From a virus: a stretch of 64,000 nucleotides of DNA. The notes beneath the pieces are model-generated. The model was given only the letters and a program-made list of their open reading frames with translations. It did no database searches and was not told the origin of the DNA. Of the stretch, positions 1 through 64,000 are shown piece by piece (position 1 is the stretch's first letter; the number at the start of each line of letters is the position of its first letter). A program made the position numbers and the translations under genes. The stretch lies in UHGV virus genome UHGV-0010228. One strand, given 5' to 3'.

Positions 1-430
1 AGCTAAAAATGGAACTGAAGATGGAAATAATGATATTTCATCATCAATGATAAAGAATCTTTTCAGCATTGGTAAAGGTGGAATGATTGATGCTTTAGGT
101 GGTTATGAAGAAATATCTGGTGCTAGTGATGCTGGCATTCATAGCGAAATTTATGATGATGATAAAATTCATGACAAATATTTTAGTTCTGACGAGGAAG
201 AATCTGAGGGTGATTTATATTTAAAATATGAAAATATGAACATTGAATTGATCATGCTTATAGATGAGGATGATAATATATTAAATATTATCGCTGAAGA
301 TGATGATGGAAATGTGATACCTGATTATCCTGTACCTGAAATTAATGATGGGATGGGGTGCACATTCAATAAAACAGTTATGACTGCAGAAGATGGTTAT
401 CATCGAAAATATAAATTACGGATTGTATAA
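1..430 (+). CDS. hypothetical acidic protein (5' end probably outside window)
   Basis: ORF frame open back to window edge (codons from pos 2); internal ATG at 47; D/E-rich product; followed by hairpin terminator. Confidence 0.45.
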   Translation, partial: AKNGTEDGNNDISSSMIKNLFSIGKGGMIDALGGYEEISGASDAGIHSEIYDDDKIHDKYFSSDEEESEGDLYLKYENMNIELIMLIDEDDNILNIIAEDDDGNVIPDYPVPEINDGMGCTFNKTVMTAEDGYHRKYKLRIV

Positions 431-440
431 AAAAAAAATA

Positions 441-470
441 AAAGGGGATTCGTTTGAATCCCCTTTTTAA
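441..470. terminator. bidirectional hairpin terminator
   Basis: aaaggggattc-gttt-gaatccccttt stem-loop flanked by A-run and T-run, between convergent genes. Confidence 0.7.
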
Positions 471-489
471 CTGTGTATACGAGCTGCAT

Positions 490-1119
490 CTATATAGTTG
501 CAGCTTTTTTCTGAGTCTTATTATTGACCCCTTCTTTTATGGAGTCAATAACAGATCTCTCAGCGTTCTTGTTCTTATGAACACTCTTTGCGGCCTTCTT
601 CATAGCCGCATTATATGCCGCGGCATTTCTAGCCGTAGCCTTAGATACGGCTTTGCGACCGTACTTTTCAGCAGCGCTGAGATATTTCATCTCAGCGTCA
701 CATTTATCGGCTTTATCGCCATAATCTGACGACTCGACAGTATTTGTATTAACAACAAATCTGTCGTATGAATCCTCCCAAAGAGGATTCTCCATTATGC
801 TCATATTGAGCATATGAATCAGCGAAAGCAACTGCTTTCTCTGAAATATATTATTCAGAGAAAGCAGTTGCTTGCCTATGACAATGCCATAGTCCCCGAT
901 CATAAGATCGAGATTGTTAATTTCAAATATTCCGATTGGAATATCGATCGGAATATTTGAATTCTTTTCCTTCTTAGAGTTAAACGATGTTAACTCTAAG
1001 ATTTTATCCTCTGTAGTAAACAGAGGATAAAATCTTTTGCCATCAGCAACATATCCTTTTATTGACACAGGCTTAAGCTTGCCTGTGTTTTCTTTTTTAA
1101 AATTAAAAATCTTTAACAT
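490..1119 (-). CDS. hypothetical protein
   Basis: 209-aa ORF, RBS GGAGGT upstream of ATG at 1119; contains internal peptide repeat KQLLSL encoded by a 44-bp palindrome. Confidence 0.6.
   Translation of the reverse strand: MLKIFNFKKENTGKLKPVSIKGYVADGKRFYPLFTTEDKILELTSFNSKKEKNSNIPIDIPIGIFEINNLDLMIGDYGIVIGKQLLSLNNIFQRKQLLSLIHMLNMSIMENPLWEDSYDRFVVNTNTVESSDYGDKADKCDAEMKYLSAAEKYGRKAVSKATARNAAAYNAAMKKAAKSVHKNKNAERSVIDSIKEGVNNKTQKKAATI
828..871. repeat. 44-bp palindrome (18-bp perfect arms) inside CDS with ATATATTATT core at centre
   Basis: gcaactgctttctctgaa-atatatta-ttcagagaaagcagttgc read directly. Confidence 0.8.
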
Positions 1120-1140
1120 ATATTTACCTCCATGTTAAAT

Positions 1141-1170
1141 AATACTAGAAGCATTATTGCTTCTAGTATT
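1141..1170. terminator. hairpin (13-bp arms) between genes
   Basis: aatactagaagca-ttat-tgcttctagtatt. Confidence 0.6.
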
Positions 1171-1192
1171 TTCTAATTATATTTTATTCACT

Positions 1193-1205
1193 TAAATAAT
1201 ATATT
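1193..1205 (-). promoter_or_regulatory. conserved promoter-like motif ATATATTATTTAA
   Basis: exact 13-mer on minus strand, 74 nt upstream of ATG 1119. Confidence 0.6.
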
Positions 1206-1207
1206 GG

Positions 1208-1516
1208 TTAAAAATCATACAATCTCGATAAATTATCAGTACTACGATATTCCATTCCAGTAATGCAATTCTTATAATATGTAAGAATATCATCAGCATT
1301 ATATCTACGTATTGTGTGCGATACTATCTTATCATTATCGCGTTTAATGCATAGTATTGGTCTATTCTGATCATCATATTCTCTTTCATATGCAATACCT
1401 GTAGAATTCCAATAGAATATTTCATTACCATTATCATCATATCGATATGATTCTGAAAATCCCTTACCATTTTCAAATTCAAGTATTCTTCCATGTTCAT
1501 CATATATTTTACCCAT
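1208..1516 (-). CDS. YD/RHS-repeat protein (short)
   Basis: repeats YDEHGRIL, YRYDDNGNEI, YEREYDDQNRPIL match YD-repeat consensus YDxxGR(L/I); RBS AGGAGG. Confidence 0.6.
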   Translation of the reverse strand: MGKIYDEHGRILEFENGKGFSESYRYDDNGNEIFYWNSTGIAYEREYDDQNRPILCIKRDNDKIVSHTIRRYNADDILTYYKNCITGMEYRSTDNLSRLYDF

Positions 1517-1543
1517 TTTTTTTTAACCTCCTACATAAAAAAT

Positions 1544-1574
1544 AAGTCTATACATTATAGAAATGTATAGACTT
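1544..1574. terminator. hairpin terminator (13-bp perfect arms)
   Basis: aagtctatacatt-ataga-aatgtatagactt downstream of 469-aa gene. Confidence 0.7.
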
Positions 1575-1595
1575 ATTTAATTTATTAAGACTTAT

Positions 1596-3005
1596 TTACT
1601 TAAAGAATAATTCTGAGAGTGAATCAGCTATATCATCCTGTAATGATCCTGTTGTAACATTATTCTTTAAAGCTGTACATATATTTTCAGCCGCTTTAAG
1701 AATATTATCATCTACTGTAACTGGACGAGCTGGACGCTTAGAGAATATTTCAACTCTACGTTCATTACCAATTGGTGGATACGTCTTGCGGATAGAGCTA
1801 TAATCACCAAAGTGATTAGTATTCGTTCTAACACCCGTAATATCACTTATTTCTTCACAATAAGATGTTGGCTTAAGATACTGCTTAATAGCATTCATAT
1901 CAACATCTTCTGATATAATTTCATCATAATGAGATATATCAATAATACCCTCATAGAACATATTAATCTTATTAGGAATCAATTCGTATTCCTCCTGATC
2001 AAATATTTCTTCAAGATATGCTTCAATTGACTCATCTGATATATTGCATGATAAATGAATTGTGAGATAATCAATCGTCATCTCTTTCTCAAATTTAATG
2101 AGCTTACCATTTCTGGTAGTATGCCAGATATAACCTCCATTATAATCTCTTCTACGAGTAATTATATTATCATCATCAGTAGTATCTGCCATATAAATGA
2201 GACTATGATTCTCGTCGTAAGCATTAATAAGGCATCTATGTGAATTAAATATGCCGTCGCTAGATACATTGCCATGATAAATATGCTCTAATTCATAGTC
2301 ATCTTTATCATAGAGATATTCATGAGTGTTAACAACTTTGCCATTTACGTAATATGTAATATTATACTTCTTGGCACCGTCATTAAGATATGATATTTCT
2401 TCTTCCTTTATGATATTATTATACTGCAGATATGCAGTATATATCAGACGATCATTATCGTCATATTTATATATTTCACTAGCACCTTTATTATTTTTAG
2501 TCATCAATAATCGATGCTTATTGTCATAATGATTTTCGATCAGTCTTACACTCGGAAAATCACCATCCTCTATACCATCATGGCAATCACTCCAATATCT
2601 TTCAATAATAGTTTCTTTAGTACCATTATGATTGATATATGTGTCACGCTGAAAAGTACTTTCATCAATAGCTGCATTATTCTCATCATTAGTTACTGAA
2701 ATCTTTCTATAGAATGAAGTACCGTAGTTATACGAGATAGTCTTCTCGTATGATTTTTCATTTTCTGAGTTAGTCTTATATGACTCAAATGAAAGATCGC
2801 CCTTCTCATTATAATTTCTTTTAAGGACTGATAATCCATCCGCATCATTTATAGTCCTAGAGAATAAACGAGGATTCATCTGATCTGGGTCAGATGCATC
2901 TTCAATATTAATGATCGTTTCTGTAATAGCATCATCCCCAGTAATTCTCATCAATTTCTCAACTGACTTTGCTTCTTCCATAAACTTTTCAAAATTAAAA
3001 CCCAT
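1596..3005 (-). CDS. YD/RHS-repeat protein
   Basis: multiple YD repeats (NYNEKGDL, HYDNKHRLL, YKYDDNDRLIY, YLYDKDDYELE, AYDENHSLIY, RDYNGGYIWH); RBS AAGGAGG. Confidence 0.65.
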   Translation of the reverse strand: MGFNFEKFMEEAKSVEKLMRITGDDAITETIINIEDASDPDQMNPRLFSRTINDADGLSVLKRNYNEKGDLSFESYKTNSENEKSYEKTISYNYGTSFYRKISVTNDENNAAIDESTFQRDTYINHNGTKETIIERYWSDCHDGIEDGDFPSVRLIENHYDNKHRLLMTKNNKGASEIYKYDDNDRLIYTAYLQYNNIIKEEEISYLNDGAKKYNITYYVNGKVVNTHEYLYDKDDYELEHIYHGNVSSDGIFNSHRCLINAYDENHSLIYMADTTDDDNIITRRRDYNGGYIWHTTRNGKLIKFEKEMTIDYLTIHLSCNISDESIEAYLEEIFDQEEYELIPNKINMFYEGIIDISHYDEIISEDVDMNAIKQYLKPTSYCEEISDITGVRTNTNHFGDYSSIRKTYPPIGNERRVEIFSKRPARPVTVDDNILKAAENICTALKNNVTTGSLQDDIADSLSELFFK

Positions 3006-3049
3006 AGTAAAATGTCCTCCTTTTAAATAGGTGAGCTATAAATTATCAT

Positions 3050-3062
3050 ATAAATAATATAT
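3050..3062 (-). promoter_or_regulatory. promoter-like motif ATATATTATTTAT
   Basis: 44 nt upstream of ATG 3005. Confidence 0.6.
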
Positions 3063-3077
3063 AGCTCTAAATAAAAC

Positions 3078-5735
3078 TTAATATAACCGATATATCGTTT
3101 GATTAGAATTCTTATCAATAACTTCTTCTGTTGTCATAATTATATTTACTGGATTTCCATCAAATGAATTATGATTATGAGTTATTAAGAATACTTGCTT
3201 AGCCTTAATATCATGTAATTGCTTATATAAAATATCAATAAAATGATCTTTATCTTTCTTATATAATGGACCATCCATTTCATCTAATAGCATTATATTA
3301 TAAGGTATTTCAACTTTCTGATTTAATTGGAATTGCCTTATCAATGCAAATGATAATGCGATACTAATAATAGCTTTTTGTCCCTGTGATGCAGATTCTA
3401 TATCATCTACTACTATATCATTAGATGCAAATGGAATCTTAAACTCATTTTCTGTGATTACAAAATCTAAAATTTCTAATCCATCATTAAATACATCAGA
3501 TATTAATTCATTAACAATTTCTCTGCAATTATCAAGAAATAATTTGATTAATACTAACGGAATTCCATCTTTAGCGGATGATGCTGCTAATATATCACGT
3601 AATAATTCTCGTTCTTCTAATGCTTCATCATACTCGTGTTGAGTATAATCAATATCCATTAAAAGATGAACTAACGATCTATGACGTTGCTCCTTTATAT
3701 CATATTCTAATTTAATATTATTAACTTCACGATATAAATCATTTACTTGGATAATATTATTCTTTGCAATTTCTAAATTTTTAGAAAGATTAACGATATT
3801 ATCAGATAATGTTTTATGCTGAACATCATATTCACGAATATCATTCTTAATAGAATCAATATTTAATGAGATCGTATATAATTCACTGGAACTTTCATAT
3901 TTTTTATTAATTTCAGTTCGTTCAGAATCTTTGACCTCTAACTGAGATATTAATGATCTATGTAAAGATTCACAATTTAAAATTTTCTCATCTATATTAC
4001 CTGAAGATTCCAATTGGCTCATTTCATATTTGATAGACTTTAATCTCTCAGAGAGATCATATAATGATTCTCTCATTTGACATAGCTCTAAAATATTGAT
4101 TAATTTAGAATGATCATACCAATTATAATTTGATCTATCAATAAGAATCATTTTTAGATTTTCTTGATTTAAAACTCCAAGGTCTTTTAGTGGAGTTTTA
4201 ATTGATTTCCACATTTCTTTTAATCCAATAATTCTCTTATATAAATATGGAAGATCTTGATATTTTGATATTTCAATATCAATAGAATCTATCTCATTTA
4301 AAATGCTATGTAATTCAGTATCATTCCTATTATTTTTATTTATATTAATTGGATGAGATATATAATATGGGCATGATTTAGTTGGACACAATGGTGCTCT
4401 ATACATTGGAATTGTGGGTGAATAAGTTTCTGAAAATTTTATATTATTTATTTGCTTCTGAAGATTTACCTTTCTACCAGTGAGCATAGATACTTTCTTA
4501 GATGCTACTGTAGATATTGTTGCATCTGAATTATATGCTGCAATTATCGATTCCTTAGAATACGACGTTATCTCATTAATTGAAGTTTTTATAATTTCAA
4601 GATCATCTATAAATTTAGCTAAATTTATATAACTATATGAGCATTTGAATCCTTTTAACTTGCGACTGTATTCATTATATTTAGTCTCAATATCTAAATA
4701 TTGTTGTTTTAATAAAGCTAAATGTGACTCTGATCCTGATATCTTTTTCATATCACGATATTTATTTAAATCAGCTTTATTATTCTTTATAGATTCTTCT
4801 AAATTCATTATTTCTTCATCAAGAGATTTTTTTCTATATAATAATACAGATATTTCATTACCTAGCTTTGTGCTATCTACACCATCGTATGCTTCTACTT
4901 TAGATCGGAGATTATCAATCTCTTTATTTAAATCTGATATCTGACCATTTAATATGCTCAATTGATCTTCAGTTTCTTCTATACTATGATTATTCAATAA
5001 GATATTATTAGCAGTTGATAGTTCTACGATCTTAGACTTAAGTGTAGAACTATCTTTCTCTAATTCAGATAATCGAGTTCCCAATTCATCTCGTTCCTGT
5101 ATCATTTCATCATATTTATCAGCAGATAATGACATAAGTTTATTTGTAAGCATTGTCATCTTAGCATTCATAGCTCTCATATCATCTGATACTTTCTTAT
5201 ATATATCAAGATATATATCTGCCTCCGGTAATTGCGCTGCTATATATGATTTCCTATCTGTAGATTTCATATTAATAAGATTTGTAACATTAGGTCCTAA
5301 TCTTAATAATCTTAAGAAATTTTGCTCTATACCCATCTCATCCTTTACGATCTCTTTAAAGGCTCCAGTATTACCATTAGGATTTAACTCAACACCATTT
5401 AATTTAATATATGATTTGGTATTATGAGTTTGACCATTTTTATTCCATGTATACTTATGCTGTATCGAATATACATCTTCGCCTCGGATGATATCAATCT
5501 CTTTAAGTCCATCCTTTTCTGGTAATATTTGCTTATCTTGATTTCTAGAATCCAATGAACCATACGTTGAGAATGGCTGTAAGTGTCCTAATATAGCCGT
5601 CTTACCAGATCCCATCTTTCCTATAAATATATTTATAGGATTATCATTATCAAAAATGATTTCTATCTCATTTTTATTCATTCCTGAATATATATGAGCA
5701 AAGTTCTTTAAATAAAGTCTATGTATTTTCCACAT
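3078..5735 (-). CDS. sbcC: SbcC/Rad50-like recombination ATPase
   Basis: N-terminal Walker A GKMGSGKT, long coiled-coil middle, C-terminal Walker B/D-loop LLDEMDG...ITHN; RBS AAGGAG. Confidence 0.85.
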   Translation of the reverse strand: MWKIHRLYLKNFAHIYSGMNKNEIEIIFDNDNPINIFIGKMGSGKTAILGHLQPFSTYGSLDSRNQDKQILPEKDGLKEIDIIRGEDVYSIQHKYTWNKNGQTHNTKSYIKLNGVELNPNGNTGAFKEIVKDEMGIEQNFLRLLRLGPNVTNLINMKSTDRKSYIAAQLPEADIYLDIYKKVSDDMRAMNAKMTMLTNKLMSLSADKYDEMIQERDELGTRLSELEKDSSTLKSKIVELSTANNILLNNHSIEETEDQLSILNGQISDLNKEIDNLRSKVEAYDGVDSTKLGNEISVLLYRKKSLDEEIMNLEESIKNNKADLNKYRDMKKISGSESHLALLKQQYLDIETKYNEYSRKLKGFKCSYSYINLAKFIDDLEIIKTSINEITSYSKESIIAAYNSDATISTVASKKVSMLTGRKVNLQKQINNIKFSETYSPTIPMYRAPLCPTKSCPYYISHPININKNNRNDTELHSILNEIDSIDIEISKYQDLPYLYKRIIGLKEMWKSIKTPLKDLGVLNQENLKMILIDRSNYNWYDHSKLINILELCQMRESLYDLSERLKSIKYEMSQLESSGNIDEKILNCESLHRSLISQLEVKDSERTEINKKYESSSELYTISLNIDSIKNDIREYDVQHKTLSDNIVNLSKNLEIAKNNIIQVNDLYREVNNIKLEYDIKEQRHRSLVHLLMDIDYTQHEYDEALEERELLRDILAASSAKDGIPLVLIKLFLDNCREIVNELISDVFNDGLEILDFVITENEFKIPFASNDIVVDDIESASQGQKAIISIALSFALIRQFQLNQKVEIPYNIMLLDEMDGPLYKKDKDHFIDILYKQLHDIKAKQVFLITHNHNSFDGNPVNIIMTTEEVIDKNSNQTIYRLY

Positions 5736-5755
5736 TATTCTTTTCTCCTTTTCAA

Positions 5756-5768
5756 AAGAATAATATAT
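5756..5768 (-). promoter_or_regulatory. promoter-like motif ATATATTATTC
   Basis: variant of conserved motif 24 nt upstream of sbcC ATG. Confidence 0.5.
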
Positions 5769-5788
5769 AGTTTGATAAAAAATAAAGA

Positions 5789-5820
5789 AAAAAGAGAAGG
5801 TTAATAACCTTCTCTTTTTA
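5789..5820. terminator. bidirectional hairpin terminator
   Basis: aaaagagaaggtt-aata-accttctcttttt. Confidence 0.7.
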
Positions 5821-5834
5821 TTGATTTTATCTTT

Positions 5835-6275
5835 CTATTTATCTTTCTCTTTATCTGGATCGACAAAGTATTTTTTGGTAAGCTTTTCAATGAGCTTAGC
5901 CTGAATATCATTGCCAATATCACATAAAGCATCACTTGGTGGCACTGATGATGAGCATGATATTAATAATATTGGATTGTTATCATTTGGTTTTACTAGA
6001 GAGATATATACTTCACCAACTACAGCTTTTATACAATGCTCCTGAAATGAATATTTCAGATTATATTTCGCATCAATGATATATTTAATATCATCTATAT
6101 TAAAGCTTGTAGTTGTCCTTGATGGGAAATATATATCTGAATTAAACTTCCCAGTAGTATGCTTACTAATATTATCAGTAAGCATACGCTGCATTACAAT
6201 ATTAACCTCAGATGCAATCTTAATTATTTCTGAAGCATACAATATTATACCATTTTTTGCAATTTCTTTAGACAT
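5835..6275 (-). CDS. hypothetical protein
   Basis: 146-aa ORF, RBS AAGGAG, promoter motif upstream. Confidence 0.55.
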   Translation of the reverse strand: MSKEIAKNGIILYASEIIKIASEVNIVMQRMLTDNISKHTTGKFNSDIYFPSRTTTSFNIDDIKYIIDAKYNLKYSFQEHCIKAVVGEVYISLVKPNDNNPILLISCSSSVPPSDALCDIGNDIQAKLIEKLTKKYFVDPDKEKDK

Positions 6276-6317
6276 AGTTATTCTCCTTTATATCCTATGT
6301 AACTATAATTTATTCGT

Positions 6318-6330
6318 TTAAATAATATAT
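6318..6330 (-). promoter_or_regulatory. promoter-like motif ATATATTATTTAA
   Basis: 48 nt upstream of ATG 6275. Confidence 0.6.
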
Positions 6331-6413
6331 CTATATAAATTATTTTTTATATCTCGGTATAAACATAAAAGTAAAGGTGATTGATTACTAACCTTTTTGT
6401 CAAAATTCATTTT

Positions 6414-6437
6414 ATGTATGTTATTTTAATAATAACA
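6414..6437. repeat. hairpin 10-bp arms in intergenic region
   Basis: gtatgttatt-ttaa-taataacatac. Confidence 0.5.
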
Positions 6438-6485
6438 TACACCTCCAATTAAATAAGGCTGAAAAATATTGTGATTAACGGCAAT

Positions 6486-6514
6486 AAAAGAGAGTGCATT
6501 TGCACTCTCTTTTA
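6486..6514. terminator. bidirectional hairpin terminator
   Basis: aaaagagagtgca-tt-tgcactctctttt. Confidence 0.7.
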
Positions 6515-6516
6515 TT

Positions 6517-6531
6517 GTATATATATATATA
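6517..6531. repeat. (TA)7 dinucleotide repeat
   Basis: tatatatatatatat. Confidence 0.8.
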
Positions 6532-6533
6532 TT

Positions 6534-6574
6534 AATTAATGCTATATATCCATTATGGATATATAGCATTAATT
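6534..6574. repeat. 41-bp perfect palindrome (20-bp arms)
   Basis: aattaatgctatatatccat-t-atggatatatagcattaatt. Confidence 0.85.
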
Positions 6575-6647
6575 GCAGGAATAGGCAATTCATTGAGTAA
6601 AACCATTAGCACATGATTTTACACTTATGTTTATTAGATATAAAAAA

Positions 6648-7388
6648 TTACCAATAATATATTGCATCAGTATCAAGATTATACCCTTCGTTATCCCAAG
6701 TTTCAAGAAGCTGCTTCTTTTCATCGTGAGCATTTTGCCATTCATCAATCTTTAATGATATTGTACCAACACCTACTTCTAACTGATCTTTTCTCTTTAA
6801 TTGATTATAAAGAAATTCTTCTAAGTCTAATACGGTCAATTGCCTTAAGTGAGTCATAGCTCTAGGTGGTATTGTTGATAATGATAAATCATGAGTTAAT
6901 GCTATTTCACATCTATAAATACCACCATTCCATCCATTAAATATTGCTAATTTATTAGGTGGAATAAATCTAAATGTTGGTGATTTCTGCATATTTCTAG
7001 ATAATGCTGATGCCATCTGAATATCCGCAACTGTTTCCATTATTACATCAGCACCACCTAATGCTAATGAAGGGAAGTATAAATCATCAGTTCCTCCGCC
7101 ATATGATCCAGCTTCAATATTAAGAACTCCTAATATTGTAGAATCTTGATATTCCTTATATGGAATTTCATAAGTAACTGATCTATCAAAATATCTCATA
7201 GAATCATCTACTATCATATTTGGAGTAATCTGTATCATCTTTATATATGGTGAACGTTGTGAAAATTCTTTTAATGCAGATTGCTGAAATCTCTGTATTA
7301 ATCTAGTATCATCTACCGGTAATGGGATATCTTTTATTCCCATGTCTTCCTTGCATAATGTTAAAAATTCCGAAAGGTTATAAAACAT
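6648..7388 (-). CDS. hypothetical protein
   Basis: 246-aa ORF with RBS GAAAGGAG. Confidence 0.55.
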   Translation of the reverse strand: MFYNLSEFLTLCKEDMGIKDIPLPVDDTRLIQRFQQSALKEFSQRSPYIKMIQITPNMIVDDSMRYFDRSVTYEIPYKEYQDSTILGVLNIEAGSYGGGTDDLYFPSLALGGADVIMETVADIQMASALSRNMQKSPTFRFIPPNKLAIFNGWNGGIYRCEIALTHDLSLSTIPPRAMTHLRQLTVLDLEEFLYNQLKRKDQLEVGVGTISLKIDEWQNAHDEKKQLLETWDNEGYNLDTDAIYYW

Positions 7389-7437
7389 ATATATCCATCT
7401 CCTTTCACAAGATTAACGAGTTGTTAAAAAAATAAAT

Positions 7438-7464
7438 AACCCATATGATATAATCATATGGGTT
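7438..7464. terminator. hairpin terminator (12-bp arms)
   Basis: aacccatatgat-ata-atcatatgggtt. Confidence 0.65.
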
Positions 7465-7477
7465 ATAGAAAAAGTGA

Positions 7478-8134
7478 TTATAAAGTATGCGTATCAGCTG
7501 ATGACGCAGTTATACCGGTTGTAAGGGGTAAACCAATAATGAGATTGTCGGGGTCGGCTTCCTCGACAATGATCGTGTACTTTAAATTAAATGCGTCCAT
7601 TCCACGATCAAATAATAACATTGATACTCTACCATCACCCTTAATCACTTGTTTAAAATTGAATAAAGCGTTCTTATCAACAAATCTAGATTTATATAAA
7701 TCTATATTTATCTGCTTCTGCTGCAATGCTTCTTTAATTAATCTCTTTAATATATCGTCATTATCTTTTATTTCTGGTATAGCCGATCCTTCTGTATCTG
7801 GGAAATTAACAATAACTACCTCTTTATTATTAATCATATTTACTATTTCATCAGGATTTAATGTGCCAACTTTATTTTCCCATTTATATTCATCATCATC
7901 AGGATCTGCTTCAACTAATATGTATTTCTCAATCCTAGTATCAAACCATATCCCTGGTTTTGTTGGATCAAGTGAAGTTTCGCCATTATATAGATAAAAC
8001 TGATCCCCTTTTAAATATGCAGTATCTTCACTAAAATATGTATCTTTATCATTATATAATTTAATAAAATATACACCCGTTTTAGTTACGATTCTAGACT
8101 CATTTGTGAAAACATTCTTTTCCATCTTTACCAT
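7478..8134 (-). CDS. hypothetical protein
   Basis: 218-aa ORF, overlaps upstream gene by 7 nt (coupled). Confidence 0.5.
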   Translation of the reverse strand: MVKMEKNVFTNESRIVTKTGVYFIKLYNDKDTYFSEDTAYLKGDQFYLYNGETSLDPTKPGIWFDTRIEKYILVEADPDDDEYKWENKVGTLNPDEIVNMINNKEVVIVNFPDTEGSAIPEIKDNDDILKRLIKEALQQKQINIDLYKSRFVDKNALFNFKQVIKGDGRVSMLLFDRGMDAFNLKYTIIVEEADPDNLIIGLPLTTGITASSADTHTL

Positions 8135-8775
8135 TCTCCTTTATTAAATCCTATACGTTTACGATATTCATCTTCATTCATGTATGAAGATGTATTAATT
8201 GAGTGCTTTAACACTTCTAAACATAATATCATTTCATTAGTGAAATTAAAATCTGATAATATATCATATAATCTCACTAATTCATTTACGGATAAGTCTA
8301 TCCTATTTTCTAATAAATTTATAAATAAATATACACCAGGTGTATATTTATTATTTGCTATCTCTAACACACATGGTGTTATCTTTAATAACTGATCTTC
8401 AAAATAAGATCTATCTGTAGTTGAATATAGCTGTTTATAATCAGCATTTAATAATAAAATACCATCATCAGTTTCAACATACATGTCTTTATATAACTCT
8501 CCACCGAACCATTTTATTGCTCTTTCAATGGTTCTTAATACATCTTTAAAATTAGCTGTAGTTATTTTAAATGAACGATACTTTAGCATTTCACTTGCAA
8601 TTCCAGTTTGATATGGTAACGCTAAATATAATATACCATTAGAATTTACATTGTATATTTTATTTAAATCATATGCTGAAACTGGAGGAAAATAAAATTG
8701 AAGATTATATTTCTTCGTTTTATATATCATTCTTTTTATTGGGTAATTATTTAGTATACTCATTTTATCCTCCAA
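8128..8775 (-). CDS. hypothetical protein
   Basis: 215-aa ORF, RBS GGAGG. Confidence 0.5.
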   Translation of the reverse strand: MEDKMSILNNYPIKRMIYKTKKYNLQFYFPPVSAYDLNKIYNVNSNGILYLALPYQTGIASEMLKYRSFKITTANFKDVLRTIERAIKWFGGELYKDMYVETDDGILLLNADYKQLYSTTDRSYFEDQLLKITPCVLEIANNKYTPGVYLFINLLENRIDLSVNELVRLYDILSDFNFTNEMILCLEVLKHSINTSSYMNEDEYRKRIGFNKGEW

Positions 8776-8792
8776 AATTTAAGAAAAAGTTT

Positions 8793-8820
8793 GATTCTGT
8801 GTAAAATTTTACACAGAATC
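8793..8820. terminator. hairpin (11-bp arms) overlapping helicase stop
   Basis: gattctgtgta-aaattt-tacacagaatc. Confidence 0.55.
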
Positions 8821-10260
8821 AAAATCAACTACAAAGCAATCTTTAATTTTGGTTTTATTAAGATATTTCAAACGCTGCTTTAATTTTTTCTTACAATACG
8901 GAAATCCATTATCAGTTACAATAAAGTATATTGCATCTTTACCATCTTTTAATGGTCTGGATCTACCTGCAGCCTGATTATCTTCTACTTTATTACTTTG
9001 ATTTAATCCTACTACATAGCGTATATCATCAACATCAATACCTGTGCTAAATGATTTATATGTAGAGACAATAACATTTGCTTCATTCTTTGCAAATTCT
9101 TTTTCTTCTGCAGGTACTTTACTATGATATCTTCCAAATGTAAATTTATCTTTCCATACACCTTTAAGATACATTGTGATTTCATCTACATGCGCTATCT
9201 GGGTTACAAGTATTAATGCTCTGTGATCATCTTGAATAGCACTCATTATAAAATCTAGCACTTTAAATATAATACCTTTTCGAATTTGATATCGCATATA
9301 ATTATCAGCACTATATCCATATCTATTATATATTGCCATAGATTCTGCTGTTGATGGGTGACTATCATATGTAATATTGATGATCTTTGTATATTTCATT
9401 GTCTTACTAATATCTTCAGATGGAGTAATTATTTTACACTTATTAAAGATCTGATAATATAATTTTTCTTTCTTTCTATCTCCTTGAGCATAGTCTGCTG
9501 ACATATATATCGTTTTATCTACATTTGATAATGCATTTATCTTTACTATATTAGACATGTTACGATGACTCTCATCAAATATTAATAACCCTATACCAAA
9601 ACCATTCATGATTCTCTCTAATCTAGAATAATCTGTACGTTTAAGATATGATGTTATAATACCTGGTGTTGATAGATAAATATCGTAATCATTATATGCT
9701 TCTGGCTCTTCATATACTTTATCTAATATTTCTGATGATGAGATTATCATTATTTTATTAGAATCTTTATTAGTCTTATTAATAAATGTAGATTTCCATT
9801 GATTAAGAATTTCAGTTGAAAAGCATAGTATCATAGTTTTACACTGTAATACTGATGTTATATATACTCCTAATACAGTTTTACCAGATCCTGTTTGAGC
9901 ATTAACAAAGAATTCTTTATAATAATCGTCAAGTAATATTGATTCAGATATTTCACCCTGCATATCTCTTAATACAATATCGTTATTTAATTTAAAGAAT
10001 TGAGATTGCTTTTTAGATCTTGTAGATCGCATATTTCTTACAAGATAATCGCCAAAATTAAATGTTAGCATTTCCGATGATTGATTGTGGGTAATAAAAG
10101 CCGGTAATCCATTATAGTTATCAACATAGAATCCTGTAACTTCATTTCGTTTATGATATACTTTATCATATATTGAAGTTACATTTTCAAGAGTTCGACA
10201 CTGATGTTTTTTATATGGTGATATTATAGTGCCATTTTTTGATTTAATTATTTCTCCCAT
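8809..10260 (-). CDS. SF2 DNA helicase (DExH-box)
   Basis: Walker A AQTGSGKT, motif II LLIFDESH, motif VI QAAGRSRP; start chosen at internal ATG 10260 (RBS GAAAGGAAAA, promoter motif 31 nt upstream) rather than longest-ORF ATG 10290. Confidence 0.75.
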   Translation of the reverse strand: MGEIIKSKNGTIISPYKKHQCRTLENVTSIYDKVYHKRNEVTGFYVDNYNGLPAFITHNQSSEMLTFNFGDYLVRNMRSTRSKKQSQFFKLNNDIVLRDMQGEISESILLDDYYKEFFVNAQTGSGKTVLGVYITSVLQCKTMILCFSTEILNQWKSTFINKTNKDSNKIMIISSSEILDKVYEEPEAYNDYDIYLSTPGIITSYLKRTDYSRLERIMNGFGIGLLIFDESHRNMSNIVKINALSNVDKTIYMSADYAQGDRKKEKLYYQIFNKCKIITPSEDISKTMKYTKIINITYDSHPSTAESMAIYNRYGYSADNYMRYQIRKGIIFKVLDFIMSAIQDDHRALILVTQIAHVDEITMYLKGVWKDKFTFGRYHSKVPAEEKEFAKNEANVIVSTYKSFSTGIDVDDIRYVVGLNQSNKVEDNQAAGRSRPLKDGKDAIYFIVTDNGFPYCKKKLKQRLKYLNKTKIKDCFVVDFDSV

Positions 10261-10290
10261 AATATTTATTTTCCTTTCATAATAATCCAT

Positions 10291-10303
10291 CTAAATAATA
10301 TAT
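10291..10303 (-). promoter_or_regulatory. promoter-like motif ATATATTATTTAG
   Basis: 31 nt upstream of helicase ATG 10260. Confidence 0.6.
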
Positions 10304-10359
10304 CTTCTAATATAGATCAATCAAAAAACACAAACTTAAATGAGGGGAGGCGAATTTAA

Positions 10360-12510
10360 TTGTCAATTTATTCTAAGATTTTAGACTTATTGAAATATTA
10401 TCGAGATCGGCATTTTCGATTAAATACTATTGCTAAAGATAATCATATTATTAATGAAAATAAAACGATCAGTGAAATAGGTGAGACCTTTAGTACAATA
10501 ACTAAATTAACTCCTTCTAGATCTCCAGAATCAGTCTCACCAGAATTTCCATTAGGACATCAAACTATACATGATGATGGTACAAGAGTTAATGGTATTG
10601 GATTAGGATACGAATTCTGTATAACAACAGCTGATACTCCTCCTAATATAAGTAAAATATCATCTGACTGTATCTTTAGATACAGTCCTAACAAATCATA
10701 TTCTAACCGTAATGGTCAAGGAGGTTATATAACTCTTAGAAATAATTCGATAAAGTATAATAGTTTAGAAATTATAAGTAATTCTAATGGTATTGATAAA
10801 AACGCATATTATTCTTTATCACAACCCGGGCCTGAAAAATACCAGTTTAATCGCATATCTCGCGATCCAATTACATCATATAAAGTGGTGAATACTGTAG
10901 CCTGTAAAAACTACATGTGTTGGTCTAATGGGGACAATGCTGATCTGACAAATATCAACATCATGAGCTTAGATGGTGCGATAATACTCAGTAATTACCG
11001 TCCAACAAGCTCGGCTAACACCTATAATGAAATATTAGATATGAGTCCAGGAAACGATAATGAAGTTTATGTATTATATAGAATCAATAAAAATACTACA
11101 GGATCAAACTCATATTCAATAATGAAGATCAACACTGCTCCAACAACACCAAACAATATAATTATTTCTGAAACTATAATTGATAAATGTAGTTATTGCA
11201 ATTCAGAAATAAAATATACTGAAGTTAAAAATATTAGTGGATCGTCTGATGGGTGCTATGCGGGTGTTTATATAAAGAATTCCGCTTCAGGTTTTATTTA
11301 TATAAAGAATGATTCACATAAAGTTTATAAAAATGAAAGAGCTCCAGTTTCAACTGGGAATTTTAAAGTTTCATATTCAGTTTCATATAAACGATTTAAT
11401 ATATATTCAAATACGCTATCATTATTAGGGTTTACGTATTTTAATTATGAAATAATTGACTATTATGGAAATACTGATACTTTTTATATTCTATATACAA
11501 ATAACGATAAATATTTTATTAGAAAATATAGAATAAATTCTCCAGTAAGTACAACAGCTGAGTTTGTATTGGAATGGACAACATGTATTGATTTGCCATT
11601 TTACAATATTCATACTGCAAATAAAACTAATAATTGTTTTGTATCATTCGATAATGATAATATGTATATTGCTTATGATGGTATAACAACATTTATTGAT
11701 ATAACATCTGGACGCATAGTGTCTAAATGTTCTGGTCATGTTATATGCATCAATAAATCTAAATATACTGATATATTAGACGAAAATAACAGTATTTCAA
11801 CCTATAGCTTAGGAACTGTAACTTCATTTATATATGAGATCAATAGAAGTTTAGGTGGTTATCTTATTAGTAATGATGAAAACATTTATGTTTCACAAAA
11901 TTTAACTAATTGGAGCTATATTATAGATACAAAGTATAAAGTAAGCTCTAGGCGATTAATATTTATGGATAATAACGGTATTATATATATCGCAAATAAT
12001 ATTGGTTCTACATCTAATAATATTATATATTTAGATTTATATTCAATTGATGGGATATTCTTAACGAGTTTTAAATTACCATCACAATCAACATTTTCAT
12101 CTGACAACACATTCTTCATATGCACTAACAAAGAAAAGAGTTCAAATATTGATGTATATTTTATAAATTACACATCTGCATTTCATATAACGAATGCAAA
12201 TGAATATAAAGTTAATCAAACTACTAGTATTGAAGTGCCTAAACTGATTAGAGGGACTAGCGTGATCTCATCTAATAGGATTCAATTATTAAATTTGGAT
12301 TTTATCCCTGAAAAAGTAATTATATCAATAAACGATTCTGTTACTATTGAAAGTACATATAATGGAACCATTAAATCATCAGATTCAGATTTTGCATCAC
12401 TAAATGCAGATGGAATTAATAATAATAATGTAGATATAATTGTCCCAGAAAAATATAATGGATTTAATTATACGTATGCTATATTTGGTAGATATTGTAA
12501 ATCCGTATAA
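10360..12510 (+). CDS. hypothetical large N/S/T/Y-rich protein (possible surface-binding / structural)
   Basis: 716-aa ORF, TTG start with RBS GAGGGGAGG; composition typical of beta-rich fibre/propeller proteins; no catalytic motif recognised. Confidence 0.55.
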   Translation: MSIYSKILDLLKYYRDRHFRLNTIAKDNHIINENKTISEIGETFSTITKLTPSRSPESVSPEFPLGHQTIHDDGTRVNGIGLGYEFCITTADTPPNISKISSDCIFRYSPNKSYSNRNGQGGYITLRNNSIKYNSLEIISNSNGIDKNAYYSLSQPGPEKYQFNRISRDPITSYKVVNTVACKNYMCWSNGDNADLTNINIMSLDGAIILSNYRPTSSANTYNEILDMSPGNDNEVYVLYRINKNTTGSNSYSIMKINTAPTTPNNIIISETIIDKCSYCNSEIKYTEVKNISGSSDGCYAGVYIKNSASGFIYIKNDSHKVYKNERAPVSTGNFKVSYSVSYKRFNIYSNTLSLLGFTYFNYEIIDYYGNTDTFYILYTNNDKYFIRKYRINSPVSTTAEFVLEWTTCIDLPFYNIHTANKTNNCFVSFDNDNMYIAYDGITTFIDITSGRIVSKCSGHVICINKSKYTDILDENNSISTYSLGTVTSFIYEINRSLGGYLISNDENIYVSQNLTNWSYIIDTKYKVSSRRLIFMDNNGIIYIANNIGSTSNNIIYLDLYSIDGIFLTSFKLPSQSTFSSDNTFFICTNKEKSSNIDVYFINYTSAFHITNANEYKVNQTTSIEVPKLIRGTSVISSNRIQLLNLDFIPEKVIISINDSVTIESTYNGTIKSSDSDFASLNADGINNNNVDIIVPEKYNGFNYTYAIFGRYCKSV

Positions 12511-12555
12511 ATGTATTAACAGATCTTTATATTAAGAGGAGGACGATAGTCGTTT

Positions 12556-13080
12556 ATGAATTATTCGGTTATAAAAAAACATGATGTAGCAAATGGTCCT
12601 GGAGTTAGAGTTTCACTTTATGTGTCTGGATGTTCGCATCATTGTAAAAATTGTTTTAATCCTGAGACTTGGGATAAAAATTATGGTTCAATATTTACTT
12701 TAAAAGAAAGAATTGAAATAATTGATGCATTAAGACCTGATTATATTGAAGGTCTAACAATATTAGGCGGAGATCCAATTGAACCTTATAATATTTCTGA
12801 AGTTATTAAACTTATAAAGAGTGTAAAGGTTGTGTATCCAGATAAATCTATTTGGTTATATACTGGATATAAATTTGAAGATCTATTATCTGAGAAATTA
12901 ATCCCCGATCGTAGTATTAGAGATGATATTACAAGATATATTGATGTTATTGTAGATGGAGAGTTCGAAGAAGAAAATAAAGTTATTGATTTAAGATTTA
13001 GGGGATCTACAAATCAAAGAATCATCGATGTTAAAAAGAGTGTTAAAGAAGATTCCATTATATTATGGACAGATAAATAA
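12556..13080 (+). CDS. nrdG: anaerobic ribonucleotide reductase activating protein (radical SAM)
   Basis: N-terminal GPGVRVSLYVSGCSHHCKNC (CxxxCxxC cluster motif), size 174 aa; RBS AGGAGG. Confidence 0.85.
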   Translation: MNYSVIKKHDVANGPGVRVSLYVSGCSHHCKNCFNPETWDKNYGSIFTLKERIEIIDALRPDYIEGLTILGGDPIEPYNISEVIKLIKSVKVVYPDKSIWLYTGYKFEDLLSEKLIPDRSIRDDITRYIDVIVDGEFEEENKVIDLRFRGSTNQRIIDVKKSVKEDSIILWTDK

Positions 13081-13104
13081 GGATAATGCATATGCATTAT
13101 CCTT
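13079..13104. terminator. bidirectional palindromic terminator
   Basis: aaggataatgca-ta-tgcattatcctt between convergent nrdG and DHFR genes. Confidence 0.7.
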
Positions 13105-13111
13105 ATTAATT

Positions 13112-13654
13112 TTACATAATCCGCTTATATACAAAATTGTGATATAAGTGACCATTAGCATCAACTTTCTGAGGATCATCTGGATTTTCACACTCCCATC
13201 TTGGATCTTTATTAGTAATAAGATTCATAAATAGATTTACAAATGTATCACAAGCACCATTTACATTTGTAAATTTTGTTAAATAAACTTTTTCAGCATC
13301 ATTTGCGAATGCATCATATAATGTAGCCCCTCCAATAATCCAAACATCACCATATTCAAGATATGTGTCGATAAGATCTCTAAGAGCAGATTCATTGTTA
13401 ACAAATATTGACATAGTTTTCTCATCTTCAATTTGATTACAAGGCCTATATTTAGTAGATATAACAACATTCGTTCTATTCTTTAATGGTTTAGAACCTA
13501 TAGATTCCCAGGTTTTTCTACCCATAACTACTACTGATCCTGTAGTCATCATTTTAAAATATTTTAAATCTTCAGGTGATTTACAAAAGAGCTCACCTTT
13601 ATTACCAATACCGCCTATAACATTAGACGCTGCTATCATTTTAATTGTTCCCAT
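13112..13654 (-). CDS. folA: dihydrofolate reductase
   Basis: MIAASNVIGGIG...VVMGRKTWESIG...IIGGATLY signature of DHFR; RBS AAGGAG. Confidence 0.85.
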   Translation of the reverse strand: MGTIKMIAASNVIGGIGNKGELFCKSPEDLKYFKMMTTGSVVVMGRKTWESIGSKPLKNRTNVVISTKYRPCNQIEDEKTMSIFVNNESALRDLIDTYLEYGDVWIIGGATLYDAFANDAEKVYLTKFTNVNGACDTFVNLFMNLITNKDPRWECENPDDPQKVDANGHLYHNFVYKRIM

Positions 13655-13665
13655 TTTATTCTCCT

Positions 13666-14526
13666 TTATTCTGCCACTGGAATATTTTTTATCTGAGGGT
13701 TTGCCTCATAATTTGGAATATGAATATCATCTATAGTAAAATCATAAAAATCCTTTATATCAGGATTAATTAGTACTTGTGGCGCTGGATAAGTTTTTCT
13801 AGATATCATTTCTTTTACGATTGGTATGTGTCTATCATAAATATGTGCATCCGCAATACAATGAATTAGTGTACCAGCTTCATAACCAGTAACCTGTGCT
13901 AATAATTTTAATAATAACGAATACTGAAATACATTAAATGCATTTGCAACTAATACATCTTGTGATCTTTGATTTAATATAGCATTTAATTTATTTCCAG
14001 TAACATTAAATGTCATACTATAAGCGCATGGTGCTAAATTCATTTCATGTAGATCTTCAAAATTATATATATTAGTTATCATACGTCTACTCTGTGGAGT
14101 ATTCTTTAATTGCCATATGATATTATCAACCTGATCCATTTCTCCCTGTGGGAATAAATATTTCTTACCTAATTGATACCCATAGGCTTTACCTATAGTA
14201 CCATCTTCGCCTTCCCACTGATCCCATATATGATTTCCTAATTCCGAAACCTTATTGGATTTCTTCTGCCATATCCATAATAATTCTTGTGTTGCAGTTT
14301 TCCATGCGGTTGGTCTTAGTGTGCATAATGGCATTTCTTTACCAACATCATAGACATTTACTGCACCAAATATTTTTATAGTATGGGCTGGTGTTCCATC
14401 TTCCCATTTAGCTCTAACAACTGACCCTTCAGTTGAATATCCGTAATCAATAATATGATTACATAACGTAATTAAGCTATCATCATATTTACTCATTTTA
14501 TTAACCTCCTTAAAATAAGTATCCAT
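13666..14526 (-). CDS. thyA: thymidylate synthase (ThyA family)
   Basis: active-site LAPCA...NQRSQDVLVANAFNVFQYSLL matches TS motifs (catalytic Cys, substrate Asn retained); adjacent to DHFR as in T4 frd-td. Confidence 0.8.
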   Translation of the reverse strand: MDTYFKEVNKMSKYDDSLITLCNHIIDYGYSTEGSVVRAKWEDGTPAHTIKIFGAVNVYDVGKEMPLCTLRPTAWKTATQELLWIWQKKSNKVSELGNHIWDQWEGEDGTIGKAYGYQLGKKYLFPQGEMDQVDNIIWQLKNTPQSRRMITNIYNFEDLHEMNLAPCAYSMTFNVTGNKLNAILNQRSQDVLVANAFNVFQYSLLLKLLAQVTGYEAGTLIHCIADAHIYDRHIPIVKEMISRKTYPAPQVLINPDIKDFYDFTIDDIHIPNYEANPQIKNIPVAE

Positions 14527-14589
14527 ATAACTTTATAGATAAGTTAGATAAGGAATACTAAAAAACAAAATCGTAATTTTATAGAAAGG

Positions 14590-15810
14590 GTGGGTAAAGA
14601 CATGGATACTATCCCTGAAAATTTAAAAAAAGAACTATTAGCACTAGATGCTAAAACTATAACAGTTTCTCAGATATCATCTTTATTTGGTTATACAATG
14701 GATAAAGAATCTGGAGATCCTTTTAAAGTTAAACCTCCGAAATTTGATACTACATGGAAAATGCATTTAAATGCCGGAGAATATATCAACAAAGAAGCTG
14801 TAGATACTCATGTTGGAATATTTTTATTTAATAAACTTCTTATTGAGGGAAATGTTGAAGATGCAATTCCAAATGGTTACTATAATGAAGTAATGACCGC
14901 AAAGAAAATGAAAAAGTTACTTTCAATGATTGCAAATGCCTTATTAAATAATATTGTAACAATAAAGCCTCAAGTATATCATTTTCTAAGAAATTATGAA
15001 TTTTGGTCTCTTAAATTAGTATCTATATTCTCTGCATCATATACGCCTAAGTTATTAGATATGAACACTAAAATTGAGGCTGAAAAGAAGAGAGTTCTGA
15101 ATGATCTCGATTCAATGACTATGGTTGATATGGTAAATGCTGAAGATAAGTTAGTTGATATGGCTAACCAGGTAGTTGGAAACGATCCAGGTAAGGCAAT
15201 ATTTAATTCTGGAGCAAGAGGTTCATTTGAAAACGACTATAAGAACATGATGTTATCTGTAGGACCTACAATGAATCCAACTACAGGGGAATACGATTTT
15301 ATCAAATCTTCTTATTTAGGTGGTATTAGCAAAGAGGATTTAGCTGCCGCAGGAAATATAATTATTAATGCAGAATATCCTAAAGCAATTGGTACTGCTA
15401 AAGGTGGATACTTGGTAAAGCAGTTCTATGCAGTATTTCAGAATGTAGTCTTCGGAGAACCAGGCTCTGATTGTAAAACTAAAGAAGGACTTATAGTAAA
15501 GATTGATAATGATAATGTAAATGAGTATATCGATCAATATGCATTTGGTAAAAGTGGGCCAGTTTTAATTACTGAAGAAAATGCAAAGAATTGGATTGGT
15601 AGAACTATAAAAATTAGATCACCGATGTTTTGTACTGCAGAGCATATTTGTAATAAGTGTGCTGGAGAGAGATTTTATAAATTAGGAATTAGAAATGCAG
15701 GATTAACTGCAATAAATATTGGTTCTAAAATCTTAAATGCCGGAATGAAAAACCGTCACTCTCTTAAAATTAAACTCGATACGGTTGATATTAATAAGGT
15801 GCTAAAATAG
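14590..15810 (+). CDS. multisubunit RNA polymerase beta-prime subunit, C-terminal half (copy A)
   Basis: SGARGS..., AIGTAKGGYLVKQFYAVFQNVV...DCKT (bridge helix region F) and CNKCAGERF...GLTAINIGSKI...RHS (trigger loop region G), compared with E. coli RpoC as recalled from memory. Confidence 0.75.
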   Translation: MGKDMDTIPENLKKELLALDAKTITVSQISSLFGYTMDKESGDPFKVKPPKFDTTWKMHLNAGEYINKEAVDTHVGIFLFNKLLIEGNVEDAIPNGYYNEVMTAKKMKKLLSMIANALLNNIVTIKPQVYHFLRNYEFWSLKLVSIFSASYTPKLLDMNTKIEAEKKRVLNDLDSMTMVDMVNAEDKLVDMANQVVGNDPGKAIFNSGARGSFENDYKNMMLSVGPTMNPTTGEYDFIKSSYLGGISKEDLAAAGNIIINAEYPKAIGTAKGGYLVKQFYAVFQNVVFGEPGSDCKTKEGLIVKIDNDNVNEYIDQYAFGKSGPVLITEENAKNWIGRTIKIRSPMFCTAEHICNKCAGERFYKLGIRNAGLTAINIGSKILNAGMKNRHSLKIKLDTVDINKVLK

Positions 15811-15821
15811 GAGGTTTAATT

Positions 15822-16007
15822 ATGATAAAAAATGATTCATTAAAGGATATGATGTTTCAAACATCAGCATTCGCACAACTATGTGAAAGATCACGAAATA
15901 AGCAGAATCGGCCATTATCAAATGGATCTACCAGAGTACAAGAATCAACAGAGGCTATTAATAATTTAATAGGTCATTGCATTAAGTATTCAAAAAAATA
16001 TATTTAA
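15822..16007 (+). CDS. small hypothetical protein
   Basis: 61-aa ORF with RBS GGAGG 7 nt upstream. Confidence 0.4.
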   Translation: MIKNDSLKDMMFQTSAFAQLCERSRNKQNRPLSNGSTRVQESTEAINNLIGHCIKYSKKYI

Positions 16008-16010
16008 TAA

Positions 16011-16042
16011 ATAGGATATGAACTTTAAAGTTCATATCCTAT
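16011..16042. terminator. bidirectional hairpin terminator
   Basis: ataggatatgaac-tttaaa-gttcatatcctat between convergent genes. Confidence 0.7.
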
Positions 16043-16049
16043 AATATTT

Positions 16050-18065
16050 TTATACATATTTAGCTAATACAGGGGCATACATTGTATCGAGATGTGATGG
16101 GGCACTCTTCTTATATAATTCAGTAGATAAGATTTGTCTCTTTAAGAATCCGTATGGCATACTAACTAATGCACTTGGATGATACTGTAAAGCAGTATCA
16201 AGTCTTAATATTTGATAATCATTAGGATCTCCATTAGCACTAAAATCTGGAAATTCTAATATATTAGATTTCTTTCTTAAAAGTCCTCTAATGATTAATT
16301 CACCATGAACTAAATCATATTTCTGACCCATACTTATTAATGATTCTGCAAATTTCTGACACATCTCGCTAACAGTTCTTACTCCCATATGCTCGTTGGT
16401 ATTTAAGAGTTTCTTAAATATTTCAATAGGTTCTGTCAGCTCTTTATTCTTAACCTCAACTAAGAATAAAGACATTGTTTCATCAAAATTCTCTAATGAT
16501 ATAGGAGTAGATTTATCACGAAGCTTTTTATATTGATCAATAATCTGATCGTTGAGATATAACTTAGCTTCACTTTCTTCATATATATGATATATCTCAT
16601 TATTAGCTGCATCTTGTATTTTAAATCCATATGTATAATAGAAAATTTTATCGTCTAATTCTTCTTCTATTACATCATCTAATACAATATACAAATCAGC
16701 ATCAAGATCTGAATCTTCTTTAAGACTCATTTCAGATGATTCTAATTCAAATAATTCATCAAATCCTTTACTGAATTTAATCTGATTAGAATGTGTAGTC
16801 TGAGAATGCTTTGTTGATAATACACCTTGCTGTGCTGGCTCTGATTCTTTAAGTGCAGCAATTGCACCTACACTAAACAAACTTGAATTAATATCAAATA
16901 ATTTACCATAGCAGTATTTACAAATGCCATCTTTACCACAGCATGTTGCCGGTGATTTAAACCTAACAATCTTACCAATAAGATCTTTATCTTTCTTATA
17001 ATCAACGCATTTTAAATGACCATGACTATCATAATAGAATCGACCATTTAATAATGATAAGAAATTGTCATCTAATATATGATAATCAACCGTTGCAACA
17101 CTATTACACATCTCACCTGACTGTGATAATATACCTGATGAAGTTGAAACCTGACATAATTTCTTAGCGAATGCACCCGGAATTCCCATTCCCTGCTTAA
17201 CAGCAATTAATGCTTTTCTACCTGACAGTGCATTAATATAGAATAATGATGGCTTATATAATCCGTCTAATAAGAATGATCCATTTATCATTACCGGAAT
17301 TACGTTGCCTGATAAGTCAGCTTTAAGTCCTATCTTAATCATAAACTCTTTTAACTGTGCAGGTTTTATTCCAGCACCAGATGCGTATGAAGATCTAAAA
17401 TCATTATCTTTACCAGGTTCTGCAGGTAAATCATTCTTCATTATATCAATTAATCTTGAAGTACGTCTACTTAACTCATCTTCAATCTCATTAGGCTCAA
17501 GAGTTTCATCAACATCTTTATACATTATATCATGAACTTCAGGTATACGCTTTTCTAAATCATATATGTTATGAATTGACACACCGTTACCAATCAATAA
17601 ACAAAAAGCATGAGCTATAGCAATGATTGAATAATATATATCATCAATCATTGTATTCTTTGATGCAAAGTCATCATCATTTATTGGTAGTAACTTTTCA
17701 TTTATATATTCTAATAAAGTTATTGAACTGAATTTAGTAAAATCAAATATATATGATTCATCTAATAATTCTACTTTATCCATATATATAAATGGTTTCC
17801 ACAATATTAAGTTAGATAGTAAATGACGAAGTTCCATAGTTTTAAATTCTTTATCTTCAGAATGGAATTTATAATGAACTAATCTACTTCTAATTTCCTT
17901 GTACTCAAACCCATATTTGAGTATATCTAATAGATCCTGAAAGATTACATTGTAAGTTTTATTGGATTCCAATATTTCTTCAATAATCAGAAAATGCTCA
18001 TCGTTATAAATTGCATCTAATTCTTCTGGAGTTTTCTTTGGATGCCCATTAAAGTCAATTTTCAT
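16050..18065 (-). CDS. multisubunit RNA polymerase beta-prime subunit, C-terminal half (copy B, paralogue)
   Basis: SGAGIKPAQLKEF...GRKALIAVKQGMGIPGAFAKKL (bridge helix) and CKYCYGKLF...GAIAALKESEPAQQGVLSTKHS (trigger loop, cf E. coli CAHCYGRDLARG...GEPGTQLTMRTFH); start at ATG 18065 with RBS GGGAGG. Confidence 0.75.
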   Translation of the reverse strand: MKIDFNGHPKKTPEELDAIYNDEHFLIIEEILESNKTYNVIFQDLLDILKYGFEYKEIRSRLVHYKFHSEDKEFKTMELRHLLSNLILWKPFIYMDKVELLDESYIFDFTKFSSITLLEYINEKLLPINDDDFASKNTMIDDIYYSIIAIAHAFCLLIGNGVSIHNIYDLEKRIPEVHDIMYKDVDETLEPNEIEDELSRRTSRLIDIMKNDLPAEPGKDNDFRSSYASGAGIKPAQLKEFMIKIGLKADLSGNVIPVMINGSFLLDGLYKPSLFYINALSGRKALIAVKQGMGIPGAFAKKLCQVSTSSGILSQSGEMCNSVATVDYHILDDNFLSLLNGRFYYDSHGHLKCVDYKKDKDLIGKIVRFKSPATCCGKDGICKYCYGKLFDINSSLFSVGAIAALKESEPAQQGVLSTKHSQTTHSNQIKFSKGFDELFELESSEMSLKEDSDLDADLYIVLDDVIEEELDDKIFYYTYGFKIQDAANNEIYHIYEESEAKLYLNDQIIDQYKKLRDKSTPISLENFDETMSLFLVEVKNKELTEPIEIFKKLLNTNEHMGVRTVSEMCQKFAESLISMGQKYDLVHGELIIRGLLRKKSNILEFPDFSANGDPNDYQILRLDTALQYHPSALVSMPYGFLKRQILSTELYKKSAPSHLDTMYAPVLAKYV

Positions 18066-18316
18066 TTTTCTTTTTCCTCCCAGCAAATAATAACATCATC
18101 ACTTCTATCATCAGTATTATTAGTATACAATACAACATTATATTTACATTTATCTTTTAATGATAAATCCTCTATGGGATATACATTAACACAATCATAA
18201 AAAGCACCATTACCGGGAATATTTGGCTGATTATTATAATATTCCATTTCAACAGTATAAGTTAATTGTGAATACGATAAACTCGTAAACAGTGTAAATA
18301 ATAATAAAGTTTTCAT
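18062..18316 (-). CDS. small secreted protein (signal peptide)
   Basis: MKTLLLFTLFTSLSYSQ hydrophobic N-terminus; RBS GAGGA; stop overlaps RNAP gene ATG (ATGA). Confidence 0.45.
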   Translation of the reverse strand: MKTLLLFTLFTSLSYSQLTYTVEMEYYNNQPNIPGNGAFYDCVNVYPIEDLSLKDKCKYNVVLYTNNTDDRSDDVIICWEEKEK

Positions 18317-18341
18317 ATTATTGTCCTCAATTGTCATGATA

Positions 18342-18377
18342 AAAGCGATATACTATCAATTGATAGTATATCGCTTT
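18342..18377. terminator. 36-bp perfect palindrome terminator
   Basis: aaagcgatatactatcaa-ttgatagtatatcgcttt followed by T-rich tract. Confidence 0.7.
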
Positions 18378-18402
18378 GTTTTTGTTATTTTAAGATTCTA
18401 GG

Positions 18403-19302
18403 TTATTCAATTACAACTTTACCATCTTTCCAATCAACTTTCTTACCAAGAGCTTCGGCAATCTGTCTGATTGAGCAATAATTGGTACCATTTCCTTTGA
18501 AGCCTTTAATCTTCATATCTTTGCCATTAACACGAACATTAACTTCTCCGACATCGATAATCGGTGTACTGCCGGATGATGTGACACTTAAGCCAAGACC
18601 TTCACCGATTGGTCTGACCGCAAGATAGTTGGATCCCTCCTTCATAATACCCTTGACTGTAACTTCTTTACCAAGTAATATTATTTTACGATCTTCTACC
18701 ACTTCGTCATCCACCTCCTTTGTTGGTGTTGCTGATGTCTTTCCATTATATGCATCTGCAAGTTTCTTTTTGAACGCTTTCCAATTTGCTTCGCCTGCTG
18801 CAGTGTAGCACATTGGCTCCGGACATCTCTTTGCAGTTACATCATAATGTCTATAAACGTTTTCTAATGGAATATTATATTTTTTCATTAAATATACTCC
18901 CAACTCAATCGCATTTGCTTGAGTTTCTTCAGGAATATAATAATGCCCTTTACCTACGACTGGATTTGGAGTTGTTGATCTAGATACCATTTCAATAGAT
19001 ATTGAATTAGTATTGGTAATTTTACCTTTCATCTTACCGATACCCTTATCACCAACTGAATATCCAACATTCGTATCAGGTACACAATTGTATACAGTCT
19101 TACTATTATCAACACAGTAATGTGCAGAAGCTGCTCTAGGACTATTCTTAAAGTAATTTGCATTACCTTTAGCTGTTGCATTCTTTCCAGAAGCAGTGGT
19201 TCCATTAGCAGTATAATGATAAATCAGATACTTTGGCGTTCCTCTTTGTCCGCCATAATATTTAGCTCTTATTGAGGAGTCTATCTTTAGTGTGAGTGCC
19301 AT
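18403..19302 (-). CDS. endolysin: N-acetylmuramoyl-L-alanine amidase (Amidase_2/PGRP) with Cu_amine_oxidN1-type cell-wall-binding repeats
   Basis: YHYTA..HYCVD amidase_2 motifs; two C-terminal repeats ending KVDWKDGKVVIE typical of Cu_amine_oxidN1 domains of Clostridia/Bacilli; RBS AGGAGG. Confidence 0.8.
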   Translation of the reverse strand: MALTLKIDSSIRAKYYGGQRGTPKYLIYHYTANGTTASGKNATAKGNANYFKNSPRAASAHYCVDNSKTVYNCVPDTNVGYSVGDKGIGKMKGKITNTNSISIEMVSRSTTPNPVVGKGHYYIPEETQANAIELGVYLMKKYNIPLENVYRHYDVTAKRCPEPMCYTAAGEANWKAFKKKLADAYNGKTSATPTKEVDDEVVEDRKIILLGKEVTVKGIMKEGSNYLAVRPIGEGLGLSVTSSGSTPIIDVGEVNVRVNGKDMKIKGFKGNGTNYCSIRQIAEALGKKVDWKDGKVVIE

Positions 19303-19326
19303 GTCAATCCTCCTTTCATAAAATAT

Positions 19327-19356
19327 AGGTTAATGTAGTATATACTACATTAACCT
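19327..19356. terminator. hairpin terminator
   Basis: aggttaatgtagta-tat-actacattaacct. Confidence 0.65.
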
Positions 19357-19368
19357 AATTGTTAGTTA

Positions 19369-20274
19369 TTATTCATCTTCATCTCTCACATACCATAATA
19401 AAGCTTTCATTAATGTATCAACATTTCTATCTACAACTTCATCCATTTTCTCAGGATCATCACAGAATTCCATATCGATTACATCTATCATATATCCAGC
19501 TTTATCGGCATAATGCAATAATAAAGCAAAATCATCTTCAGCATATCGCATCTCATCAAGCTTTGCATATTCCGGAGAATTTTCTATTGTATATTCCCCA
19601 AATGGAAGATACTTCCACATATTAGATACTATATTCATATACGAATCATTTGATTCATGCAGATCTTTATTCTCTTTAGTATCTAAGGTGTTTTTATCAT
19701 CTGGAAATCTTAAATAGAAATTCATCTGATATCCTGGAATATCTTTTAGCATACTTGGTTCAATAAGAATTTGGCTCCTTAAATATTCTATGAGATACAT
19801 ATAGATATTTTCAAGTTCATCCGGATTCTTTTGCTGCTCTATATAGAAGGAATTTACAATCTTAGCACCCTGATATAAGAAATTAGATAAAAATGATCTA
19901 TCATTAACCATATAGTGTGCAATTTTATAATCAGAAGATTCAACTCTAAGACGTCTATCTAAGACATATAATAATGAAGAAGTTATATAATCAAGTTCTG
20001 TTGGATCAGTATTATTTAATTCCCCATTAAGATATTGCTTAATCATTTTACCCATAGAAGATTCATAGTCAGGATAATGTTGATATATAGCAACATCTTC
20101 AATTCCTTTTTCTAAAATTGCATTTCTTATTTCATCAGGAAGTCTATCTATAATAGTTCTATTAGCAGCATTTAATCTTTCAACTATTCTCTTAGCAATA
20201 GTTGATTTACCAACACCATCTGCACCTTCGATATTAATTACAATATGTAATAATTCTTTTGATTCATTTTCCAT
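19369..20274 (-). CDS. tmk: thymidylate kinase-like dNMP kinase
   Basis: P-loop IEGADGVGKST resembling TMK IEGxxGxGKST; 301 aa with C-terminal extension. Confidence 0.7.
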   Translation of the reverse strand: MENESKELLHIVINIEGADGVGKSTIAKRIVERLNAANRTIIDRLPDEIRNAILEKGIEDVAIYQHYPDYESSMGKMIKQYLNGELNNTDPTELDYITSSLLYVLDRRLRVESSDYKIAHYMVNDRSFLSNFLYQGAKIVNSFYIEQQKNPDELENIYMYLIEYLRSQILIEPSMLKDIPGYQMNFYLRFPDDKNTLDTKENKDLHESNDSYMNIVSNMWKYLPFGEYTIENSPEYAKLDEMRYAEDDFALLLHYADKAGYMIDVIDMEFCDDPEKMDEVVDRNVDTLMKALLWYVRDEDE

Positions 20275-20279
20275 ATCAT

Positions 20280-21986
20280 CTATTCCTCTCCGCTCATTGA
20301 AGTTAATATATTTGTATCTTCTTTTTCAACAATCTCAATTTTTTCATATTTAAGATATTCCTTAAAAGGATCGTCTTTATATTTAGATTCGATCCAAGAA
20401 TCAAATGATTTCTTCTTGGTTTTCTTAGTTTCAACTTCAAATAAATACTGATTATGACACGGTTCACGATCTGGAGTAAAGTAGAATCTATCATATAATT
20501 TAGCAAATGGAACTAAACTTCCAGACATACCAACATCTGAATTTGATGATACATTTAAATCTAATATTCCAACCATAGATGGATGAAGATATCTATATTT
20601 AACAGATATTTTCTTATTGTTAGAATCACCAATAGACTGGAAGCCTTTTCCTGAATATGCGATATCCATTAAGAAATTCATATCATTTACAATATCATCA
20701 GTCTTAACTAAGTCATTTAAATTTCTCATACCACTAATAATAATATCGGAAGGGAAATTAAATAACTCCATTAAGGTATCCATTGTATTCATACGTGATT
20801 TACCACGTTTTTCAATGAATTTATTAATGTTTTCATTAATCTTCTTACCTAATGAAGATAATACGATATATTCATTACGTCTAATACGTTTATTGCACAT
20901 ATCAATATTTGAATGAGCTCTTAACTCTTCAAAATTAGTCATTATCCAATACATCAAATAATAGATATTCTGTTTATAATATAATGGTAATCTTAGATTA
21001 TTAATTGTAACTTGATCCAATAATCTTTCAATCATCAATAATGTGGTATAACCTTTTTCTCTGAAAGAAAGAATATTTTTATTTTTTGCAGTACCAACCA
21101 TTCCAATTCTGCAGATCCAATATTCTTTATCTTCAATATTATGAGAGCTTACTGGAAAATCTTTATTTCTAGTACTACAAAGCATAGTTACAAATGCTCT
21201 GACCATGTTATATTTTTCAAACATATCAGATTTTACTTTTACATATAATTCATCAAGCTGGAAAATCTCATATTTATCTAATTCAGATTCTTTATAATCT
21301 GAATCAATGAATACAATACCTTCCATATCAAAGAATTTTAGTGTGTTTGCTAATCCCATTTTAGAGCTATAAATTAATATTGGATTTATAAATCTTGGTT
21401 TACTTTTAGCGCCAGGTTTTCTAGTTTTAGTATTAAGTGCATATGAATAAGAAGGTGTAACGTGTGTAGTACCAGTTACATCTTCTATCATACGATTTTT
21501 ATTCTGATATATAACAATTGGCATCCTAGATTTGATAGTAGTTTTACCTCTTTGAGAATAGGTTGAAGCATCTAGTAACTGCCATATTGCTTTCATTTTC
21601 TTACCATTATTATAATAAAAACCATCAATCTCTATTGGGTATAATATATGCTTCTTAATAATTTTCTTATTAAGATTAGTCTCTACTTTTATTGTAAAGA
21701 TTATCTCTCCATAAAAATTATCATTCATATATTTAAATTTAGGAAATTCAAGATTTGATAGATCTTTCTTCTTATAATTGATATTTATTGTATGCATATT
21801 AATATCAACTTCATCAGGTCTATCAACCACTTCTATATTAAGAATTTCGATATTTTCTATAGCCTCTAATTCTTTCATTGAGGTGATTATGAAGTCTTCT
21901 AATGAATCATCCTGATTACCCACAATAATATCATCATTAAATTCTTCGGTGTATTTATTTGGATATAATCCTACATAGTCTATCAT
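20280..21986 (-). CDS. multisubunit RNA polymerase beta-subunit fragment (putative)
   Basis: KYRYLHPSMVGILDLNVSSNSDVGMSGSLVPF resembles beta motif [23 protein letters not shown]; start at ATG 21986 with RBS AAGGAGG (not longest ORF). Confidence 0.55.
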   Translation of the reverse strand: MIDYVGLYPNKYTEEFNDDIIVGNQDDSLEDFIITSMKELEAIENIEILNIEVVDRPDEVDINMHTININYKKKDLSNLEFPKFKYMNDNFYGEIIFTIKVETNLNKKIIKKHILYPIEIDGFYYNNGKKMKAIWQLLDASTYSQRGKTTIKSRMPIVIYQNKNRMIEDVTGTTHVTPSYSYALNTKTRKPGAKSKPRFINPILIYSSKMGLANTLKFFDMEGIVFIDSDYKESELDKYEIFQLDELYVKVKSDMFEKYNMVRAFVTMLCSTRNKDFPVSSHNIEDKEYWICRIGMVGTAKNKNILSFREKGYTTLLMIERLLDQVTINNLRLPLYYKQNIYYLMYWIMTNFEELRAHSNIDMCNKRIRRNEYIVLSSLGKKINENINKFIEKRGKSRMNTMDTLMELFNFPSDIIISGMRNLNDLVKTDDIVNDMNFLMDIAYSGKGFQSIGDSNNKKISVKYRYLHPSMVGILDLNVSSNSDVGMSGSLVPFAKLYDRFYFTPDREPCHNQYLFEVETKKTKKKSFDSWIESKYKDDPFKEYLKYEKIEIVEKEDTNILTSMSGEE

Positions 21987-22024
21987 TTTTGTGTGTACCT
22001 CCTTAAAATAATTATATAATTTTT

Positions 22025-22059
22025 GAGAGAGCCATAGCATAATACACTATGGCTCTCTC
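22025..22059. terminator. hairpin terminator (13-bp arms)
   Basis: gagagagccatag-cataatacac-tatggctctctc. Confidence 0.65.
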
Positions 22060-22068
22060 TTAATATAA

Positions 22069-22542
22069 TTAATAATTCATTTCAGTAATTGTTAAATACT
22101 GCTTATCATTATCAACGTCACACTTAATATCATGATTTACTATGTTTACAATGTCAAAATCAAATGTAATATTATCTAATGATATCTTAAACGAATATCT
22201 TCCACTAGGATATTCATTTATTTCTGCACTATCTAACTGATTTAGAAGTTCATGCTTTCCAATATTCAGTTTAAGTAGAGCAAATTTATATCCTAATAAG
22301 ATATCGAGCAATGATCCATTCGCAGTTTCATTAAATATATCAGTCTTAGCTAATTCATTTAAGACAACTTCAACTGCAGATAATTCATCTAATGTAAATA
22401 TATCAAAATGTAGATCTAATTTTAATTCTTCATTCGGATCTACCTTTGAGACTTCGTATGCCTTATACAAGCATACGAAGTCTAATTTCTTATTTTCTTT
22501 ACGAATTCTATCTTCAATAACTTCTCTTAATTCTTTACTCAT
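22069..22542 (-). CDS. hypothetical protein
   Basis: 157-aa ORF overlapping upstream stop (ATGA-type coupling). Confidence 0.5.
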   Translation of the reverse strand: MSKELREVIEDRIRKENKKLDFVCLYKAYEVSKVDPNEELKLDLHFDIFTLDELSAVEVVLNELAKTDIFNETANGSLLDILLGYKFALLKLNIGKHELLNQLDSAEINEYPSGRYSFKISLDNITFDFDIVNIVNHDIKCDVDNDKQYLTITEMNY

Positions 22543-23288
22543 TAGTATTCATCATCTCCCTCATATACAGCATCAAATTTAATTGTTAATTTAGCAACTA
22601 AACCTGGATTCATATTAATCACGATCTCACCCTGATCATTATATCTAGCATGAATTTCAATAACATCATTGAAATTGACTGTCTGCATAGTACCGTCAGG
22701 ATCATTCTTAAGGTCTATTACTAATTTCTTAAATAAATTCTCAAAGAATACATATGTTATTCCCAATACTGCATATTTATCCTTATCAGCTAACACGATT
22801 GAGAAATTCTGCGATAACGCATATCTTGCAAATGTATCTACATTCTCATAGAATTTATCAATATCTGGAAGTCCTGTAAGAAAATACTCACTTGCTGGCA
22901 TTAACTCATATTCTTTTTCATTTTCTGGGATATCAATATCATCAATTATCTTCTGAGCTCCACTTCCAGCTCCAAATACAATATTGATATTTCCTTCCTT
23001 TTCAGCTTTAGGAGTTTTTCTATACGAAACACTAAGACTGAATAAATTGAAGAAGTTAATTGCTTTAATATTATTATTAGCACTAGAATTAAATCCAAGT
23101 GCCGTAATAATACTTTCAATTACCTGATTAGCAATTGTATTACAACGCCAATCCATATTGGTCATAAGACCAAATCTAGCTTCTACATCACCTTTGGTCT
23201 TACGATCAACTGCTAACAGAAAATCTCTGTCTCTAGGCTCCTGTGGAACTACTAACACCTGCTGATTTGAAAAATCGAATGAATTCAT
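22542..23288 (-). CDS. hypothetical acidic protein (possibly sliding-clamp-like; speculative)
   Basis: 248 aa, acidic C-terminus, size/position reminiscent of phage clamp; no motif confirmed. Confidence 0.45.
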   Translation of the reverse strand: MNSFDFSNQQVLVVPQEPRDRDFLLAVDRKTKGDVEARFGLMTNMDWRCNTIANQVIESIITALGFNSSANNNIKAINFFNLFSLSVSYRKTPKAEKEGNINIVFGAGSGAQKIIDDIDIPENEKEYELMPASEYFLTGLPDIDKFYENVDTFARYALSQNFSIVLADKDKYAVLGITYVFFENLFKKLVIDLKNDPDGTMQTVNFNDVIEIHARYNDQGEIVINMNPGLVAKLTIKFDAVYEGDDEY

Positions 23289-23308
23289 TTTATTTCCTCC
23301 TTTATCAT

Positions 23309-23321
23309 GTGAATAATATAT
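23309..23321 (-). promoter_or_regulatory. promoter-like motif ATATATTATTC
   Basis: 21 nt upstream of ATG 23288, immediately after ligase stop. Confidence 0.5.
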
Positions 23322-23323
23322 GA

Positions 23324-25327
23324 TTATAATTTAGATAGTTCATTATAAAGCTTTTCAATATCATGAATATCAATAATTGAAACACCTTTACGAATTGCTG
23401 CTTTACATTTAGTTGAAGTTGTACTACCAGATGTAATAACTGCGAATGTACTACTTGTAACTGACTGACCAACATCTATTCCTATAGATTTAAACTTAGC
23501 CTCCCATTCAGGATTTCTAAATCCAGTAAATACAACACTTCCTTTATATGATGCATCATCTACGATATTCATATTATTAAGAAGAAACTCTATAAGATCT
23601 CTATTTTCATCTACAAAATCTGCAAAGACCATTGCAGTATTTGTTCCAATACCATCTGCCTGAACAGCTTTCTTTACAATCTTTTTATTACTCATATCCA
23701 TTAATTTATCTAATGATATAACTTCAAATATCTTTCTACATTTCTTCTCTTTTATTAATGTTATTCCTAAAGCTCCAAATAATTTTGAAGATGAAATCGG
23801 CTTATTCTTTATAGATTCTATCTGTGATAATATCTTACTTTCAGATTTATCACTAAATCCATCTAACCTAGCAATACTACCGGGTTCTATAAAGAATAGT
23901 GATTTAATATCATGAATTACTCCAGCTTTATATAATGTTTCTATTGATGTATCTGAGAAATCTACTATACCCATCTGATCGAGGAAGTTTGCAATTCTTC
24001 CTGTATTAACTCTAATGCAATCTGGATTTTTACATTTATATTCAGTTCCATATCGAGTTAATTTTTCTCCACAATAAGGACATATTTTAGGAATCTTTAG
24101 TTCATCTCTTCGATACATTTCATTTCTACTAGGAATTACCTTTGCCTGCGGAATTACATCGCCTGCAGAATATGCTATGATTTCTTCACCTTCATATAAA
24201 TTCATTGAAAGAAACTTATCATACGAACCTAATGAAATATCTGTAACTATAGTTTCATTAACCTCACATGGTTTAACTTTTAACATTGGAATTGCATTTC
24301 CTAATCTACCAACTGACATATATCCATATTCAATAGTTGTGATTGCTTCATTAGTATTGATCTTATATGCAACTGCTTCATCCATAAAATCATATTTATT
24401 AACCGGCATACCTTTTATTACTGGATAAATAACAATTCCATCTACACGATATTGAAATTGATGATCTTTATATTTAGTCATCATTTTTTCAATATCGTTC
24501 ATCATATCTCTCGGATGATAATAATCTCCGATTTTAGCATGTAATGGAATATATTTAATTCTATCATTATTGTAGTATAATAATGGAATCAATGTTAAAT
24601 ATCTTCCATAACTTACATTCTTAGGAGTTCCTATTATACCAGAGGTTGCAGATCTTCTATTAGCATAATTCTTATGTTTTATTAGTTTATTGAAATCATC
24701 AGTTGATACGACTATTTCACATTTATAGTATCCATCTAATAGTCCCTTATCAGTCATAAATTTTGATGCAATTTCTGGATCAAAAGATATTCTAGCTCTT
24801 CTAATTAATTCAGTTATATCCTGTCCTTTGATACCATCATACCTTGTTAATGCAAGATCGATCATTCCATCTTCAACTTTCATTCCACAAGATATTCCAT
24901 CGTATTTTGGTGCTAAGATATATTTTGTAATTGGTTTATTCTTATTAAAGAAATCTTTCAATTCATCATATTCATATATCTTAGATATAGAGCCGACTAA
25001 TCCTGGTTCTTCATGATCAACAAAATCCCACTGAGTTATGTCTAAGATATTATCCGGAAATATTATCATATCATTATTTCCATATGACATATACGATCTC
25101 ATGCACTCATCATAATTTCTATCGGGAATTAATACCTGACCAGTTTTACTAAACGCATAATAATCGAGGCAGAGAATTATGAAATCTTCTAATTCCATAA
25201 CTTTAAACTTTCTATTATTCATTATTCGTAATGAATAATTCAGAAAATCATCTTTATATTCATAAAGATCTTCTACGGTTATTTTTTTCTCAATTAAATT
25301 ATTTCTTAAACTTGAAAAATCTATCAT
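23324..25327 (-). CDS. ligA: NAD-dependent DNA ligase
   Basis: adenylation motif ILAPKYDGIS (KxDG), C4 zinc finger CPYCGEKL...CKNPDC, HhH/BRCT-length C-terminus; 667 aa. Confidence 0.85.
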   Translation of the reverse strand: MIDFSSLRNNLIEKKITVEDLYEYKDDFLNYSLRIMNNRKFKVMELEDFIILCLDYYAFSKTGQVLIPDRNYDECMRSYMSYGNNDMIIFPDNILDITQWDFVDHEEPGLVGSISKIYEYDELKDFFNKNKPITKYILAPKYDGISCGMKVEDGMIDLALTRYDGIKGQDITELIRRARISFDPEIASKFMTDKGLLDGYYKCEIVVSTDDFNKLIKHKNYANRRSATSGIIGTPKNVSYGRYLTLIPLLYYNNDRIKYIPLHAKIGDYYHPRDMMNDIEKMMTKYKDHQFQYRVDGIVIYPVIKGMPVNKYDFMDEAVAYKINTNEAITTIEYGYMSVGRLGNAIPMLKVKPCEVNETIVTDISLGSYDKFLSMNLYEGEEIIAYSAGDVIPQAKVIPSRNEMYRRDELKIPKICPYCGEKLTRYGTEYKCKNPDCIRVNTGRIANFLDQMGIVDFSDTSIETLYKAGVIHDIKSLFFIEPGSIARLDGFSDKSESKILSQIESIKNKPISSSKLFGALGITLIKEKKCRKIFEVISLDKLMDMSNKKIVKKAVQADGIGTNTAMVFADFVDENRDLIEFLLNNMNIVDDASYKGSVVFTGFRNPEWEAKFKSIGIDVGQSVTSSTFAVITSGSTTSTKCKAAIRKGVSIIDIHDIEKLYNELSKL

Positions 25328-25877
25328 ATATTTTCCTCCATATCGGTTTTCTCTTAAATGAATCTATCATACTATCCTTATTAGTTCCTATATCATATCT
25401 TCGCATATTTTCATAAAATATGCCCTGTTTATTTGGGTGATATGCTGGTTGTCTATACCATAATACTGGTATTTTATCACATAATTCTAACATTATCTTA
25501 TTATCTAATTCTACGAATAAATAATCATACTCTTTTGACAAGCTAAGGGCTTTAAGAAATGCATATCCATAACCCTGATTACGATATTCCTTACATATCT
25601 CGAAATCACATAGCATCTTATAATTCCCATGATATGTAAATGCACACGTTCCAATAACATTTTCAAGATCATCAATCAATACTCCTTCATAATGCATTAT
25701 GAAATCATTTAATACATATGAATATACTGCATATTTATATATGCATATTTTAGCAGCTAAATTTGGAATATTTGTCGTATAGTTATCAAGTTTAATTCCA
25801 TTTATTGGATTTGCATTCTCATAATTCAAACCAATCTTTTTGCAGTATTCATTTAATTTCATATTATGCCTCCTCAT
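25299..25877 (-). CDS. GNAT-family acetyltransferase (putative)
   Basis: motif A-like RNQGYGYAFLKAL; RBS GAGGAGG. Confidence 0.5.
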   Translation of the reverse strand: MRRHNMKLNEYCKKIGLNYENANPINGIKLDNYTTNIPNLAAKICIYKYAVYSYVLNDFIMHYEGVLIDDLENVIGTCAFTYHGNYKMLCDFEICKEYRNQGYGYAFLKALSLSKEYDYLFVELDNKIMLELCDKIPVLWYRQPAYHPNKQGIFYENMRRYDIGTNKDSMIDSFKRKPIWRKIYDRFFKFKK

Positions 25878-25897
25878 AACAACTTTAAAATAATAAT

Positions 25898-25930
25898 AGA
25901 GAAGAATTCATCATTATTGAATTCTTCTCT
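25898..25930. terminator. hairpin 13-bp perfect arms (contains EcoRI-like gaattc twice)
   Basis: agagaagaattca-tcattat-tgaattcttctct, between promoter motif and RBS. Confidence 0.55.
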
Positions 25931-25942
25931 TTAATAATATAT
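25930..25942 (-). promoter_or_regulatory. promoter-like motif ATATATTATTAAA
   Basis: 56 nt upstream of ATG 25877. Confidence 0.55.
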
Positions 25943-25963
25943 CAACTTGGATTAAATCATTTT

Positions 25964-26410
25964 TTACTTATATCCAGTTGACCCAAAACCGCCTCTATTA
26001 TTATTGCTGAGTTTTTCAACGATCTTAAACTTTGTGCGTGGCATCTTTTCAAGAATTTCGCACTGACAAATTCTTTCATCAAATGGGATTACTGTGTCCC
26101 TGAGGGCAAGAACTCCAAATTTTATAATATCACCATCACCACAATACGATTCGTCAATAACCCCACTACTAACCATAATAATTCCATATTTTTTATAAGT
26201 ACTACTTCTAGGATATAATTGCATTCTACATCCATTAGGAAGTCTTACCGATATTCCAAGTGATATTTCATAATAATCGCCCTTCTTAAGCACTAGATCA
26301 TGCTCAGCACAACGTAAGTCTATCATATCACCACGTCTAGTCTGCTCGATCGGTGTAATTCCTTCATGATACTTAATATCAACATAATATGTCTTATTGA
26401 TTGAACTCAT
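25964..26410 (-). CDS. dut: dUTP diphosphatase
   Basis: dUTPase motifs RSS..Y, GVIDESY, C-terminal RGGFGSTG; RBS AAGGAGG. Confidence 0.85.
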   Translation of the reverse strand: MSSINKTYYVDIKYHEGITPIEQTRRGDMIDLRCAEHDLVLKKGDYYEISLGISVRLPNGCRMQLYPRSSTYKKYGIIMVSSGVIDESYCGDGDIIKFGVLALRDTVIPFDERICQCEILEKMPRTKFKIVEKLSNNNRGGFGSTGYK

Positions 26411-26477
26411 TTTGTCCTCCTTATAACAAATAAAGTCTGTATTTAATTTATAAAAAAGTTAAATAAAATATAAAAAA

Positions 26478-26542
26478 GAAAACCATAATGGTTTTCTTTT
26501 TTTGTCTGTAATCGTAATTAATCAACAATTACGATTACAGAC
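26478..26542. terminator. tandem hairpins (7-bp with T-run; 16-bp arms)
   Basis: gaaaacc-ataat-ggttttc+T-run, and gtctgtaatcgtaatt-aatcaac-aattacgattacagac. Confidence 0.6.
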
Positions 26543-26595
26543 ATTCCGTCTCTTGACGTATCTCTTTTTTTCATGTTATCCACCTCCTGTTCACT

Positions 26596-26608
26596 TAAAT
26601 AATATATC
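26596..26608 (-). promoter_or_regulatory. promoter-like motif ATATATTATTTAA
   Basis: immediately after RNase H stop; 188 nt upstream of dut ATG with two hairpins between. Confidence 0.5.
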
Positions 26609-26614
26609 AATGTA

Positions 26615-27091
26615 TTATTTAAGTTTGACAGTCAGCATTGTGTTGTCAGGTACTTTACGTCCATAATTCGCATATTGATCTGCAAGCATATTTCCGGGTA
26701 TATTGGAATGACCTTTTACCCACTGAAAGGAAACATTCATTCCTGATGATTTATATTGATTAACTAATGCTTTATAACTTGCAGTAGCAGGTTTATTAGT
26801 CTTCCATTTTCCATTTACCCAAAATCCTAAACCATTATAATCATGATATATGATTATATTATTGAAGCTATTTTCTGCGCAATATTTAAGAGCAACTTCA
26901 ACAGCTTTAATTTCACCGCCAACATTCCACATGTCAACAAGCTCTTTATCAGTGACCTTACCATATATTACCCTTTCAGACCTTATTCCTTCTTTATCAG
27001 GAATATTACATTTTATAACTGCAGCATAACCACAGGTCTTATCTCTTCTAAGATAAGACCCATCAGTATATATTTCATAATCATAAGTCAT
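26615..27091 (-). CDS. rnhA: ribonuclease H
   Basis: YTDGSYLRRDKTCGYAAV and KGHSNIPGNMLADQYA RNase HI signatures; start at ATG 27091 with RBS AAGGAG (longest ORF uses TTG 27124). Confidence 0.8.
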   Translation of the reverse strand: MTYDYEIYTDGSYLRRDKTCGYAAVIKCNIPDKEGIRSERVIYGKVTDKELVDMWNVGGEIKAVEVALKYCAENSFNNIIIYHDYNGLGFWVNGKWKTNKPATASYKALVNQYKSSGMNVSFQWVKGHSNIPGNMLADQYANYGRKVPDNTMLTVKLK

Positions 27092-27111
27092 TTTTTTAAT
27101 AATCTCCTTAT

Positions 27112-28308
27112 TTAATAATACCAATATGATCTAGTTGGTTTATTGTATTGAATACATATGGATTTTTTAGCTCTGGTGATTCCAGTATACCTTAACCGTC
27201 TCATAAAATCTTCATCGCCAAAATATTCATCTATTAATAAAACTCTTGGATATTCGCTACCTTGTGATAAATGCACCGTTATTGCATATCCATATTCAAA
27301 TTTTTCATATTTACTCATTCCCCAATTCTTACGTGCTTCATGATTCGCCATAATATACTTTATATCCATTTTAACATCAGAAAAACATTCATCCATAAAA
27401 TCTGGTTCAAAGCAAATATTATAATATCCTCTACTAGCAGTGGATCTACTAATGTCAACAATATCTCCAATTAATCCATTGGTTAGATATATACCATTAA
27501 CAGAAGTGTCCCAATTATTCTGCCGGCAAATTATTTTATCACCCAATGATGGAGAATCAGATCTTCTACCAAGTATATCCTTTCTAATTGTATTATTTAT
27601 CTCGTCTCTAGTTTTATTTTTACCGCATATTATTTGATCAAAATCAGTTAATATTTTATCAGTAATTTCATACGATTCAACTACAGATGATAATCCATAA
27701 TCACCATATTCTATTGGTTCATCATGAAGCACCATCTGAGATAATCTAACTATCGGATCATCTTCTGCTTGACGCATTATTTTAGTTAAAGTAAAATCAG
27801 GATATTTCATTACTGATGAAATCCCAAATACTGGAGGAAGCTGATTCATATCTCCGATAAATACTATAGGAATATGGAATGACAATAGTTCTCTTACCAT
27901 TTCATCATTAACCATAGTTGCTTCATCAACAATTATTAATTTATAAGGATGCTCTAAAGCATCTTTTAATACGAATTCCATTTTATACTTCTTCTTTTCA
28001 TTACCATATTCATCAATAAGTATATCCTTAACCCTAGTTGGATAGTAAATTAATGAATGTATAGTCTTAGCTACAATTCCATGCTGTAGTAAATTTAATA
28101 CCGCCTTACCAACATAAGCACATGCAATATAATCATTGTTGATACTAGATAAACCTAATTGGTTTATAACTTCCTGTATTACTGATGTTTTCCCAGATCC
28201 CGCAGGACCGGAATAACTAAAATATGGTTTTTGTGATGTATCATACATAAACCAATGTTTTATTTTATCTATGAGCATTTCTTGCTCATCTGTATATACT
28301 AGATTCAT
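27112..28308 (-). CDS. dda: Dda/RecD-like SF1 DNA helicase
   Basis: Walker A GPAGSGKT, Walker B IIVDEATM, C-terminal ITVHLSQGSEY motif; RBS AAGGAGG. Confidence 0.8.
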   Translation of the reverse strand: MNLVYTDEQEMLIDKIKHWFMYDTSQKPYFSYSGPAGSGKTSVIQEVINQLGLSSINNDYIACAYVGKAVLNLLQHGIVAKTIHSLIYYPTRVKDILIDEYGNEKKKYKMEFVLKDALEHPYKLIIVDEATMVNDEMVRELLSFHIPIVFIGDMNQLPPVFGISSVMKYPDFTLTKIMRQAEDDPIVRLSQMVLHDEPIEYGDYGLSSVVESYEITDKILTDFDQIICGKNKTRDEINNTIRKDILGRRSDSPSLGDKIICRQNNWDTSVNGIYLTNGLIGDIVDISRSTASRGYYNICFEPDFMDECFSDVKMDIKYIMANHEARKNWGMSKYEKFEYGYAITVHLSQGSEYPRVLLIDEYFGDEDFMRRLRYTGITRAKKSICIQYNKPTRSYWYY

Positions 28309-28348
28309 AAAACCTCCTTACAATTATTTAAATTAGTCTAAAGAGAGG

Positions 28349-28759
28349 ATGATATATATGTCAGTTAATATTGAAAATACAAATTTAACAAAATGGGAAT
28401 TAAATGATACTGAAATAGCATATTATGTTAATTCTCCATATGGATCATCAAGTGGATCTCTCCCATTATATATACCAAAACTTATGCCAAACATATCAAT
28501 GGGTAAAGCTAGATCTACGAGAGTCAATTTAAATAAATCATGTTATTGCAATGATTCTGGATGTAAGCCACCAGTTTCTTCACAGTTATCATCCCAAAAC
28601 TACTTAACTATTAGTCCTCAGCAGAATAGATCATTCAGAGAACCACATTTTAGATATGGTGCTAAAATACAAATTGAAGTTCACAATCAAAACGATGATG
28701 AAATGTATATCACTACTAAAATTGATAATTCAACTACAGTTAAGAAGAAGAAAGGGTGA
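28349..28759 (+). CDS. hypothetical protein
   Basis: 136-aa ORF divergent from dda; alternative ATG at 28358. Confidence 0.45.
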   Translation: MIYMSVNIENTNLTKWELNDTEIAYYVNSPYGSSSGSLPLYIPKLMPNISMGKARSTRVNLNKSCYCNDSGCKPPVSSQLSSQNYLTISPQQNRSFREPHFRYGAKIQIEVHNQNDDEMYITTKIDNSTTVKKKKG

Positions 28760-28765
28760 TTTTAA

Positions 28766-29224
28766 ATGGCACAAAGCATAATGAATGCTGGTAAAGATAG
28801 TACAATTCAGATTTTTATCAATAGTTACTCCATAGATACTATGACTTTTAAGAAAATGTATATGCAAGAAGTTATGGAATTTAATTCTGGTAGAAAAATT
28901 ATTGTTAATTCAGAATCTTTAATTGATAGATATGTTAATGAACTTGCTGATTATAAAATGAAACTATCAATGACTGATGAAGAGAAACGAAAATATCGAT
29001 TCAACCCGAAATCACTATCATTTGATCTATATGGCACAACTGAATTGTGGAATTTATTATTACATGCAAATGAAATGTTTTCAGTCGCTGAATTTGAGAC
29101 TATGGATGATGACGTGTATGTATATTCGGGTAGTGTGCTTCAGTTTATAAATAAAGTTATAGATCTGGAAAAGAATTATGTTGACTACAATGAATCACTA
29201 AATCAGAAAATATTAGATAAATAA
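28766..29224 (+). CDS. hypothetical protein
   Basis: 152-aa ORF with RBS GAAAGGGTG. Confidence 0.5.
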   Translation: MAQSIMNAGKDSTIQIFINSYSIDTMTFKKMYMQEVMEFNSGRKIIVNSESLIDRYVNELADYKMKLSMTDEEKRKYRFNPKSLSFDLYGTTELWNLLLHANEMFSVAEFETMDDDVYVYSGSVLQFINKVIDLEKNYVDYNESLNQKILDK

Positions 29225-29230
29225 ATAAAG

Positions 29231-29267
29231 AAAGAAGATATATAGTTACATACTATATATCTTCTTT
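29231..29267. terminator. bidirectional hairpin terminator (16-bp arms)
   Basis: aaagaagatatatagt-tacat-actatatatcttcttt between convergent genes. Confidence 0.7.
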
Positions 29268-29276
29268 AATCTATAT

Positions 29277-30971
29277 TTAAACTCCCTTAGGAAGCATTGA
29301 ATTTAATGGTATAGAATTTATAACCTGACTTATCTGTTGTGCTTTTAAGTCTTTCGGTGTTATTCTATGATGCTTGTTTTCACCATCTAATTCATTGTTC
29401 TTTTCCTCAATACTTTCTAAATCAGATGCAATTGAAATTATTGATACTGGCTTTTCTTTATCAATATCAACTTCTAATCTTATGTTCTTTTCATTTGTAA
29501 AAGGATGATTAAAATAATCAACTGCAGTTCTGTCTGATTTACCTCTTATCTTTAAGCGCTTAAATGTAAGATAAGTCTGCCCACTAGACTTTTGCTTTTC
29601 TAAGTTAATTAGGCATATCCAGTCAGCATCTTCTGCAATTTCCCATGAATTGCCTATTGATGAAGTACCTACGAATCTCGCAACATCTTCTTTACCATCT
29701 CTAGATGCGGCATCGATAATTCCATTACCATCACGATTTAACTGCATTGCTGATATAACTGGAATTTGTAGATCCTGTGCAATATTCTTCAATTCTTTAC
29801 TTACATAACCAATTCTAACTCTTTCATCACCATTTGAAGGATGAATTGAATCTATTCGCTTAATATAGTCAAGTACTATTGCTATGGGTTCTTTCCCTTT
29901 ATCATTTAAAGATCTTACAATATTGTATATTTCAGAAGTATTAATTTCCAAGTTACCATAATATCTCATTTCTATATCTATACCATTATCAGCATCAAAT
30001 TCAAACTTTCCTGACTCTTTTAATGTATTATATACATCTTTAATAGTCTTATCTCGCATCTCATCTTCAACATCAGAATACATATCATACAAACGTTCAA
30101 CTGTTTCTTCAATTGAGTTTTCCATAGTTATGAATAAGATACATTTGCGTCTTCCATTTTCATATGGAATTATTTGTGGATTATATCTACGAATCTGATC
30201 TGTTATATTAAGTAAAGTGCCCGATTTAAATTTTCCTGTTCCACCCAATATTACATAGAATCTGCCAGATTTAAATCCTGGAGATAGTATGGCATTTAAT
30301 TGTCTTATGCCAGTCTGTAATATTGACGATGGCTTCTTAGCTTTATTAACTACTGTACCTAATAGATTAGCATAGTCATCATCTGAAAAGCTAAATTGCC
30401 TTAATAAACCCTGTGATGCATTACTATTATGAAGATCCATCAGTAAAGATGACATTACGTCTTTTAATTCATTTATTAGAGATGTATATGAAGTTTCGTA
30501 TGATGTACCATCAATATTCTCTAATAAACGTATTAAATTATCCTTTGTTTTATATATCGCGATAGTTTGAAGACGCTCGTTGATCATTTTAGTCATAACA
30601 TCACATTCGGACTGAGATAATTTATTTTTTCCTATTTCTAAATTTGATGATAATTCTATAATATTAGAATCTCCTGATTCGTTTATTTTCATCTGAATTA
30701 TATCAGATGAAACTACATTATTAGTTACTATAGTATCCAGCATTAATTCTAATAATTTTAATCTATTATATATATCAGGATTGACTTTATTAGTCTCAAT
30801 ATCGAGATATTGCAATAATTTATTTAAATTTGATTTGTAATTTAGAGATACATATTCGCATTGAACATATTTGATCATTGCGTTCAATGTTGGTACATCT
30901 AAAGCCATATTTATTTTATCGTTAGATTTAGATTTACGCTTTGGGATATTAGCCAACGTATTCACCCCCAT
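29277..30971 (-). CDS. DnaB-like replicative helicase (RecA-fold ATPase)
   Basis: Walker A YVILGGTGKFKSG, H4-like motif PVISAMQLNRDG; 564 aa. Confidence 0.65.
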   Translation of the reverse strand: MGVNTLANIPKRKSKSNDKINMALDVPTLNAMIKYVQCEYVSLNYKSNLNKLLQYLDIETNKVNPDIYNRLKLLELMLDTIVTNNVVSSDIIQMKINESGDSNIIELSSNLEIGKNKLSQSECDVMTKMINERLQTIAIYKTKDNLIRLLENIDGTSYETSYTSLINELKDVMSSLLMDLHNSNASQGLLRQFSFSDDDYANLLGTVVNKAKKPSSILQTGIRQLNAILSPGFKSGRFYVILGGTGKFKSGTLLNITDQIRRYNPQIIPYENGRRKCILFITMENSIEETVERLYDMYSDVEDEMRDKTIKDVYNTLKESGKFEFDADNGIDIEMRYYGNLEINTSEIYNIVRSLNDKGKEPIAIVLDYIKRIDSIHPSNGDERVRIGYVSKELKNIAQDLQIPVISAMQLNRDGNGIIDAASRDGKEDVARFVGTSSIGNSWEIAEDADWICLINLEKQKSSGQTYLTFKRLKIRGKSDRTAVDYFNHPFTNEKNIRLEVDIDKEKPVSIISIASDLESIEEKNNELDGENKHHRITPKDLKAQQISQVINSIPLNSMLPKGV

Positions 30972-31554
30972 TTAAATCATTATCAGTCAATCCTAATAAT
31001 CCAGCGATTTCTGGATATTTAGTTGCCATTATTGATAATATTCTAGGGGTAAAATTTTCTACATATACAATAGTATTTGGATCTAAATCTAATGCATAAC
31101 ATATTAAATCTTCATCAGGATCTTTAATATATTGGATATTTGCAGGATTCTCATCTATTTTAGATATTAAATAATCTTTATCTATATTTGCATAATTGAT
31201 CATTAATGATGGGTCAATATCAAATGCGTCTTTATATATTTCTTTTGTCTTAATATTATCTGGTAAATTCAATAGTGATTCTGGATTTGATTTTATAGCT
31301 TTCAAAGCCATATCTTTTGTAATTCTTATTCCCTTATCATTTAAATAATTCACATTATTTCCATCTAAATCTAACACAAACTCACAGAGCTCATCAGATG
31401 GGTCATTTAAATATTGAAATAATGCGGGTTCTTTTGCTAAGCATACTTTCCACATCTCATCTGTACGATATTTATTTTTTAATAATAATATCAGTGATGG
31501 ATATATCGAAAGTATCTCCAATAATTTTTCATTTCTTACATTTTCTGTAATCAT
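30949..31554 (-). CDS. hypothetical protein with internal DPxxELxxxxLDLD repeats
   Basis: 201-aa ORF, repeats DPSDELCEFVLDLDGNNVNYL / DPDEDLICYALDLDPNTIVYV. Confidence 0.5.
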   Translation of the reverse strand: MITENVRNEKLLEILSIYPSLILLLKNKYRTDEMWKVCLAKEPALFQYLNDPSDELCEFVLDLDGNNVNYLNDKGIRITKDMALKAIKSNPESLLNLPDNIKTKEIYKDAFDIDPSLMINYANIDKDYLISKIDENPANIQYIKDPDEDLICYALDLDPNTIVYVENFTPRILSIMATKYPEIAGLLGLTDNDLNGGEYVG

Positions 31555-31559
31555 ATTAC

Positions 31560-32717
31560 TTATTCTCCTATATATTTTGATAATATCTTATTAATATTAT
31601 CGATTGGAATTGATTTGTTTTTATTTTCATATATCCATTGCTGATACTTTTCTGCAATAGATATATTTGGATCGAATATAAATCCATATTTATTAGTTAA
31701 ATCAACTAATTGATTTTTCTTTTTTGTCTTTTCCTTCTTCTTTTCTAAGTCTTTAACTTCAATTTTAACATTTTTATTATTTATAAAATATTTCTTGAAT
31801 GTATTAATTAAATCATCATCAGTTTCGGTTGATGTTGATTTAAGTATTTTTACTCTAAGTCTATTATTTTCAAGATCATATTTTTCTTCTATATTACTTA
31901 TTAATTCTGCATAATCTGCTGTTGTTGTAATATTACTAGTGTCAACGATAATAGTATCATATCTTTTAGCTTTTGTATTTTCAATTTGTATATATGAATA
32001 TTCATGGGAATCTGTATCATATTGTAAAATTATAAATCCTTTAGGCTCTTCTTCTCCAAAAACCCATCTATCAAAAGATCCTGTATATAACAATGGGTTT
32101 TCAAAATACATTGTATGCCAATGTCCAGCGATCATTGGACCTTTGATTAATGAACTAAAAGTACCATAACTAAATATAACATTCCTATTATGTGATTCAT
32201 TTGAATGCTGAACCACAATATCTGGCAATACAATATCAAAACTACCATGAAAGAACCCTATATCTGGAATGCTCATTATATTCTTCATATACTTCTTCAT
32301 ATATTCGTCAGTTGCAATTAATTCATCTGGACAATACATACATTTCATATTAGGCAGAGTTTCTTCTATTGTATTTTCAGTAAATATTTTATAATAACTA
32401 TCGTCATCTTCATATACTCTAAAAGCTTCTAATTGGTTATTGTCGTGCTCATGGGTTCCTTTAACAACTCTAATTTTCTTTATATTATTTTCTTTACAGC
32501 AATTTACCAATTCATCCATCCATTGCAAAGCAAATAGTGCTGATTTAGAATTTAGAGTTAATTTATAATCAAAATAATCTCCACAGATAACAACCATATC
32601 GAGATTATTCTTCATCTCTCTAATAGTATCTAATACTATACTTAGATTTGAGTAGAGAGTTTTAGCTTCAACTGCTCCCCAGTGTATATCTGAAATTACT
32701 AACATATTATATTTCAT
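31560..32717 (-). CDS. sbcD: Mre11/SbcD-like nuclease (metallophosphoesterase)
   Basis: MLVISDIHWG, VVICGDYFD, GTHEHD phosphoesterase motifs; start at ATG 32717 (MKYNML) with RBS AAGGAG 11 nt upstream; longest ORF start 32927 rejected. Confidence 0.8.
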   Translation of the reverse strand: MKYNMLVISDIHWGAVEAKTLYSNLSIVLDTIREMKNNLDMVVICGDYFDYKLTLNSKSALFALQWMDELVNCCKENNIKKIRVVKGTHEHDNNQLEAFRVYEDDDSYYKIFTENTIEETLPNMKCMYCPDELIATDEYMKKYMKNIMSIPDIGFFHGSFDIVLPDIVVQHSNESHNRNVIFSYGTFSSLIKGPMIAGHWHTMYFENPLLYTGSFDRWVFGEEEPKGFIILQYDTDSHEYSYIQIENTKAKRYDTIIVDTSNITTTADYAELISNIEEKYDLENNRLRVKILKSTSTETDDDLINTFKKYFINNKNVKIEVKDLEKKKEKTKKKNQLVDLTNKYGFIFDPNISIAEKYQQWIYENKNKSIPIDNINKILSKYIGE

Positions 32718-32740
32718 AATATTCATATCTCCTTTATCAA

Positions 32741-32753
32741 ATAAATAATATAT
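32741..32753 (-). promoter_or_regulatory. promoter-like motif ATATATTATTTAT
   Basis: about 28 nt upstream of sbcD ATG; divergent partner motif at 32790. Confidence 0.55.
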
Positions 32754-32789
32754 CAATTTCTGATTTTTATGAATAATATCAGAAAAATG

Positions 32790-32802
32790 ATATATTATAT
32801 CG
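32790..32802 (+). promoter_or_regulatory. promoter-like motif ATATATTATATCG (plus-strand instance)
   Basis: 46 nt upstream of TTG 32845. Confidence 0.45.
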
Positions 32803-32844
32803 ATGAATACATATGTATAATTTAATGTTTGGAGGTTAGTTAAA

Positions 32845-33510
32845 TTGCATTTATACGAAAAAGACGGGAAAAAATATCCATCAGTAACAACAATTGTACA
32901 TTCTTTAGGAAGTGATGATATTGTCAAATGGTCAAATTTCTTAGGATTTAAGCATATTAAAGTACAAACTGAATTAGATAGAACTGCATCATTCGGAACA
33001 TTAGTTCATTCACATTTACAACATATCGTTGATCCTTCGTGTACTGATGAATTGATAGAACCAAAAAATTCTATTGAAAAATATGATCTTGATAAAGTTA
33101 TTAAAATATTTAATGATTATTTCAAAAATTTTAAATATGAAACTTTATTTACTGAAAGATTTATATTATCTGAAGAATTAGGATATGCAGGTACAATGGA
33201 TTGGGTTGCTAATGTAAATGGTAAAATAATGCTAAATGATTTTAAAACTGCCAAAGCCCCATATGTATCAATGATGTTTCAATTAGGTGGCTATTATAAT
33301 TTATTACAATCAATAGGTCAAGATGTCGATCTAGCATCTATTATAACAATAAATACATCTGGATGTAGAATGCACCCAATACATAAAGAAGATTTAATAT
33401 TTTATGCTAATGTATTTAATAGTCTTGCTAAATTTTATATATCAACGGAATTATACAATAATCCTAAACCTAAAATAGATTATGATATAATATCATCATT
33501 GCAGGAGTAA
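32845..33510 (+). CDS. PD-(D/E)xK family nuclease (Cas4/RecB-like exonuclease fold)
   Basis: YPSVTTI N-terminal motif, GTMDWV...MLNDFKTAK (D...(D/E)xK) core; TTG start with RBS GGAGG. Confidence 0.55.
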   Translation: MHLYEKDGKKYPSVTTIVHSLGSDDIVKWSNFLGFKHIKVQTELDRTASFGTLVHSHLQHIVDPSCTDELIEPKNSIEKYDLDKVIKIFNDYFKNFKYETLFTERFILSEELGYAGTMDWVANVNGKIMLNDFKTAKAPYVSMMFQLGGYYNLLQSIGQDVDLASIITINTSGCRMHPIHKEDLIFYANVFNSLAKFYISTELYNNPKPKIDYDIISSLQE

Positions 33511-33515
33511 TTCAT

Positions 33516-33887
33516 ATGAACATAATAAATTATTTAACACAAAAACGTGATAAAAAAATTCAACGTGAAGTTGAATTGGAAAAACAAATGATTGATGAAT
33601 ATATATACTTAAGAAAGAATAAATTGCCAATGCCTAGGAGTAAACTAGGAATGCGAACAGATATAGTTGCTAAATACTTTAAATTATTACCATATACATC
33701 AGCATATACTTCAAATTCATTATCTCATGATGATATTTATATGGAATATTATACTGTAGAGAATGAAGCTAGAGTTGGCAGTAAAATGGGTAATCCTAAT
33801 ATAGCAATTCTAAATGATATATTAGACAAAGATAGAGTATTTCAACGGGTATATGATAAGATCGTTTATAAGAAAATTCATTTATAA
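33516..33887 (+). CDS. hypothetical protein
   Basis: 123-aa ORF, RBS GGAG. Confidence 0.5.
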   Translation: MNIINYLTQKRDKKIQREVELEKQMIDEYIYLRKNKLPMPRSKLGMRTDIVAKYFKLLPYTSAYTSNSLSHDDIYMEYYTVENEARVGSKMGNPNIAILNDILDKDRVFQRVYDKIVYKKIHL

Positions 33888-33918
33888 AAAGAATAGTTCT
33901 GAAACTATTCTTTTTTTA
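33888..33918 (+). terminator. rho-independent terminator
   Basis: gaatagtt-ctgaa-aactattc followed by TTTTTTT. Confidence 0.7.
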
Positions 33919-33957
33919 ACAATTATGTAAATTCTAGAGAAAGCGAGGGATATATTT

Positions 33958-34959
33958 ATGAGGCACTATACAAATAGTGATATTTTTCAATATATTAATC
34001 GTGGTAATAACTTCCAATCGGATGTTGCTAATACGGTAAGAGCTATAAATCCTTCAATCATTATAAATGATATGATTAAATCTTCAATTGCTGATTTAAC
34101 CAAGACAAGTAAAGAGGGCGTATTAGTTAAGGTTATAGATGCTATTAATAAACACGACTTATTATTAATTAATCCTCCTATAGAAGTAAGATTACCAGAA
34201 TATGCACCATTTATAAAGGCTAAATTTAAAGGTAAAGTATGTGTAATAATTGATGTTAGTAGATACACTTCACCTATATTAAATTCAAAAGATGAATTAG
34301 CTGGTTATAAAGTTGATATTAATAAGCTTTATAACTTAATTATTCCTGCATATATTGCTTTAAAATTCTATGTACCGAACTCATTATTACCAGCCGAAAC
34401 AGCTAAAGGATTAGCTAAGGTATGGGCAAGAATGTTTTGTAATGTATTGATGAGTAATGCTATTGGCATATTACAGAATCATAGTGAAAGATTAGAAGCA
34501 TTTATGTATTTTGCATTTAAATTCTTCTTAATATATTACTTAGAGGAACCTGCTAATCTGGTTGATAAGTTGGCAGAATCTACACTTGAAAATGGAAAAT
34601 CTCAGTATATATTAATAATAGAGGATAAATGCAAATCTCTTGGTATTAATATGTATGAGGATTTTGGTACTTTATGCCGAACTTTATTTAATAACGATAT
34701 TACAAATATTAAAGGTGCCATAGCTAAAGTTAACGATATGAACCAATCAGAACTTATAAATGCGTATATTCGTCAGTATGGTACTAATGCAATTATGTCA
34801 TTATGTGCAGTAGAATATTTTACTTGGACTATATTTGCAGCATATAATAAATGCAACATAATGAAAGACCGTGGTCTTGAAAATGTATTATATGGCAGGC
34901 GTGGAGAATATAAACGAGAAGTTCCAAAATTATTCGATTCGATATATAAAGAATTATAA
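33958..34959 (+). CDS. hypothetical protein
   Basis: 333-aa ORF, RBS GAGGGA. Confidence 0.55.
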   Translation: MRHYTNSDIFQYINRGNNFQSDVANTVRAINPSIIINDMIKSSIADLTKTSKEGVLVKVIDAINKHDLLLINPPIEVRLPEYAPFIKAKFKGKVCVIIDVSRYTSPILNSKDELAGYKVDINKLYNLIIPAYIALKFYVPNSLLPAETAKGLAKVWARMFCNVLMSNAIGILQNHSERLEAFMYFAFKFFLIYYLEEPANLVDKLAESTLENGKSQYILIIEDKCKSLGINMYEDFGTLCRTLFNNDITNIKGAIAKVNDMNQSELINAYIRQYGTNAIMSLCAVEYFTWTIFAAYNKCNIMKDRGLENVLYGRRGEYKREVPKLFDSIYKEL

Positions 34960-34974
34960 AAAAAAAAAAAAAAT

Positions 34975-35004
34975 AAAACCCGGAGACAATGTCTCCGGGT
35001 TTTT
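34975..35004. terminator. bidirectional GC-rich hairpin terminator
   Basis: A15-cccggagac-aat-gtctccggg-TTTTT. Confidence 0.8.
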
Positions 35005-35007
35005 ACT

Positions 35008-35400
35008 CTACTTAACCTCTAAACATATATCGAGTCCTTTGAACTCGATTTTGTTCGAAGCTATTTTTGGATCTTCGGATGATGAGGATCCAATTGCCCA
35101 ATTAGTGATCTCACCTCTATGCCACAGAGGTGAAAATATGTCTGCAGGAGCGGATGCTCCTACTTCCCAATATTCCAGAATAGTTAAGATTCTGGAATAT
35201 AGAAGTTTTTCAACAGCCGTTGCACGGCTGTTGTCGTTTGATGGTTCTGAATTCGCCATCAGATTTTTAAAGAGGAGATATGCTCCTCTTTTATCTTCTA
35301 CAATCAAATTTAACTGGGCAGATAAATCTGTCCAGTTATTGAAGGCGTTCATAGTCTCCAGAATATCGAATAATTCTGTAAATGGTTTAAAATTTCTCAT
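35008..35400 (-). CDS. hypothetical protein encoded by GC-rich, hairpin-dense segment
   Basis: 130-aa ORF with strong RBS AGGAGG 9 nt upstream, promoter motif 49 nt upstream, terminator downstream; local GC well above genome average; >=6 perfect hairpins inside. Confidence 0.4.
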   Translation of the reverse strand: MRNFKPFTELFDILETMNAFNNWTDLSAQLNLIVEDKRGAYLLFKNLMANSEPSNDNSRATAVEKLLYSRILTILEYWEVGASAPADIFSPLWHRGEITNWAIGSSSSEDPKIASNKIEFKGLDICLEVK

Positions 35401-35446
35401 AGTAATATTCCTCCTATATTATTTATACTATGTACTATAATTTCAC

Positions 35447-35459
35447 TTTAATAATATAT
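35447..35459 (-). promoter_or_regulatory. promoter-like motif ATATATTATTAAA
   Basis: 49 nt upstream of ATG 35400. Confidence 0.6.
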
Positions 35460-35476
35460 CAATGAAAAATAAAGAT

Positions 35477-35512
35477 ATTACGGTATATTCTATATATAGA
35501 ATATACCGTAAT
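35477..35512. terminator. 36-bp perfect palindrome terminator
   Basis: attacggtatattctatat-atagaatataccgtaat. Confidence 0.65.
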
Positions 35513-35531
35513 TAATATAATGAAATTATAG

Positions 35532-36008
35532 TTAATTATTAGTTATAATTTCATATATCATGTCATCATGATAAGTCCCATACTTATCTCTCACAGCATC
35601 TTTGAGGACATGTTTGTTCCCGCCATATTTAGTCATGATTCTATCATAACCTTTACATGCTGGATTTCCACCAATCGCTCTCCATTCGATTCTATGGAAA
35701 CGATTAATGAGTTCATCTATCTTGCGATAGACATCACGTCCAACAATTATATTTCCTCTATCAAAAGAAATATACCCGAATCGAGATACATTTGATGAAT
35801 AATAATCAACAAAGTACTCTAAATACCCAATCAATTCTTTGGCTGAATTGATTATTGCAAATTGATAGTTGCCTTTATTTGGTTCATCATTTATTATTAT
35901 AGGTGAATTATATAATCCTCCCATATAATAAAAGAACTCATCAGTATAAAAATACTCTAGGCTTCTTTTATATATTTCCTCTTTATACAATATCGCTGGT
36001 ACTAACAT
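35532..36008 (-). CDS. hypothetical protein
   Basis: 158-aa ORF, RBS AAGGAGG, own promoter motif and terminator. Confidence 0.5.
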   Translation of the reverse strand: MLVPAILYKEEIYKRSLEYFYTDEFFYYMGGLYNSPIIINDEPNKGNYQFAIINSAKELIGYLEYFVDYYSSNVSRFGYISFDRGNIIVGRDVYRKIDELINRFHRIEWRAIGGNPACKGYDRIMTKYGGNKHVLKDAVRDKYGTYHDDMIYEIITNN

Positions 36009-36055
36009 AGTATTATTATTCCTCCTTATTATGTAAACTAGATGTATTTATTCAT

Positions 36056-36068
36056 TTTAATAATATAT
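36056..36068 (-). promoter_or_regulatory. promoter-like motif ATATATTATTAAA
   Basis: 42 nt upstream of ATG 36008. Confidence 0.6.
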
Positions 36069-36078
36069 TAATAAAAAA

Positions 36079-36113
36079 AAAGATATTACGGATAATTTCT
36101 CCGTAATATCTTT
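36079..36113. terminator. palindromic terminator sharing gatattacgg core with 35477 element
   Basis: aaagatattacgga-taatttc-tccgtaatatcttt. Confidence 0.65.
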
Positions 36114-36120
36114 AATTTAT

Positions 36121-36849
36121 TTACTCCATTTTCCCAGCGAAAACTAAAATGTCTAATACTTCATTATTATAAACATACCCAGCACACCTACAGCAATAAC
36201 GTGAATTATTTAATAATAAATGAATTGGATTGATTTTACCAGAACATTTAAATATATCTGAGATATGAAGTGTTCCACTCATAACACATAAATAACTCTT
36301 TGCCGTCTTAATTAACGAATAGGCATATCTTTTCGTTCGTTTTCCATCGAGGCTATTGAAGCCCCTGCACCTTGTTAAATCTATAGATATAACTGATATT
36401 AATGTTTTTACCATCTTAGCATATACCAATTTGAATTTTGCATCAATAATCGGTGAACGACGACCAATATCTTGATATTCATATTTAAGTGTTGCATAGT
36501 GATAAGTAAATGTCCAATGATAAATCATATATTCAGGTGTCGTAGCCGGAATTTGTATGCTTCGAAATTTGTTTGTCATTTTACGACACTTTCTTGGTTC
36601 ATCGAGTTTTGATTCGAACTCGTTTAAATCGTGTAATATATCTGCAAGTTTAATTGGAATCACACCACCAGCATCATTCATAGCTTTATCAAACTTTTCT
36701 TCTAAAGTTGGTATAACCTTAAGAAATGCCGTTTCCAAATTGTATTTTGGAGAGTCATCAGTCGTCTTATCTTCCTCTTTTTCATCATTAACTAACTGCG
36801 TTTCATCCTTTAACTGTAAATCACCCTTTAAAATATCTTCTTCTCTCAT
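36121..36849 (-). CDS. hypothetical protein (Cys-rich C-terminus)
   Basis: 242-aa ORF, RBS AAGGAGG; CxC...CxxC near C-terminus. Confidence 0.5.
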   Translation of the reverse strand: MREEDILKGDLQLKDETQLVNDEKEEDKTTDDSPKYNLETAFLKVIPTLEEKFDKAMNDAGGVIPIKLADILHDLNEFESKLDEPRKCRKMTNKFRSIQIPATTPEYMIYHWTFTYHYATLKYEYQDIGRRSPIIDAKFKLVYAKMVKTLISVISIDLTRCRGFNSLDGKRTKRYAYSLIKTAKSYLCVMSGTLHISDIFKCSGKINPIHLLLNNSRYCCRCAGYVYNNEVLDILVFAGKME

Positions 36850-36894
36850 AATAATTTATCCTCCTTATTATGTAAATTAAATGTATTTATTCAC

Positions 36895-36907
36895 CATAAT
36901 AATATAT
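36895..36907 (-). promoter_or_regulatory. promoter-like motif ATATATTATTATG
   Basis: 48 nt upstream of ATG 36849. Confidence 0.55.
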
Positions 36908-36920
36908 TTTTATAAAAAAA

Positions 36921-36952
36921 TTTAGAATATCGCAATATTGCGATATTCTAAA
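36921..36952. terminator. 32-bp perfect palindrome terminator
   Basis: tttagaatatcgcaat-attgcgatattctaaa. Confidence 0.65.
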
Positions 36953-36970
36953 TTTCTATAACTTGATTTT

Positions 36971-37357
36971 TTATCGTCTTTCTGATAAATAATTAACTAT
37001 TGAATCATAAAATTGATCAACATCAATTATCTCAGATTTATAATTATCAATCCGCCTTACGAAACCAAATATTATAGTTGCTTCTTTGCGGAACCTTTTA
37101 AAATATATCGATGGATTGGTTGCATATGGATTTATCACATTATTCATCCCTATACGTATGTATTTTCTGCATCTCTCAATACAATCATATATTCTAGTTG
37201 CAATAGCTGTAATAGGGATATTTAATGGTGTTCTATTACATTCTAAATGTATAGCAATTTTAAATCTCTCTTTAAGAATGTTTTCATAAAGATTACTAAG
37301 TTTAATATTAATATCAAATTTAGTCATTCCATTATTAACCATCCATTTTCTATACAT
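36971..37357 (-). CDS. hypothetical protein
   Basis: 128-aa ORF, RBS GAGGAGG. Confidence 0.5.
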   Translation of the reverse strand: MYRKWMVNNGMTKFDINIKLSNLYENILKERFKIAIHLECNRTPLNIPITAIATRIYDCIERCRKYIRIGMNNVINPYATNPSIYFKRFRKEATIIFGFVRRIDNYKSEIIDVDQFYDSIVNYLSERR

Positions 37358-37372
37358 AATAATTCCTCCTCT

Positions 37373-37741
37373 TTATAACCCTTTTATTCTATTATATCTA
37401 CGCATAAGATTACTTATATCAATAATTAATTCCTCACGTATATGATATATCATATTAGTTTGAAATGAATCTAATAATTTATCATATTTTTCCATTGAAA
37501 GGCTTTTTTCATATACCTTAACTATGTATTCATGTACTGAAAAAAGTCTTTGGGTAACTTCGAGTGAATCATGACATTTTTCTCTAGGCTCATCTTCCCA
37601 ATATAATTCAAGATCAACTAAGAATTCTTCAAGATCTTTATCATATAATCTAAGGGCTTTCTTATAGATTTTATTCAATGCACTAAATACAAAATATACA
37701 TCTGATAATGATTTTATATTCTCAATTTTAAAAATGTTCAT
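37373..37741 (-). CDS. hypothetical protein
   Basis: 122-aa ORF, RBS AAAGGAAAT. Confidence 0.5.
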   Translation of the reverse strand: MNIFKIENIKSLSDVYFVFSALNKIYKKALRLYDKDLEEFLVDLELYWEDEPREKCHDSLEVTQRLFSVHEYIVKVYEKSLSMEKYDKLLDSFQTNMIYHIREELIIDISNLMRRYNRIKGL

Positions 37742-37772
37742 ATTATTTCCTTTTCTAAATAAAGTGATAAAT

Positions 37773-37840
37773 TTAAAGATGTAGAACTCGAGAATTTATT
37801 TCTTTGGTCTTACCCTCATTCCAGAAATTGCTTCCAAGAT
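37773..37840 (-). CDS. nrdD: anaerobic ribonucleotide reductase NrdD, exon 2 (last 21 codons)
   Basis: after splicing the reading frame gives ...RRTCG-Y-LGSNFWNEGKTKEINSRVLHL*, matching the conserved glycyl-radical C-terminus RVCGYLGS...NAGK...RV.HL as recalled from memory. Confidence 0.7.
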
Positions 37841-38156
37841 CTTTTATACCCTCGGTTTCCCGATATTTTAGTAGGGGAATAGACTATACAATACTATTTC
37901 TGATTATTTTTATGACAAAATCGACCTTTAGAATCTCGTGCCTTAAAACACAGAAATAGTTCTCTATTATAGTCGTTGAACGTCCATCCTATATTTCTAT
38001 AGATGTTTCGCTGCGTTTGATTACCCAATCCTTAATGATTTTACCATACCGATTCCGTTACTAATCGCCACTATCTATATCACTATGATAGCTTGGTTAT
38101 TAAGGCTCTAAGGGACTCCCCGCAGTTTAAGAGATTTAACGTGGACTATCTCGTTA
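37841..38156 (-). ncRNA. group I self-splicing intron (ORF-less, 316 nt) in nrdD
   Basis: P1: exon GUGGAU pairs intron GUCCAC with U.G at splice site; P10: exon-2 AUCUUG pairs CGAGAU; P element AACUGCGGGGAG, Q CGCAGCG, R GUUCAACGACUAUAA, S GUAUAGUCUAUUCC in canonical order; GNRA-loop hairpin UCGG-GAAA-CCGA; terminal G before exon 2. Confidence 0.75.
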
Positions 38157-40248
38157 ATCCACACGTGCGGCGTACCACTGTAAGTTTAGTATGATCACGA
38201 CATCCGCAATTAGGGCATTCCCAGTCTCCATCTTTTATGACTATCTCACCATCAAATCCGCAATTACCACAGTAATCGGATTTGGTGTTAAATTCTCCAT
38301 ATAATATATGATCGTATATGAACTTAATTAAAGCTTCTACTGCAGATAAATTATTTTTCATATTAGGTATTTCTACATATGAAATACAACCACCTGTACT
38401 TATATTCTGATATGGAGCTTCAAATTCAAATTTACTAAATGCATCTATTTCTTCTCTAACATCAATATGATAAGAATTTGTATAATACCCTTTATCGGTG
38501 ATATCTTTTATATCACCGAACTTTTCTTTATCTATTTTTGCAAATCTATAGCATAAAGATTCAGATGGTGTACCATATAATGCATATCCTAAATTCTCTT
38601 CTTTATTCCATTCTACAACTTTATCTTTCATATACTGTAAAACTTTAAGGGTAAATTCTTTTCCTTCTTTACTAGTATGTGATTTACCTAACATTGCTAT
38701 TGATAATTCATATACACCGATATAACCCAGAGATAATGTTGAATATCCACCAACTAATAAATCATCAATAGTATCTTCTGCATTCAACCTAGCTAATGCA
38801 CCATACATCCAATGTATAGGTGATGACTTAGCTTTAGTACCTCTGAGTGCTTTATATCTCAAATATAATGCTCTATGGCATAATTCAAGTCGTTCATCAA
38901 ATAACTTCCAGAATTTATCCATATCACCATTAGCAATTATACCTATCTGTGGTAAGTTAATACTTACTACACCCTTATTAAATCTACCTTCAAATTTATA
39001 ATTTCCATTTTCATCTTTCCATGGTGATAGTGCAGATCTACATCCCATAGGTGAGAACACATTTCCTTCATAATTCTGTCTCATTATCTTAGCACTGATA
39101 TAGTCCGGATACATTCTCTTAGCTGTACATTTAGCCGCTAAGTGTGTGAGATAATCATATTTACCACCTGTAAGATTATTATGCTCATCAAGCACATAGA
39201 TAAGCTTAGGAAATGCTGGTGTTATATATACACCATATTCATTCTTAATACCCTGATACCGCTGATTAAGAATAGCTTCAATTATCTGTGCAACTTCTTC
39301 AATATATGGATCATCTGGTTTAAGATTTAAGAAAATTGTAATAAATGGTGATTGACCATTTGTAGTCATTAATGAATTTAACTGATAATCAATAACCTGG
39401 ACTCCAGCTTTTAATTCTTTATCAACCATATCATCAACTATAGACTTTATAGTTTCTTCATCAATTTTACCATGTGATGATTCTCGAATTTGCTTATCAA
39501 ATTTCTCTCTTGATTTTCTAAGATACTTTCCCAAGTGTCTAATATCTACAGACTGACCACCATATTGTGAAGATGCAACTGCAGCAATTATCTGAGTCAT
39601 AATGGTACACGCAACTCTAAATGATTTAGGACTTTCAATCATCTTACCATTCATTACAGTACCATTATCAAGCATATCTCCTATATTTATGAGACAGCAG
39701 TTGATTATTGGTTGTAGAAAATAATCTGCATCATGGAAATGAATGATACCATCTTCATGAGCTTTTACAATATCTTTAGGTAATAAAAGTCTCTTAGTTA
39801 AATCTTTAGAAACTTCACCTGCTATTAAATCTCTCTGAGTAGAGGCTAAATATGCATCTTTATTTGAGTTTTCTTCCATAACATATTTATTATTATATCT
39901 AACTAATGATAATATCGACTCATCTGTTGTATTCTGCTCACGAACTAAATTTCTAGAATATCTATACGTAATATATTCTTTAGCAACAGGATATTCTTCA
40001 TTTACTTCATATCTAAGAATATTATTGATTACCTGCTCTTGAATATATTCAACATCAGCAATAAATTCAGGATCATCTGCAAGATAGGAATCAATATTAG
40101 CTTCTACATTAGAAGCTATTCTCTGAATTAATTTTTCGCTAAATCTAGCATTTTCAGGAACCTGTAAATTTGCTTTACCAATAGCGCTTGCTATCTTTTC
40201 TTTGTTGAAATCAACAATCTGACCATTTCTTTTACGAACTTTAATCAT
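38157..40248 (-). CDS. nrdD: anaerobic ribonucleoside-triphosphate reductase NrdD, exon 1
   Basis: N-terminal ATP-cone (VRKRNGQIVDFNKEKIASAI), C-terminal Zn-ribbon CGNCGF...CPNCGC, then RRTCG glycyl-radical motif interrupted; unspliced ORF would end 3 residues after the radical Gly. Confidence 0.85.
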
Positions 40249-40290
40249 TTTATTCTCCTTCCAAAAATGTTAAAATATCTTTATCATTTT

Positions 40291-40303
40291 TATAATATAT
40301 AAG
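40291..40303 (-). promoter_or_regulatory. promoter-like motif TATATATTATAAA
   Basis: 40 nt upstream of nrdD ATG 40248. Confidence 0.5.
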
Positions 40304-40439
40304 TTATAAAAAGGTTAATAATTAATACAAAAACAAGTTTTAGATACTTGTCGGTTAATAAATTTATTACAAATACTATTTATATACATATTCAACAACA
40401 CCGTAATTGCTTGATAATACTCGGAAAGGAAGTGATTTA

Positions 40440-43379
40440 GTGTCAACGATTACCCCTAACTATACTAATATATCAGATATTAAAAATACATGGTTAGAAT
40501 CAATTGCACCTAATTACTTTGATTTTGATAATACAAATAATTATCAGTCTGGTATATTTGGTTATATAAATGAAGTTATGGCTGAAGCGGTTGAGGATGG
40601 ATTCAATAGTGTAACTATTGCTAGAAAAGAATTCTATCCTGTAACTGCACAATATATATCATCTTTTTACAAGATGGCATCAATGCAGCAGGTTAGTTTA
40701 CCAATGACAACACCTGCCAGATGTAATGTATCATTAGCTATACCTCAGAAGCAAATTCTTGAAAATAGTACAATAAATGATGGAGTATATGAATGTACGA
40801 TAGATTCGACGTTGCAGATATATGCGGATAATCTACAATTTATGTTAGATTATCCAATAAAAATATTATCTACTAAATCAGATGATGGTACATATGTACA
40901 TGTAATACATTATGATACATCCATAAATAATTCACTCAGTAATGCTGATAGTGAAACTTACATTTCTAATAAGGTTATGGACGCAGATGGTACTAAATAC
41001 CTCATATTATTCATAAAAGATGTACGTCAGTTAGAAATGACAACTTTTTCTCAGATCATACAAAGAGATAGTGGTGTAAATACAGTTACATTCGAAAAGG
41101 ATTTTGAGGGTGATATTGCCAACTTCGAAGTATTCTATAAAGAATCTCAGAATTCTAAAAAGATACAGTTAAAGAAAGTTCTACGATATTCTAACTATCC
41201 AGGTGAGCCATTTATCTGTTATGAATTTATTACATCTAATAAAATTAGATTTACTTTTCCAGATAATAGTGCATTCACTCCCGGTTATAACTCTGAAGTT
41301 ATCGTAAATATATATACATCTCAAGGTGAAGCTGGAAATTTCGAATTATTCTCTGGTCAGTTAACGTGTTCAAATAATTCAGAAGATTATCCATATAATG
41401 CAAACTTCTCAATATTCGGATATGTAAATGCCAGTGCAACTGGTGGTAGAGCTAAAATGACTGATGATGAATTTAGAAATGAAGTTATCAAAGCCTATGC
41501 AACTAATAATGTACATACAATAGCAAATGACTTACAGATGTATTTTGATGACGAATCAAATGCGATAGAGAATGTAAATCTAATGTTTAGAAAAAAACGA
41601 GATGATGCATTCATTAGATTATTTGGATCATATGCATTAATGAAAGATGCATCTGCAATGGTAATTCCTACTAATACAGTAAATCTTAACTTGCACAAAA
41701 CTGATTTAGTTGATAGATCTGATAATGTAACTAGAATTATGATAAAACCTGGTACGATATTTGAATATATCGAACCAGAATCTGAAACAAATTTTGATTT
41801 AAAGATTAATAATGATATATCTATATTAGATATTGATGATAATACTTCTATGTATTTTATAAATCCATTCTTAGTAGGAATTAATATATCTCCAAATTTA
41901 GTTGGATATTACTTAAATTCGATAGATAGTACTAAGAGTGTAGATTATACATATGTAAATGATCAGACAACTAATCAGTTCTCTTGCACAGGAATTAAGT
42001 TTTATAGAAACGCTATTAATGGAAGTAATTACTATGAAATTACTACTCAGATAATTCCTGCATCAGAAATATTTAATCCTGATTATTGTGTAACTAAAAC
42101 CGATGTTTCTCTCACTGAAAACATGATCGTTGCAACTGATAGTGGTCGTATTGTTGACAAGACTTATGTATACGATGACGACAATCAGATTGGTTACGTT
42201 GAGTATACATATAAATATAATAATGGCACTGTGGGTAAGATCCAAGGTAGTACTGCGATTAAACCTGATAATAGTAGAGTTATTGGTTATAATGTACTAT
42301 ATGAAATCGGTGAGGATTTTGTTGTTGGTGACATTATTGCCACTAAGAAAGATATTGATTTAGGATCTCTTACTATTGTAGGTGACATCAATAATGAATT
42401 ATATGCTAATGAGCTTTATATTCCATTTGTACTTGATTCATATAATGATACTGATGGATATTTTGAATTTAAGGCATATCTTGCTACAGATGACGATATT
42501 GGATTAAATGCTAAATTTAATGTTACACATGGTATATTTGACATTAATGGAGAAGAAAATTCAAACCTTGCAATAAATAACGATAATTGCATATTTAATT
42601 TCTGTGCATTATATAATAATCCAGGTAATAATTTAAATCATAAATATTCAACGTTTAAGAATCTCGAGCAGTACACGATGACTAATATGTATTCTACAGA
42701 TTCTAATGACTTAATCGCATTTATTGAATCATATACATTTATTCGTAGTACAGTAACTTTCGTTGATAATCCAGAAGATGCATATAACTATGGTATTGAA
42801 ATTAAAGAATTACCTATGCTACAAGCGTGGTGGGCTTCTAAAGAAGAAAACTATAGCTATTTCATTAATAAGATAAATAGTATTAATGAAGCTTTATTAA
42901 GTATCTCCGATACTTTAGAAAATAACTTTAGTATAGATCTGAAGTTTTATAATACTTTTGGTAAATCTAGATTTTATAAAGTTGGTAATAATAATGAAGG
43001 ATCTACTCTTCTTGATAGTATCCGTTGTAGATTTAGATTTGGTATATCAGTAATGACATTAACTTCCCAGGATACATTCTTATCTCGTTTTAGGGCTCAT
43101 ATAAAATCATATATTGAAGATACAACAAATATTACGGTTAATGGTCAGAGCACATATATAATGAATCTTATAGCAGATCTTAAAAAGACATTCTCAGAAG
43201 TTATCTATATTGAATATTATGGTTTTAATAAATATGATCATATGGCTCAAAAAATTATAGGCCCAAGTTTAGATAAATATACTGAGGATTATATACCTGA
43301 ATTTATAAATATTGGTGTTGTATACACTGATGAAGGTGAAGCATATCCTGATATTTCAATCACCTTAATTGACGAATAA
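40440..43379 (+). CDS. large virion structural protein (putative; baseplate/tail-associated)
   Basis: 980-aa ORF; GTG 40440 preceded by RBS AAAGGAAG (longest ORF TTG 40407); no catalytic motifs; position in structural block. Confidence 0.5.
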   Translation: MSTITPNYTNISDIKNTWLESIAPNYFDFDNTNNYQSGIFGYINEVMAEAVEDGFNSVTIARKEFYPVTAQYISSFYKMASMQQVSLPMTTPARCNVSLAIPQKQILENSTINDGVYECTIDSTLQIYADNLQFMLDYPIKILSTKSDDGTYVHVIHYDTSINNSLSNADSETYISNKVMDADGTKYLILFIKDVRQLEMTTFSQIIQRDSGVNTVTFEKDFEGDIANFEVFYKESQNSKKIQLKKVLRYSNYPGEPFICYEFITSNKIRFTFPDNSAFTPGYNSEVIVNIYTSQGEAGNFELFSGQLTCSNNSEDYPYNANFSIFGYVNASATGGRAKMTDDEFRNEVIKAYATNNVHTIANDLQMYFDDESNAIENVNLMFRKKRDDAFIRLFGSYALMKDASAMVIPTNTVNLNLHKTDLVDRSDNVTRIMIKPGTIFEYIEPESETNFDLKINNDISILDIDDNTSMYFINPFLVGINISPNLVGYYLNSIDSTKSVDYTYVNDQTTNQFSCTGIKFYRNAINGSNYYEITTQIIPASEIFNPDYCVTKTDVSLTENMIVATDSGRIVDKTYVYDDDNQIGYVEYTYKYNNGTVGKIQGSTAIKPDNSRVIGYNVLYEIGEDFVVGDIIATKKDIDLGSLTIVGDINNELYANELYIPFVLDSYNDTDGYFEFKAYLATDDDIGLNAKFNVTHGIFDINGEENSNLAINNDNCIFNFCALYNNPGNNLNHKYSTFKNLEQYTMTNMYSTDSNDLIAFIESYTFIRSTVTFVDNPEDAYNYGIEIKELPMLQAWWASKEENYSYFINKINSINEALLSISDTLENNFSIDLKFYNTFGKSRFYKVGNNNEGSTLLDSIRCRFRFGISVMTLTSQDTFLSRFRAHIKSYIEDTTNITVNGQSTYIMNLIADLKKTFSEVIYIEYYGFNKYDHMAQKIIGPSLDKYTEDYIPEFINIGVVYTDEGEAYPDISITLIDE

Positions 43380-43423
43380 AAACATCAACATAAGAAAATT
43401 GCAATAGAAAGGTGGCTAAAGTA

Positions 43424-45085
43424 ATGATAAATAAGAACTTACTTAGAACTGGTCTTATAAATAAATTTACTAACCAATTAATGGAATCGGTTGTAACTGA
43501 GGCTTTTGTTCGTGGTCTTCCATTCAATAAAGAAGACATGACTCATGAACTTGATTCATATAGAAATTATGTTGGATCGGTACTTGAAAGCTTAGGCGGT
43601 GGCTATATATTACTTGAAAATGCAGTTAAGAATAGCAAGCCTGGTTATATACATGATTTAGCAATCGATATAGTATCGACAGCAATTGAAGCAGCAGATA
43701 GAGTTGTAAAGGAGTCTAGTGAAGTTACAGATCCTGAAAATTCTATGTATTCAATAATTGATGAATCAGAGTTTACGGCTGAAGAACTTTCTAGATTTAA
43801 AAAGAAAGGCTCAAATATATCAATTAAAGATGTGGGTAAGGTTATCAATAAAAAGGTTATTGATACTATTAAATTAGAAAAAAATGAATATGAAGATTCA
43901 GAGGATCTTAAGGAAAAATTATCCGCAGCATTAGATGATGCTACAGATAAAGAAGATTCTGAAAAGAATGCTGGAGACGAACCATCAACTGCAGATGATT
44001 CTACTTTATCTGAGGATGATCTAAACGATCCAGATCTCGGTGATGATGATTCTAAAGATTCAGAACCTATAGAAAATGAAAAGAGTGGGTTAGAATCACT
44101 TTATCGTACTAATCTTACACCATTTGATGTTGTTAAACCTATTAGCTTATTCTCAAAGTTACAGGATCTTTGTCTCGAATCTGTATTATGTACAAATGAA
44201 GTATATAGTTCATTACCATTTGAGACTTTAACAAAGATAACTATGGAATCTACTTTAAGCGATTTTTCGCCAAAGAGTAGAACTATTGAGGAAGAATTAG
44301 AAAGTCTTAAACTTGCATCAGAATCTTATAGAGACTCTGACCTTTCTAATGATTCATTTAAATCTAAAATAGACACTGCAATGTCATGTGCTATATGTAT
44401 TGAGACTATATTAGAAACCCTTAATACCCTTAGATTATATAAGCCATCATTAGAATCGGTAAGAGATTTTGTTGATAAACATATCACATATACATCAGCA
44501 ACAGAATCAGATCTTAATGCTATAAAGAATAAGTTAACTGGAATTTCTAAGAGTATGCTTGCTGATGCTGCAGATAATGATTCTATTGAGGATTTAAGAA
44601 ATGTATATACACATATTGAATCAATAGTTGAAAGTGTAGAGGAATTACCACCAGAATACGACTCAATAAAAAATGATGTTCATGCAGCATTTGAATCAAC
44701 TGCTAAGTATATATATGATAAATGTGTTGATCTTAACAATCACTATGATGCAGTTACTGAATCTATATATGATATTAAGAATAGAGAAGCTAATATAAGT
44801 GAATTTGATAAGATCGCTAGAACTTATGGTAAGCACCCAAATGTTAGTGAAATAAGAATCGTATTTGATTCTGCAAGTGAGAATGTTGGAGCTGTATCAA
44901 TCGATGCATATGGTAGAAATGGTAATAGACTTGATAGCACAATAGCAGTTATGCATGGCCATGAGTCTTATAAAACATTCAAAGATTGTGTATTAGAAGC
45001 TGCTCAGTTATCTAAACTTCCATATACTGGAAAGAATCTTAATTACTACGATAAAACTACTTGTAAGCTTCATAATTTATACTAA
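43424..45085 (+). CDS. hypothetical acidic protein (possible scaffold/internal virion protein)
   Basis: 553-aa D/E/S-rich ORF; ATG 43424 with RBS AAAGGTGG. Confidence 0.5.
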   Translation: MINKNLLRTGLINKFTNQLMESVVTEAFVRGLPFNKEDMTHELDSYRNYVGSVLESLGGGYILLENAVKNSKPGYIHDLAIDIVSTAIEAADRVVKESSEVTDPENSMYSIIDESEFTAEELSRFKKKGSNISIKDVGKVINKKVIDTIKLEKNEYEDSEDLKEKLSAALDDATDKEDSEKNAGDEPSTADDSTLSEDDLNDPDLGDDDSKDSEPIENEKSGLESLYRTNLTPFDVVKPISLFSKLQDLCLESVLCTNEVYSSLPFETLTKITMESTLSDFSPKSRTIEEELESLKLASESYRDSDLSNDSFKSKIDTAMSCAICIETILETLNTLRLYKPSLESVRDFVDKHITYTSATESDLNAIKNKLTGISKSMLADAADNDSIEDLRNVYTHIESIVESVEELPPEYDSIKNDVHAAFESTAKYIYDKCVDLNNHYDAVTESIYDIKNREANISEFDKIARTYGKHPNVSEIRIVFDSASENVGAVSIDAYGRNGNRLDSTIAVMHGHESYKTFKDCVLEAAQLSKLPYTGKNLNYYDKTTCKLHNLY

Positions 45086-45125
45086 AATAATAAGGATAGA
45101 TGTTTATAAACATCTATCCTTATTA

Positions 45126-45494
45126 TTATATTTTAATGACCCATCTACCCTCTATATTAAATACTACTGCACGAGAAATAAAAATTCCCCATGATGTCGA
45201 ATCTGCTGATTCATCCATACTACTCATCCAATCATTTTTTATCTGATCAAGTGCTTCAAATCTTGAGCCTGTTTCTATATTCGTATCATAGAATGATGAT
45301 TGATATAAATCAGGTTCATTTTTTAATTCATAATTAGAATTACAAAATTGATTAATTTTAGATACTACATAATCGTAATTATGATGTATTGGGTAAATCG
45401 GGGATACTTCCTTACTACAATCAATTCCATACTTAGGTTTTTCTAATAATATATCCTCAATTAACTCAGTGGGCTTAGCATTTAATTTCATCAT
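45126..45494 (-). CDS. hypothetical protein
   Basis: 122-aa ORF overlapping rusA stop by 4 nt. Confidence 0.45.
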   Translation of the reverse strand: MMKLNAKPTELIEDILLEKPKYGIDCSKEVSPIYPIHHNYDYVVSKINQFCNSNYELKNEPDLYQSSFYDTNIETGSRFEALDQIKNDWMSSMDESADSTSWGIFISRAVVFNIEGRWVIKI

Positions 45495-46114
45495 TTATCC
45501 TCCTTACACATATATTTCATATATGCAACCGTTTTTTGTATACGTTTTCTATTATAATCGCAATCAAAATCTTCTTGATATCTAATTTTGATATTAATTC
45601 TAGGTTTAATAGAATAGTATAATTCTACACGTCCGGGATTGATGATATAATCATCTAATAATAATGAATCATATCCACTCATTGTATCAGGATATGTTTT
45701 AGCTAGATTATCCCAATCTGGTTTTTGTAAGGGTCTAATTTTCTTTTTTTCTGCTAAATATGTATCTACATTACTCATACTTTTAGGAGTTGGCAAATAT
45801 GCTTCAATAGTATATTCAACTCTTGTGCATATAGTATCTAATTCTTCAATAAATTTTTTCATCCGTTTTCTGTTCTTTTTAGCATCTTTAACATAAAATC
45901 CAAATTTACCCTGCCTAGGTCTTGGTGATGCTTTAGGAACCCATGGAATCGTTAAATTTATTTCTTCCCATTTAATTTTATCAATTTGCTTTTCTTTTTC
46001 TTTAACTTTATTAAAATCTATTCTTTTTGTATTTTCTAAGTATTCTAATAATTCTTCTGTTGTGTCTGGTAATTTACTATACAATTTTTCATATTCAATA
46101 TCTTCTTTATACAT
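45491..46114 (-). CDS. rusA: RusA-family Holliday junction resolvase
   Basis: KPDWDNLAKTYPDTMSG...LLLDDYII matches RusA catalytic Asp pattern (D.DN..K...D.......DD..I). Confidence 0.65.
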   Translation of the reverse strand: MYKEDIEYEKLYSKLPDTTEELLEYLENTKRIDFNKVKEKEKQIDKIKWEEINLTIPWVPKASPRPRQGKFGFYVKDAKKNRKRMKKFIEELDTICTRVEYTIEAYLPTPKSMSNVDTYLAEKKKIRPLQKPDWDNLAKTYPDTMSGYDSLLLDDYIINPGRVELYYSIKPRINIKIRYQEDFDCDYNRKRIQKTVAYMKYMCKEDK

Positions 46115-46117
46115 AAT

Positions 46118-47635
46118 CTATCCTACTAACGTCGCAAATCTTCTTAATTTTGTTGCTAACGTATCACCCATTTTTCTAGCAAATGACCTAGGTACATCTC
46201 TAACTCGGTTAAGGCAAAATGCGGTAAATAAATCAACCTTTTCTCTAACATTTGATGATTTTAAATCTGCTCCACATAAATTACCGAGATATTCAATTAA
46301 ACCTTCATTTCTCATGAATAATAATGGATGATCTGAATTTGTTAACATTAATTGACTATATAAAGGAGTTATTGTAATAGTAACATTCCATGCAGTCGAT
46401 AATCCATCAATAGTCCATGCTGTCATATCATCACCACCACGGTTTAATTCTATTCCAGATATTACTGCCAATTGACTATTAAACATTCCTGGCTGATATA
46501 CACGAATAACAAATGGGAATGTATACATATTATCCGATATCTGTCTAGGTAAAGACATTGCTAATAAATGTAGTGCCGGCACCATACAATTTAAGAATAT
46601 TGATACTGGATCTCCATATGGAGAGACAAAATCCATACTACATCTAATATCTTTATTATATGTAACACCTGAGAGCATTGATGGAAAGACCATCTGTCCA
46701 CCATTTAATAATCCAGTTCCTAGCATCGAAAATATATCACCGTCACCACCAGATAATGAACTTATCATATCAGTTAAATCTTTAGTAACGTCTGAACTGA
46801 AAAATCCACCTTTATGTTCTCCTTGGAGATAATAATATAATGATGCAGATGCAGTTCCTAATTTTTGTGCAGCATCTGATAGTAAAGGAGAATCTCCTGT
46901 ATCTGTCTGTATATTTTCAGATATATTAGTTTCCTGATTATTTACAAAGAAATGAATATAGTTCTTATCACTAAAGAAATCACCTGATGTAAATAATGTT
47001 TTATAGAAATCTGTCCATATCGATCTAAGAGCAGAATCTTTAGTATTCTTATAACTCGCTCTATATCTCCAATACATATAGTCAAAGTTTTTTAATTCAA
47101 CAGATGTATTTGGCATTAAATAATCGCCAATACCCATAAGAATGGCTGATGCTCTACATAATACATTTAAATACTTTGCATATTCTTCAGTATCTTGCTT
47201 AAAATCGAAAAGTTTCATCGATTCATTACCAATCTTACGTTTACCACTTATTTCTTGCTGAACTTTATATAATATTGCACTATTACCTCTAGATGCTTCT
47301 AATATTGAATTACTAAATGAAGTTTTATCTGAATCTGTAAATTTAGGTAACATAGTTACTTTACCTGGCAATATTGATATTATTGTAGGATTTGATAATA
47401 TAGTTCTAGAATACACCCTTCCAAACCCAGAGCCCATTTCATTTGTATATTGTAAATCAATATCCATATTATATTTAGGCGGTACACCCATAGCTCTAGT
47501 TATTCTTGTTATATCAACCGAGTAATAATCTCTCTCAAGATGCCCAGCAATGGAGTTATCAGTTGGGTCATAATCCTGAGTACTAGATGCTTGATTAGTG
47601 TTTTTCTTAATTGCACCAAATGAGAAAATTCCCAT
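46118..47635 (-). CDS. hypothetical virion-associated protein downstream of giant gene
   Basis: 505-aa ORF, RBS AAGGAGGTGA. Confidence 0.5.
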   Translation of the reverse strand: MGIFSFGAIKKNTNQASSTQDYDPTDNSIAGHLERDYYSVDITRITRAMGVPPKYNMDIDLQYTNEMGSGFGRVYSRTILSNPTIISILPGKVTMLPKFTDSDKTSFSNSILEASRGNSAILYKVQQEISGKRKIGNESMKLFDFKQDTEEYAKYLNVLCRASAILMGIGDYLMPNTSVELKNFDYMYWRYRASYKNTKDSALRSIWTDFYKTLFTSGDFFSDKNYIHFFVNNQETNISENIQTDTGDSPLLSDAAQKLGTASASLYYYLQGEHKGGFFSSDVTKDLTDMISSLSGGDGDIFSMLGTGLLNGGQMVFPSMLSGVTYNKDIRCSMDFVSPYGDPVSIFLNCMVPALHLLAMSLPRQISDNMYTFPFVIRVYQPGMFNSQLAVISGIELNRGGDDMTAWTIDGLSTAWNVTITITPLYSQLMLTNSDHPLLFMRNEGLIEYLGNLCGADLKSSNVREKVDLFTAFCLNRVRDVPRSFARKMGDTLATKLRRFATLVG

Positions 47636-47671
47636 TTAATTTCACCTCCTTATATTATCAAGTTTGTTAAT

Positions 47672-47707
47672 AGATGATGAGATAGTAAATTTACTATCTC
47701 ATCATCT
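47672..47707. terminator. 36-bp perfect palindrome terminator after giant gene
   Basis: agatgatgagatagtaaa-tttactatctcatcatct. Confidence 0.65.
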
Positions 47708-47716
47708 TATTTCTAT

Positions 47717-50700
47717 TTATAATGTAGCTATTTTATTATACATTGAATTTAGATTAGGATTCTTTAATGATTTTGCACTTTTTGCTCTACTTCCAGTAGA
47801 AATATTATTTGTCTTATTACCACCAATAATTGTAGTGTTACCACTATTTGTAATGTTAGTTGGACTAGAATTCTTACTGTCACCATACCACTTGTCAATA
47901 GTATTAGCAATAGTATCGAGTCTAGATTCAACTCCATCATTATTAGCATTAATAAATGTATTCTTATTAATAAATCCACCATTTTCAGAATTGCCTCCGA
48001 AGTATGGAGCATCTGGGTTTATATTATATCTCTTTGCCATATTAACATTTGCTATATTTAACTTCTTATTATAATCAGGCCCTAAACCTACTAAGCTATA
48101 TGATGCAGGATTGATCCATGACCCGTTTTTCTTTACACCATAATGTAAGTGGTTACCTGTAGACTTGCCAGTAGATCCAACAAGACCAACTTTAGCACCC
48201 TTAGCAACTCTAGCGCCCTTAGACACTAAGCGCTTACTCTGATGAGCGAAGTAATGTTGAGTTCCCTTACTATCTGTTACTACAACAAGATTACCAAATC
48301 CACCAGTACTACCAGGAGATTCCGATCTAGTAACAGTACCCGATACAGGTGTATAGATTGGAGTTCCAGCTGGTGCTGCAAAATCTATACCATTATGCAT
48401 CTTACGTTTACCGCTCTGTGGATCTGATCTATATCCGAATGGACTTGAAATTCTCGTGTACTTCAATGTTTTCTGAATGGCTTCTTTAGCATTATTACCA
48501 ACTACATTAACTGATGAACCAACTGAAGAGCCAGATAAAGAAGAAGATGATGACTTAGATGTAGTATTAGTGTTTGATGATTTTCCAGATGAGTATTTAG
48601 AATTTATCCAATCCCATAAATCTCCCATCTTTGATGCTTTCATTGCATTTCCAACACCTTCTGCATATCCACTTATCATTTCACCCCACGTGGAGTTACC
48701 ATATCCAATCGGAAGATCAATATCTCCCCAGCCATAGATATTTTTTCCACCAACAGAATCGTATTGTCCTAAATTATAATTTACATATAACCGCTTTAAT
48801 TTATTTTCATAATCAATTTTTGCCATCGGGATATTATTTGGATAATCATACGTTGATGTGCAGTATCCAGCATTAGCAACTGCGTGCATTGCATCATATG
48901 CTGTAGTTGCAGTTCTAGCACCACTATATAACTTACCCGAAAGCACATCCCAATATCTAACTACACTATCACCAATGGTATTATATTTAGCCAACTTACC
49001 TTTTGGCATTACACCAAACATATTATTACTACTGAGAGCTCCACCGGCTGATCCTAAGCTTGTTTCTTGAATCGCTTGCGCCAGCGTTAATGAAGGTGGT
49101 AATGATGTTGATCTGGCGTTATCTTGAGCAAATTTTGCAAGAATATTTAATCTTTCACTTAATGATTTCTTTGCCCACTGTCTTCCACTAACATTTAATT
49201 CAGCCGGTATAGTAATTGAAGATCCGTTAAAATCTACAATTCCCGTACTACCTAAGGTTTTACCATCTTCAGCAGTTTCATAGTCTGATGATACATCACT
49301 TTCCAATTCAGAAGCAATTGCTTCCCATGGATCTGTACCATTCACATATGCTGTCATATATGAACTAATAGCACCCGCAAGTCGCTTTAATTTTGTGAAA
49401 AGATTCTCGCCTTTTAACGAACCTAAAAAGTTCATAACTCCTTCTCTAGTATGCTCTAATAAGCCGGAAGCTAAAGATTCATCAGTTGCTGCAATACTAG
49501 ACATATCAACTCCGTTTACATAGTATTCAGAATTATCAACTCTTTCTTGCATATCTTTAATTTTTGAAGATGATAATCCCCAGTTTACGTAAATATATGA
49601 CAATCTAGTTCTCTCGTGCTGTTTTATTACACTTTTAGACTTATATGTAACATTTGTACCTGTTTCAGTTTCACCATCTTTAATTACTATCGAATATTTA
49701 TTATATTTTTTATTTATTGGAATTTCGACATATCTCCAATAATCTCTTAAAGTATAATATTTATCCCTATCTGCTGATTGCATTACTGTATCTACAAGTC
49801 TTCTTAATTCAGCATCAGTAATTTTAGATACTGGAACGTTTTTCTTTCCAATAGTAGCAACATTACATACATCTGTAGATTTATTAAAATAATCAATTTT
49901 TGTTATTGTAGTATCATTCGATCCAGTCGAACTTTTCCACTTTTTATATACATATTCATAGATATATCTAGTTCTAAAAATATTATCACCATAAGTATTA
50001 ACTTTCTTTCTCCAACTTAATGCTTCATATTTTTTATATCCTTCTACAATATATTTATCATATAACTTAAAATCGGATTTTTTGTAAGATAATATTAATG
50101 AATATAGCGCAGTATTTCCAATACCTGCTAAATCTTTAGTTTGTTCAGGGACTGGTGGAATAGATTTCTTAATTGCACAGAATTTATATGGATCCGCTAA
50201 ATACTTATTTTCAATATCTCTTGAAGTCAGCTTCGTTTTATTTGCTGCATTATATAATTTTGATGGTGCCGGCGGATTATAATTTGTAGTTGTTTTAGCT
50301 TCATTTTTCTTTGCAGTTGTAATATCTTTAACCAATTTTGATTTATTGGATAGCTTATTAAGGGTTGATGATATCAGTCCATACCCAAATGGTATATCAT
50401 ATGCAGTCTTTTTTGTTTTATACATATCTGGAATATTGATATTACCATAACCATATGACCATCCACCAGTTGCATTGTTGATGACTGATGATGCTGAATA
50501 ACTCTTAGTCTTACCATCCATTGGATCTTTGATAATGATATTACCATTTGAATCCATACCTGATGCTACAACTATATGACCAGCTGATGTGAATGGATCA
50601 TTTGTATGATCTCCTCTACCGGCTACTATTGTAGGTACTCCAGATTTTATATTTGTATATAATTCGGATCCTCTAGTTACTTGATGAGGCTTTAATCCCA

Positions 50701-53700
50701 TTTCTGCAGCACCTTTGGTGAATAATGCTGCATTAGCCCCGCCCTGAGTAATATATCCATTAGCAGCTGCCATTTTACCAATGTCTCCAGGTGAAATCAT
50801 TTTACCATTAATATCATTTGCAATCATTGCTAATGATGTAGGTCCACATCCACCGTTTGCCATAGTAGATGGCTGTCCATTTGGTAATGTGCCTAATGGA
50901 ATACTTGACCACTGAGCATTTTTCTGAGATAATGCCTGACCATATCCAAAACCAACAGGTCCTCTGCCAAAACCAGCATTATTTATATTTGAAGATTTAT
51001 TTCTATTATTAGATGTATTAGTAGATGCTCCACTTCTAATAGTACCTCCACTAACATCATTCGTTATATAATCATCATTATAATCAGTCATAGTATAGCC
51101 ACTGTATGCACCAGCAGGTTTACCATAACCTAAAGCTTTATTCATAGATATGATTGGATGTCGAATCACACTCCATACACGTTTTATTACACTTCTATTT
51201 GCTATAGTGTCACTATATTCATCTAATGTTAAATCATCACCATTTTCTGCATTATATTGAGCAGCTTCTTCTTCAAATCTTTTCTGAGCTTCATCAAGAT
51301 TAAGAGCAAACTGATCATTGAATAACCCAGATAATTTATCATATAAGAACGATGCAAATTCACATTTAAGATCACATCCTTTAAATGCACCTACAACTTC
51401 TAATGTTAAGTCTATTACAATACCTACACTAATACCCATAAGGCATTTCATTACTGATGATATGAATCTCATTAATAAATCAACATCATTTGCATTTACT
51501 TTGAATAAATTAGCAGCTTCAAAGAATCCAGTTGCTAAATCGTATACACCGAATAATATTCCTATCGGAGAAGTAGTTATTCCGGCCTTAGCTATCTGAG
51601 TTCCTAATAAAGTTGCATATTTCATATATATTCTATCTTCTGATAATATAAATGTTAACTTATCTTTGAGCCATGAACTAATAGCAGATATTGTTTTAGC
51701 AATAACTGTCTTTTGTCCACTCTTATCTTTCATTATTTTACCTAATACTTTTAGTACAACCTTATTCTTTGCAATTGCACTTATTCCTTTTTCTACTAAT
51801 CCAAATGCTTTTCTAATAAGACCTTTTCTACTTTCTTTAACTGCATCACTAGCTCCTGTTTCAACAACGCTCTGTGTTGATTTCTTAAGAATATCTTTTT
51901 CAAAATCAGTTGTTGCTTCACCTGCAGCAGCCTTTGCAGTTGCTTCAGCAATAGCACCAGCTTCGGACTTTGACATAGTAAATCCAAGATCAAGGGCTGT
52001 ATCTTTAATAATGTTTCTTCTAGCAATATCCACAATTGATTTGCTTACAGATTCTGATGCATATTTTTCAAGTACTCCTAATCTTTCTTCAACTGGAAGA
52101 TACTTTAATACTTCTTCTAATAATTCTTCAGGTGCTTTATGAACACTAAGGCCTTTAGCAACCATAGCTCCAGCACCACTTTTAACATTACCAGCAGCAC
52201 TTTCAGCAGATATTCCTTTGAGAATATCATATGCTTGCTTATCATCTATATTTGAAACTAATACTTTATTGACTTCGTCTAATGTCTTATCAGATATATT
52301 ATTTAATGCGCCATTCTGTAATACCCTAGCTCCAATATCAGATGCACGTCCACTTCTAAGACCTGTAGAAGATACTATAGTATTTATACTTGATCCTGCT
52401 ACTGATCTAGCAACTGAACTCGTAGCTTTAATAGCGGCATCGCCTAATGCGGCACCTCTAGCTCCACCATATAATGCCCCTGTAACTGGCGAAATTCCTC
52501 CTGGCATTAATCCAAAAGCTCCACCAACCGTAGCACCCAGGACTGCACCGGCACCCTTATATAGCAATTTTCCAGTTCTACCACCACGAGCAGCATTAAT
52601 AGCACCTCTAACAAATCCATTTAATCCTATTCTTTGTGCATCAGTATGCTCAGCATATGTTGCATTTCCATCTTCATCAATACCTATAGCATCTTGATCT
52701 CTAGTATATGAAATAGTACCATCTTCATCAACATCAATAACATTATTACCATTAGCTTGCAAGCCTTGAATCATTGATGCTCTTTGCTCTTTGCTCATGT
52801 GAGCAGTTGATAATGTGTATACTTCAGTTGTATCAGTTTTAAACTTCCATCCTGGGACTAGTTTACCAACAGTAACATTCCATAATGCTTTAAGAACTGA
52901 TCCTGCTATAGTTGGAATTACAGAAATAAATGCATTCATCATTGGTTCTGCTAATGTATTAAACATGACCTTTATAACATCAGCAATATAATGAGCATTC
53001 TTTCCTATATTTTCAAATACTTTAGTTATTGATGGGAATATGTATTGATTCCAATACATTGGGAAGTTTTCTGAGAACTTATTAATACCATTACCAATAG
53101 ATGTTAATCCATGCTCTAATGTTGGTAATACATATTGATCCCAAATTGCTCCACGCTCAATGAAATTAGAGAATTCCTGAGTCTTAGCTTCAAGTCTAGC
53201 CTGGAAACCAGGTCTTATAATTTCAGCTATACCTATAGTTATACCTGCTACAGTGTATGCAGGAATAATTTTCTTAACACCAGCAACTACTAATTTAGCA
53301 GGAAGGGTATTGCCAACCGCACCTAATACACTTCCAGATACTCCTAAAATCTTTCCAAGAGCTTTTCTAATTATAGATGTATCATTTTCAGTTGGTTTTT
53401 CTTCTTCTTCATTAGTTTTAGCAGCAGATGTTGCACCTATAGTTGCAACTGAAGTTGCACCTTTACGAACTTCCTCAGTATCTTCATCTTTTCTATTAAG
53501 AGCAAAAAAGCTCTTAATATTATTTTTCATATTTTGAACATTCTCATTTTCTGTTATTTTATATTTATCCATTATACGTTTACCGAAACGCTTTAATGGA
53601 TTTCCTTTTGACGTACTCTTTCTCTTCTTTCTAACATCATCACCAGTAATATCACCATCTGTATTGATTTCAACATCAACTGCAGCAGCATCAGCAATAT

Positions 53701-56700
53701 CCTGATTAATTTTATTAGCTTCTTTCTGAAGATTTTCATTTTCTTTAGCAAGATTTATCTGTTCTTCCTGAAGCTTATGATTTAATCCTGCTAATTCATT
53801 TGTCTCTCTGAATAAATCAATTATCTTCTGTAAGTAAGATGACTTAGCGTCGTCATTATCTTTAATCTTAGATTCTACAAAATCTGCTAAACCATTAATA
53901 CCTTCAGGACCTAATCCCTTATCAATTTTACCAGATTTCTTAACTCTCTTAAGATTTTCAATAACGCTAGCATTAGATGCATCTTCTGATGTTCTACCAC
54001 CAAATGTGAATCCTGAAAGATCTACATCTCCTGCATACGCAGCTTTAATTAATTTATCAAGGAATATATCTTTATTAATACCTACTCTAGAATACATCGC
54101 ATCATCATTAAATCCAACATTCATTCTCGTAGCTTTTCTGCGTATATCTCCATATTTTCTAACATATTCTTCACGCATAGCTTCATATTTATTCTTGTCA
54201 GCTTCAAACTGATTCTTCTTTGAATTATATCTAAATCTCTTTTTCTCATTCTCATCTTTACGCTTTCTCTGCTTTACAAAATCTCTAAAATTACCAGTAG
54301 CAAAATATCCTGATTCTCTATATTCGTTAAATAAATCATCATCTAAGATATCTGCACTAAGATTACCAATATCTTCGATACCCATACCACTAGTATCTAT
54401 TCCATGTCTCTTTAACTTCTTTAATATTCTATCTGCATATTCAGTTCTATCAGCTTCACTAGTAAATTCATTTATTTTAAGATGGCTATTTAAAGCCTTC
54501 CCAGCAAAGAAATCTCTTATTGACTGGAGATAATCTTCTACTGCTGTCTGATAGCGCATAGTGCGTTCTCTTGCAGCTTTTTCTTCTGGGCTTTCCTGAA
54601 CTTTAACACCATCACGCATTATCTGCTCTTCAAGTGTGCCATTCTTTACAGCCTTAGACCATTCTCCACGTCTATAAAGTAAATCCATAATATCATCAGA
54701 TGTTTGTAATCTATTCAGATACTTATCATCTTTCATACCTGCTTTACGGAACATCTCACGATATCTCTTCACCTGTTCATCTGTTAAATCTACTTCTCTA
54801 CCACCAAGATCTTTAATTGTGATATTTTCTCTGATCTTATTGACCTTTTTCCACATCTTATTTTCTTTCTTGGCAGCTTTAGCTTTTGCATTTAGATCAT
54901 CTAAATCATTATCTGCTGTCATCCAATCAAATGCATTTCTACCAAGATCTGACATTTGATCAGCCCATCCTTCTTTTGCAGCTCTAGCTATATCACCTTT
55001 ACCTCTAATAGCTTGGAATATATCTACAGCTTTTCCTAATCCTGTTCTGCTATTACCAGCTTCACGTTCAGTTCTCCACTTACCCATGAGCATAGTAGCA
55101 ATATTTCTACGATATTCTTTTCTATAATCACCCATAGCATCTTTACGTTTACCACGAGTCAATAACTCTAAACCACGAAGACCTATAGAAACCGGAGCAA
55201 CTGCACCATAGATTCCTAATGACGCCGTTTTAGTTACAGCTTTAGTGATAAGCTTAGTTAATGACGCTACTGGACCAAATATTCTATGAAGGGCACCTTC
55301 AATAATAGTCTTAGCACCATCACCTATTTTTTCAATAACCGCTTTTATATTGTCTACAATATTATCTTTAACTTCTTTTATACTATCAACTATTGGACCA
55401 AATGCTTTTCTAAATGGTATTGTAATATTTTTTCTAATGGTATTTAAAGTTCCCATTACATGTTCTTTTGCAGGTCCTATGATATTATCAATTATAGTAA
55501 CCTTCATAACATTAGCCATTCGTCTTAAAAGACCATTAGTTTTTCTACCTATTACATTACCATTTTCATCAACTTGCTCTGTACCAAATAAGTATTCATT
55601 AAATTTCTTACTTGCAGAACTCATTCCGATTACCATACCAGCAATACCCATACCAATAGGTCCACCAGCAGATAATGCTGCAGGAATAAATCCCATATGA
55701 GACATCGTAGTAGCAGTTAATGCACCAATAGCAAAACCTTTTATTCCCTTACCGATCATAGGGAATAATTTGCCGAGTCTTTCTTTAGATTTATTCCAAT
55801 GATTTGATAACCAAGTTCCGCTGCGTTTTCCATCAGCACCTTTTTCACCAAATAACATTGATTGGAAAGACTCATTATTCTTTAATATACCTAATGCCGC
55901 ACCTAATAACGCACCACCAATTACACCAGAAGGTAATAATGCAGATGTTAACACTCCACCAGCACCAAACTGAGATACTGTCGAAGGCAATACTATTGAT
56001 TTTATAACACCTAATGTTGCACCACCAATTGCAAATGGTAAAGCTTTCTTAAATGATGCTTGCATCTTTTTAGTGAATATACCACCATGACGCTCACCAT
56101 TATCATCCATCTTACCAAACATTACAGACTGGAATGCTTCGGTGTGACTAAGAATTGATAGACCAGCCGCAGCGATAGCTCCACCTAATACAGTGTGAGG
56201 TAAAAATGCAAGACCGGTTAATCCTAAATTTTGTCTAGTTGCTAATAATCCGAAAATACCACCAGCTATTGCAGCTGCAGCTGCTTTAGGAGCAATCTTC
56301 TTTGCAGATTCTTTAAATTTTTCAAAGATATTCTGAGTAACTTTCTTTTTCTTAGTACTATCATTACTACCTTTTATATCTTCAGCAACATCTTCTGCTG
56401 CATCTTCAATTTTTTCTGCACCATTATATATCGTTAACGCAAATTGATCTTTTGCTGACTCGATCATATCCGCGGAATTATCAACTCCAACTGTGAATCT
56501 TTTCTTAGCACCTATAAGTTTCTTTCCAGTGAATCGTTTATAGTTACGCTTAGGGCCTTCTAATAATTTTGTCTCAGTAGCATTTATATATTTCTTATCT
56601 TCTACATCATCTGTAAGATTACTAGTAATATTTACTGTAGATTTTCTATCTCCTGGCTTTCTGAGTTTCCTCTTAAGAGATTCTTTTGTAACCCCTTCAG

Positions 56701-59680
56701 CCAATTGTACTTTACGAGGATCATTTTCCATTTGATAAACTTTATTTCGTTTATCTTTTCTATGTCTATCAGTCCATGATAAATATTTAAGATAAGTTTC
56801 ATTATTTTGCCAATCCTCACCAAATAAGTAAGTCATGGTACCACGCTGAATCTTATCGTATCCTTTTCCTAATTCTTCTTTGGTCTTTTTCCAAAAAGAC
56901 TTTTTACCATCCTTAGCTTTCTTAACCTGATCTTTAAATATACCATCTTTTTCATCAAAGAAATATTTCTTTATCTTTTCTCTAAGTTTTTTAGATGGTT
57001 CACTATCCCAGAATTTTGATAATAATCCATTTTCACCAAATAATGAAGATGTGAAATTAGTAAAGCTTGCAGATAAATTAGAAATTGCTATTGTATTAGC
57101 ATTTGCATTCTGCATTAAAGCTTCTTCTGGGGTATTTGGTGTTGGAGCATCTTGTAATCTATTAACTAAATTATTTCTAAGAGCAGTATCCTGTGCAACC
57201 TTTCTCTGGTCTCTACCAAGAATATCTTTTGGATTTCCGGTAATGTCCATCTTTTCAACTTGTGCACGAATATCATCAGTATCATTACTATGCCTAGCTC
57301 TTCGATTACGCATTCTATTGCGTAATGCTGCTTTATTACCACTAAATTTTACAGACCGTTTAGTACCAACACTATATGTGTTATAATCCAGATCATCAAA
57401 ATCAAAATCATCGGCGCTTCTAACTGGTCTGTAATGTTTATAATCGAAATCATCTTCGAGATCTTTATTTATCCCATATACAGTTCTAAAAAGTCTATCA
57501 TCTACAGGATCTACAAATTTTGATCTAGCATATTTATTCATTCTCTTCTTGCGCATTGCTTCGGCACGTTTAGGAGAGAATTTTCCAACAATTTTTTCTC
57601 CAAGATGAGTATTCTTTACTATCCATTCTTGATAATATTTCTTAATTATTTTCTTACATTCAGTCTTTTGCTCATTGATAGATGTAGCTTTATCGGCTAC
57701 CTTTTGTATTTCTTTATAAAATCCAGGTTCTGATGCGATATCTTCAATAATATCATCAGTAATTCCCATTTCTCGCATATAGTTCAATATACGTTCATCA
57801 ATCAAGCTTGAATCCATAAAGGCATATTCAAAATGGTTAATATCGAACTTTCTTCTACCACGTTCATCAGTACGTTTAAACTTTATATTATTTCTTCTAT
57901 CATTCCAAGCAGTTTTTCCGTACTGATTATTAATGTTTCTAAATATTGAAGTATCTGATGATCCAATATCAAATAACTTCTCGTTCAATCCAGCAATTGA
58001 CTCATTTATATAATTATCATAATCCATTATAGCTTGCTTATATAGATTATAATTTTCTTTCTTAAGATATGAGATTGCCTTTGCGAACTCAATACGTGCT
58101 TGTTTATCATCTATATTATCAAATATTCTATCATTAGTAATTTCACTTACTCTAGATGAAACCTTTTTTCTTTGCTTCTTATCACCAACTCCATTTATTG
58201 CATCAGTAATAGATTCGGCCATATTATTAAGAGAATATTTAAGCTCATCATTGAAATCTTTTTCAATACGATCTTTAGTCTTGAACATTCCTGTTTCATA
58301 ATCATAGTATCTCTTATTACCTTTACTATATGAAACTCGATTAAATCCATTAGGATCAACATTGAGATTTGATTTGGATAATATCTTACTGATATTAGCA
58401 ATATTATTATCCATACTACTCAAATATTCAGGAATTACTTCAACTATAGCTCTTTGAGCATATCCATTCCATGGTAAAGCATCTTTTGTATATCCACTAA
58501 GGCTTAATCCTTTTAATTTATTTCGGTCATTACCAAAAATATCACTAATTCCTAATAATGACCATATCATCTGCCCACCAAAGCCTAAACCTTTTGGTGA
58601 ATAACTCCCAATTCTTTTCAATATCTCATCGGCATATTTGCCAATCTTTTCATCAAATTTCTTTAATGATTTTGGCATTGCCATACCAATGAATTTTTCT
58701 GCAATAAATCCTACAGGATCATTCTTTATTTTCTTTATGGTATCTCCTCCGCCCATTCCTTGACCAGGAAGCATGAGCTGAGCCATTGTACCTAATAATG
58801 AATTTCCAAAATTATTTTTAACGTATCCAAGATATTCTTTTACATTAAATCCACTAGAAGTGTCAAAGTTTTTGCTTGAAGGTTTATCTTTAGAATATTT
58901 ATATTTTGTCATATTTTCAAGCATATCGCCAATTCCACTCATCATATCATTTGCAGATGAGAAGAAATCGCCCATAGTTTCATATGCTTGAACTGTATTT
59001 GAATTATGAAATTCTAACAGTTTTTCAATATTATCATTTATTCTATCAACCTTATGATTTAAGGTCATAAGTGATGAATTCAACAAATTCGTTCCATATA
59101 GAACTGAATTTATTATAGCATCAGCATTAGCACTAGAAAGTTTTGCATTTGTCCTATTTATACTATTAGCTAAATGCTCCATTCCTTTTACTTGTGCCGA
59201 ACTTGATAGCACAATTGACTTCGCAACACCAGCAGATGCATTCATATACACTTCTGCGTTTTTTGAATTATTTGTACTATCAGAAAACTCATCATCATCT
59301 AAAGCAAAATCATCATTTAAATCAAAATCTCCCATTATATCATTTTCAAATGAATCATATAATTCATCTGATACAATATTTGAGAAGACTCCCGAATTTA
59401 ATTGCTCTTTTGCTCTATTAAAAGTATCTCGAGCAGCTTTAGCGAGTTTATTTTTACCCATCTCTCTCTGCTCTTGGGTCTGCACATTCTTAAATTTTCT
59501 TGATGTATTTCTTATCTCCTTATTAATTTCTGAAATACCTTGTGCAGTATTATATGTTGATGGTAATACTTCTTTAGCAGTTATCTTAAAAGCATTACCA
59601 ACTGACGATCCAGCATTTCTTACCCAAGATTTTTTCTTAGATCTCGAACTGCTAGATCTAGATTTTATAGTTCTAGCCAA
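47717..59680 (-). CDS. giant (3987-aa) tape-measure-like / ejection protein with peptidoglycan hydrolase domains
   Basis: uninterrupted 11.96-kb ORF; Gly/Ala-rich hydrophobic segments with threefold (E/K)SFQSxxFGE repeat; papain-like Cys peptidase (NGGCGPTSLAMI...GHIVVASG); glucosaminidase/FlgJ-like (AQAIQETSLGS...NNMFGVMP); C-terminal M23 peptidase (HNGIDFAAPAGTPIY...GNHLHYGV); TTG start with RBS AAAGGTGG. Confidence 0.8.
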   Translation of the reverse strand: MARTIKSRSSSSRSKKKSWVRNAGSSVGNAFKITAKEVLPSTYNTAQGISEINKEIRNTSRKFKNVQTQEQREMGKNKLAKAARDTFNRAKEQLNSGVFSNIVSDELYDSFENDIMGDFDLNDDFALDDDEFSDSTNNSKNAEVYMNASAGVAKSIVLSSSAQVKGMEHLANSINRTNAKLSSANADAIINSVLYGTNLLNSSLMTLNHKVDRINDNIEKLLEFHNSNTVQAYETMGDFFSSANDMMSGIGDMLENMTKYKYSKDKPSSKNFDTSSGFNVKEYLGYVKNNFGNSLLGTMAQLMLPGQGMGGGDTIKKIKNDPVGFIAEKFIGMAMPKSLKKFDEKIGKYADEILKRIGSYSPKGLGFGGQMIWSLLGISDIFGNDRNKLKGLSLSGYTKDALPWNGYAQRAIVEVIPEYLSSMDNNIANISKILSKSNLNVDPNGFNRVSYSKGNKRYYDYETGMFKTKDRIEKDFNDELKYSLNNMAESITDAINGVGDKKQRKKVSSRVSEITNDRIFDNIDDKQARIEFAKAISYLKKENYNLYKQAIMDYDNYINESIAGLNEKLFDIGSSDTSIFRNINNQYGKTAWNDRRNNIKFKRTDERGRRKFDINHFEYAFMDSSLIDERILNYMREMGITDDIIEDIASEPGFYKEIQKVADKATSINEQKTECKKIIKKYYQEWIVKNTHLGEKIVGKFSPKRAEAMRKKRMNKYARSKFVDPVDDRLFRTVYGINKDLEDDFDYKHYRPVRSADDFDFDDLDYNTYSVGTKRSVKFSGNKAALRNRMRNRRARHSNDTDDIRAQVEKMDITGNPKDILGRDQRKVAQDTALRNNLVNRLQDAPTPNTPEEALMQNANANTIAISNLSASFTNFTSSLFGENGLLSKFWDSEPSKKLREKIKKYFFDEKDGIFKDQVKKAKDGKKSFWKKTKEELGKGYDKIQRGTMTYLFGEDWQNNETYLKYLSWTDRHRKDKRNKVYQMENDPRKVQLAEGVTKESLKRKLRKPGDRKSTVNITSNLTDDVEDKKYINATETKLLEGPKRNYKRFTGKKLIGAKKRFTVGVDNSADMIESAKDQFALTIYNGAEKIEDAAEDVAEDIKGSNDSTKKKKVTQNIFEKFKESAKKIAPKAAAAAIAGGIFGLLATRQNLGLTGLAFLPHTVLGGAIAAAGLSILSHTEAFQSVMFGKMDDNGERHGGIFTKKMQASFKKALPFAIGGATLGVIKSIVLPSTVSQFGAGGVLTSALLPSGVIGGALLGAALGILKNNESFQSMLFGEKGADGKRSGTWLSNHWNKSKERLGKLFPMIGKGIKGFAIGALTATTMSHMGFIPAALSAGGPIGMGIAGMVIGMSSASKKFNEYLFGTEQVDENGNVIGRKTNGLLRRMANVMKVTIIDNIIGPAKEHVMGTLNTIRKNITIPFRKAFGPIVDSIKEVKDNIVDNIKAVIEKIGDGAKTIIEGALHRIFGPVASLTKLITKAVTKTASLGIYGAVAPVSIGLRGLELLTRGKRKDAMGDYRKEYRRNIATMLMGKWRTEREAGNSRTGLGKAVDIFQAIRGKGDIARAAKEGWADQMSDLGRNAFDWMTADNDLDDLNAKAKAAKKENKMWKKVNKIRENITIKDLGGREVDLTDEQVKRYREMFRKAGMKDDKYLNRLQTSDDIMDLLYRRGEWSKAVKNGTLEEQIMRDGVKVQESPEEKAARERTMRYQTAVEDYLQSIRDFFAGKALNSHLKINEFTSEADRTEYADRILKKLKRHGIDTSGMGIEDIGNLSADILDDDLFNEYRESGYFATGNFRDFVKQRKRKDENEKKRFRYNSKKNQFEADKNKYEAMREEYVRKYGDIRRKATRMNVGFNDDAMYSRVGINKDIFLDKLIKAAYAGDVDLSGFTFGGRTSEDASNASVIENLKRVKKSGKIDKGLGPEGINGLADFVESKIKDNDDAKSSYLQKIIDLFRETNELAGLNHKLQEEQINLAKENENLQKEANKINQDIADAAAVDVEINTDGDITGDDVRKKRKSTSKGNPLKRFGKRIMDKYKITENENVQNMKNNIKSFFALNRKDEDTEEVRKGATSVATIGATSAAKTNEEEEKPTENDTSIIRKALGKILGVSGSVLGAVGNTLPAKLVVAGVKKIIPAYTVAGITIGIAEIIRPGFQARLEAKTQEFSNFIERGAIWDQYVLPTLEHGLTSIGNGINKFSENFPMYWNQYIFPSITKVFENIGKNAHYIADVIKVMFNTLAEPMMNAFISVIPTIAGSVLKALWNVTVGKLVPGWKFKTDTTEVYTLSTAHMSKEQRASMIQGLQANGNNVIDVDEDGTISYTRDQDAIGIDEDGNATYAEHTDAQRIGLNGFVRGAINAARGGRTGKLLYKGAGAVLGATVGGAFGLMPGGISPVTGALYGGARGAALGDAAIKATSSVARSVAGSSINTIVSSTGLRSGRASDIGARVLQNGALNNISDKTLDEVNKVLVSNIDDKQAYDILKGISAESAAGNVKSGAGAMVAKGLSVHKAPEELLEEVLKYLPVEERLGVLEKYASESVSKSIVDIARRNIIKDTALDLGFTMSKSEAGAIAEATAKAAAGEATTDFEKDILKKSTQSVVETGASDAVKESRKGLIRKAFGLVEKGISAIAKNKVVLKVLGKIMKDKSGQKTVIAKTISAISSWLKDKLTFILSEDRIYMKYATLLGTQIAKAGITTSPIGILFGVYDLATGFFEAANLFKVNANDVDLLMRFISSVMKCLMGISVGIVIDLTLEVVGAFKGCDLKCEFASFLYDKLSGLFNDQFALNLDEAQKRFEEEAAQYNAENGDDLTLDEYSDTIANRSVIKRVWSVIRHPIISMNKALGYGKPAGAYSGYTMTDYNDDYITNDVSGGTIRSGASTNTSNNRNKSSNINNAGFGRGPVGFGYGQALSQKNAQWSSIPLGTLPNGQPSTMANGGCGPTSLAMIANDINGKMISPGDIGKMAAANGYITQGGANAALFTKGAAEMGLKPHQVTRGSELYTNIKSGVPTIVAGRGDHTNDPFTSAGHIVVASGMDSNGNIIIKDPMDGKTKSYSASSVINNATGGWSYGYGNINIPDMYKTKKTAYDIPFGYGLISSTLNKLSNKSKLVKDITTAKKNEAKTTTNYNPPAPSKLYNAANKTKLTSRDIENKYLADPYKFCAIKKSIPPVPEQTKDLAGIGNTALYSLILSYKKSDFKLYDKYIVEGYKKYEALSWRKKVNTYGDNIFRTRYIYEYVYKKWKSSTGSNDTTITKIDYFNKSTDVCNVATIGKKNVPVSKITDAELRRLVDTVMQSADRDKYYTLRDYWRYVEIPINKKYNKYSIVIKDGETETGTNVTYKSKSVIKQHERTRLSYIYVNWGLSSSKIKDMQERVDNSEYYVNGVDMSSIAATDESLASGLLEHTREGVMNFLGSLKGENLFTKLKRLAGAISSYMTAYVNGTDPWEAIASELESDVSSDYETAEDGKTLGSTGIVDFNGSSITIPAELNVSGRQWAKKSLSERLNILAKFAQDNARSTSLPPSLTLAQAIQETSLGSAGGALSSNNMFGVMPKGKLAKYNTIGDSVVRYWDVLSGKLYSGARTATTAYDAMHAVANAGYCTSTYDYPNNIPMAKIDYENKLKRLYVNYNLGQYDSVGGKNIYGWGDIDLPIGYGNSTWGEMISGYAEGVGNAMKASKMGDLWDWINSKYSSGKSSNTNTTSKSSSSSLSGSSVGSSVNVVGNNAKEAIQKTLKYTRISSPFGYRSDPQSGKRKMHNGIDFAAPAGTPIYTPVSGTVTRSESPGSTGGFGNLVVVTDSKGTQHYFAHQSKRLVSKGARVAKGAKVGLVGSTGKSTGNHLHYGVKKNGSWINPASYSLVGLGPDYNKKLNIANVNMAKRYNINPDAPYFGGNSENGGFINKNTFINANNDGVESRLDTIANTIDKWYGDSKNSSPTNITNSGNTTIIGGNKTNNISTGSRAKSAKSLKNPNLNSMYNKIATL

Positions 59681-59767
59681 ATTAAATTCACCACCTTTCA
59701 GCTATAGATTAAATTTAGCCTAAACTTTTATCGGTCTGTTTTTATAGGTTAATTTAGGGAATTAAAT

Positions 59768-59799
59768 AAAATAGATAGTTTATATAAACTATCTATTTT
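59768..59799. terminator. palindromic terminator
   Basis: aaaatagatagttta-ta-taaactatctatttt. Confidence 0.65.
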
Positions 59800-59808
59800 A
59801 TTTAGTAT

Positions 59809-60216
59809 TTAAATCTTTTGTGGTATATGTGTATATACACAGCCTTCATCACCATCACCGGAATCAAACTTACAATAATTAATATACTTTAAAGCAATTA
59901 ATTGCGCCAAATCTTCATGAATTCCTAAACAAATGTGCATATCCTGACTCATCTCACCAATAACGAAATATGTTTGACGACCTTCATCAATTGTTTCTAT
60001 ATCTCTATACCAACTTTTTAATTGACTTATAGATATTGGTTCATAATTATTATCTTGGGCAAATTGATATTTTTCATATATTTCTTTTCCCGTAAGCTTT
60101 TTTAAATCAGAATTATATGCGTTTAATACGCGTCTTGCTTCATCATTAAATTCTTTAGTTGCAGTTAATGCTATTACTAATTTAAGGAGATCATTTTCAA
60201 TCTGTTTTATTATCAT
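59809..60216 (-). CDS. hypothetical protein
   Basis: 135-aa ORF. Confidence 0.5.
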   Translation of the reverse strand: MIIKQIENDLLKLVIALTATKEFNDEARRVLNAYNSDLKKLTGKEIYEKYQFAQDNNYEPISISQLKSWYRDIETIDEGRQTYFVIGEMSQDMHICLGIHEDLAQLIALKYINYCKFDSGDGDEGCVYTHIPQKI

Positions 60217-60321
60217 ATTTCTATCTTTAAAATAACCCTTAGGATAAGGTGTAAAATCATATTTTATTTGGCTTTTTATAGTATCCAGATTAAGATAAAT
60301 ATAATCAGGTGCTTTTCCTTT

Positions 60322-60335
60322 CGGAATATATTCCG
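60322..60335. terminator. short palindrome cggaatat-atattccg
   Basis: 4 nt downstream of stop of 185-aa gene, T-run follows. Confidence 0.45.
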
Positions 60336-60338
60336 ATT

Positions 60339-60896
60339 TTATCTATCACCATATTTTTTATAAAATTCATCCACATTATCTTGATAATATCTAGTTATAT
60401 TATTTATCATTGTGGTAATATCTAAATATACAAACTCTCCCCTGTCGTTAGTAAATAAATAAGCAATATCTTGATCTCCAATCCAATAATATACAATCTG
60501 TCCACCGAGTTTTATTTTGAAAAAATCATTATTGTAAGTTTTAGAATATTCCTTAAATTTTTTATTATCTGGATCTACATCATTAACTGATATTTCAGTT
60601 TCATCATCAGGTCCAAAAATCTTTCGAAATTCTTTTAAAAATAATGCTTTGTTATATTTAATTTTATTCGGATAGCATAATTCGATATAAAGATTTAAAA
60701 AGTTAGTGATATAATTTAAATCTTCATATTTATCTCCTTCTATTACTCCATTAATTTGAGGATCATTGTATACAACTCTTGAAATTTTTCGCATGAGTAC
60801 ATTCTGAGCTTTCTTTTGACTTCTTGCTTCTTTTTTAACAGCTCTTATATCTTTTAATTTAGAAATTAATCCTTCCATTACTATTATATCATTCAT
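60339..60896 (-). CDS. hypothetical protein
   Basis: 185-aa ORF, RBS AAGGAGG, duplicated promoter cassette upstream. Confidence 0.5.
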   Translation of the reverse strand: MNDIIVMEGLISKLKDIRAVKKEARSQKKAQNVLMRKISRVVYNDPQINGVIEGDKYEDLNYITNFLNLYIELCYPNKIKYNKALFLKEFRKIFGPDDETEISVNDVDPDNKKFKEYSKTYNNDFFKIKLGGQIVYYWIGDQDIAYLFTNDRGEFVYLDITTMINNITRYYQDNVDEFYKKYGDR

Positions 60897-60960
60897 ATAT
60901 AATACCTCCTTATATTATATAGTATTAATATAATGTATAATAAAAAAAAACAAGTGAATG
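60897..60960 (-). promoter_or_regulatory. duplicated promoter/5'UTR cassette copy A (sigmaA-like TTGTTT-N15/16-TATATT, T-tract UP element)
   Basis: about 65 bp near-identical to 62502-62566; upstream 26-bp palindrome gtgaatgactaat-attagtcattcac (60951-60976). Confidence 0.5.
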
Positions 60961-61009
60961 ACTAATATTAGTCATTCACTATTATTAACTATATTGATTA
61001 TAATTCATT

Positions 61010-61420
61010 ATATACCACAACTACCACTCCGTAGAATATACACACTTTGTCTCGCGATCATGCAACATGTTAACCATGACCTAACACCCCGTCGCCACCG
61101 TTTGCTTCTTCGGATCTTCAAGCTTTCGAAAACCCGCTTAAAATATACTACCCGCCACGTTACACGGTTTGCTATCTACATCGGCTCTTTCGAATGCAGA
61201 ATGCTCAAATGTTGAAACTTTAAATATCACTTAAGGACATTTATCATTACAACGCAATCATAGCATTAAATGTGCAGATTTAGATAGCAACAAATAATGC
61301 AATCATGTTTCGAGTATATTCTAAACGGGGAGGTTCTCTAATTGCACCGCCACGCCCAGTGAGGATGTTAGTCACCTACAGCAGTAATTGCGTAGAGCTA
61401 TATAACATCGTTAATTATAA
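61010..61420. other. GC-rich ORF-free island within about 940-bp non-coding region (candidate structured RNA / cis element)
   Basis: local GC far above flanks, no ORF with RBS, only an 85-aa spurious ORF. Confidence 0.3.
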
Positions 61421-61901
61421 CCTAGTTATTTATTATCTTTAGTATATTATATAAAAGATTAGCTTCTTATTGTATCTAATCTATCTAGTAGAGTATTTAT
61501 TACCATCTACTAAATCTAGTCTATATAATATAAAATTCTTATATTATAATCATATTATAAACTATCATATTGTAAAGTGTCCTGATAATATTAATTGACA
61601 CGAATGTGAAGCCTATGTATATACTTCGAATTACAACAATATCGTTTTTAGATATCTTATTGACTAGCTATTAGTATTATTATGAACTATATAGCAATTC
61701 TTATCATATAATATCAATAAGAGATAGCGCGATTAAAAAATAAAAATAATCAATCAAAAAAGAATATCGCTAAATATAATATAACTATATTATAGAATTA
61801 TTCGTCACATAATTAATTTTAAATCCCATTTAAAATTAATTTCTATAATTATGTTATATCAATATAAAAAAATAAAATCAAAAACCATTTTGTTATTATT
61901 A

Positions 61902-62501
61902 TCAAATCATGCCCATCATCATCAGATTATTCTGCTGCAGCATTTGTTGCTGTTGCATCATATCAATATGTTGTTGTTGCATTTGTTGCTGTTGCATCTG
62001 AGCAAATAATAATGCAAGCGATTGACGATCCTTTGGTGACATATGAGTATTAATTCTATCTATCAATTCTTTTCGTGTCACACATCTTAATTCATCATAA
62101 ATGAAAAAATAGAATTTAGTCGTACCGATAATTGATTTAAATTCCATAACAGCAAATTTGACGCCATGAGTTTTAGTATTGATATATGTAATTTTAGTTT
62201 TAATTTTTGCATTATCATACTCTATTTTTTTAGTATATTTCCTCTCTTTAGCTTGCACTATTAATAATTCTTTAAACAATGCATCATCTTCCATCGCATG
62301 TTTAAGTGCTATCTCAAGACCTCCATTAAATTCTCTAGATCCATCATCAAATGTGTTACAATATAATCTAACCAATTCAGTATCTGATGCTTTTTCTAAT
62401 TTTTTCGGAAGGTTCCTTATAGCATTAAATATCTTTCCTTCATATGCATAATCATTATCTATTACATTATATGATTCTAATGTATTATATAAATCAAACA
62501 T
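61902..62501 (-). CDS. hypothetical protein with Q/M-rich C-terminal tail
   Basis: 199-aa ORF ending QQQQMQQQHIDMMQQQQMLQQNNLMMMGMI; RBS AAGGAGG. Confidence 0.5.
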   Translation of the reverse strand: MFDLYNTLESYNVIDNDYAYEGKIFNAIRNLPKKLEKASDTELVRLYCNTFDDGSREFNGGLEIALKHAMEDDALFKELLIVQAKERKYTKKIEYDNAKIKTKITYINTKTHGVKFAVMEFKSIIGTTKFYFFIYDELRCVTRKELIDRINTHMSPKDRQSLALLFAQMQQQQMQQQHIDMMQQQQMLQQNNLMMMGMI

Positions 62502-62566
62502 TATAATACCTCCTTATATTATATATAATATTAATATAATGTATAATAAAAAAAAAACAAGTGAAT
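62502..62566 (-). promoter_or_regulatory. duplicated promoter/5'UTR cassette copy B
   Basis: near-identical to 60897-60960. Confidence 0.5.
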
Positions 62567-62584
62567 GAATCACATGATACAGTG

Positions 62585-62656
62585 GATCTATACAAATCAA
62601 CATTATAATGAGTCGGCCCCGACTATTCATATAATATTAATATTGTATAGATCCTA
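62585..62656. other. 72-nt stem-loop: 12-bp perfect outer stem enclosing GC hairpin agtcgg-cc-ccgact
   Basis: ggatctatacaa...ttgtatagatcc. Confidence 0.4.
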
Positions 62657-62900
62657 GTATCATAGCACAATCTGCAGAATAGCAGAAGGTTGATAGTCTT
62701 CCTTTCCTTTCTATAATATCTACTTTCACATGATACTATCATGTTACGTTAGAATGATATTTCATTCAAGTGATCAATATTTTAGATTTTGTCTATCCTT
62801 TATATTTTTAATACTTTGACAAATTGAGGAAATTTATATAGTTTTATAACACCACCCTACAAGTTACCGCTAACCCAGTAACCCCGATGTTAATATGCTA

Positions 62901-62971
62901 GCTAGGATAAATCATCTTACATGCAATGCAACACGAGAATGTAGTAATGCAGCAAGATAATTTATCCTAGC
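62901..62971. other. 71-nt long-stem hairpin (12-bp perfect + extended imperfect stem)
   Basis: gctaggataaat...atttatcctagc. Confidence 0.4.
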
Positions 62972-62985
62972 CTATATAAGTTCAC

Positions 62986-62998
62986 TTTAATAATATAT
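62986..62998 (-). promoter_or_regulatory. promoter-like motif ATATATTATTAAA with no protein gene for about 490 nt downstream
   Basis: exact motif; downstream minus-strand region contains the two long hairpins. Confidence 0.5.
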
Positions 62999-63012
62999 AA
63001 GTATAATTTTAA

Positions 63013-63423
63013 TCATTTATGCTGAAGAAAGAGCATTTTTAATCTCTCCAATAATGTATGTTTATCAGTATGATTATCCATATTTACACAATCATACATA
63101 TATGCTACAATTTTATCAATAACATAGTTGACCAATCTAGGAATTTCATATCTACCCTTCGAATATTCGTATTCGCAATTATATGAGCGAGTTACTATTT
63201 CATCATATACCACACTTTTATAACTTATCATCACCCATATTGATCGATTATCGTTTTCTTCTAAACTATTAGTCATCTTAACTGTAATTGGAAATTTAGG
63301 GCCTAAATAAAATTCATCTGAATGGATCGTTTGAGATTCATAGTTAGATATTTTTCTAATTAATCTTTCGATCTTATATCTTAACATCATTTCCGGCGCT
63401 TCATTTAATATAAACTTATCCAT
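63013..63423 (-). CDS. hypothetical protein
   Basis: 136-aa ORF. Confidence 0.5.
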   Translation of the reverse strand: MDKFILNEAPEMMLRYKIERLIRKISNYESQTIHSDEFYLGPKFPITVKMTNSLEENDNRSIWVMISYKSVVYDEIVTRSYNCEYEYSKGRYEIPRLVNYVIDKIVAYMYDCVNMDNHTDKHTLLERLKMLFLQHK

Positions 63424-63452
63424 ATAAATTTCCTTTCAAAAAAAAAAAATAA

Positions 63453-63476
63453 GAGAGCTATTATATAATAGCTCTC
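63453..63476. terminator. hairpin terminator
   Basis: gagagctatta-ta-taatagctctc. Confidence 0.6.
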
Positions 63477-63500
63477 CATAATTAATATTAATTATTAAGT

Positions 63501-63962
63501 TTAAAGTTCTTCCTTTAACCATGGAGGAACTGCATTTGACACCTTAAGTGCTGAATGCTTCTTTGTCTTCATAACTCTACCAGTATCTACCGGAATTGAC
63601 TTTCCATCTGGCTGAGTTTCAAACTTCTTAATTGCAGTTTTCTTTTCAGCAACATCTGTTACTGAAATTGCCATCTGAGTTTCTTCCTTATCTGTAATAG
63701 GGAATACATACTTTCTTCCAGCCTTGATGTAATCCTTAATTACAGTACCAGCAACTTCCATAACTGCAGATGCCTGTTCCTTTGAGAATGTAACTGTATC
63801 GATCTGATTTACTTCTTCCTTATCAAGTCCTAACTGCTTAAGTGTAGGCTTGAGTGATTCTCTATATCTTGTAGCTGGCTTTGTTTCAGTTGCTACAGGC
63901 TCACCATCTGCACCTACAGAACTCTTCTTATATTCATTCTGCACATATTCTGGTGAATTCAT
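63501..63962 (-). CDS. hypothetical protein (locally GC-richer gene)
   Basis: 153-aa ORF; composition differs from neighbours. Confidence 0.5.
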   Translation of the reverse strand: MNSPEYVQNEYKKSSVGADGEPVATETKPATRYRESLKPTLKQLGLDKEEVNQIDTVTFSKEQASAVMEVAGTVIKDYIKAGRKYVFPITDKEETQMAISVTDVAEKKTAIKKFETQPDGKSIPVDTGRVMKTKKHSALKVSNAVPPWLKEEL

Positions 63963-64000
63963 TAAAGCCTGAGCAAGACCTACAAGATCTGTAGTTGATG

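Follow-up and report, generated by a model that had tools for sequence, protein, structure and literature searches.

A single giant gene in the virus genome UHGV-0010228 probably encodes a tail-internal protein that combines the roles of tape measure and tail lysin in a jumbo phage with a contractile tail, a member of the AR9/PBS1-phiKZ supergroup. We assign this reading a probability of roughly 0.6. At 3987 residues, the protein is not a one-off, but has an ordinary size for the very large and unstudied jumbo-phage family to which it belongs. Throughout, 'the window' refers to the whole stretch of 64,000 nucleotides that was analysed.

The giant open reading frame and its flanks

The gene and the elements directly around it are located as follows.

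47717–59680, minus strand: giant open reading frame, 3987 aa plus stop, TTG start (open reading frame list; near-identical full-length proteins in independent assemblies)
59681–59700, minus strand: ribosome-binding site AAAGGTGGTG, 8 nt upstream of the TTG (read directly)
59766–59800, minus strand: AT-rich hairpin with a trailing T run, 3' of the upstream gene, terminator-like (read directly)
47672–47707, no strand assigned: 16-bp palindromic hairpin directly 3' of the stop codon of the giant frame (hairpin scan)

The original prediction had described an uninterrupted minus-strand frame of 11.96 kb overlain by short plus-strand frames, and this is exactly what we find, the longest plus-strand frame across it spanning at most 159 aa. 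At the base composition of the window, a stop is expected in ~8.7% of codons, and a frame of 3987 codons would arise by chance with a probability of ~1e-158. A search of a 5.8-billion protein set with the N-terminal 2900 aa shows an identical protein encoded in six contigs, and close relatives share 98% (4011 aa) and 92% (4010 aa) identity. Independent assemblies thus contain the same frame with identities of 100%, 98% and 92%, which answers the concern, raised with the prediction, that sequencing errors or frameshifts might conceal several genes. Many distant relatives are of the same size, and those at ~30% identity are colinear with the protein from residue 1 to its C-terminal module.

On direct reading, we rate the ribosome-binding site ahead of the TTG as strong. 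The scan for hairpins demanded at least three G-C pairs, and the hairpin at 59766–59800 is therefore absent from its list. The gene-free gap upstream, a stretch of 0.6–1.5 kb, yielded no match to Rfam as a conserved structured RNA; the corresponding gaps of divergent relatives have no sequence similarity to each other, and their folding z-scores overlap those of coding controls. The small upstream frames were considered as tail chaperone genes and rejected, as they match no known family and the 92% relative lacks three of them.

Domain architecture

The family is characterized by five blocks: a helical N-terminal domain, a hydrophobic repeat of ~88 aa, a further helical block, a C39-like peptidase and a C-terminal module. 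In the giant protein, these blocks and the regions between them are arranged as follows.

57875–59680, minus strand: block A, aa 1–602, helical domain at the N-terminus that defines the family, V414-I-P416..L419 being invariant (alignment, profiles, AlphaFold)
55106–56428, minus strand: block B, aa 1085–1525, three units of ~88 aa (hydropathy, alignment, motif scan)
52421–53383, minus strand: second Gly/Ala-rich, partly hydrophobic region, aa ~2100–2420 (conserved in closer relatives only)
51089–52015, minus strand: block C, aa 2556–2864, conserved and helical, with one strongly hydrophobic helix at 2746–2764 (hydropathy, alignment, profiles, AlphaFold)
50444–50974, minus strand: block D, aa 2903–3079, C39-like papain-fold Cys peptidase flanked by G-[FY]-G motifs (Pfam, PDB profiles, AlphaFold)
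49151–50398, minus strand: lineage-specific region, aa 3095–3510 (outside the family alignments)
48770–49135, minus strand: GH73 glucosaminidase domain, aa 3516–3637, with QETS and NNMFGV motifs (Pfam)
48107–48403, minus strand: M23 metallopeptidase domain, aa 3760–3858, with H-x3-D and H-x-H (Pfam, PHROGs, NCBIfam, PDB)
47720–48094, minus strand: C-terminal module, aa 3863–3987, including the helix SRLDTIANTIDKWY (iterated search)

Block A is conserved in 53 of 54 relatives, and its AlphaFold model is nearly all helix between aa 2 and 620, albeit at a low mean pLDDT of 49. Of the coiled-coil N-terminal half that had been predicted, the helical character is supported by this model for aa 2–620, whereas the 3.5-residue periodicity over the first 2100 aa rises only weakly above that of shuffled sequences (mean z about 0.3–1.5); because this heptad signal is weak, we do not claim a coiled coil.

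In each unit of block B, a pair of Gly/Ala-rich hydrophobic stretches precedes x-S-F-Q-S-x-L-F-G-E. The motif, first noticed as a threefold (E/K)SFQSxxFGE repeat, is present at aa 1181 (EAFQSVMFGK), 1270 (ESFQSMLFGE) and 1358 (KKFNEYLFGT), i.e. at spacings of 89 and 88 aa, with TNFTSSLFGE at aa 874 as a fourth and more distant copy. Most relatives as well as phiR1-37 g083 also have motif spacings of 80–89 aa. The Gly/Ala-rich hydrophobic segments, likewise expected from the start, are found at aa 1129–1353, 2131–2269 and 2746–2764, and at least eight hydrophobic stretches are seen in the whole protein by the Kyte-Doolittle measure. In the AlphaFold model of aa 2570–3090 (mean pLDDT 61), residues 2570–2850 are nearly all helix. 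The protein thus appears to be a long, mostly helical chain with hydrophobic segments, as is characteristic of tape measures, with models of low confidence covering aa 2–620 and 2570–3090.

Toward the C-terminus, the three hydrolase domains named in the original prediction all score above their Pfam cut-offs. The papain-like Cys peptidase matches Peptidase_C39_2 (PF13529) at 2941–3054 (E 3.9e-10; 40.9 bits, cut-off 24) and contains GCGPTSLAMI at 2944–2953 and GHIVV at 3034–3038; its catalytic set, Q2919, C2945, H3035 and D3052, is invariant in 48 of 48 sequences. The FlgJ-like glucosaminidase domain (PF01832, 3516–3637; E 3e-12; 47.7 bits against 30.2) features AQAIQETSLGS at 3534–3544, with QETS at 3538–3541, and NNMFGV at 3552–3557; from knowledge of the GH73 family, we take the Glu of QETS to be the catalytic residue. 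The C-terminal M23 peptidase (Peptidase_M23, 3760–3858; E 1.4e-27; 96.1 bits against 28.7) carries HNGID at 3762–3766 and HLHYG at 3844–3848, and matches M23 structures in the PDB with E-values down to 2e-25.

The region between the C39-like and GH73 domains (aa 3095–3510) has no match in Pfam, PHROGs, NCBIfam or the PDB, and a search for relatives of it came back empty, though this search missed even the identical protein. The C-terminal module was recovered by iterated search in 63 of 188 C-termini and is common to relatives with different enzymes.

Phage context and cultured counterparts

Judging by its genes, the window belongs to a jumbo phage within the AR9/PBS1-phiKZ supergroup. Encoded in it are a split multisubunit RNA polymerase, NrdD, DnaB-like and SbcC-like proteins and a ligase; for the RNA polymerase subunit, the nearest sequences are from PBS1/AR9, Staphylococcus jumbo phages, phiR1-37 and others. 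The host is probably a Gram-positive anaerobe, as hinted at by an endolysin candidate with Amidase_2 and Cu_amine_oxidN1 domains, by the NrdD gene and by Peptidase_C39_2, which one survey encountered solely in lysins from phages with Gram-positive hosts. Two conserved genes follow the giant gene.

46118–47635, minus strand: gene for a gp182-like virion protein, 505 aa, conserved downstream partner (phrog_20401, 'virion structural protein')
45491–46114, minus strand: RusA-like resolvase gene, third in the conserved triad (PHROGs, gene order)

The order of giant gene, gp182-like gene and RusA is kept in seven metagenomic relatives (contigs up to 265 kb) and also in JD-Fnp1, phiR1-37 and BpSp; in Madawaska and phiKZ, the first two genes of the triad match in order. 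In BLASTP searches, the gp182-like protein matches BpSp gp264 (5e-28), Madawaska gp085 (1.5e-26), phiR1-37 g085 (3.5e-22), JD-Fnp1 gp175 (2.6e-16) and phiKZ gp182 (3e-13). Neither megablast with 24 kb nor tblastn with the first 2500 aa of the giant protein found a match among 50,697 phage records, and relatives in cultured phages were reached only via the downstream 505-aa gene and profile searches. The block A profile matches BpSp gp263 (6e-69), JD-Fnp1 gp176 (1e-42), phiR1-37 g083 (2e-33) and Madawaska gp086 (2e-17).

By gene order, the giant protein corresponds in position to phiKZ gp181, the 'tape measure' of AR9/BpSp, Yersinia phiR1-37 g083 and JD-Fnp1 gp176, and its N-terminal domain of ~550 aa is homologous to each of them but gp181. 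These proteins are built alike, with a long non-enzymatic part followed by one or more lytic domains near the C-terminus. The closest cultured relative is gp176 (3026 aa) of Fusobacterium phage JD-Fnp1, a myovirus with a contractile tail of 335 nm. It is annotated as 'papain-like cysteine protease AvrRpt2', is matched by the profiles of blocks A, B, C and D (1e-42, 6e-30, 2.5e-16 and 1.6e-18), and is followed by a gp182-like gene and RusA, as in the window. By contrast, it is 960 aa shorter, lacks GH73 and M23 domains and contains another C39-like match internally, at aa 1309–1447; moreover, JD-Fnp1 has a Gram-negative host and a genome of 180 kb, and the BLAST identity of gp176 is 22–27%.

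BpSp gp263 (AR9/PBS1/vB_BpuM-BpSp, 1797 aa) has a homologous N-terminal domain, detectable even by BLASTP (2e-9), as well as F-x3-[LMIVF]-F-G motifs and a lytic domain near its C-terminus, and forms the same triad with gp264 and the resolvase gp265. It has less than half the length of the giant protein, however, and a single lytic domain, a VgrG3-like lysozyme (PF21277), with no C39-like peptidase. The AR9 counterpart is annotated as 'tail tape measure protein' and phiR1-37 g083 as 'tape measure tail fibre protein', its partner g085 being marked as structural.

In phiKZ, gp181 (2237 aa) occupies the same position upstream of the gp182 homolog and likewise has a lytic domain near its C-terminus (SLT, 1885–1978). 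It is a tail-associated lysin whose muralytic activity was measured on this domain, and it is the sole positional counterpart examined with such a measurement. It differs in that the transglycosylase is its single lytic domain and that no RusA gene follows it in the region seen. Profiles of blocks A to D found no sequence similarity in gp181; since even the block A profile misses it, the link rests on gene order.

Finally, the Staphylococcus jumbo phage Madawaska encodes a 'tape measure' (gp087) and a 'tail lysin' (gp086) at the same position before its gp182-like gene. These proteins carry M23, Phage_lysozyme2 and NlpC/P60 domains, and the authors working on Staphylococcus jumbo phages noted helices and transmembrane segments in them. 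Here, two paralogous genes (1992 and 1963 aa) take the place of one. The giant protein has no internal duplication, so that the closeness of their summed length (3955 aa) to its own is apparently coincidental.

A probable tape measure and lysin inside the tail

The suggestion that the giant gene encodes a tape measure and/or a cell-wall-penetration protein agrees with its position and homology, its counterparts being annotated as tail tape measure in AR9, as tape measure and tail lysin in Staphylococcus jumbo phages and as tail-associated lysin in phiKZ (gp181). We envisage that the protein would be part of the virion, where its helical first ~2900 residues would lie extended in the lumen of the tail tube and set, or help to set, the length of the tail, with the conserved N-terminal domain and the C-terminal module serving as two anchors. 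Upon contraction of the sheath, it would be expelled ahead of the DNA. The C-terminal enzymes could then open the thick wall of the probably Gram-positive anaerobic host, with GH73 cutting glycan strands, the M23 endopeptidase cutting peptide cross-links and the C39-like Cys peptidase acting as the third enzyme, while the Gly/Ala-rich hydrophobic repeat units would enter the membrane and line a passage for the DNA, as in T5 pb2.

Our working model for these combined functions is T5 pb2, a tape measure with fusogenic and muralytic activities, in which one chain measures the tail, is expelled, inserts its hydrophobic segments in the membrane and bears a muralytic domain. The siphovirus T5 has a pb2 of about 1100–1200 aa with one lytic motif, and no sequence relation is expected. 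T5 pb2 is also listed as a tail muralytic protein and is the subject of a cited study (Boulanger 2008).

Canonical signatures of tape measures are absent: no PhageMin_Tail, TMP_2, TMP_3, Tape_meas_lam_C or TP901-type core model in Pfam or NCBIfam matches at E<=0.1, and the sole PHROG match annotated as tape measure, phrog_167, covers aa 3663–3853, i.e. the M23 region only. Nor is the locus placed between tail chaperone and baseplate hub genes, the canonical position; its neighbors are the gp182-like gene, RusA, NrdD and small non-conserved frames. As this supergroup lacks a modular gene order, gene position is a weak test for a tape measure. With regard to virions, in the passages covered, the BpSp virion proteome of 23 proteins does not include gp263, and for DC4 a tape measure is counted among the predicted virion proteins but does not appear among the 15 that LC-MS detected.

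Alternative explanations

The protein might instead be a cell-puncturing lysin at the hub of the tail tip or baseplate, whose long helical part would make up a fibre or needle, leaving the role of ruler to another protein. Reviews describe the positional counterpart phiKZ gp181 as part of a needle-like cell-puncturing device on the baseplate, not in the tube lumen, an observation that we count against a location in the lumen; the 'tail fibre' in the annotation of phiR1-37 g083 and the missing canonical tape-measure signature point the same way. Yet the annotators of AR9 picked this very counterpart as the tape measure, and no other candidate is annotated in the regions seen of the cultured relatives. 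Furthermore, hydrophobic Gly/Ala-rich repeats and ~2900 largely helical residues suit the lumen better than an external fibre, and the lengths of family members fall into a narrow range (interquartile 3367–3987 aa). On balance, we consider a baseplate location unlikely.

A second alternative concerns the enzymes: the C39-like peptidase might cut a polyprotein precursor at G-[YFL]-G motifs between the cassettes and thereby release the lysins. With respect to the N-terminal part, such self-processing is compatible with a tape measure inside the tail. The domain was predicted to be one of three that degrade peptidoglycan; while the presence of three hydrolases stands, we only infer wall cutting for this one, since leader-peptide peptidases and protease toxins stand beside a pseudomurein endoisopeptidase among its nearest solved relatives. 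Profile searches of the PDB match PeiR, the pseudomurein endoisopeptidase (5e-9), and ComA, a leader peptidase (1e-5), and with the AlphaFold model (pLDDT 75–90 in this domain) Foldseek likewise retrieves ComA (TM 0.78, rmsd 2.7) and PeiR. Compared with these two, block D sits inside a chain of 3987 aa and is bracketed by G-x-G motifs.

These motifs speak for processing. The giant protein contains 17 G-[YFLMW]-G motifs against 6.1 expected (p<0.0005), and these lie at the cassette borders (2851, 2903–2914, 3077, 3099, 3659 and 3865). Across 130 relatives, the motifs are enriched 2.6-fold in the enzymatic part, with peaks immediately before and after the peptidase domain. Moreover, among the enzymes it is the C39-like domain that is conserved, the rest being exchanged, its structural neighbors include double-glycine leader peptidases, and there is precedent for processing in the tail lysins Tal2009 and TP901-1 Tal, structural tail proteins with a C-terminal M23 domain whose lytic domain is released by proteolysis. 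The latter are, however, baseplate proteins of small siphoviruses and not tape measures, and the homology shown is confined to M23. On the other side, the motif is G-aromatic-G, as opposed to the Gly-Gly of C39 substrates, and may merely cap flexible linkers; the best PDB match of the domain is a cell-wall isopeptidase; and one lysin survey classes Peptidase_C39_2 as a lytic domain, without an assay. We view self-processing as a minority reading.

A bolder version, which we regard as improbable, holds that the conserved peptidase is primarily a processing protease for G-[YFL]-G and not a wall hydrolase, and that it frees lysins, whose set can vary, at the tip of the tail or gives rise to mixed processed and unprocessed virions, as in Tuc2009/TP901-1. 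If this were true, thousands of jumbo phages would carry plug-in wall-degrading cassettes behind a fixed ruler-and-protease chassis.

Much less probable than either a baseplate location or self-processing is an ejection protein that is packaged in the head, leaves through the tail and builds a channel across the envelope, like T7 gp16 or the ejection proteins of phiKZ and SPN3US. Podophage internal-core proteins such as T7 gp16 do combine hydrophobic segments with lytic domains, the PDB matches of the M23 domain include an 'Internal protein' and 'Gp16', and the gene follows the portal gene in JD-Fnp1 and adjoins virion RNA polymerase genes in phiKZ. But reviews assign phiKZ gp181 to the tail, homologs are annotated as tail proteins, and neighboring genes say little in these genomes because they have no modular order.

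That the long frame is an artefact of several genes joined by sequencing or assembly errors, for which we found no support other than the two Staphylococcus genes (1992 and 1963 aa) at the equivalent position, which are paralogs of each other while the giant protein has no internal duplication, is already refuted by the independent assemblies, the colinear distant relatives at ~30% identity and the chance estimate. A fusion of two paralogous tape-measure-like genes in the manner of Madawaska was also considered and rejected: in a BLAST comparison of the N- and C-terminal halves the best E-value is 1.2, and the profiles of blocks A, B and C find no second copy in the giant protein, whereas the Madawaska pair does match each other.

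Tail length

If the giant protein is indeed the tape measure of a contractile tail, its length allows an estimate. The two cultured calibrators, JD-Fnp1 and the MarsHill-type phages (233 nm tail, proteins of ~1990 aa), give 0.126 and 0.177 nm of tail per pre-enzyme residue, a disagreement that tells against the tape-measure reading; scaling with these unequal values suggests a tail of roughly 360–510 nm for the phage of the window. This would be long, though not unprecedented, and does not bear out the exceptional length that had been anticipated. A figure of 598 nm presumes that every residue measures.

A large family with exchangeable lysins

The size of the protein and its triple lytic set were originally thought to be unusual. 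In a search of 1.84 billion representatives from public data, however, the block A domain is found in 2251 protein clusters (E<=0.001), and it starts at residue 1 among the matches listed. The 182 family proteins of at least 2300 aa that we retrieved have a median length of 3702 aa (interquartile range 3367–3987 aa, maximum 5477 aa), and 47 of them are as long as or longer than 3987 aa. Three different lytic Pfam domains are found in at least 12 of 57 relatives. Given this cluster count, length distribution and domain content, both size and triple set are typical of the family. Between the conserved ends, the lytic domains that relatives trade are of at least nine kinds, the cassettes other than C39 being swapped.

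Little is understood about giant tail proteins in jumbo phages, and our findings leave current thinking on how tape measures and tail lysins work unchanged. What they reveal is a family with more than a thousand sequence clusters, in which a fixed chassis is combined with freely exchanged wall-degrading domains. This provides a clear annotation rule for a gene that is labelled 'hypothetical' or 'papain-like protease', and raises a testable question: does the conserved peptidase cut the wall, or the protein itself? Likewise, the family represents a large natural library of predicted virion-borne lysins against anaerobic, probably Gram-positive hosts.

An intact giant gene

The minus-strand reading frame of the giant gene is uninterrupted over its entire length, exactly as the original prediction had it. 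At the base composition of the window, stops are expected at ~8.7% of codons, and the chance of an open frame of 3987 codons is ~1e-158. Its start codon is TTG, located 8 nt downstream of AAAGGTGGTG, and hairpins lie on both flanks:

47717–59680, minus: giant gene, 3987 codons plus stop
59766–59800: AT-rich hairpin in the upstream flank
47672–47707: 16-bp palindromic hairpin directly after the stop

A fusion artefact was ruled out: the identical protein is found in six contigs, and the 98%- and 92%-identical relatives measure 4011 and 4010 aa.

All previously quoted motifs are found in the protein, and the proposed threefold repeat proved regular, with copies at aa 1181, 1270 and 1358 (spacing 89 and 88 aa) and a fourth, looser copy at aa 874. 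For the proposed coiled coil, two segments modelled with AlphaFold are indeed mostly helical, but the heptad-type periodicity is weak and a coiled coil is not established.

Further upstream, six relatives have a gene-free stretch of 0.6–1.5 kb immediately before the giant gene, which is matched by an element in the window. In the 92%-identical relative (L003), this element adjoins the giant gene; in the window, two small ORFs missing from that relative lie in between.

60950–61420, minus: window element matching the gene-free stretch (L003 counterpart, 9382–9852)
Gene-free gaps in contigs of other relatives: L004 9116–10000; L010 2197–3000; L011 2082–3000; L012 859–1768; L013 2403–3000
59809–60216, 60339–60896 and 61902–62501, all minus: small ORFs of 135, 185 and 199 aa

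GC content rises to as much as 44% in the window element, a GC-rich island against the 29% of the genome; the element ends in a terminator (hairpin plus T-run), has a folding z of -4.0 and is 95% identical to its L003 counterpart; the entire L004 gap reaches a z of -9.6. Folding scores of the upstream stretches in 300-nt windows overlap those of coding controls, a search of the element against Rfam returned no family, and comparison of the divergent gaps with one another revealed no sequence similarity. Possible identities for the stretch are a leader, a promoter region and a lineage-specific RNA. The three small ORFs, which have no family matches and no counterpart in L003, represent a local insertion or deletion of accessory genes.

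Three catalytic domains

The three predicted hydrolase domains all score above their curated Pfam cut-offs:

aa 2941–3054: Peptidase_C39_2
aa 3516–3637: Glucosaminidase
aa 3760–3858: Peptidase_M23

In the C39-like domain, Q2919, C2945, H3035 and D3052 are invariant across 48 aligned sequences. Its profile best matches the pseudomurein endoisopeptidase PeiR (5e-9), followed by the ComA leader peptidase (1e-5), and an AlphaFold model of aa 2570–3090, with a pLDDT of 75–90 across the domain, superposes on ComA (TM 0.78), PeiR and papain-like toxin domains. A survey of lysins counts Peptidase_C39_2 among the catalytic domains and records it only from phages with Gram-positive hosts. A further C39-like domain sits in the N-terminal third of some family members, within the supposed 'ruler' part (aa 1309–1447 in JD-Fnp1 gp176; aa 757–878, 748–865 and 979–1105 in the members P0016, P0024 and P0025).

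The 416-aa segment that separates the Cys peptidase from the glucosaminidase (aa 3095–3510; 49151–50398) drew no hit from Pfam, PHROGs, NCBIfam or the PDB, and no relatives turned up beyond the closest clade; it may form a fourth functional module.

A family with exchangeable cassettes

Searched against 1.84 billion cluster representatives, the N-terminal profile picked up 2251 proteins with E<=0.001, 1356 of them with E<=1e-30; among the matches listed, the domain sits at the extreme N-terminus. We retrieved 196 of these proteins, and the 182 with at least 2300 aa have a median length of 3702 aa (interquartile range 3367–3987, maximum 5477), with 47 of them as long as the giant protein or longer. 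Four blocks are conserved colinearly:

A, aa ~20–550: N-terminal helical domain
B, aa ~1100–1500: hydrophobic repeat
C, aa ~2600–2840: helical block
D, aa 2900–3080: C39-like peptidase

The stretches between them are variable, and region 3100–3860 is exchanged among members. According to precomputed Pfam lists, the lytic domains of 57 relatives comprise M23, C39_2, glucosaminidase, CHAP, Phage_lysozyme2, NlpC/P60, SLT, VanY and VgrG3-like lysozyme. Three different kinds are combined in at least 12 of these relatives, and exactly C39_2, GH73 and M23 in 4 of the 57. Given these lengths and combinations, neither the giant size nor the triple lytic set is unusual inside the family. The original interpretation was right in kind but overstated in this respect. 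A C-terminal module of ~120 aa, preceded by a 'GFGPG' motif, is common to 63 of 188 proteins irrespective of the enzymes they carry.

G-[YFLMW]-G motifs punctuate this architecture. The giant protein has 17 (6.1 expected, p<0.0005), which in its C-terminal third mark cassette borders (aa 2851, 2903–2914, 3077, 3099, 3659 and 3865). In the enzymatic part of 130 relatives they are 2.6-fold enriched (746 observed, 282 expected), with sharp peaks immediately before and after the peptidase domain. Either linker capping or processing could account for them. The tail lysins of Tuc2009 and TP901-1 do undergo processing. We consider it rather unlikely that the giant protein is a self-processing polyprotein, a reading that would be compatible with a role as tail ruler.

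Conserved gene order

In five named jumbo phages, the giant gene is followed by a homolog of the 505-aa gene found downstream of it here.

Giant genes of named jumbo phages: length, annotation, match to the N-terminal 600-aa profile, and gp182-like gene
BpSp gp263: 1797 aa; 'hypothetical' (AR9 counterpart, 'tail tape measure protein'); 6e-69; gp264
Madawaska gp087 and gp086: 1992 and 1963 aa; 'tape measure protein' and 'tail lysin'; 2e-17 (gp086); gp085
phiR1-37 g083: 2553 aa; 'tape measure tail fibre protein'; 2e-33; g085 (annotated as structural protein)
JD-Fnp1 gp176: 3026 aa; 'papain-like cysteine protease'; 1e-42; gp175
phiKZ gp181: 2237 aa; tail-associated lysin; no match; gp182

A RusA-type resolvase gene completes the triad here, as it does in seven metagenomic relatives, BpSp, phiR1-37 and JD-Fnp1. 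Two genes on the opposite strand, without assigned function, are probably further structural genes.

45491–46114, minus: RusA-type resolvase
40407–43379 and 43412–45085, plus: 990-aa and 557-aa genes
L004 20854–22800, L010 15049–17232, L013 14800–17043: longer gp182-like genes with SH3_3 domain

Both opposite-strand genes are kept beside the triad in L003 and L004, and the 990-aa gene also matches the relative L005 and BpSp gp268. In BpSp, the proteins detected in purified virions include the resolvase gp265, a surprising location for a DNA-repair enzyme. The gp182-like partner of several relatives is longer (648–747 aa) and bears an SH3_3 domain, which suggests that it also contacts the host wall.

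Phage and host

The window has a GC content of ~29% and contains no tRNAs; a DNA-level search of phage records returned none close to it, and the contigs of its relatives span 227–265 kb. Split multisubunit RNA polymerase subunits are a hallmark of AR9/phiKZ-type jumbo phages. The subunit encoded here is nearest to PBS1/AR9 (~30% identity), with weaker likeness to Staphylococcus, Listeria, Yersinia, Fusobacterium and phiKZ-type jumbo phages. NAD ligase and DnaB-, Dda- and SbcC-like genes are also present.

14590–15810, plus, and 16050–18086, minus: RNA polymerase beta-type genes
18403–19302, minus: probable endolysin (Amidase_2, Cu_amine_oxidN1)
38146–40248: anaerobic ribonucleotide reductase NrdD

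The endolysin candidate and NrdD together suggest that the host is probably a Gram-positive anaerobe.

A proposed ruler that carries its own lysins

Going beyond the domain content, we infer that the giant protein is most likely both a tail-internal ruler and a lysin. Its two conserved ends would anchor the ruler inside the tail, and sheath contraction would expel it. The enzymes would then open the wall, GH73 acting on glycan strands, M23 on cross-links and the C39-like peptidase on a further peptide bond, while the hydrophobic ~88-aa units might line the membrane passage, as has been proposed for T5 pb2.

Two cultured relatives allow the tail length to be scaled. JD-Fnp1 has a tail of 335 nm and a 3026-aa protein (gp176), of which 2669 aa precede the C-terminal peptidase; MarsHill-type phages have a tail of 233 nm and proteins of ~1990 aa, with 1319 aa ahead of the M23 domain. 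This corresponds to 0.111–0.117 nm per residue when the whole protein is counted, or 0.126–0.177 nm per pre-enzyme residue, and gives roughly 360–510 nm for the present phage. The tail predicted to be exceptionally long would thus be long, but shorter than the 598 nm obtained from 3987 residues at 0.15 nm.

Several observations count against a ruler: canonical tape-measure models in Pfam and NCBIfam do not match the protein, the one PHROG labelled 'tape measure' matches its M23 region alone, its gene lies outside any tail module, gp263 is missing from the published list of 23 BpSp virion proteins, and reviews treat phiKZ gp181 as a puncturing device of the baseplate. A lysin attached to the hub, without ruler function, is rather unlikely; that the protein is instead packaged in the head for ejection is highly improbable.

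With the ruler-lysin as the preferred reading, the giant protein is a typical member of the tape-measure-like tail lysins of AR9/phiKZ-supergroup jumbo phages, in a very large family that the papers searched do not describe as such.
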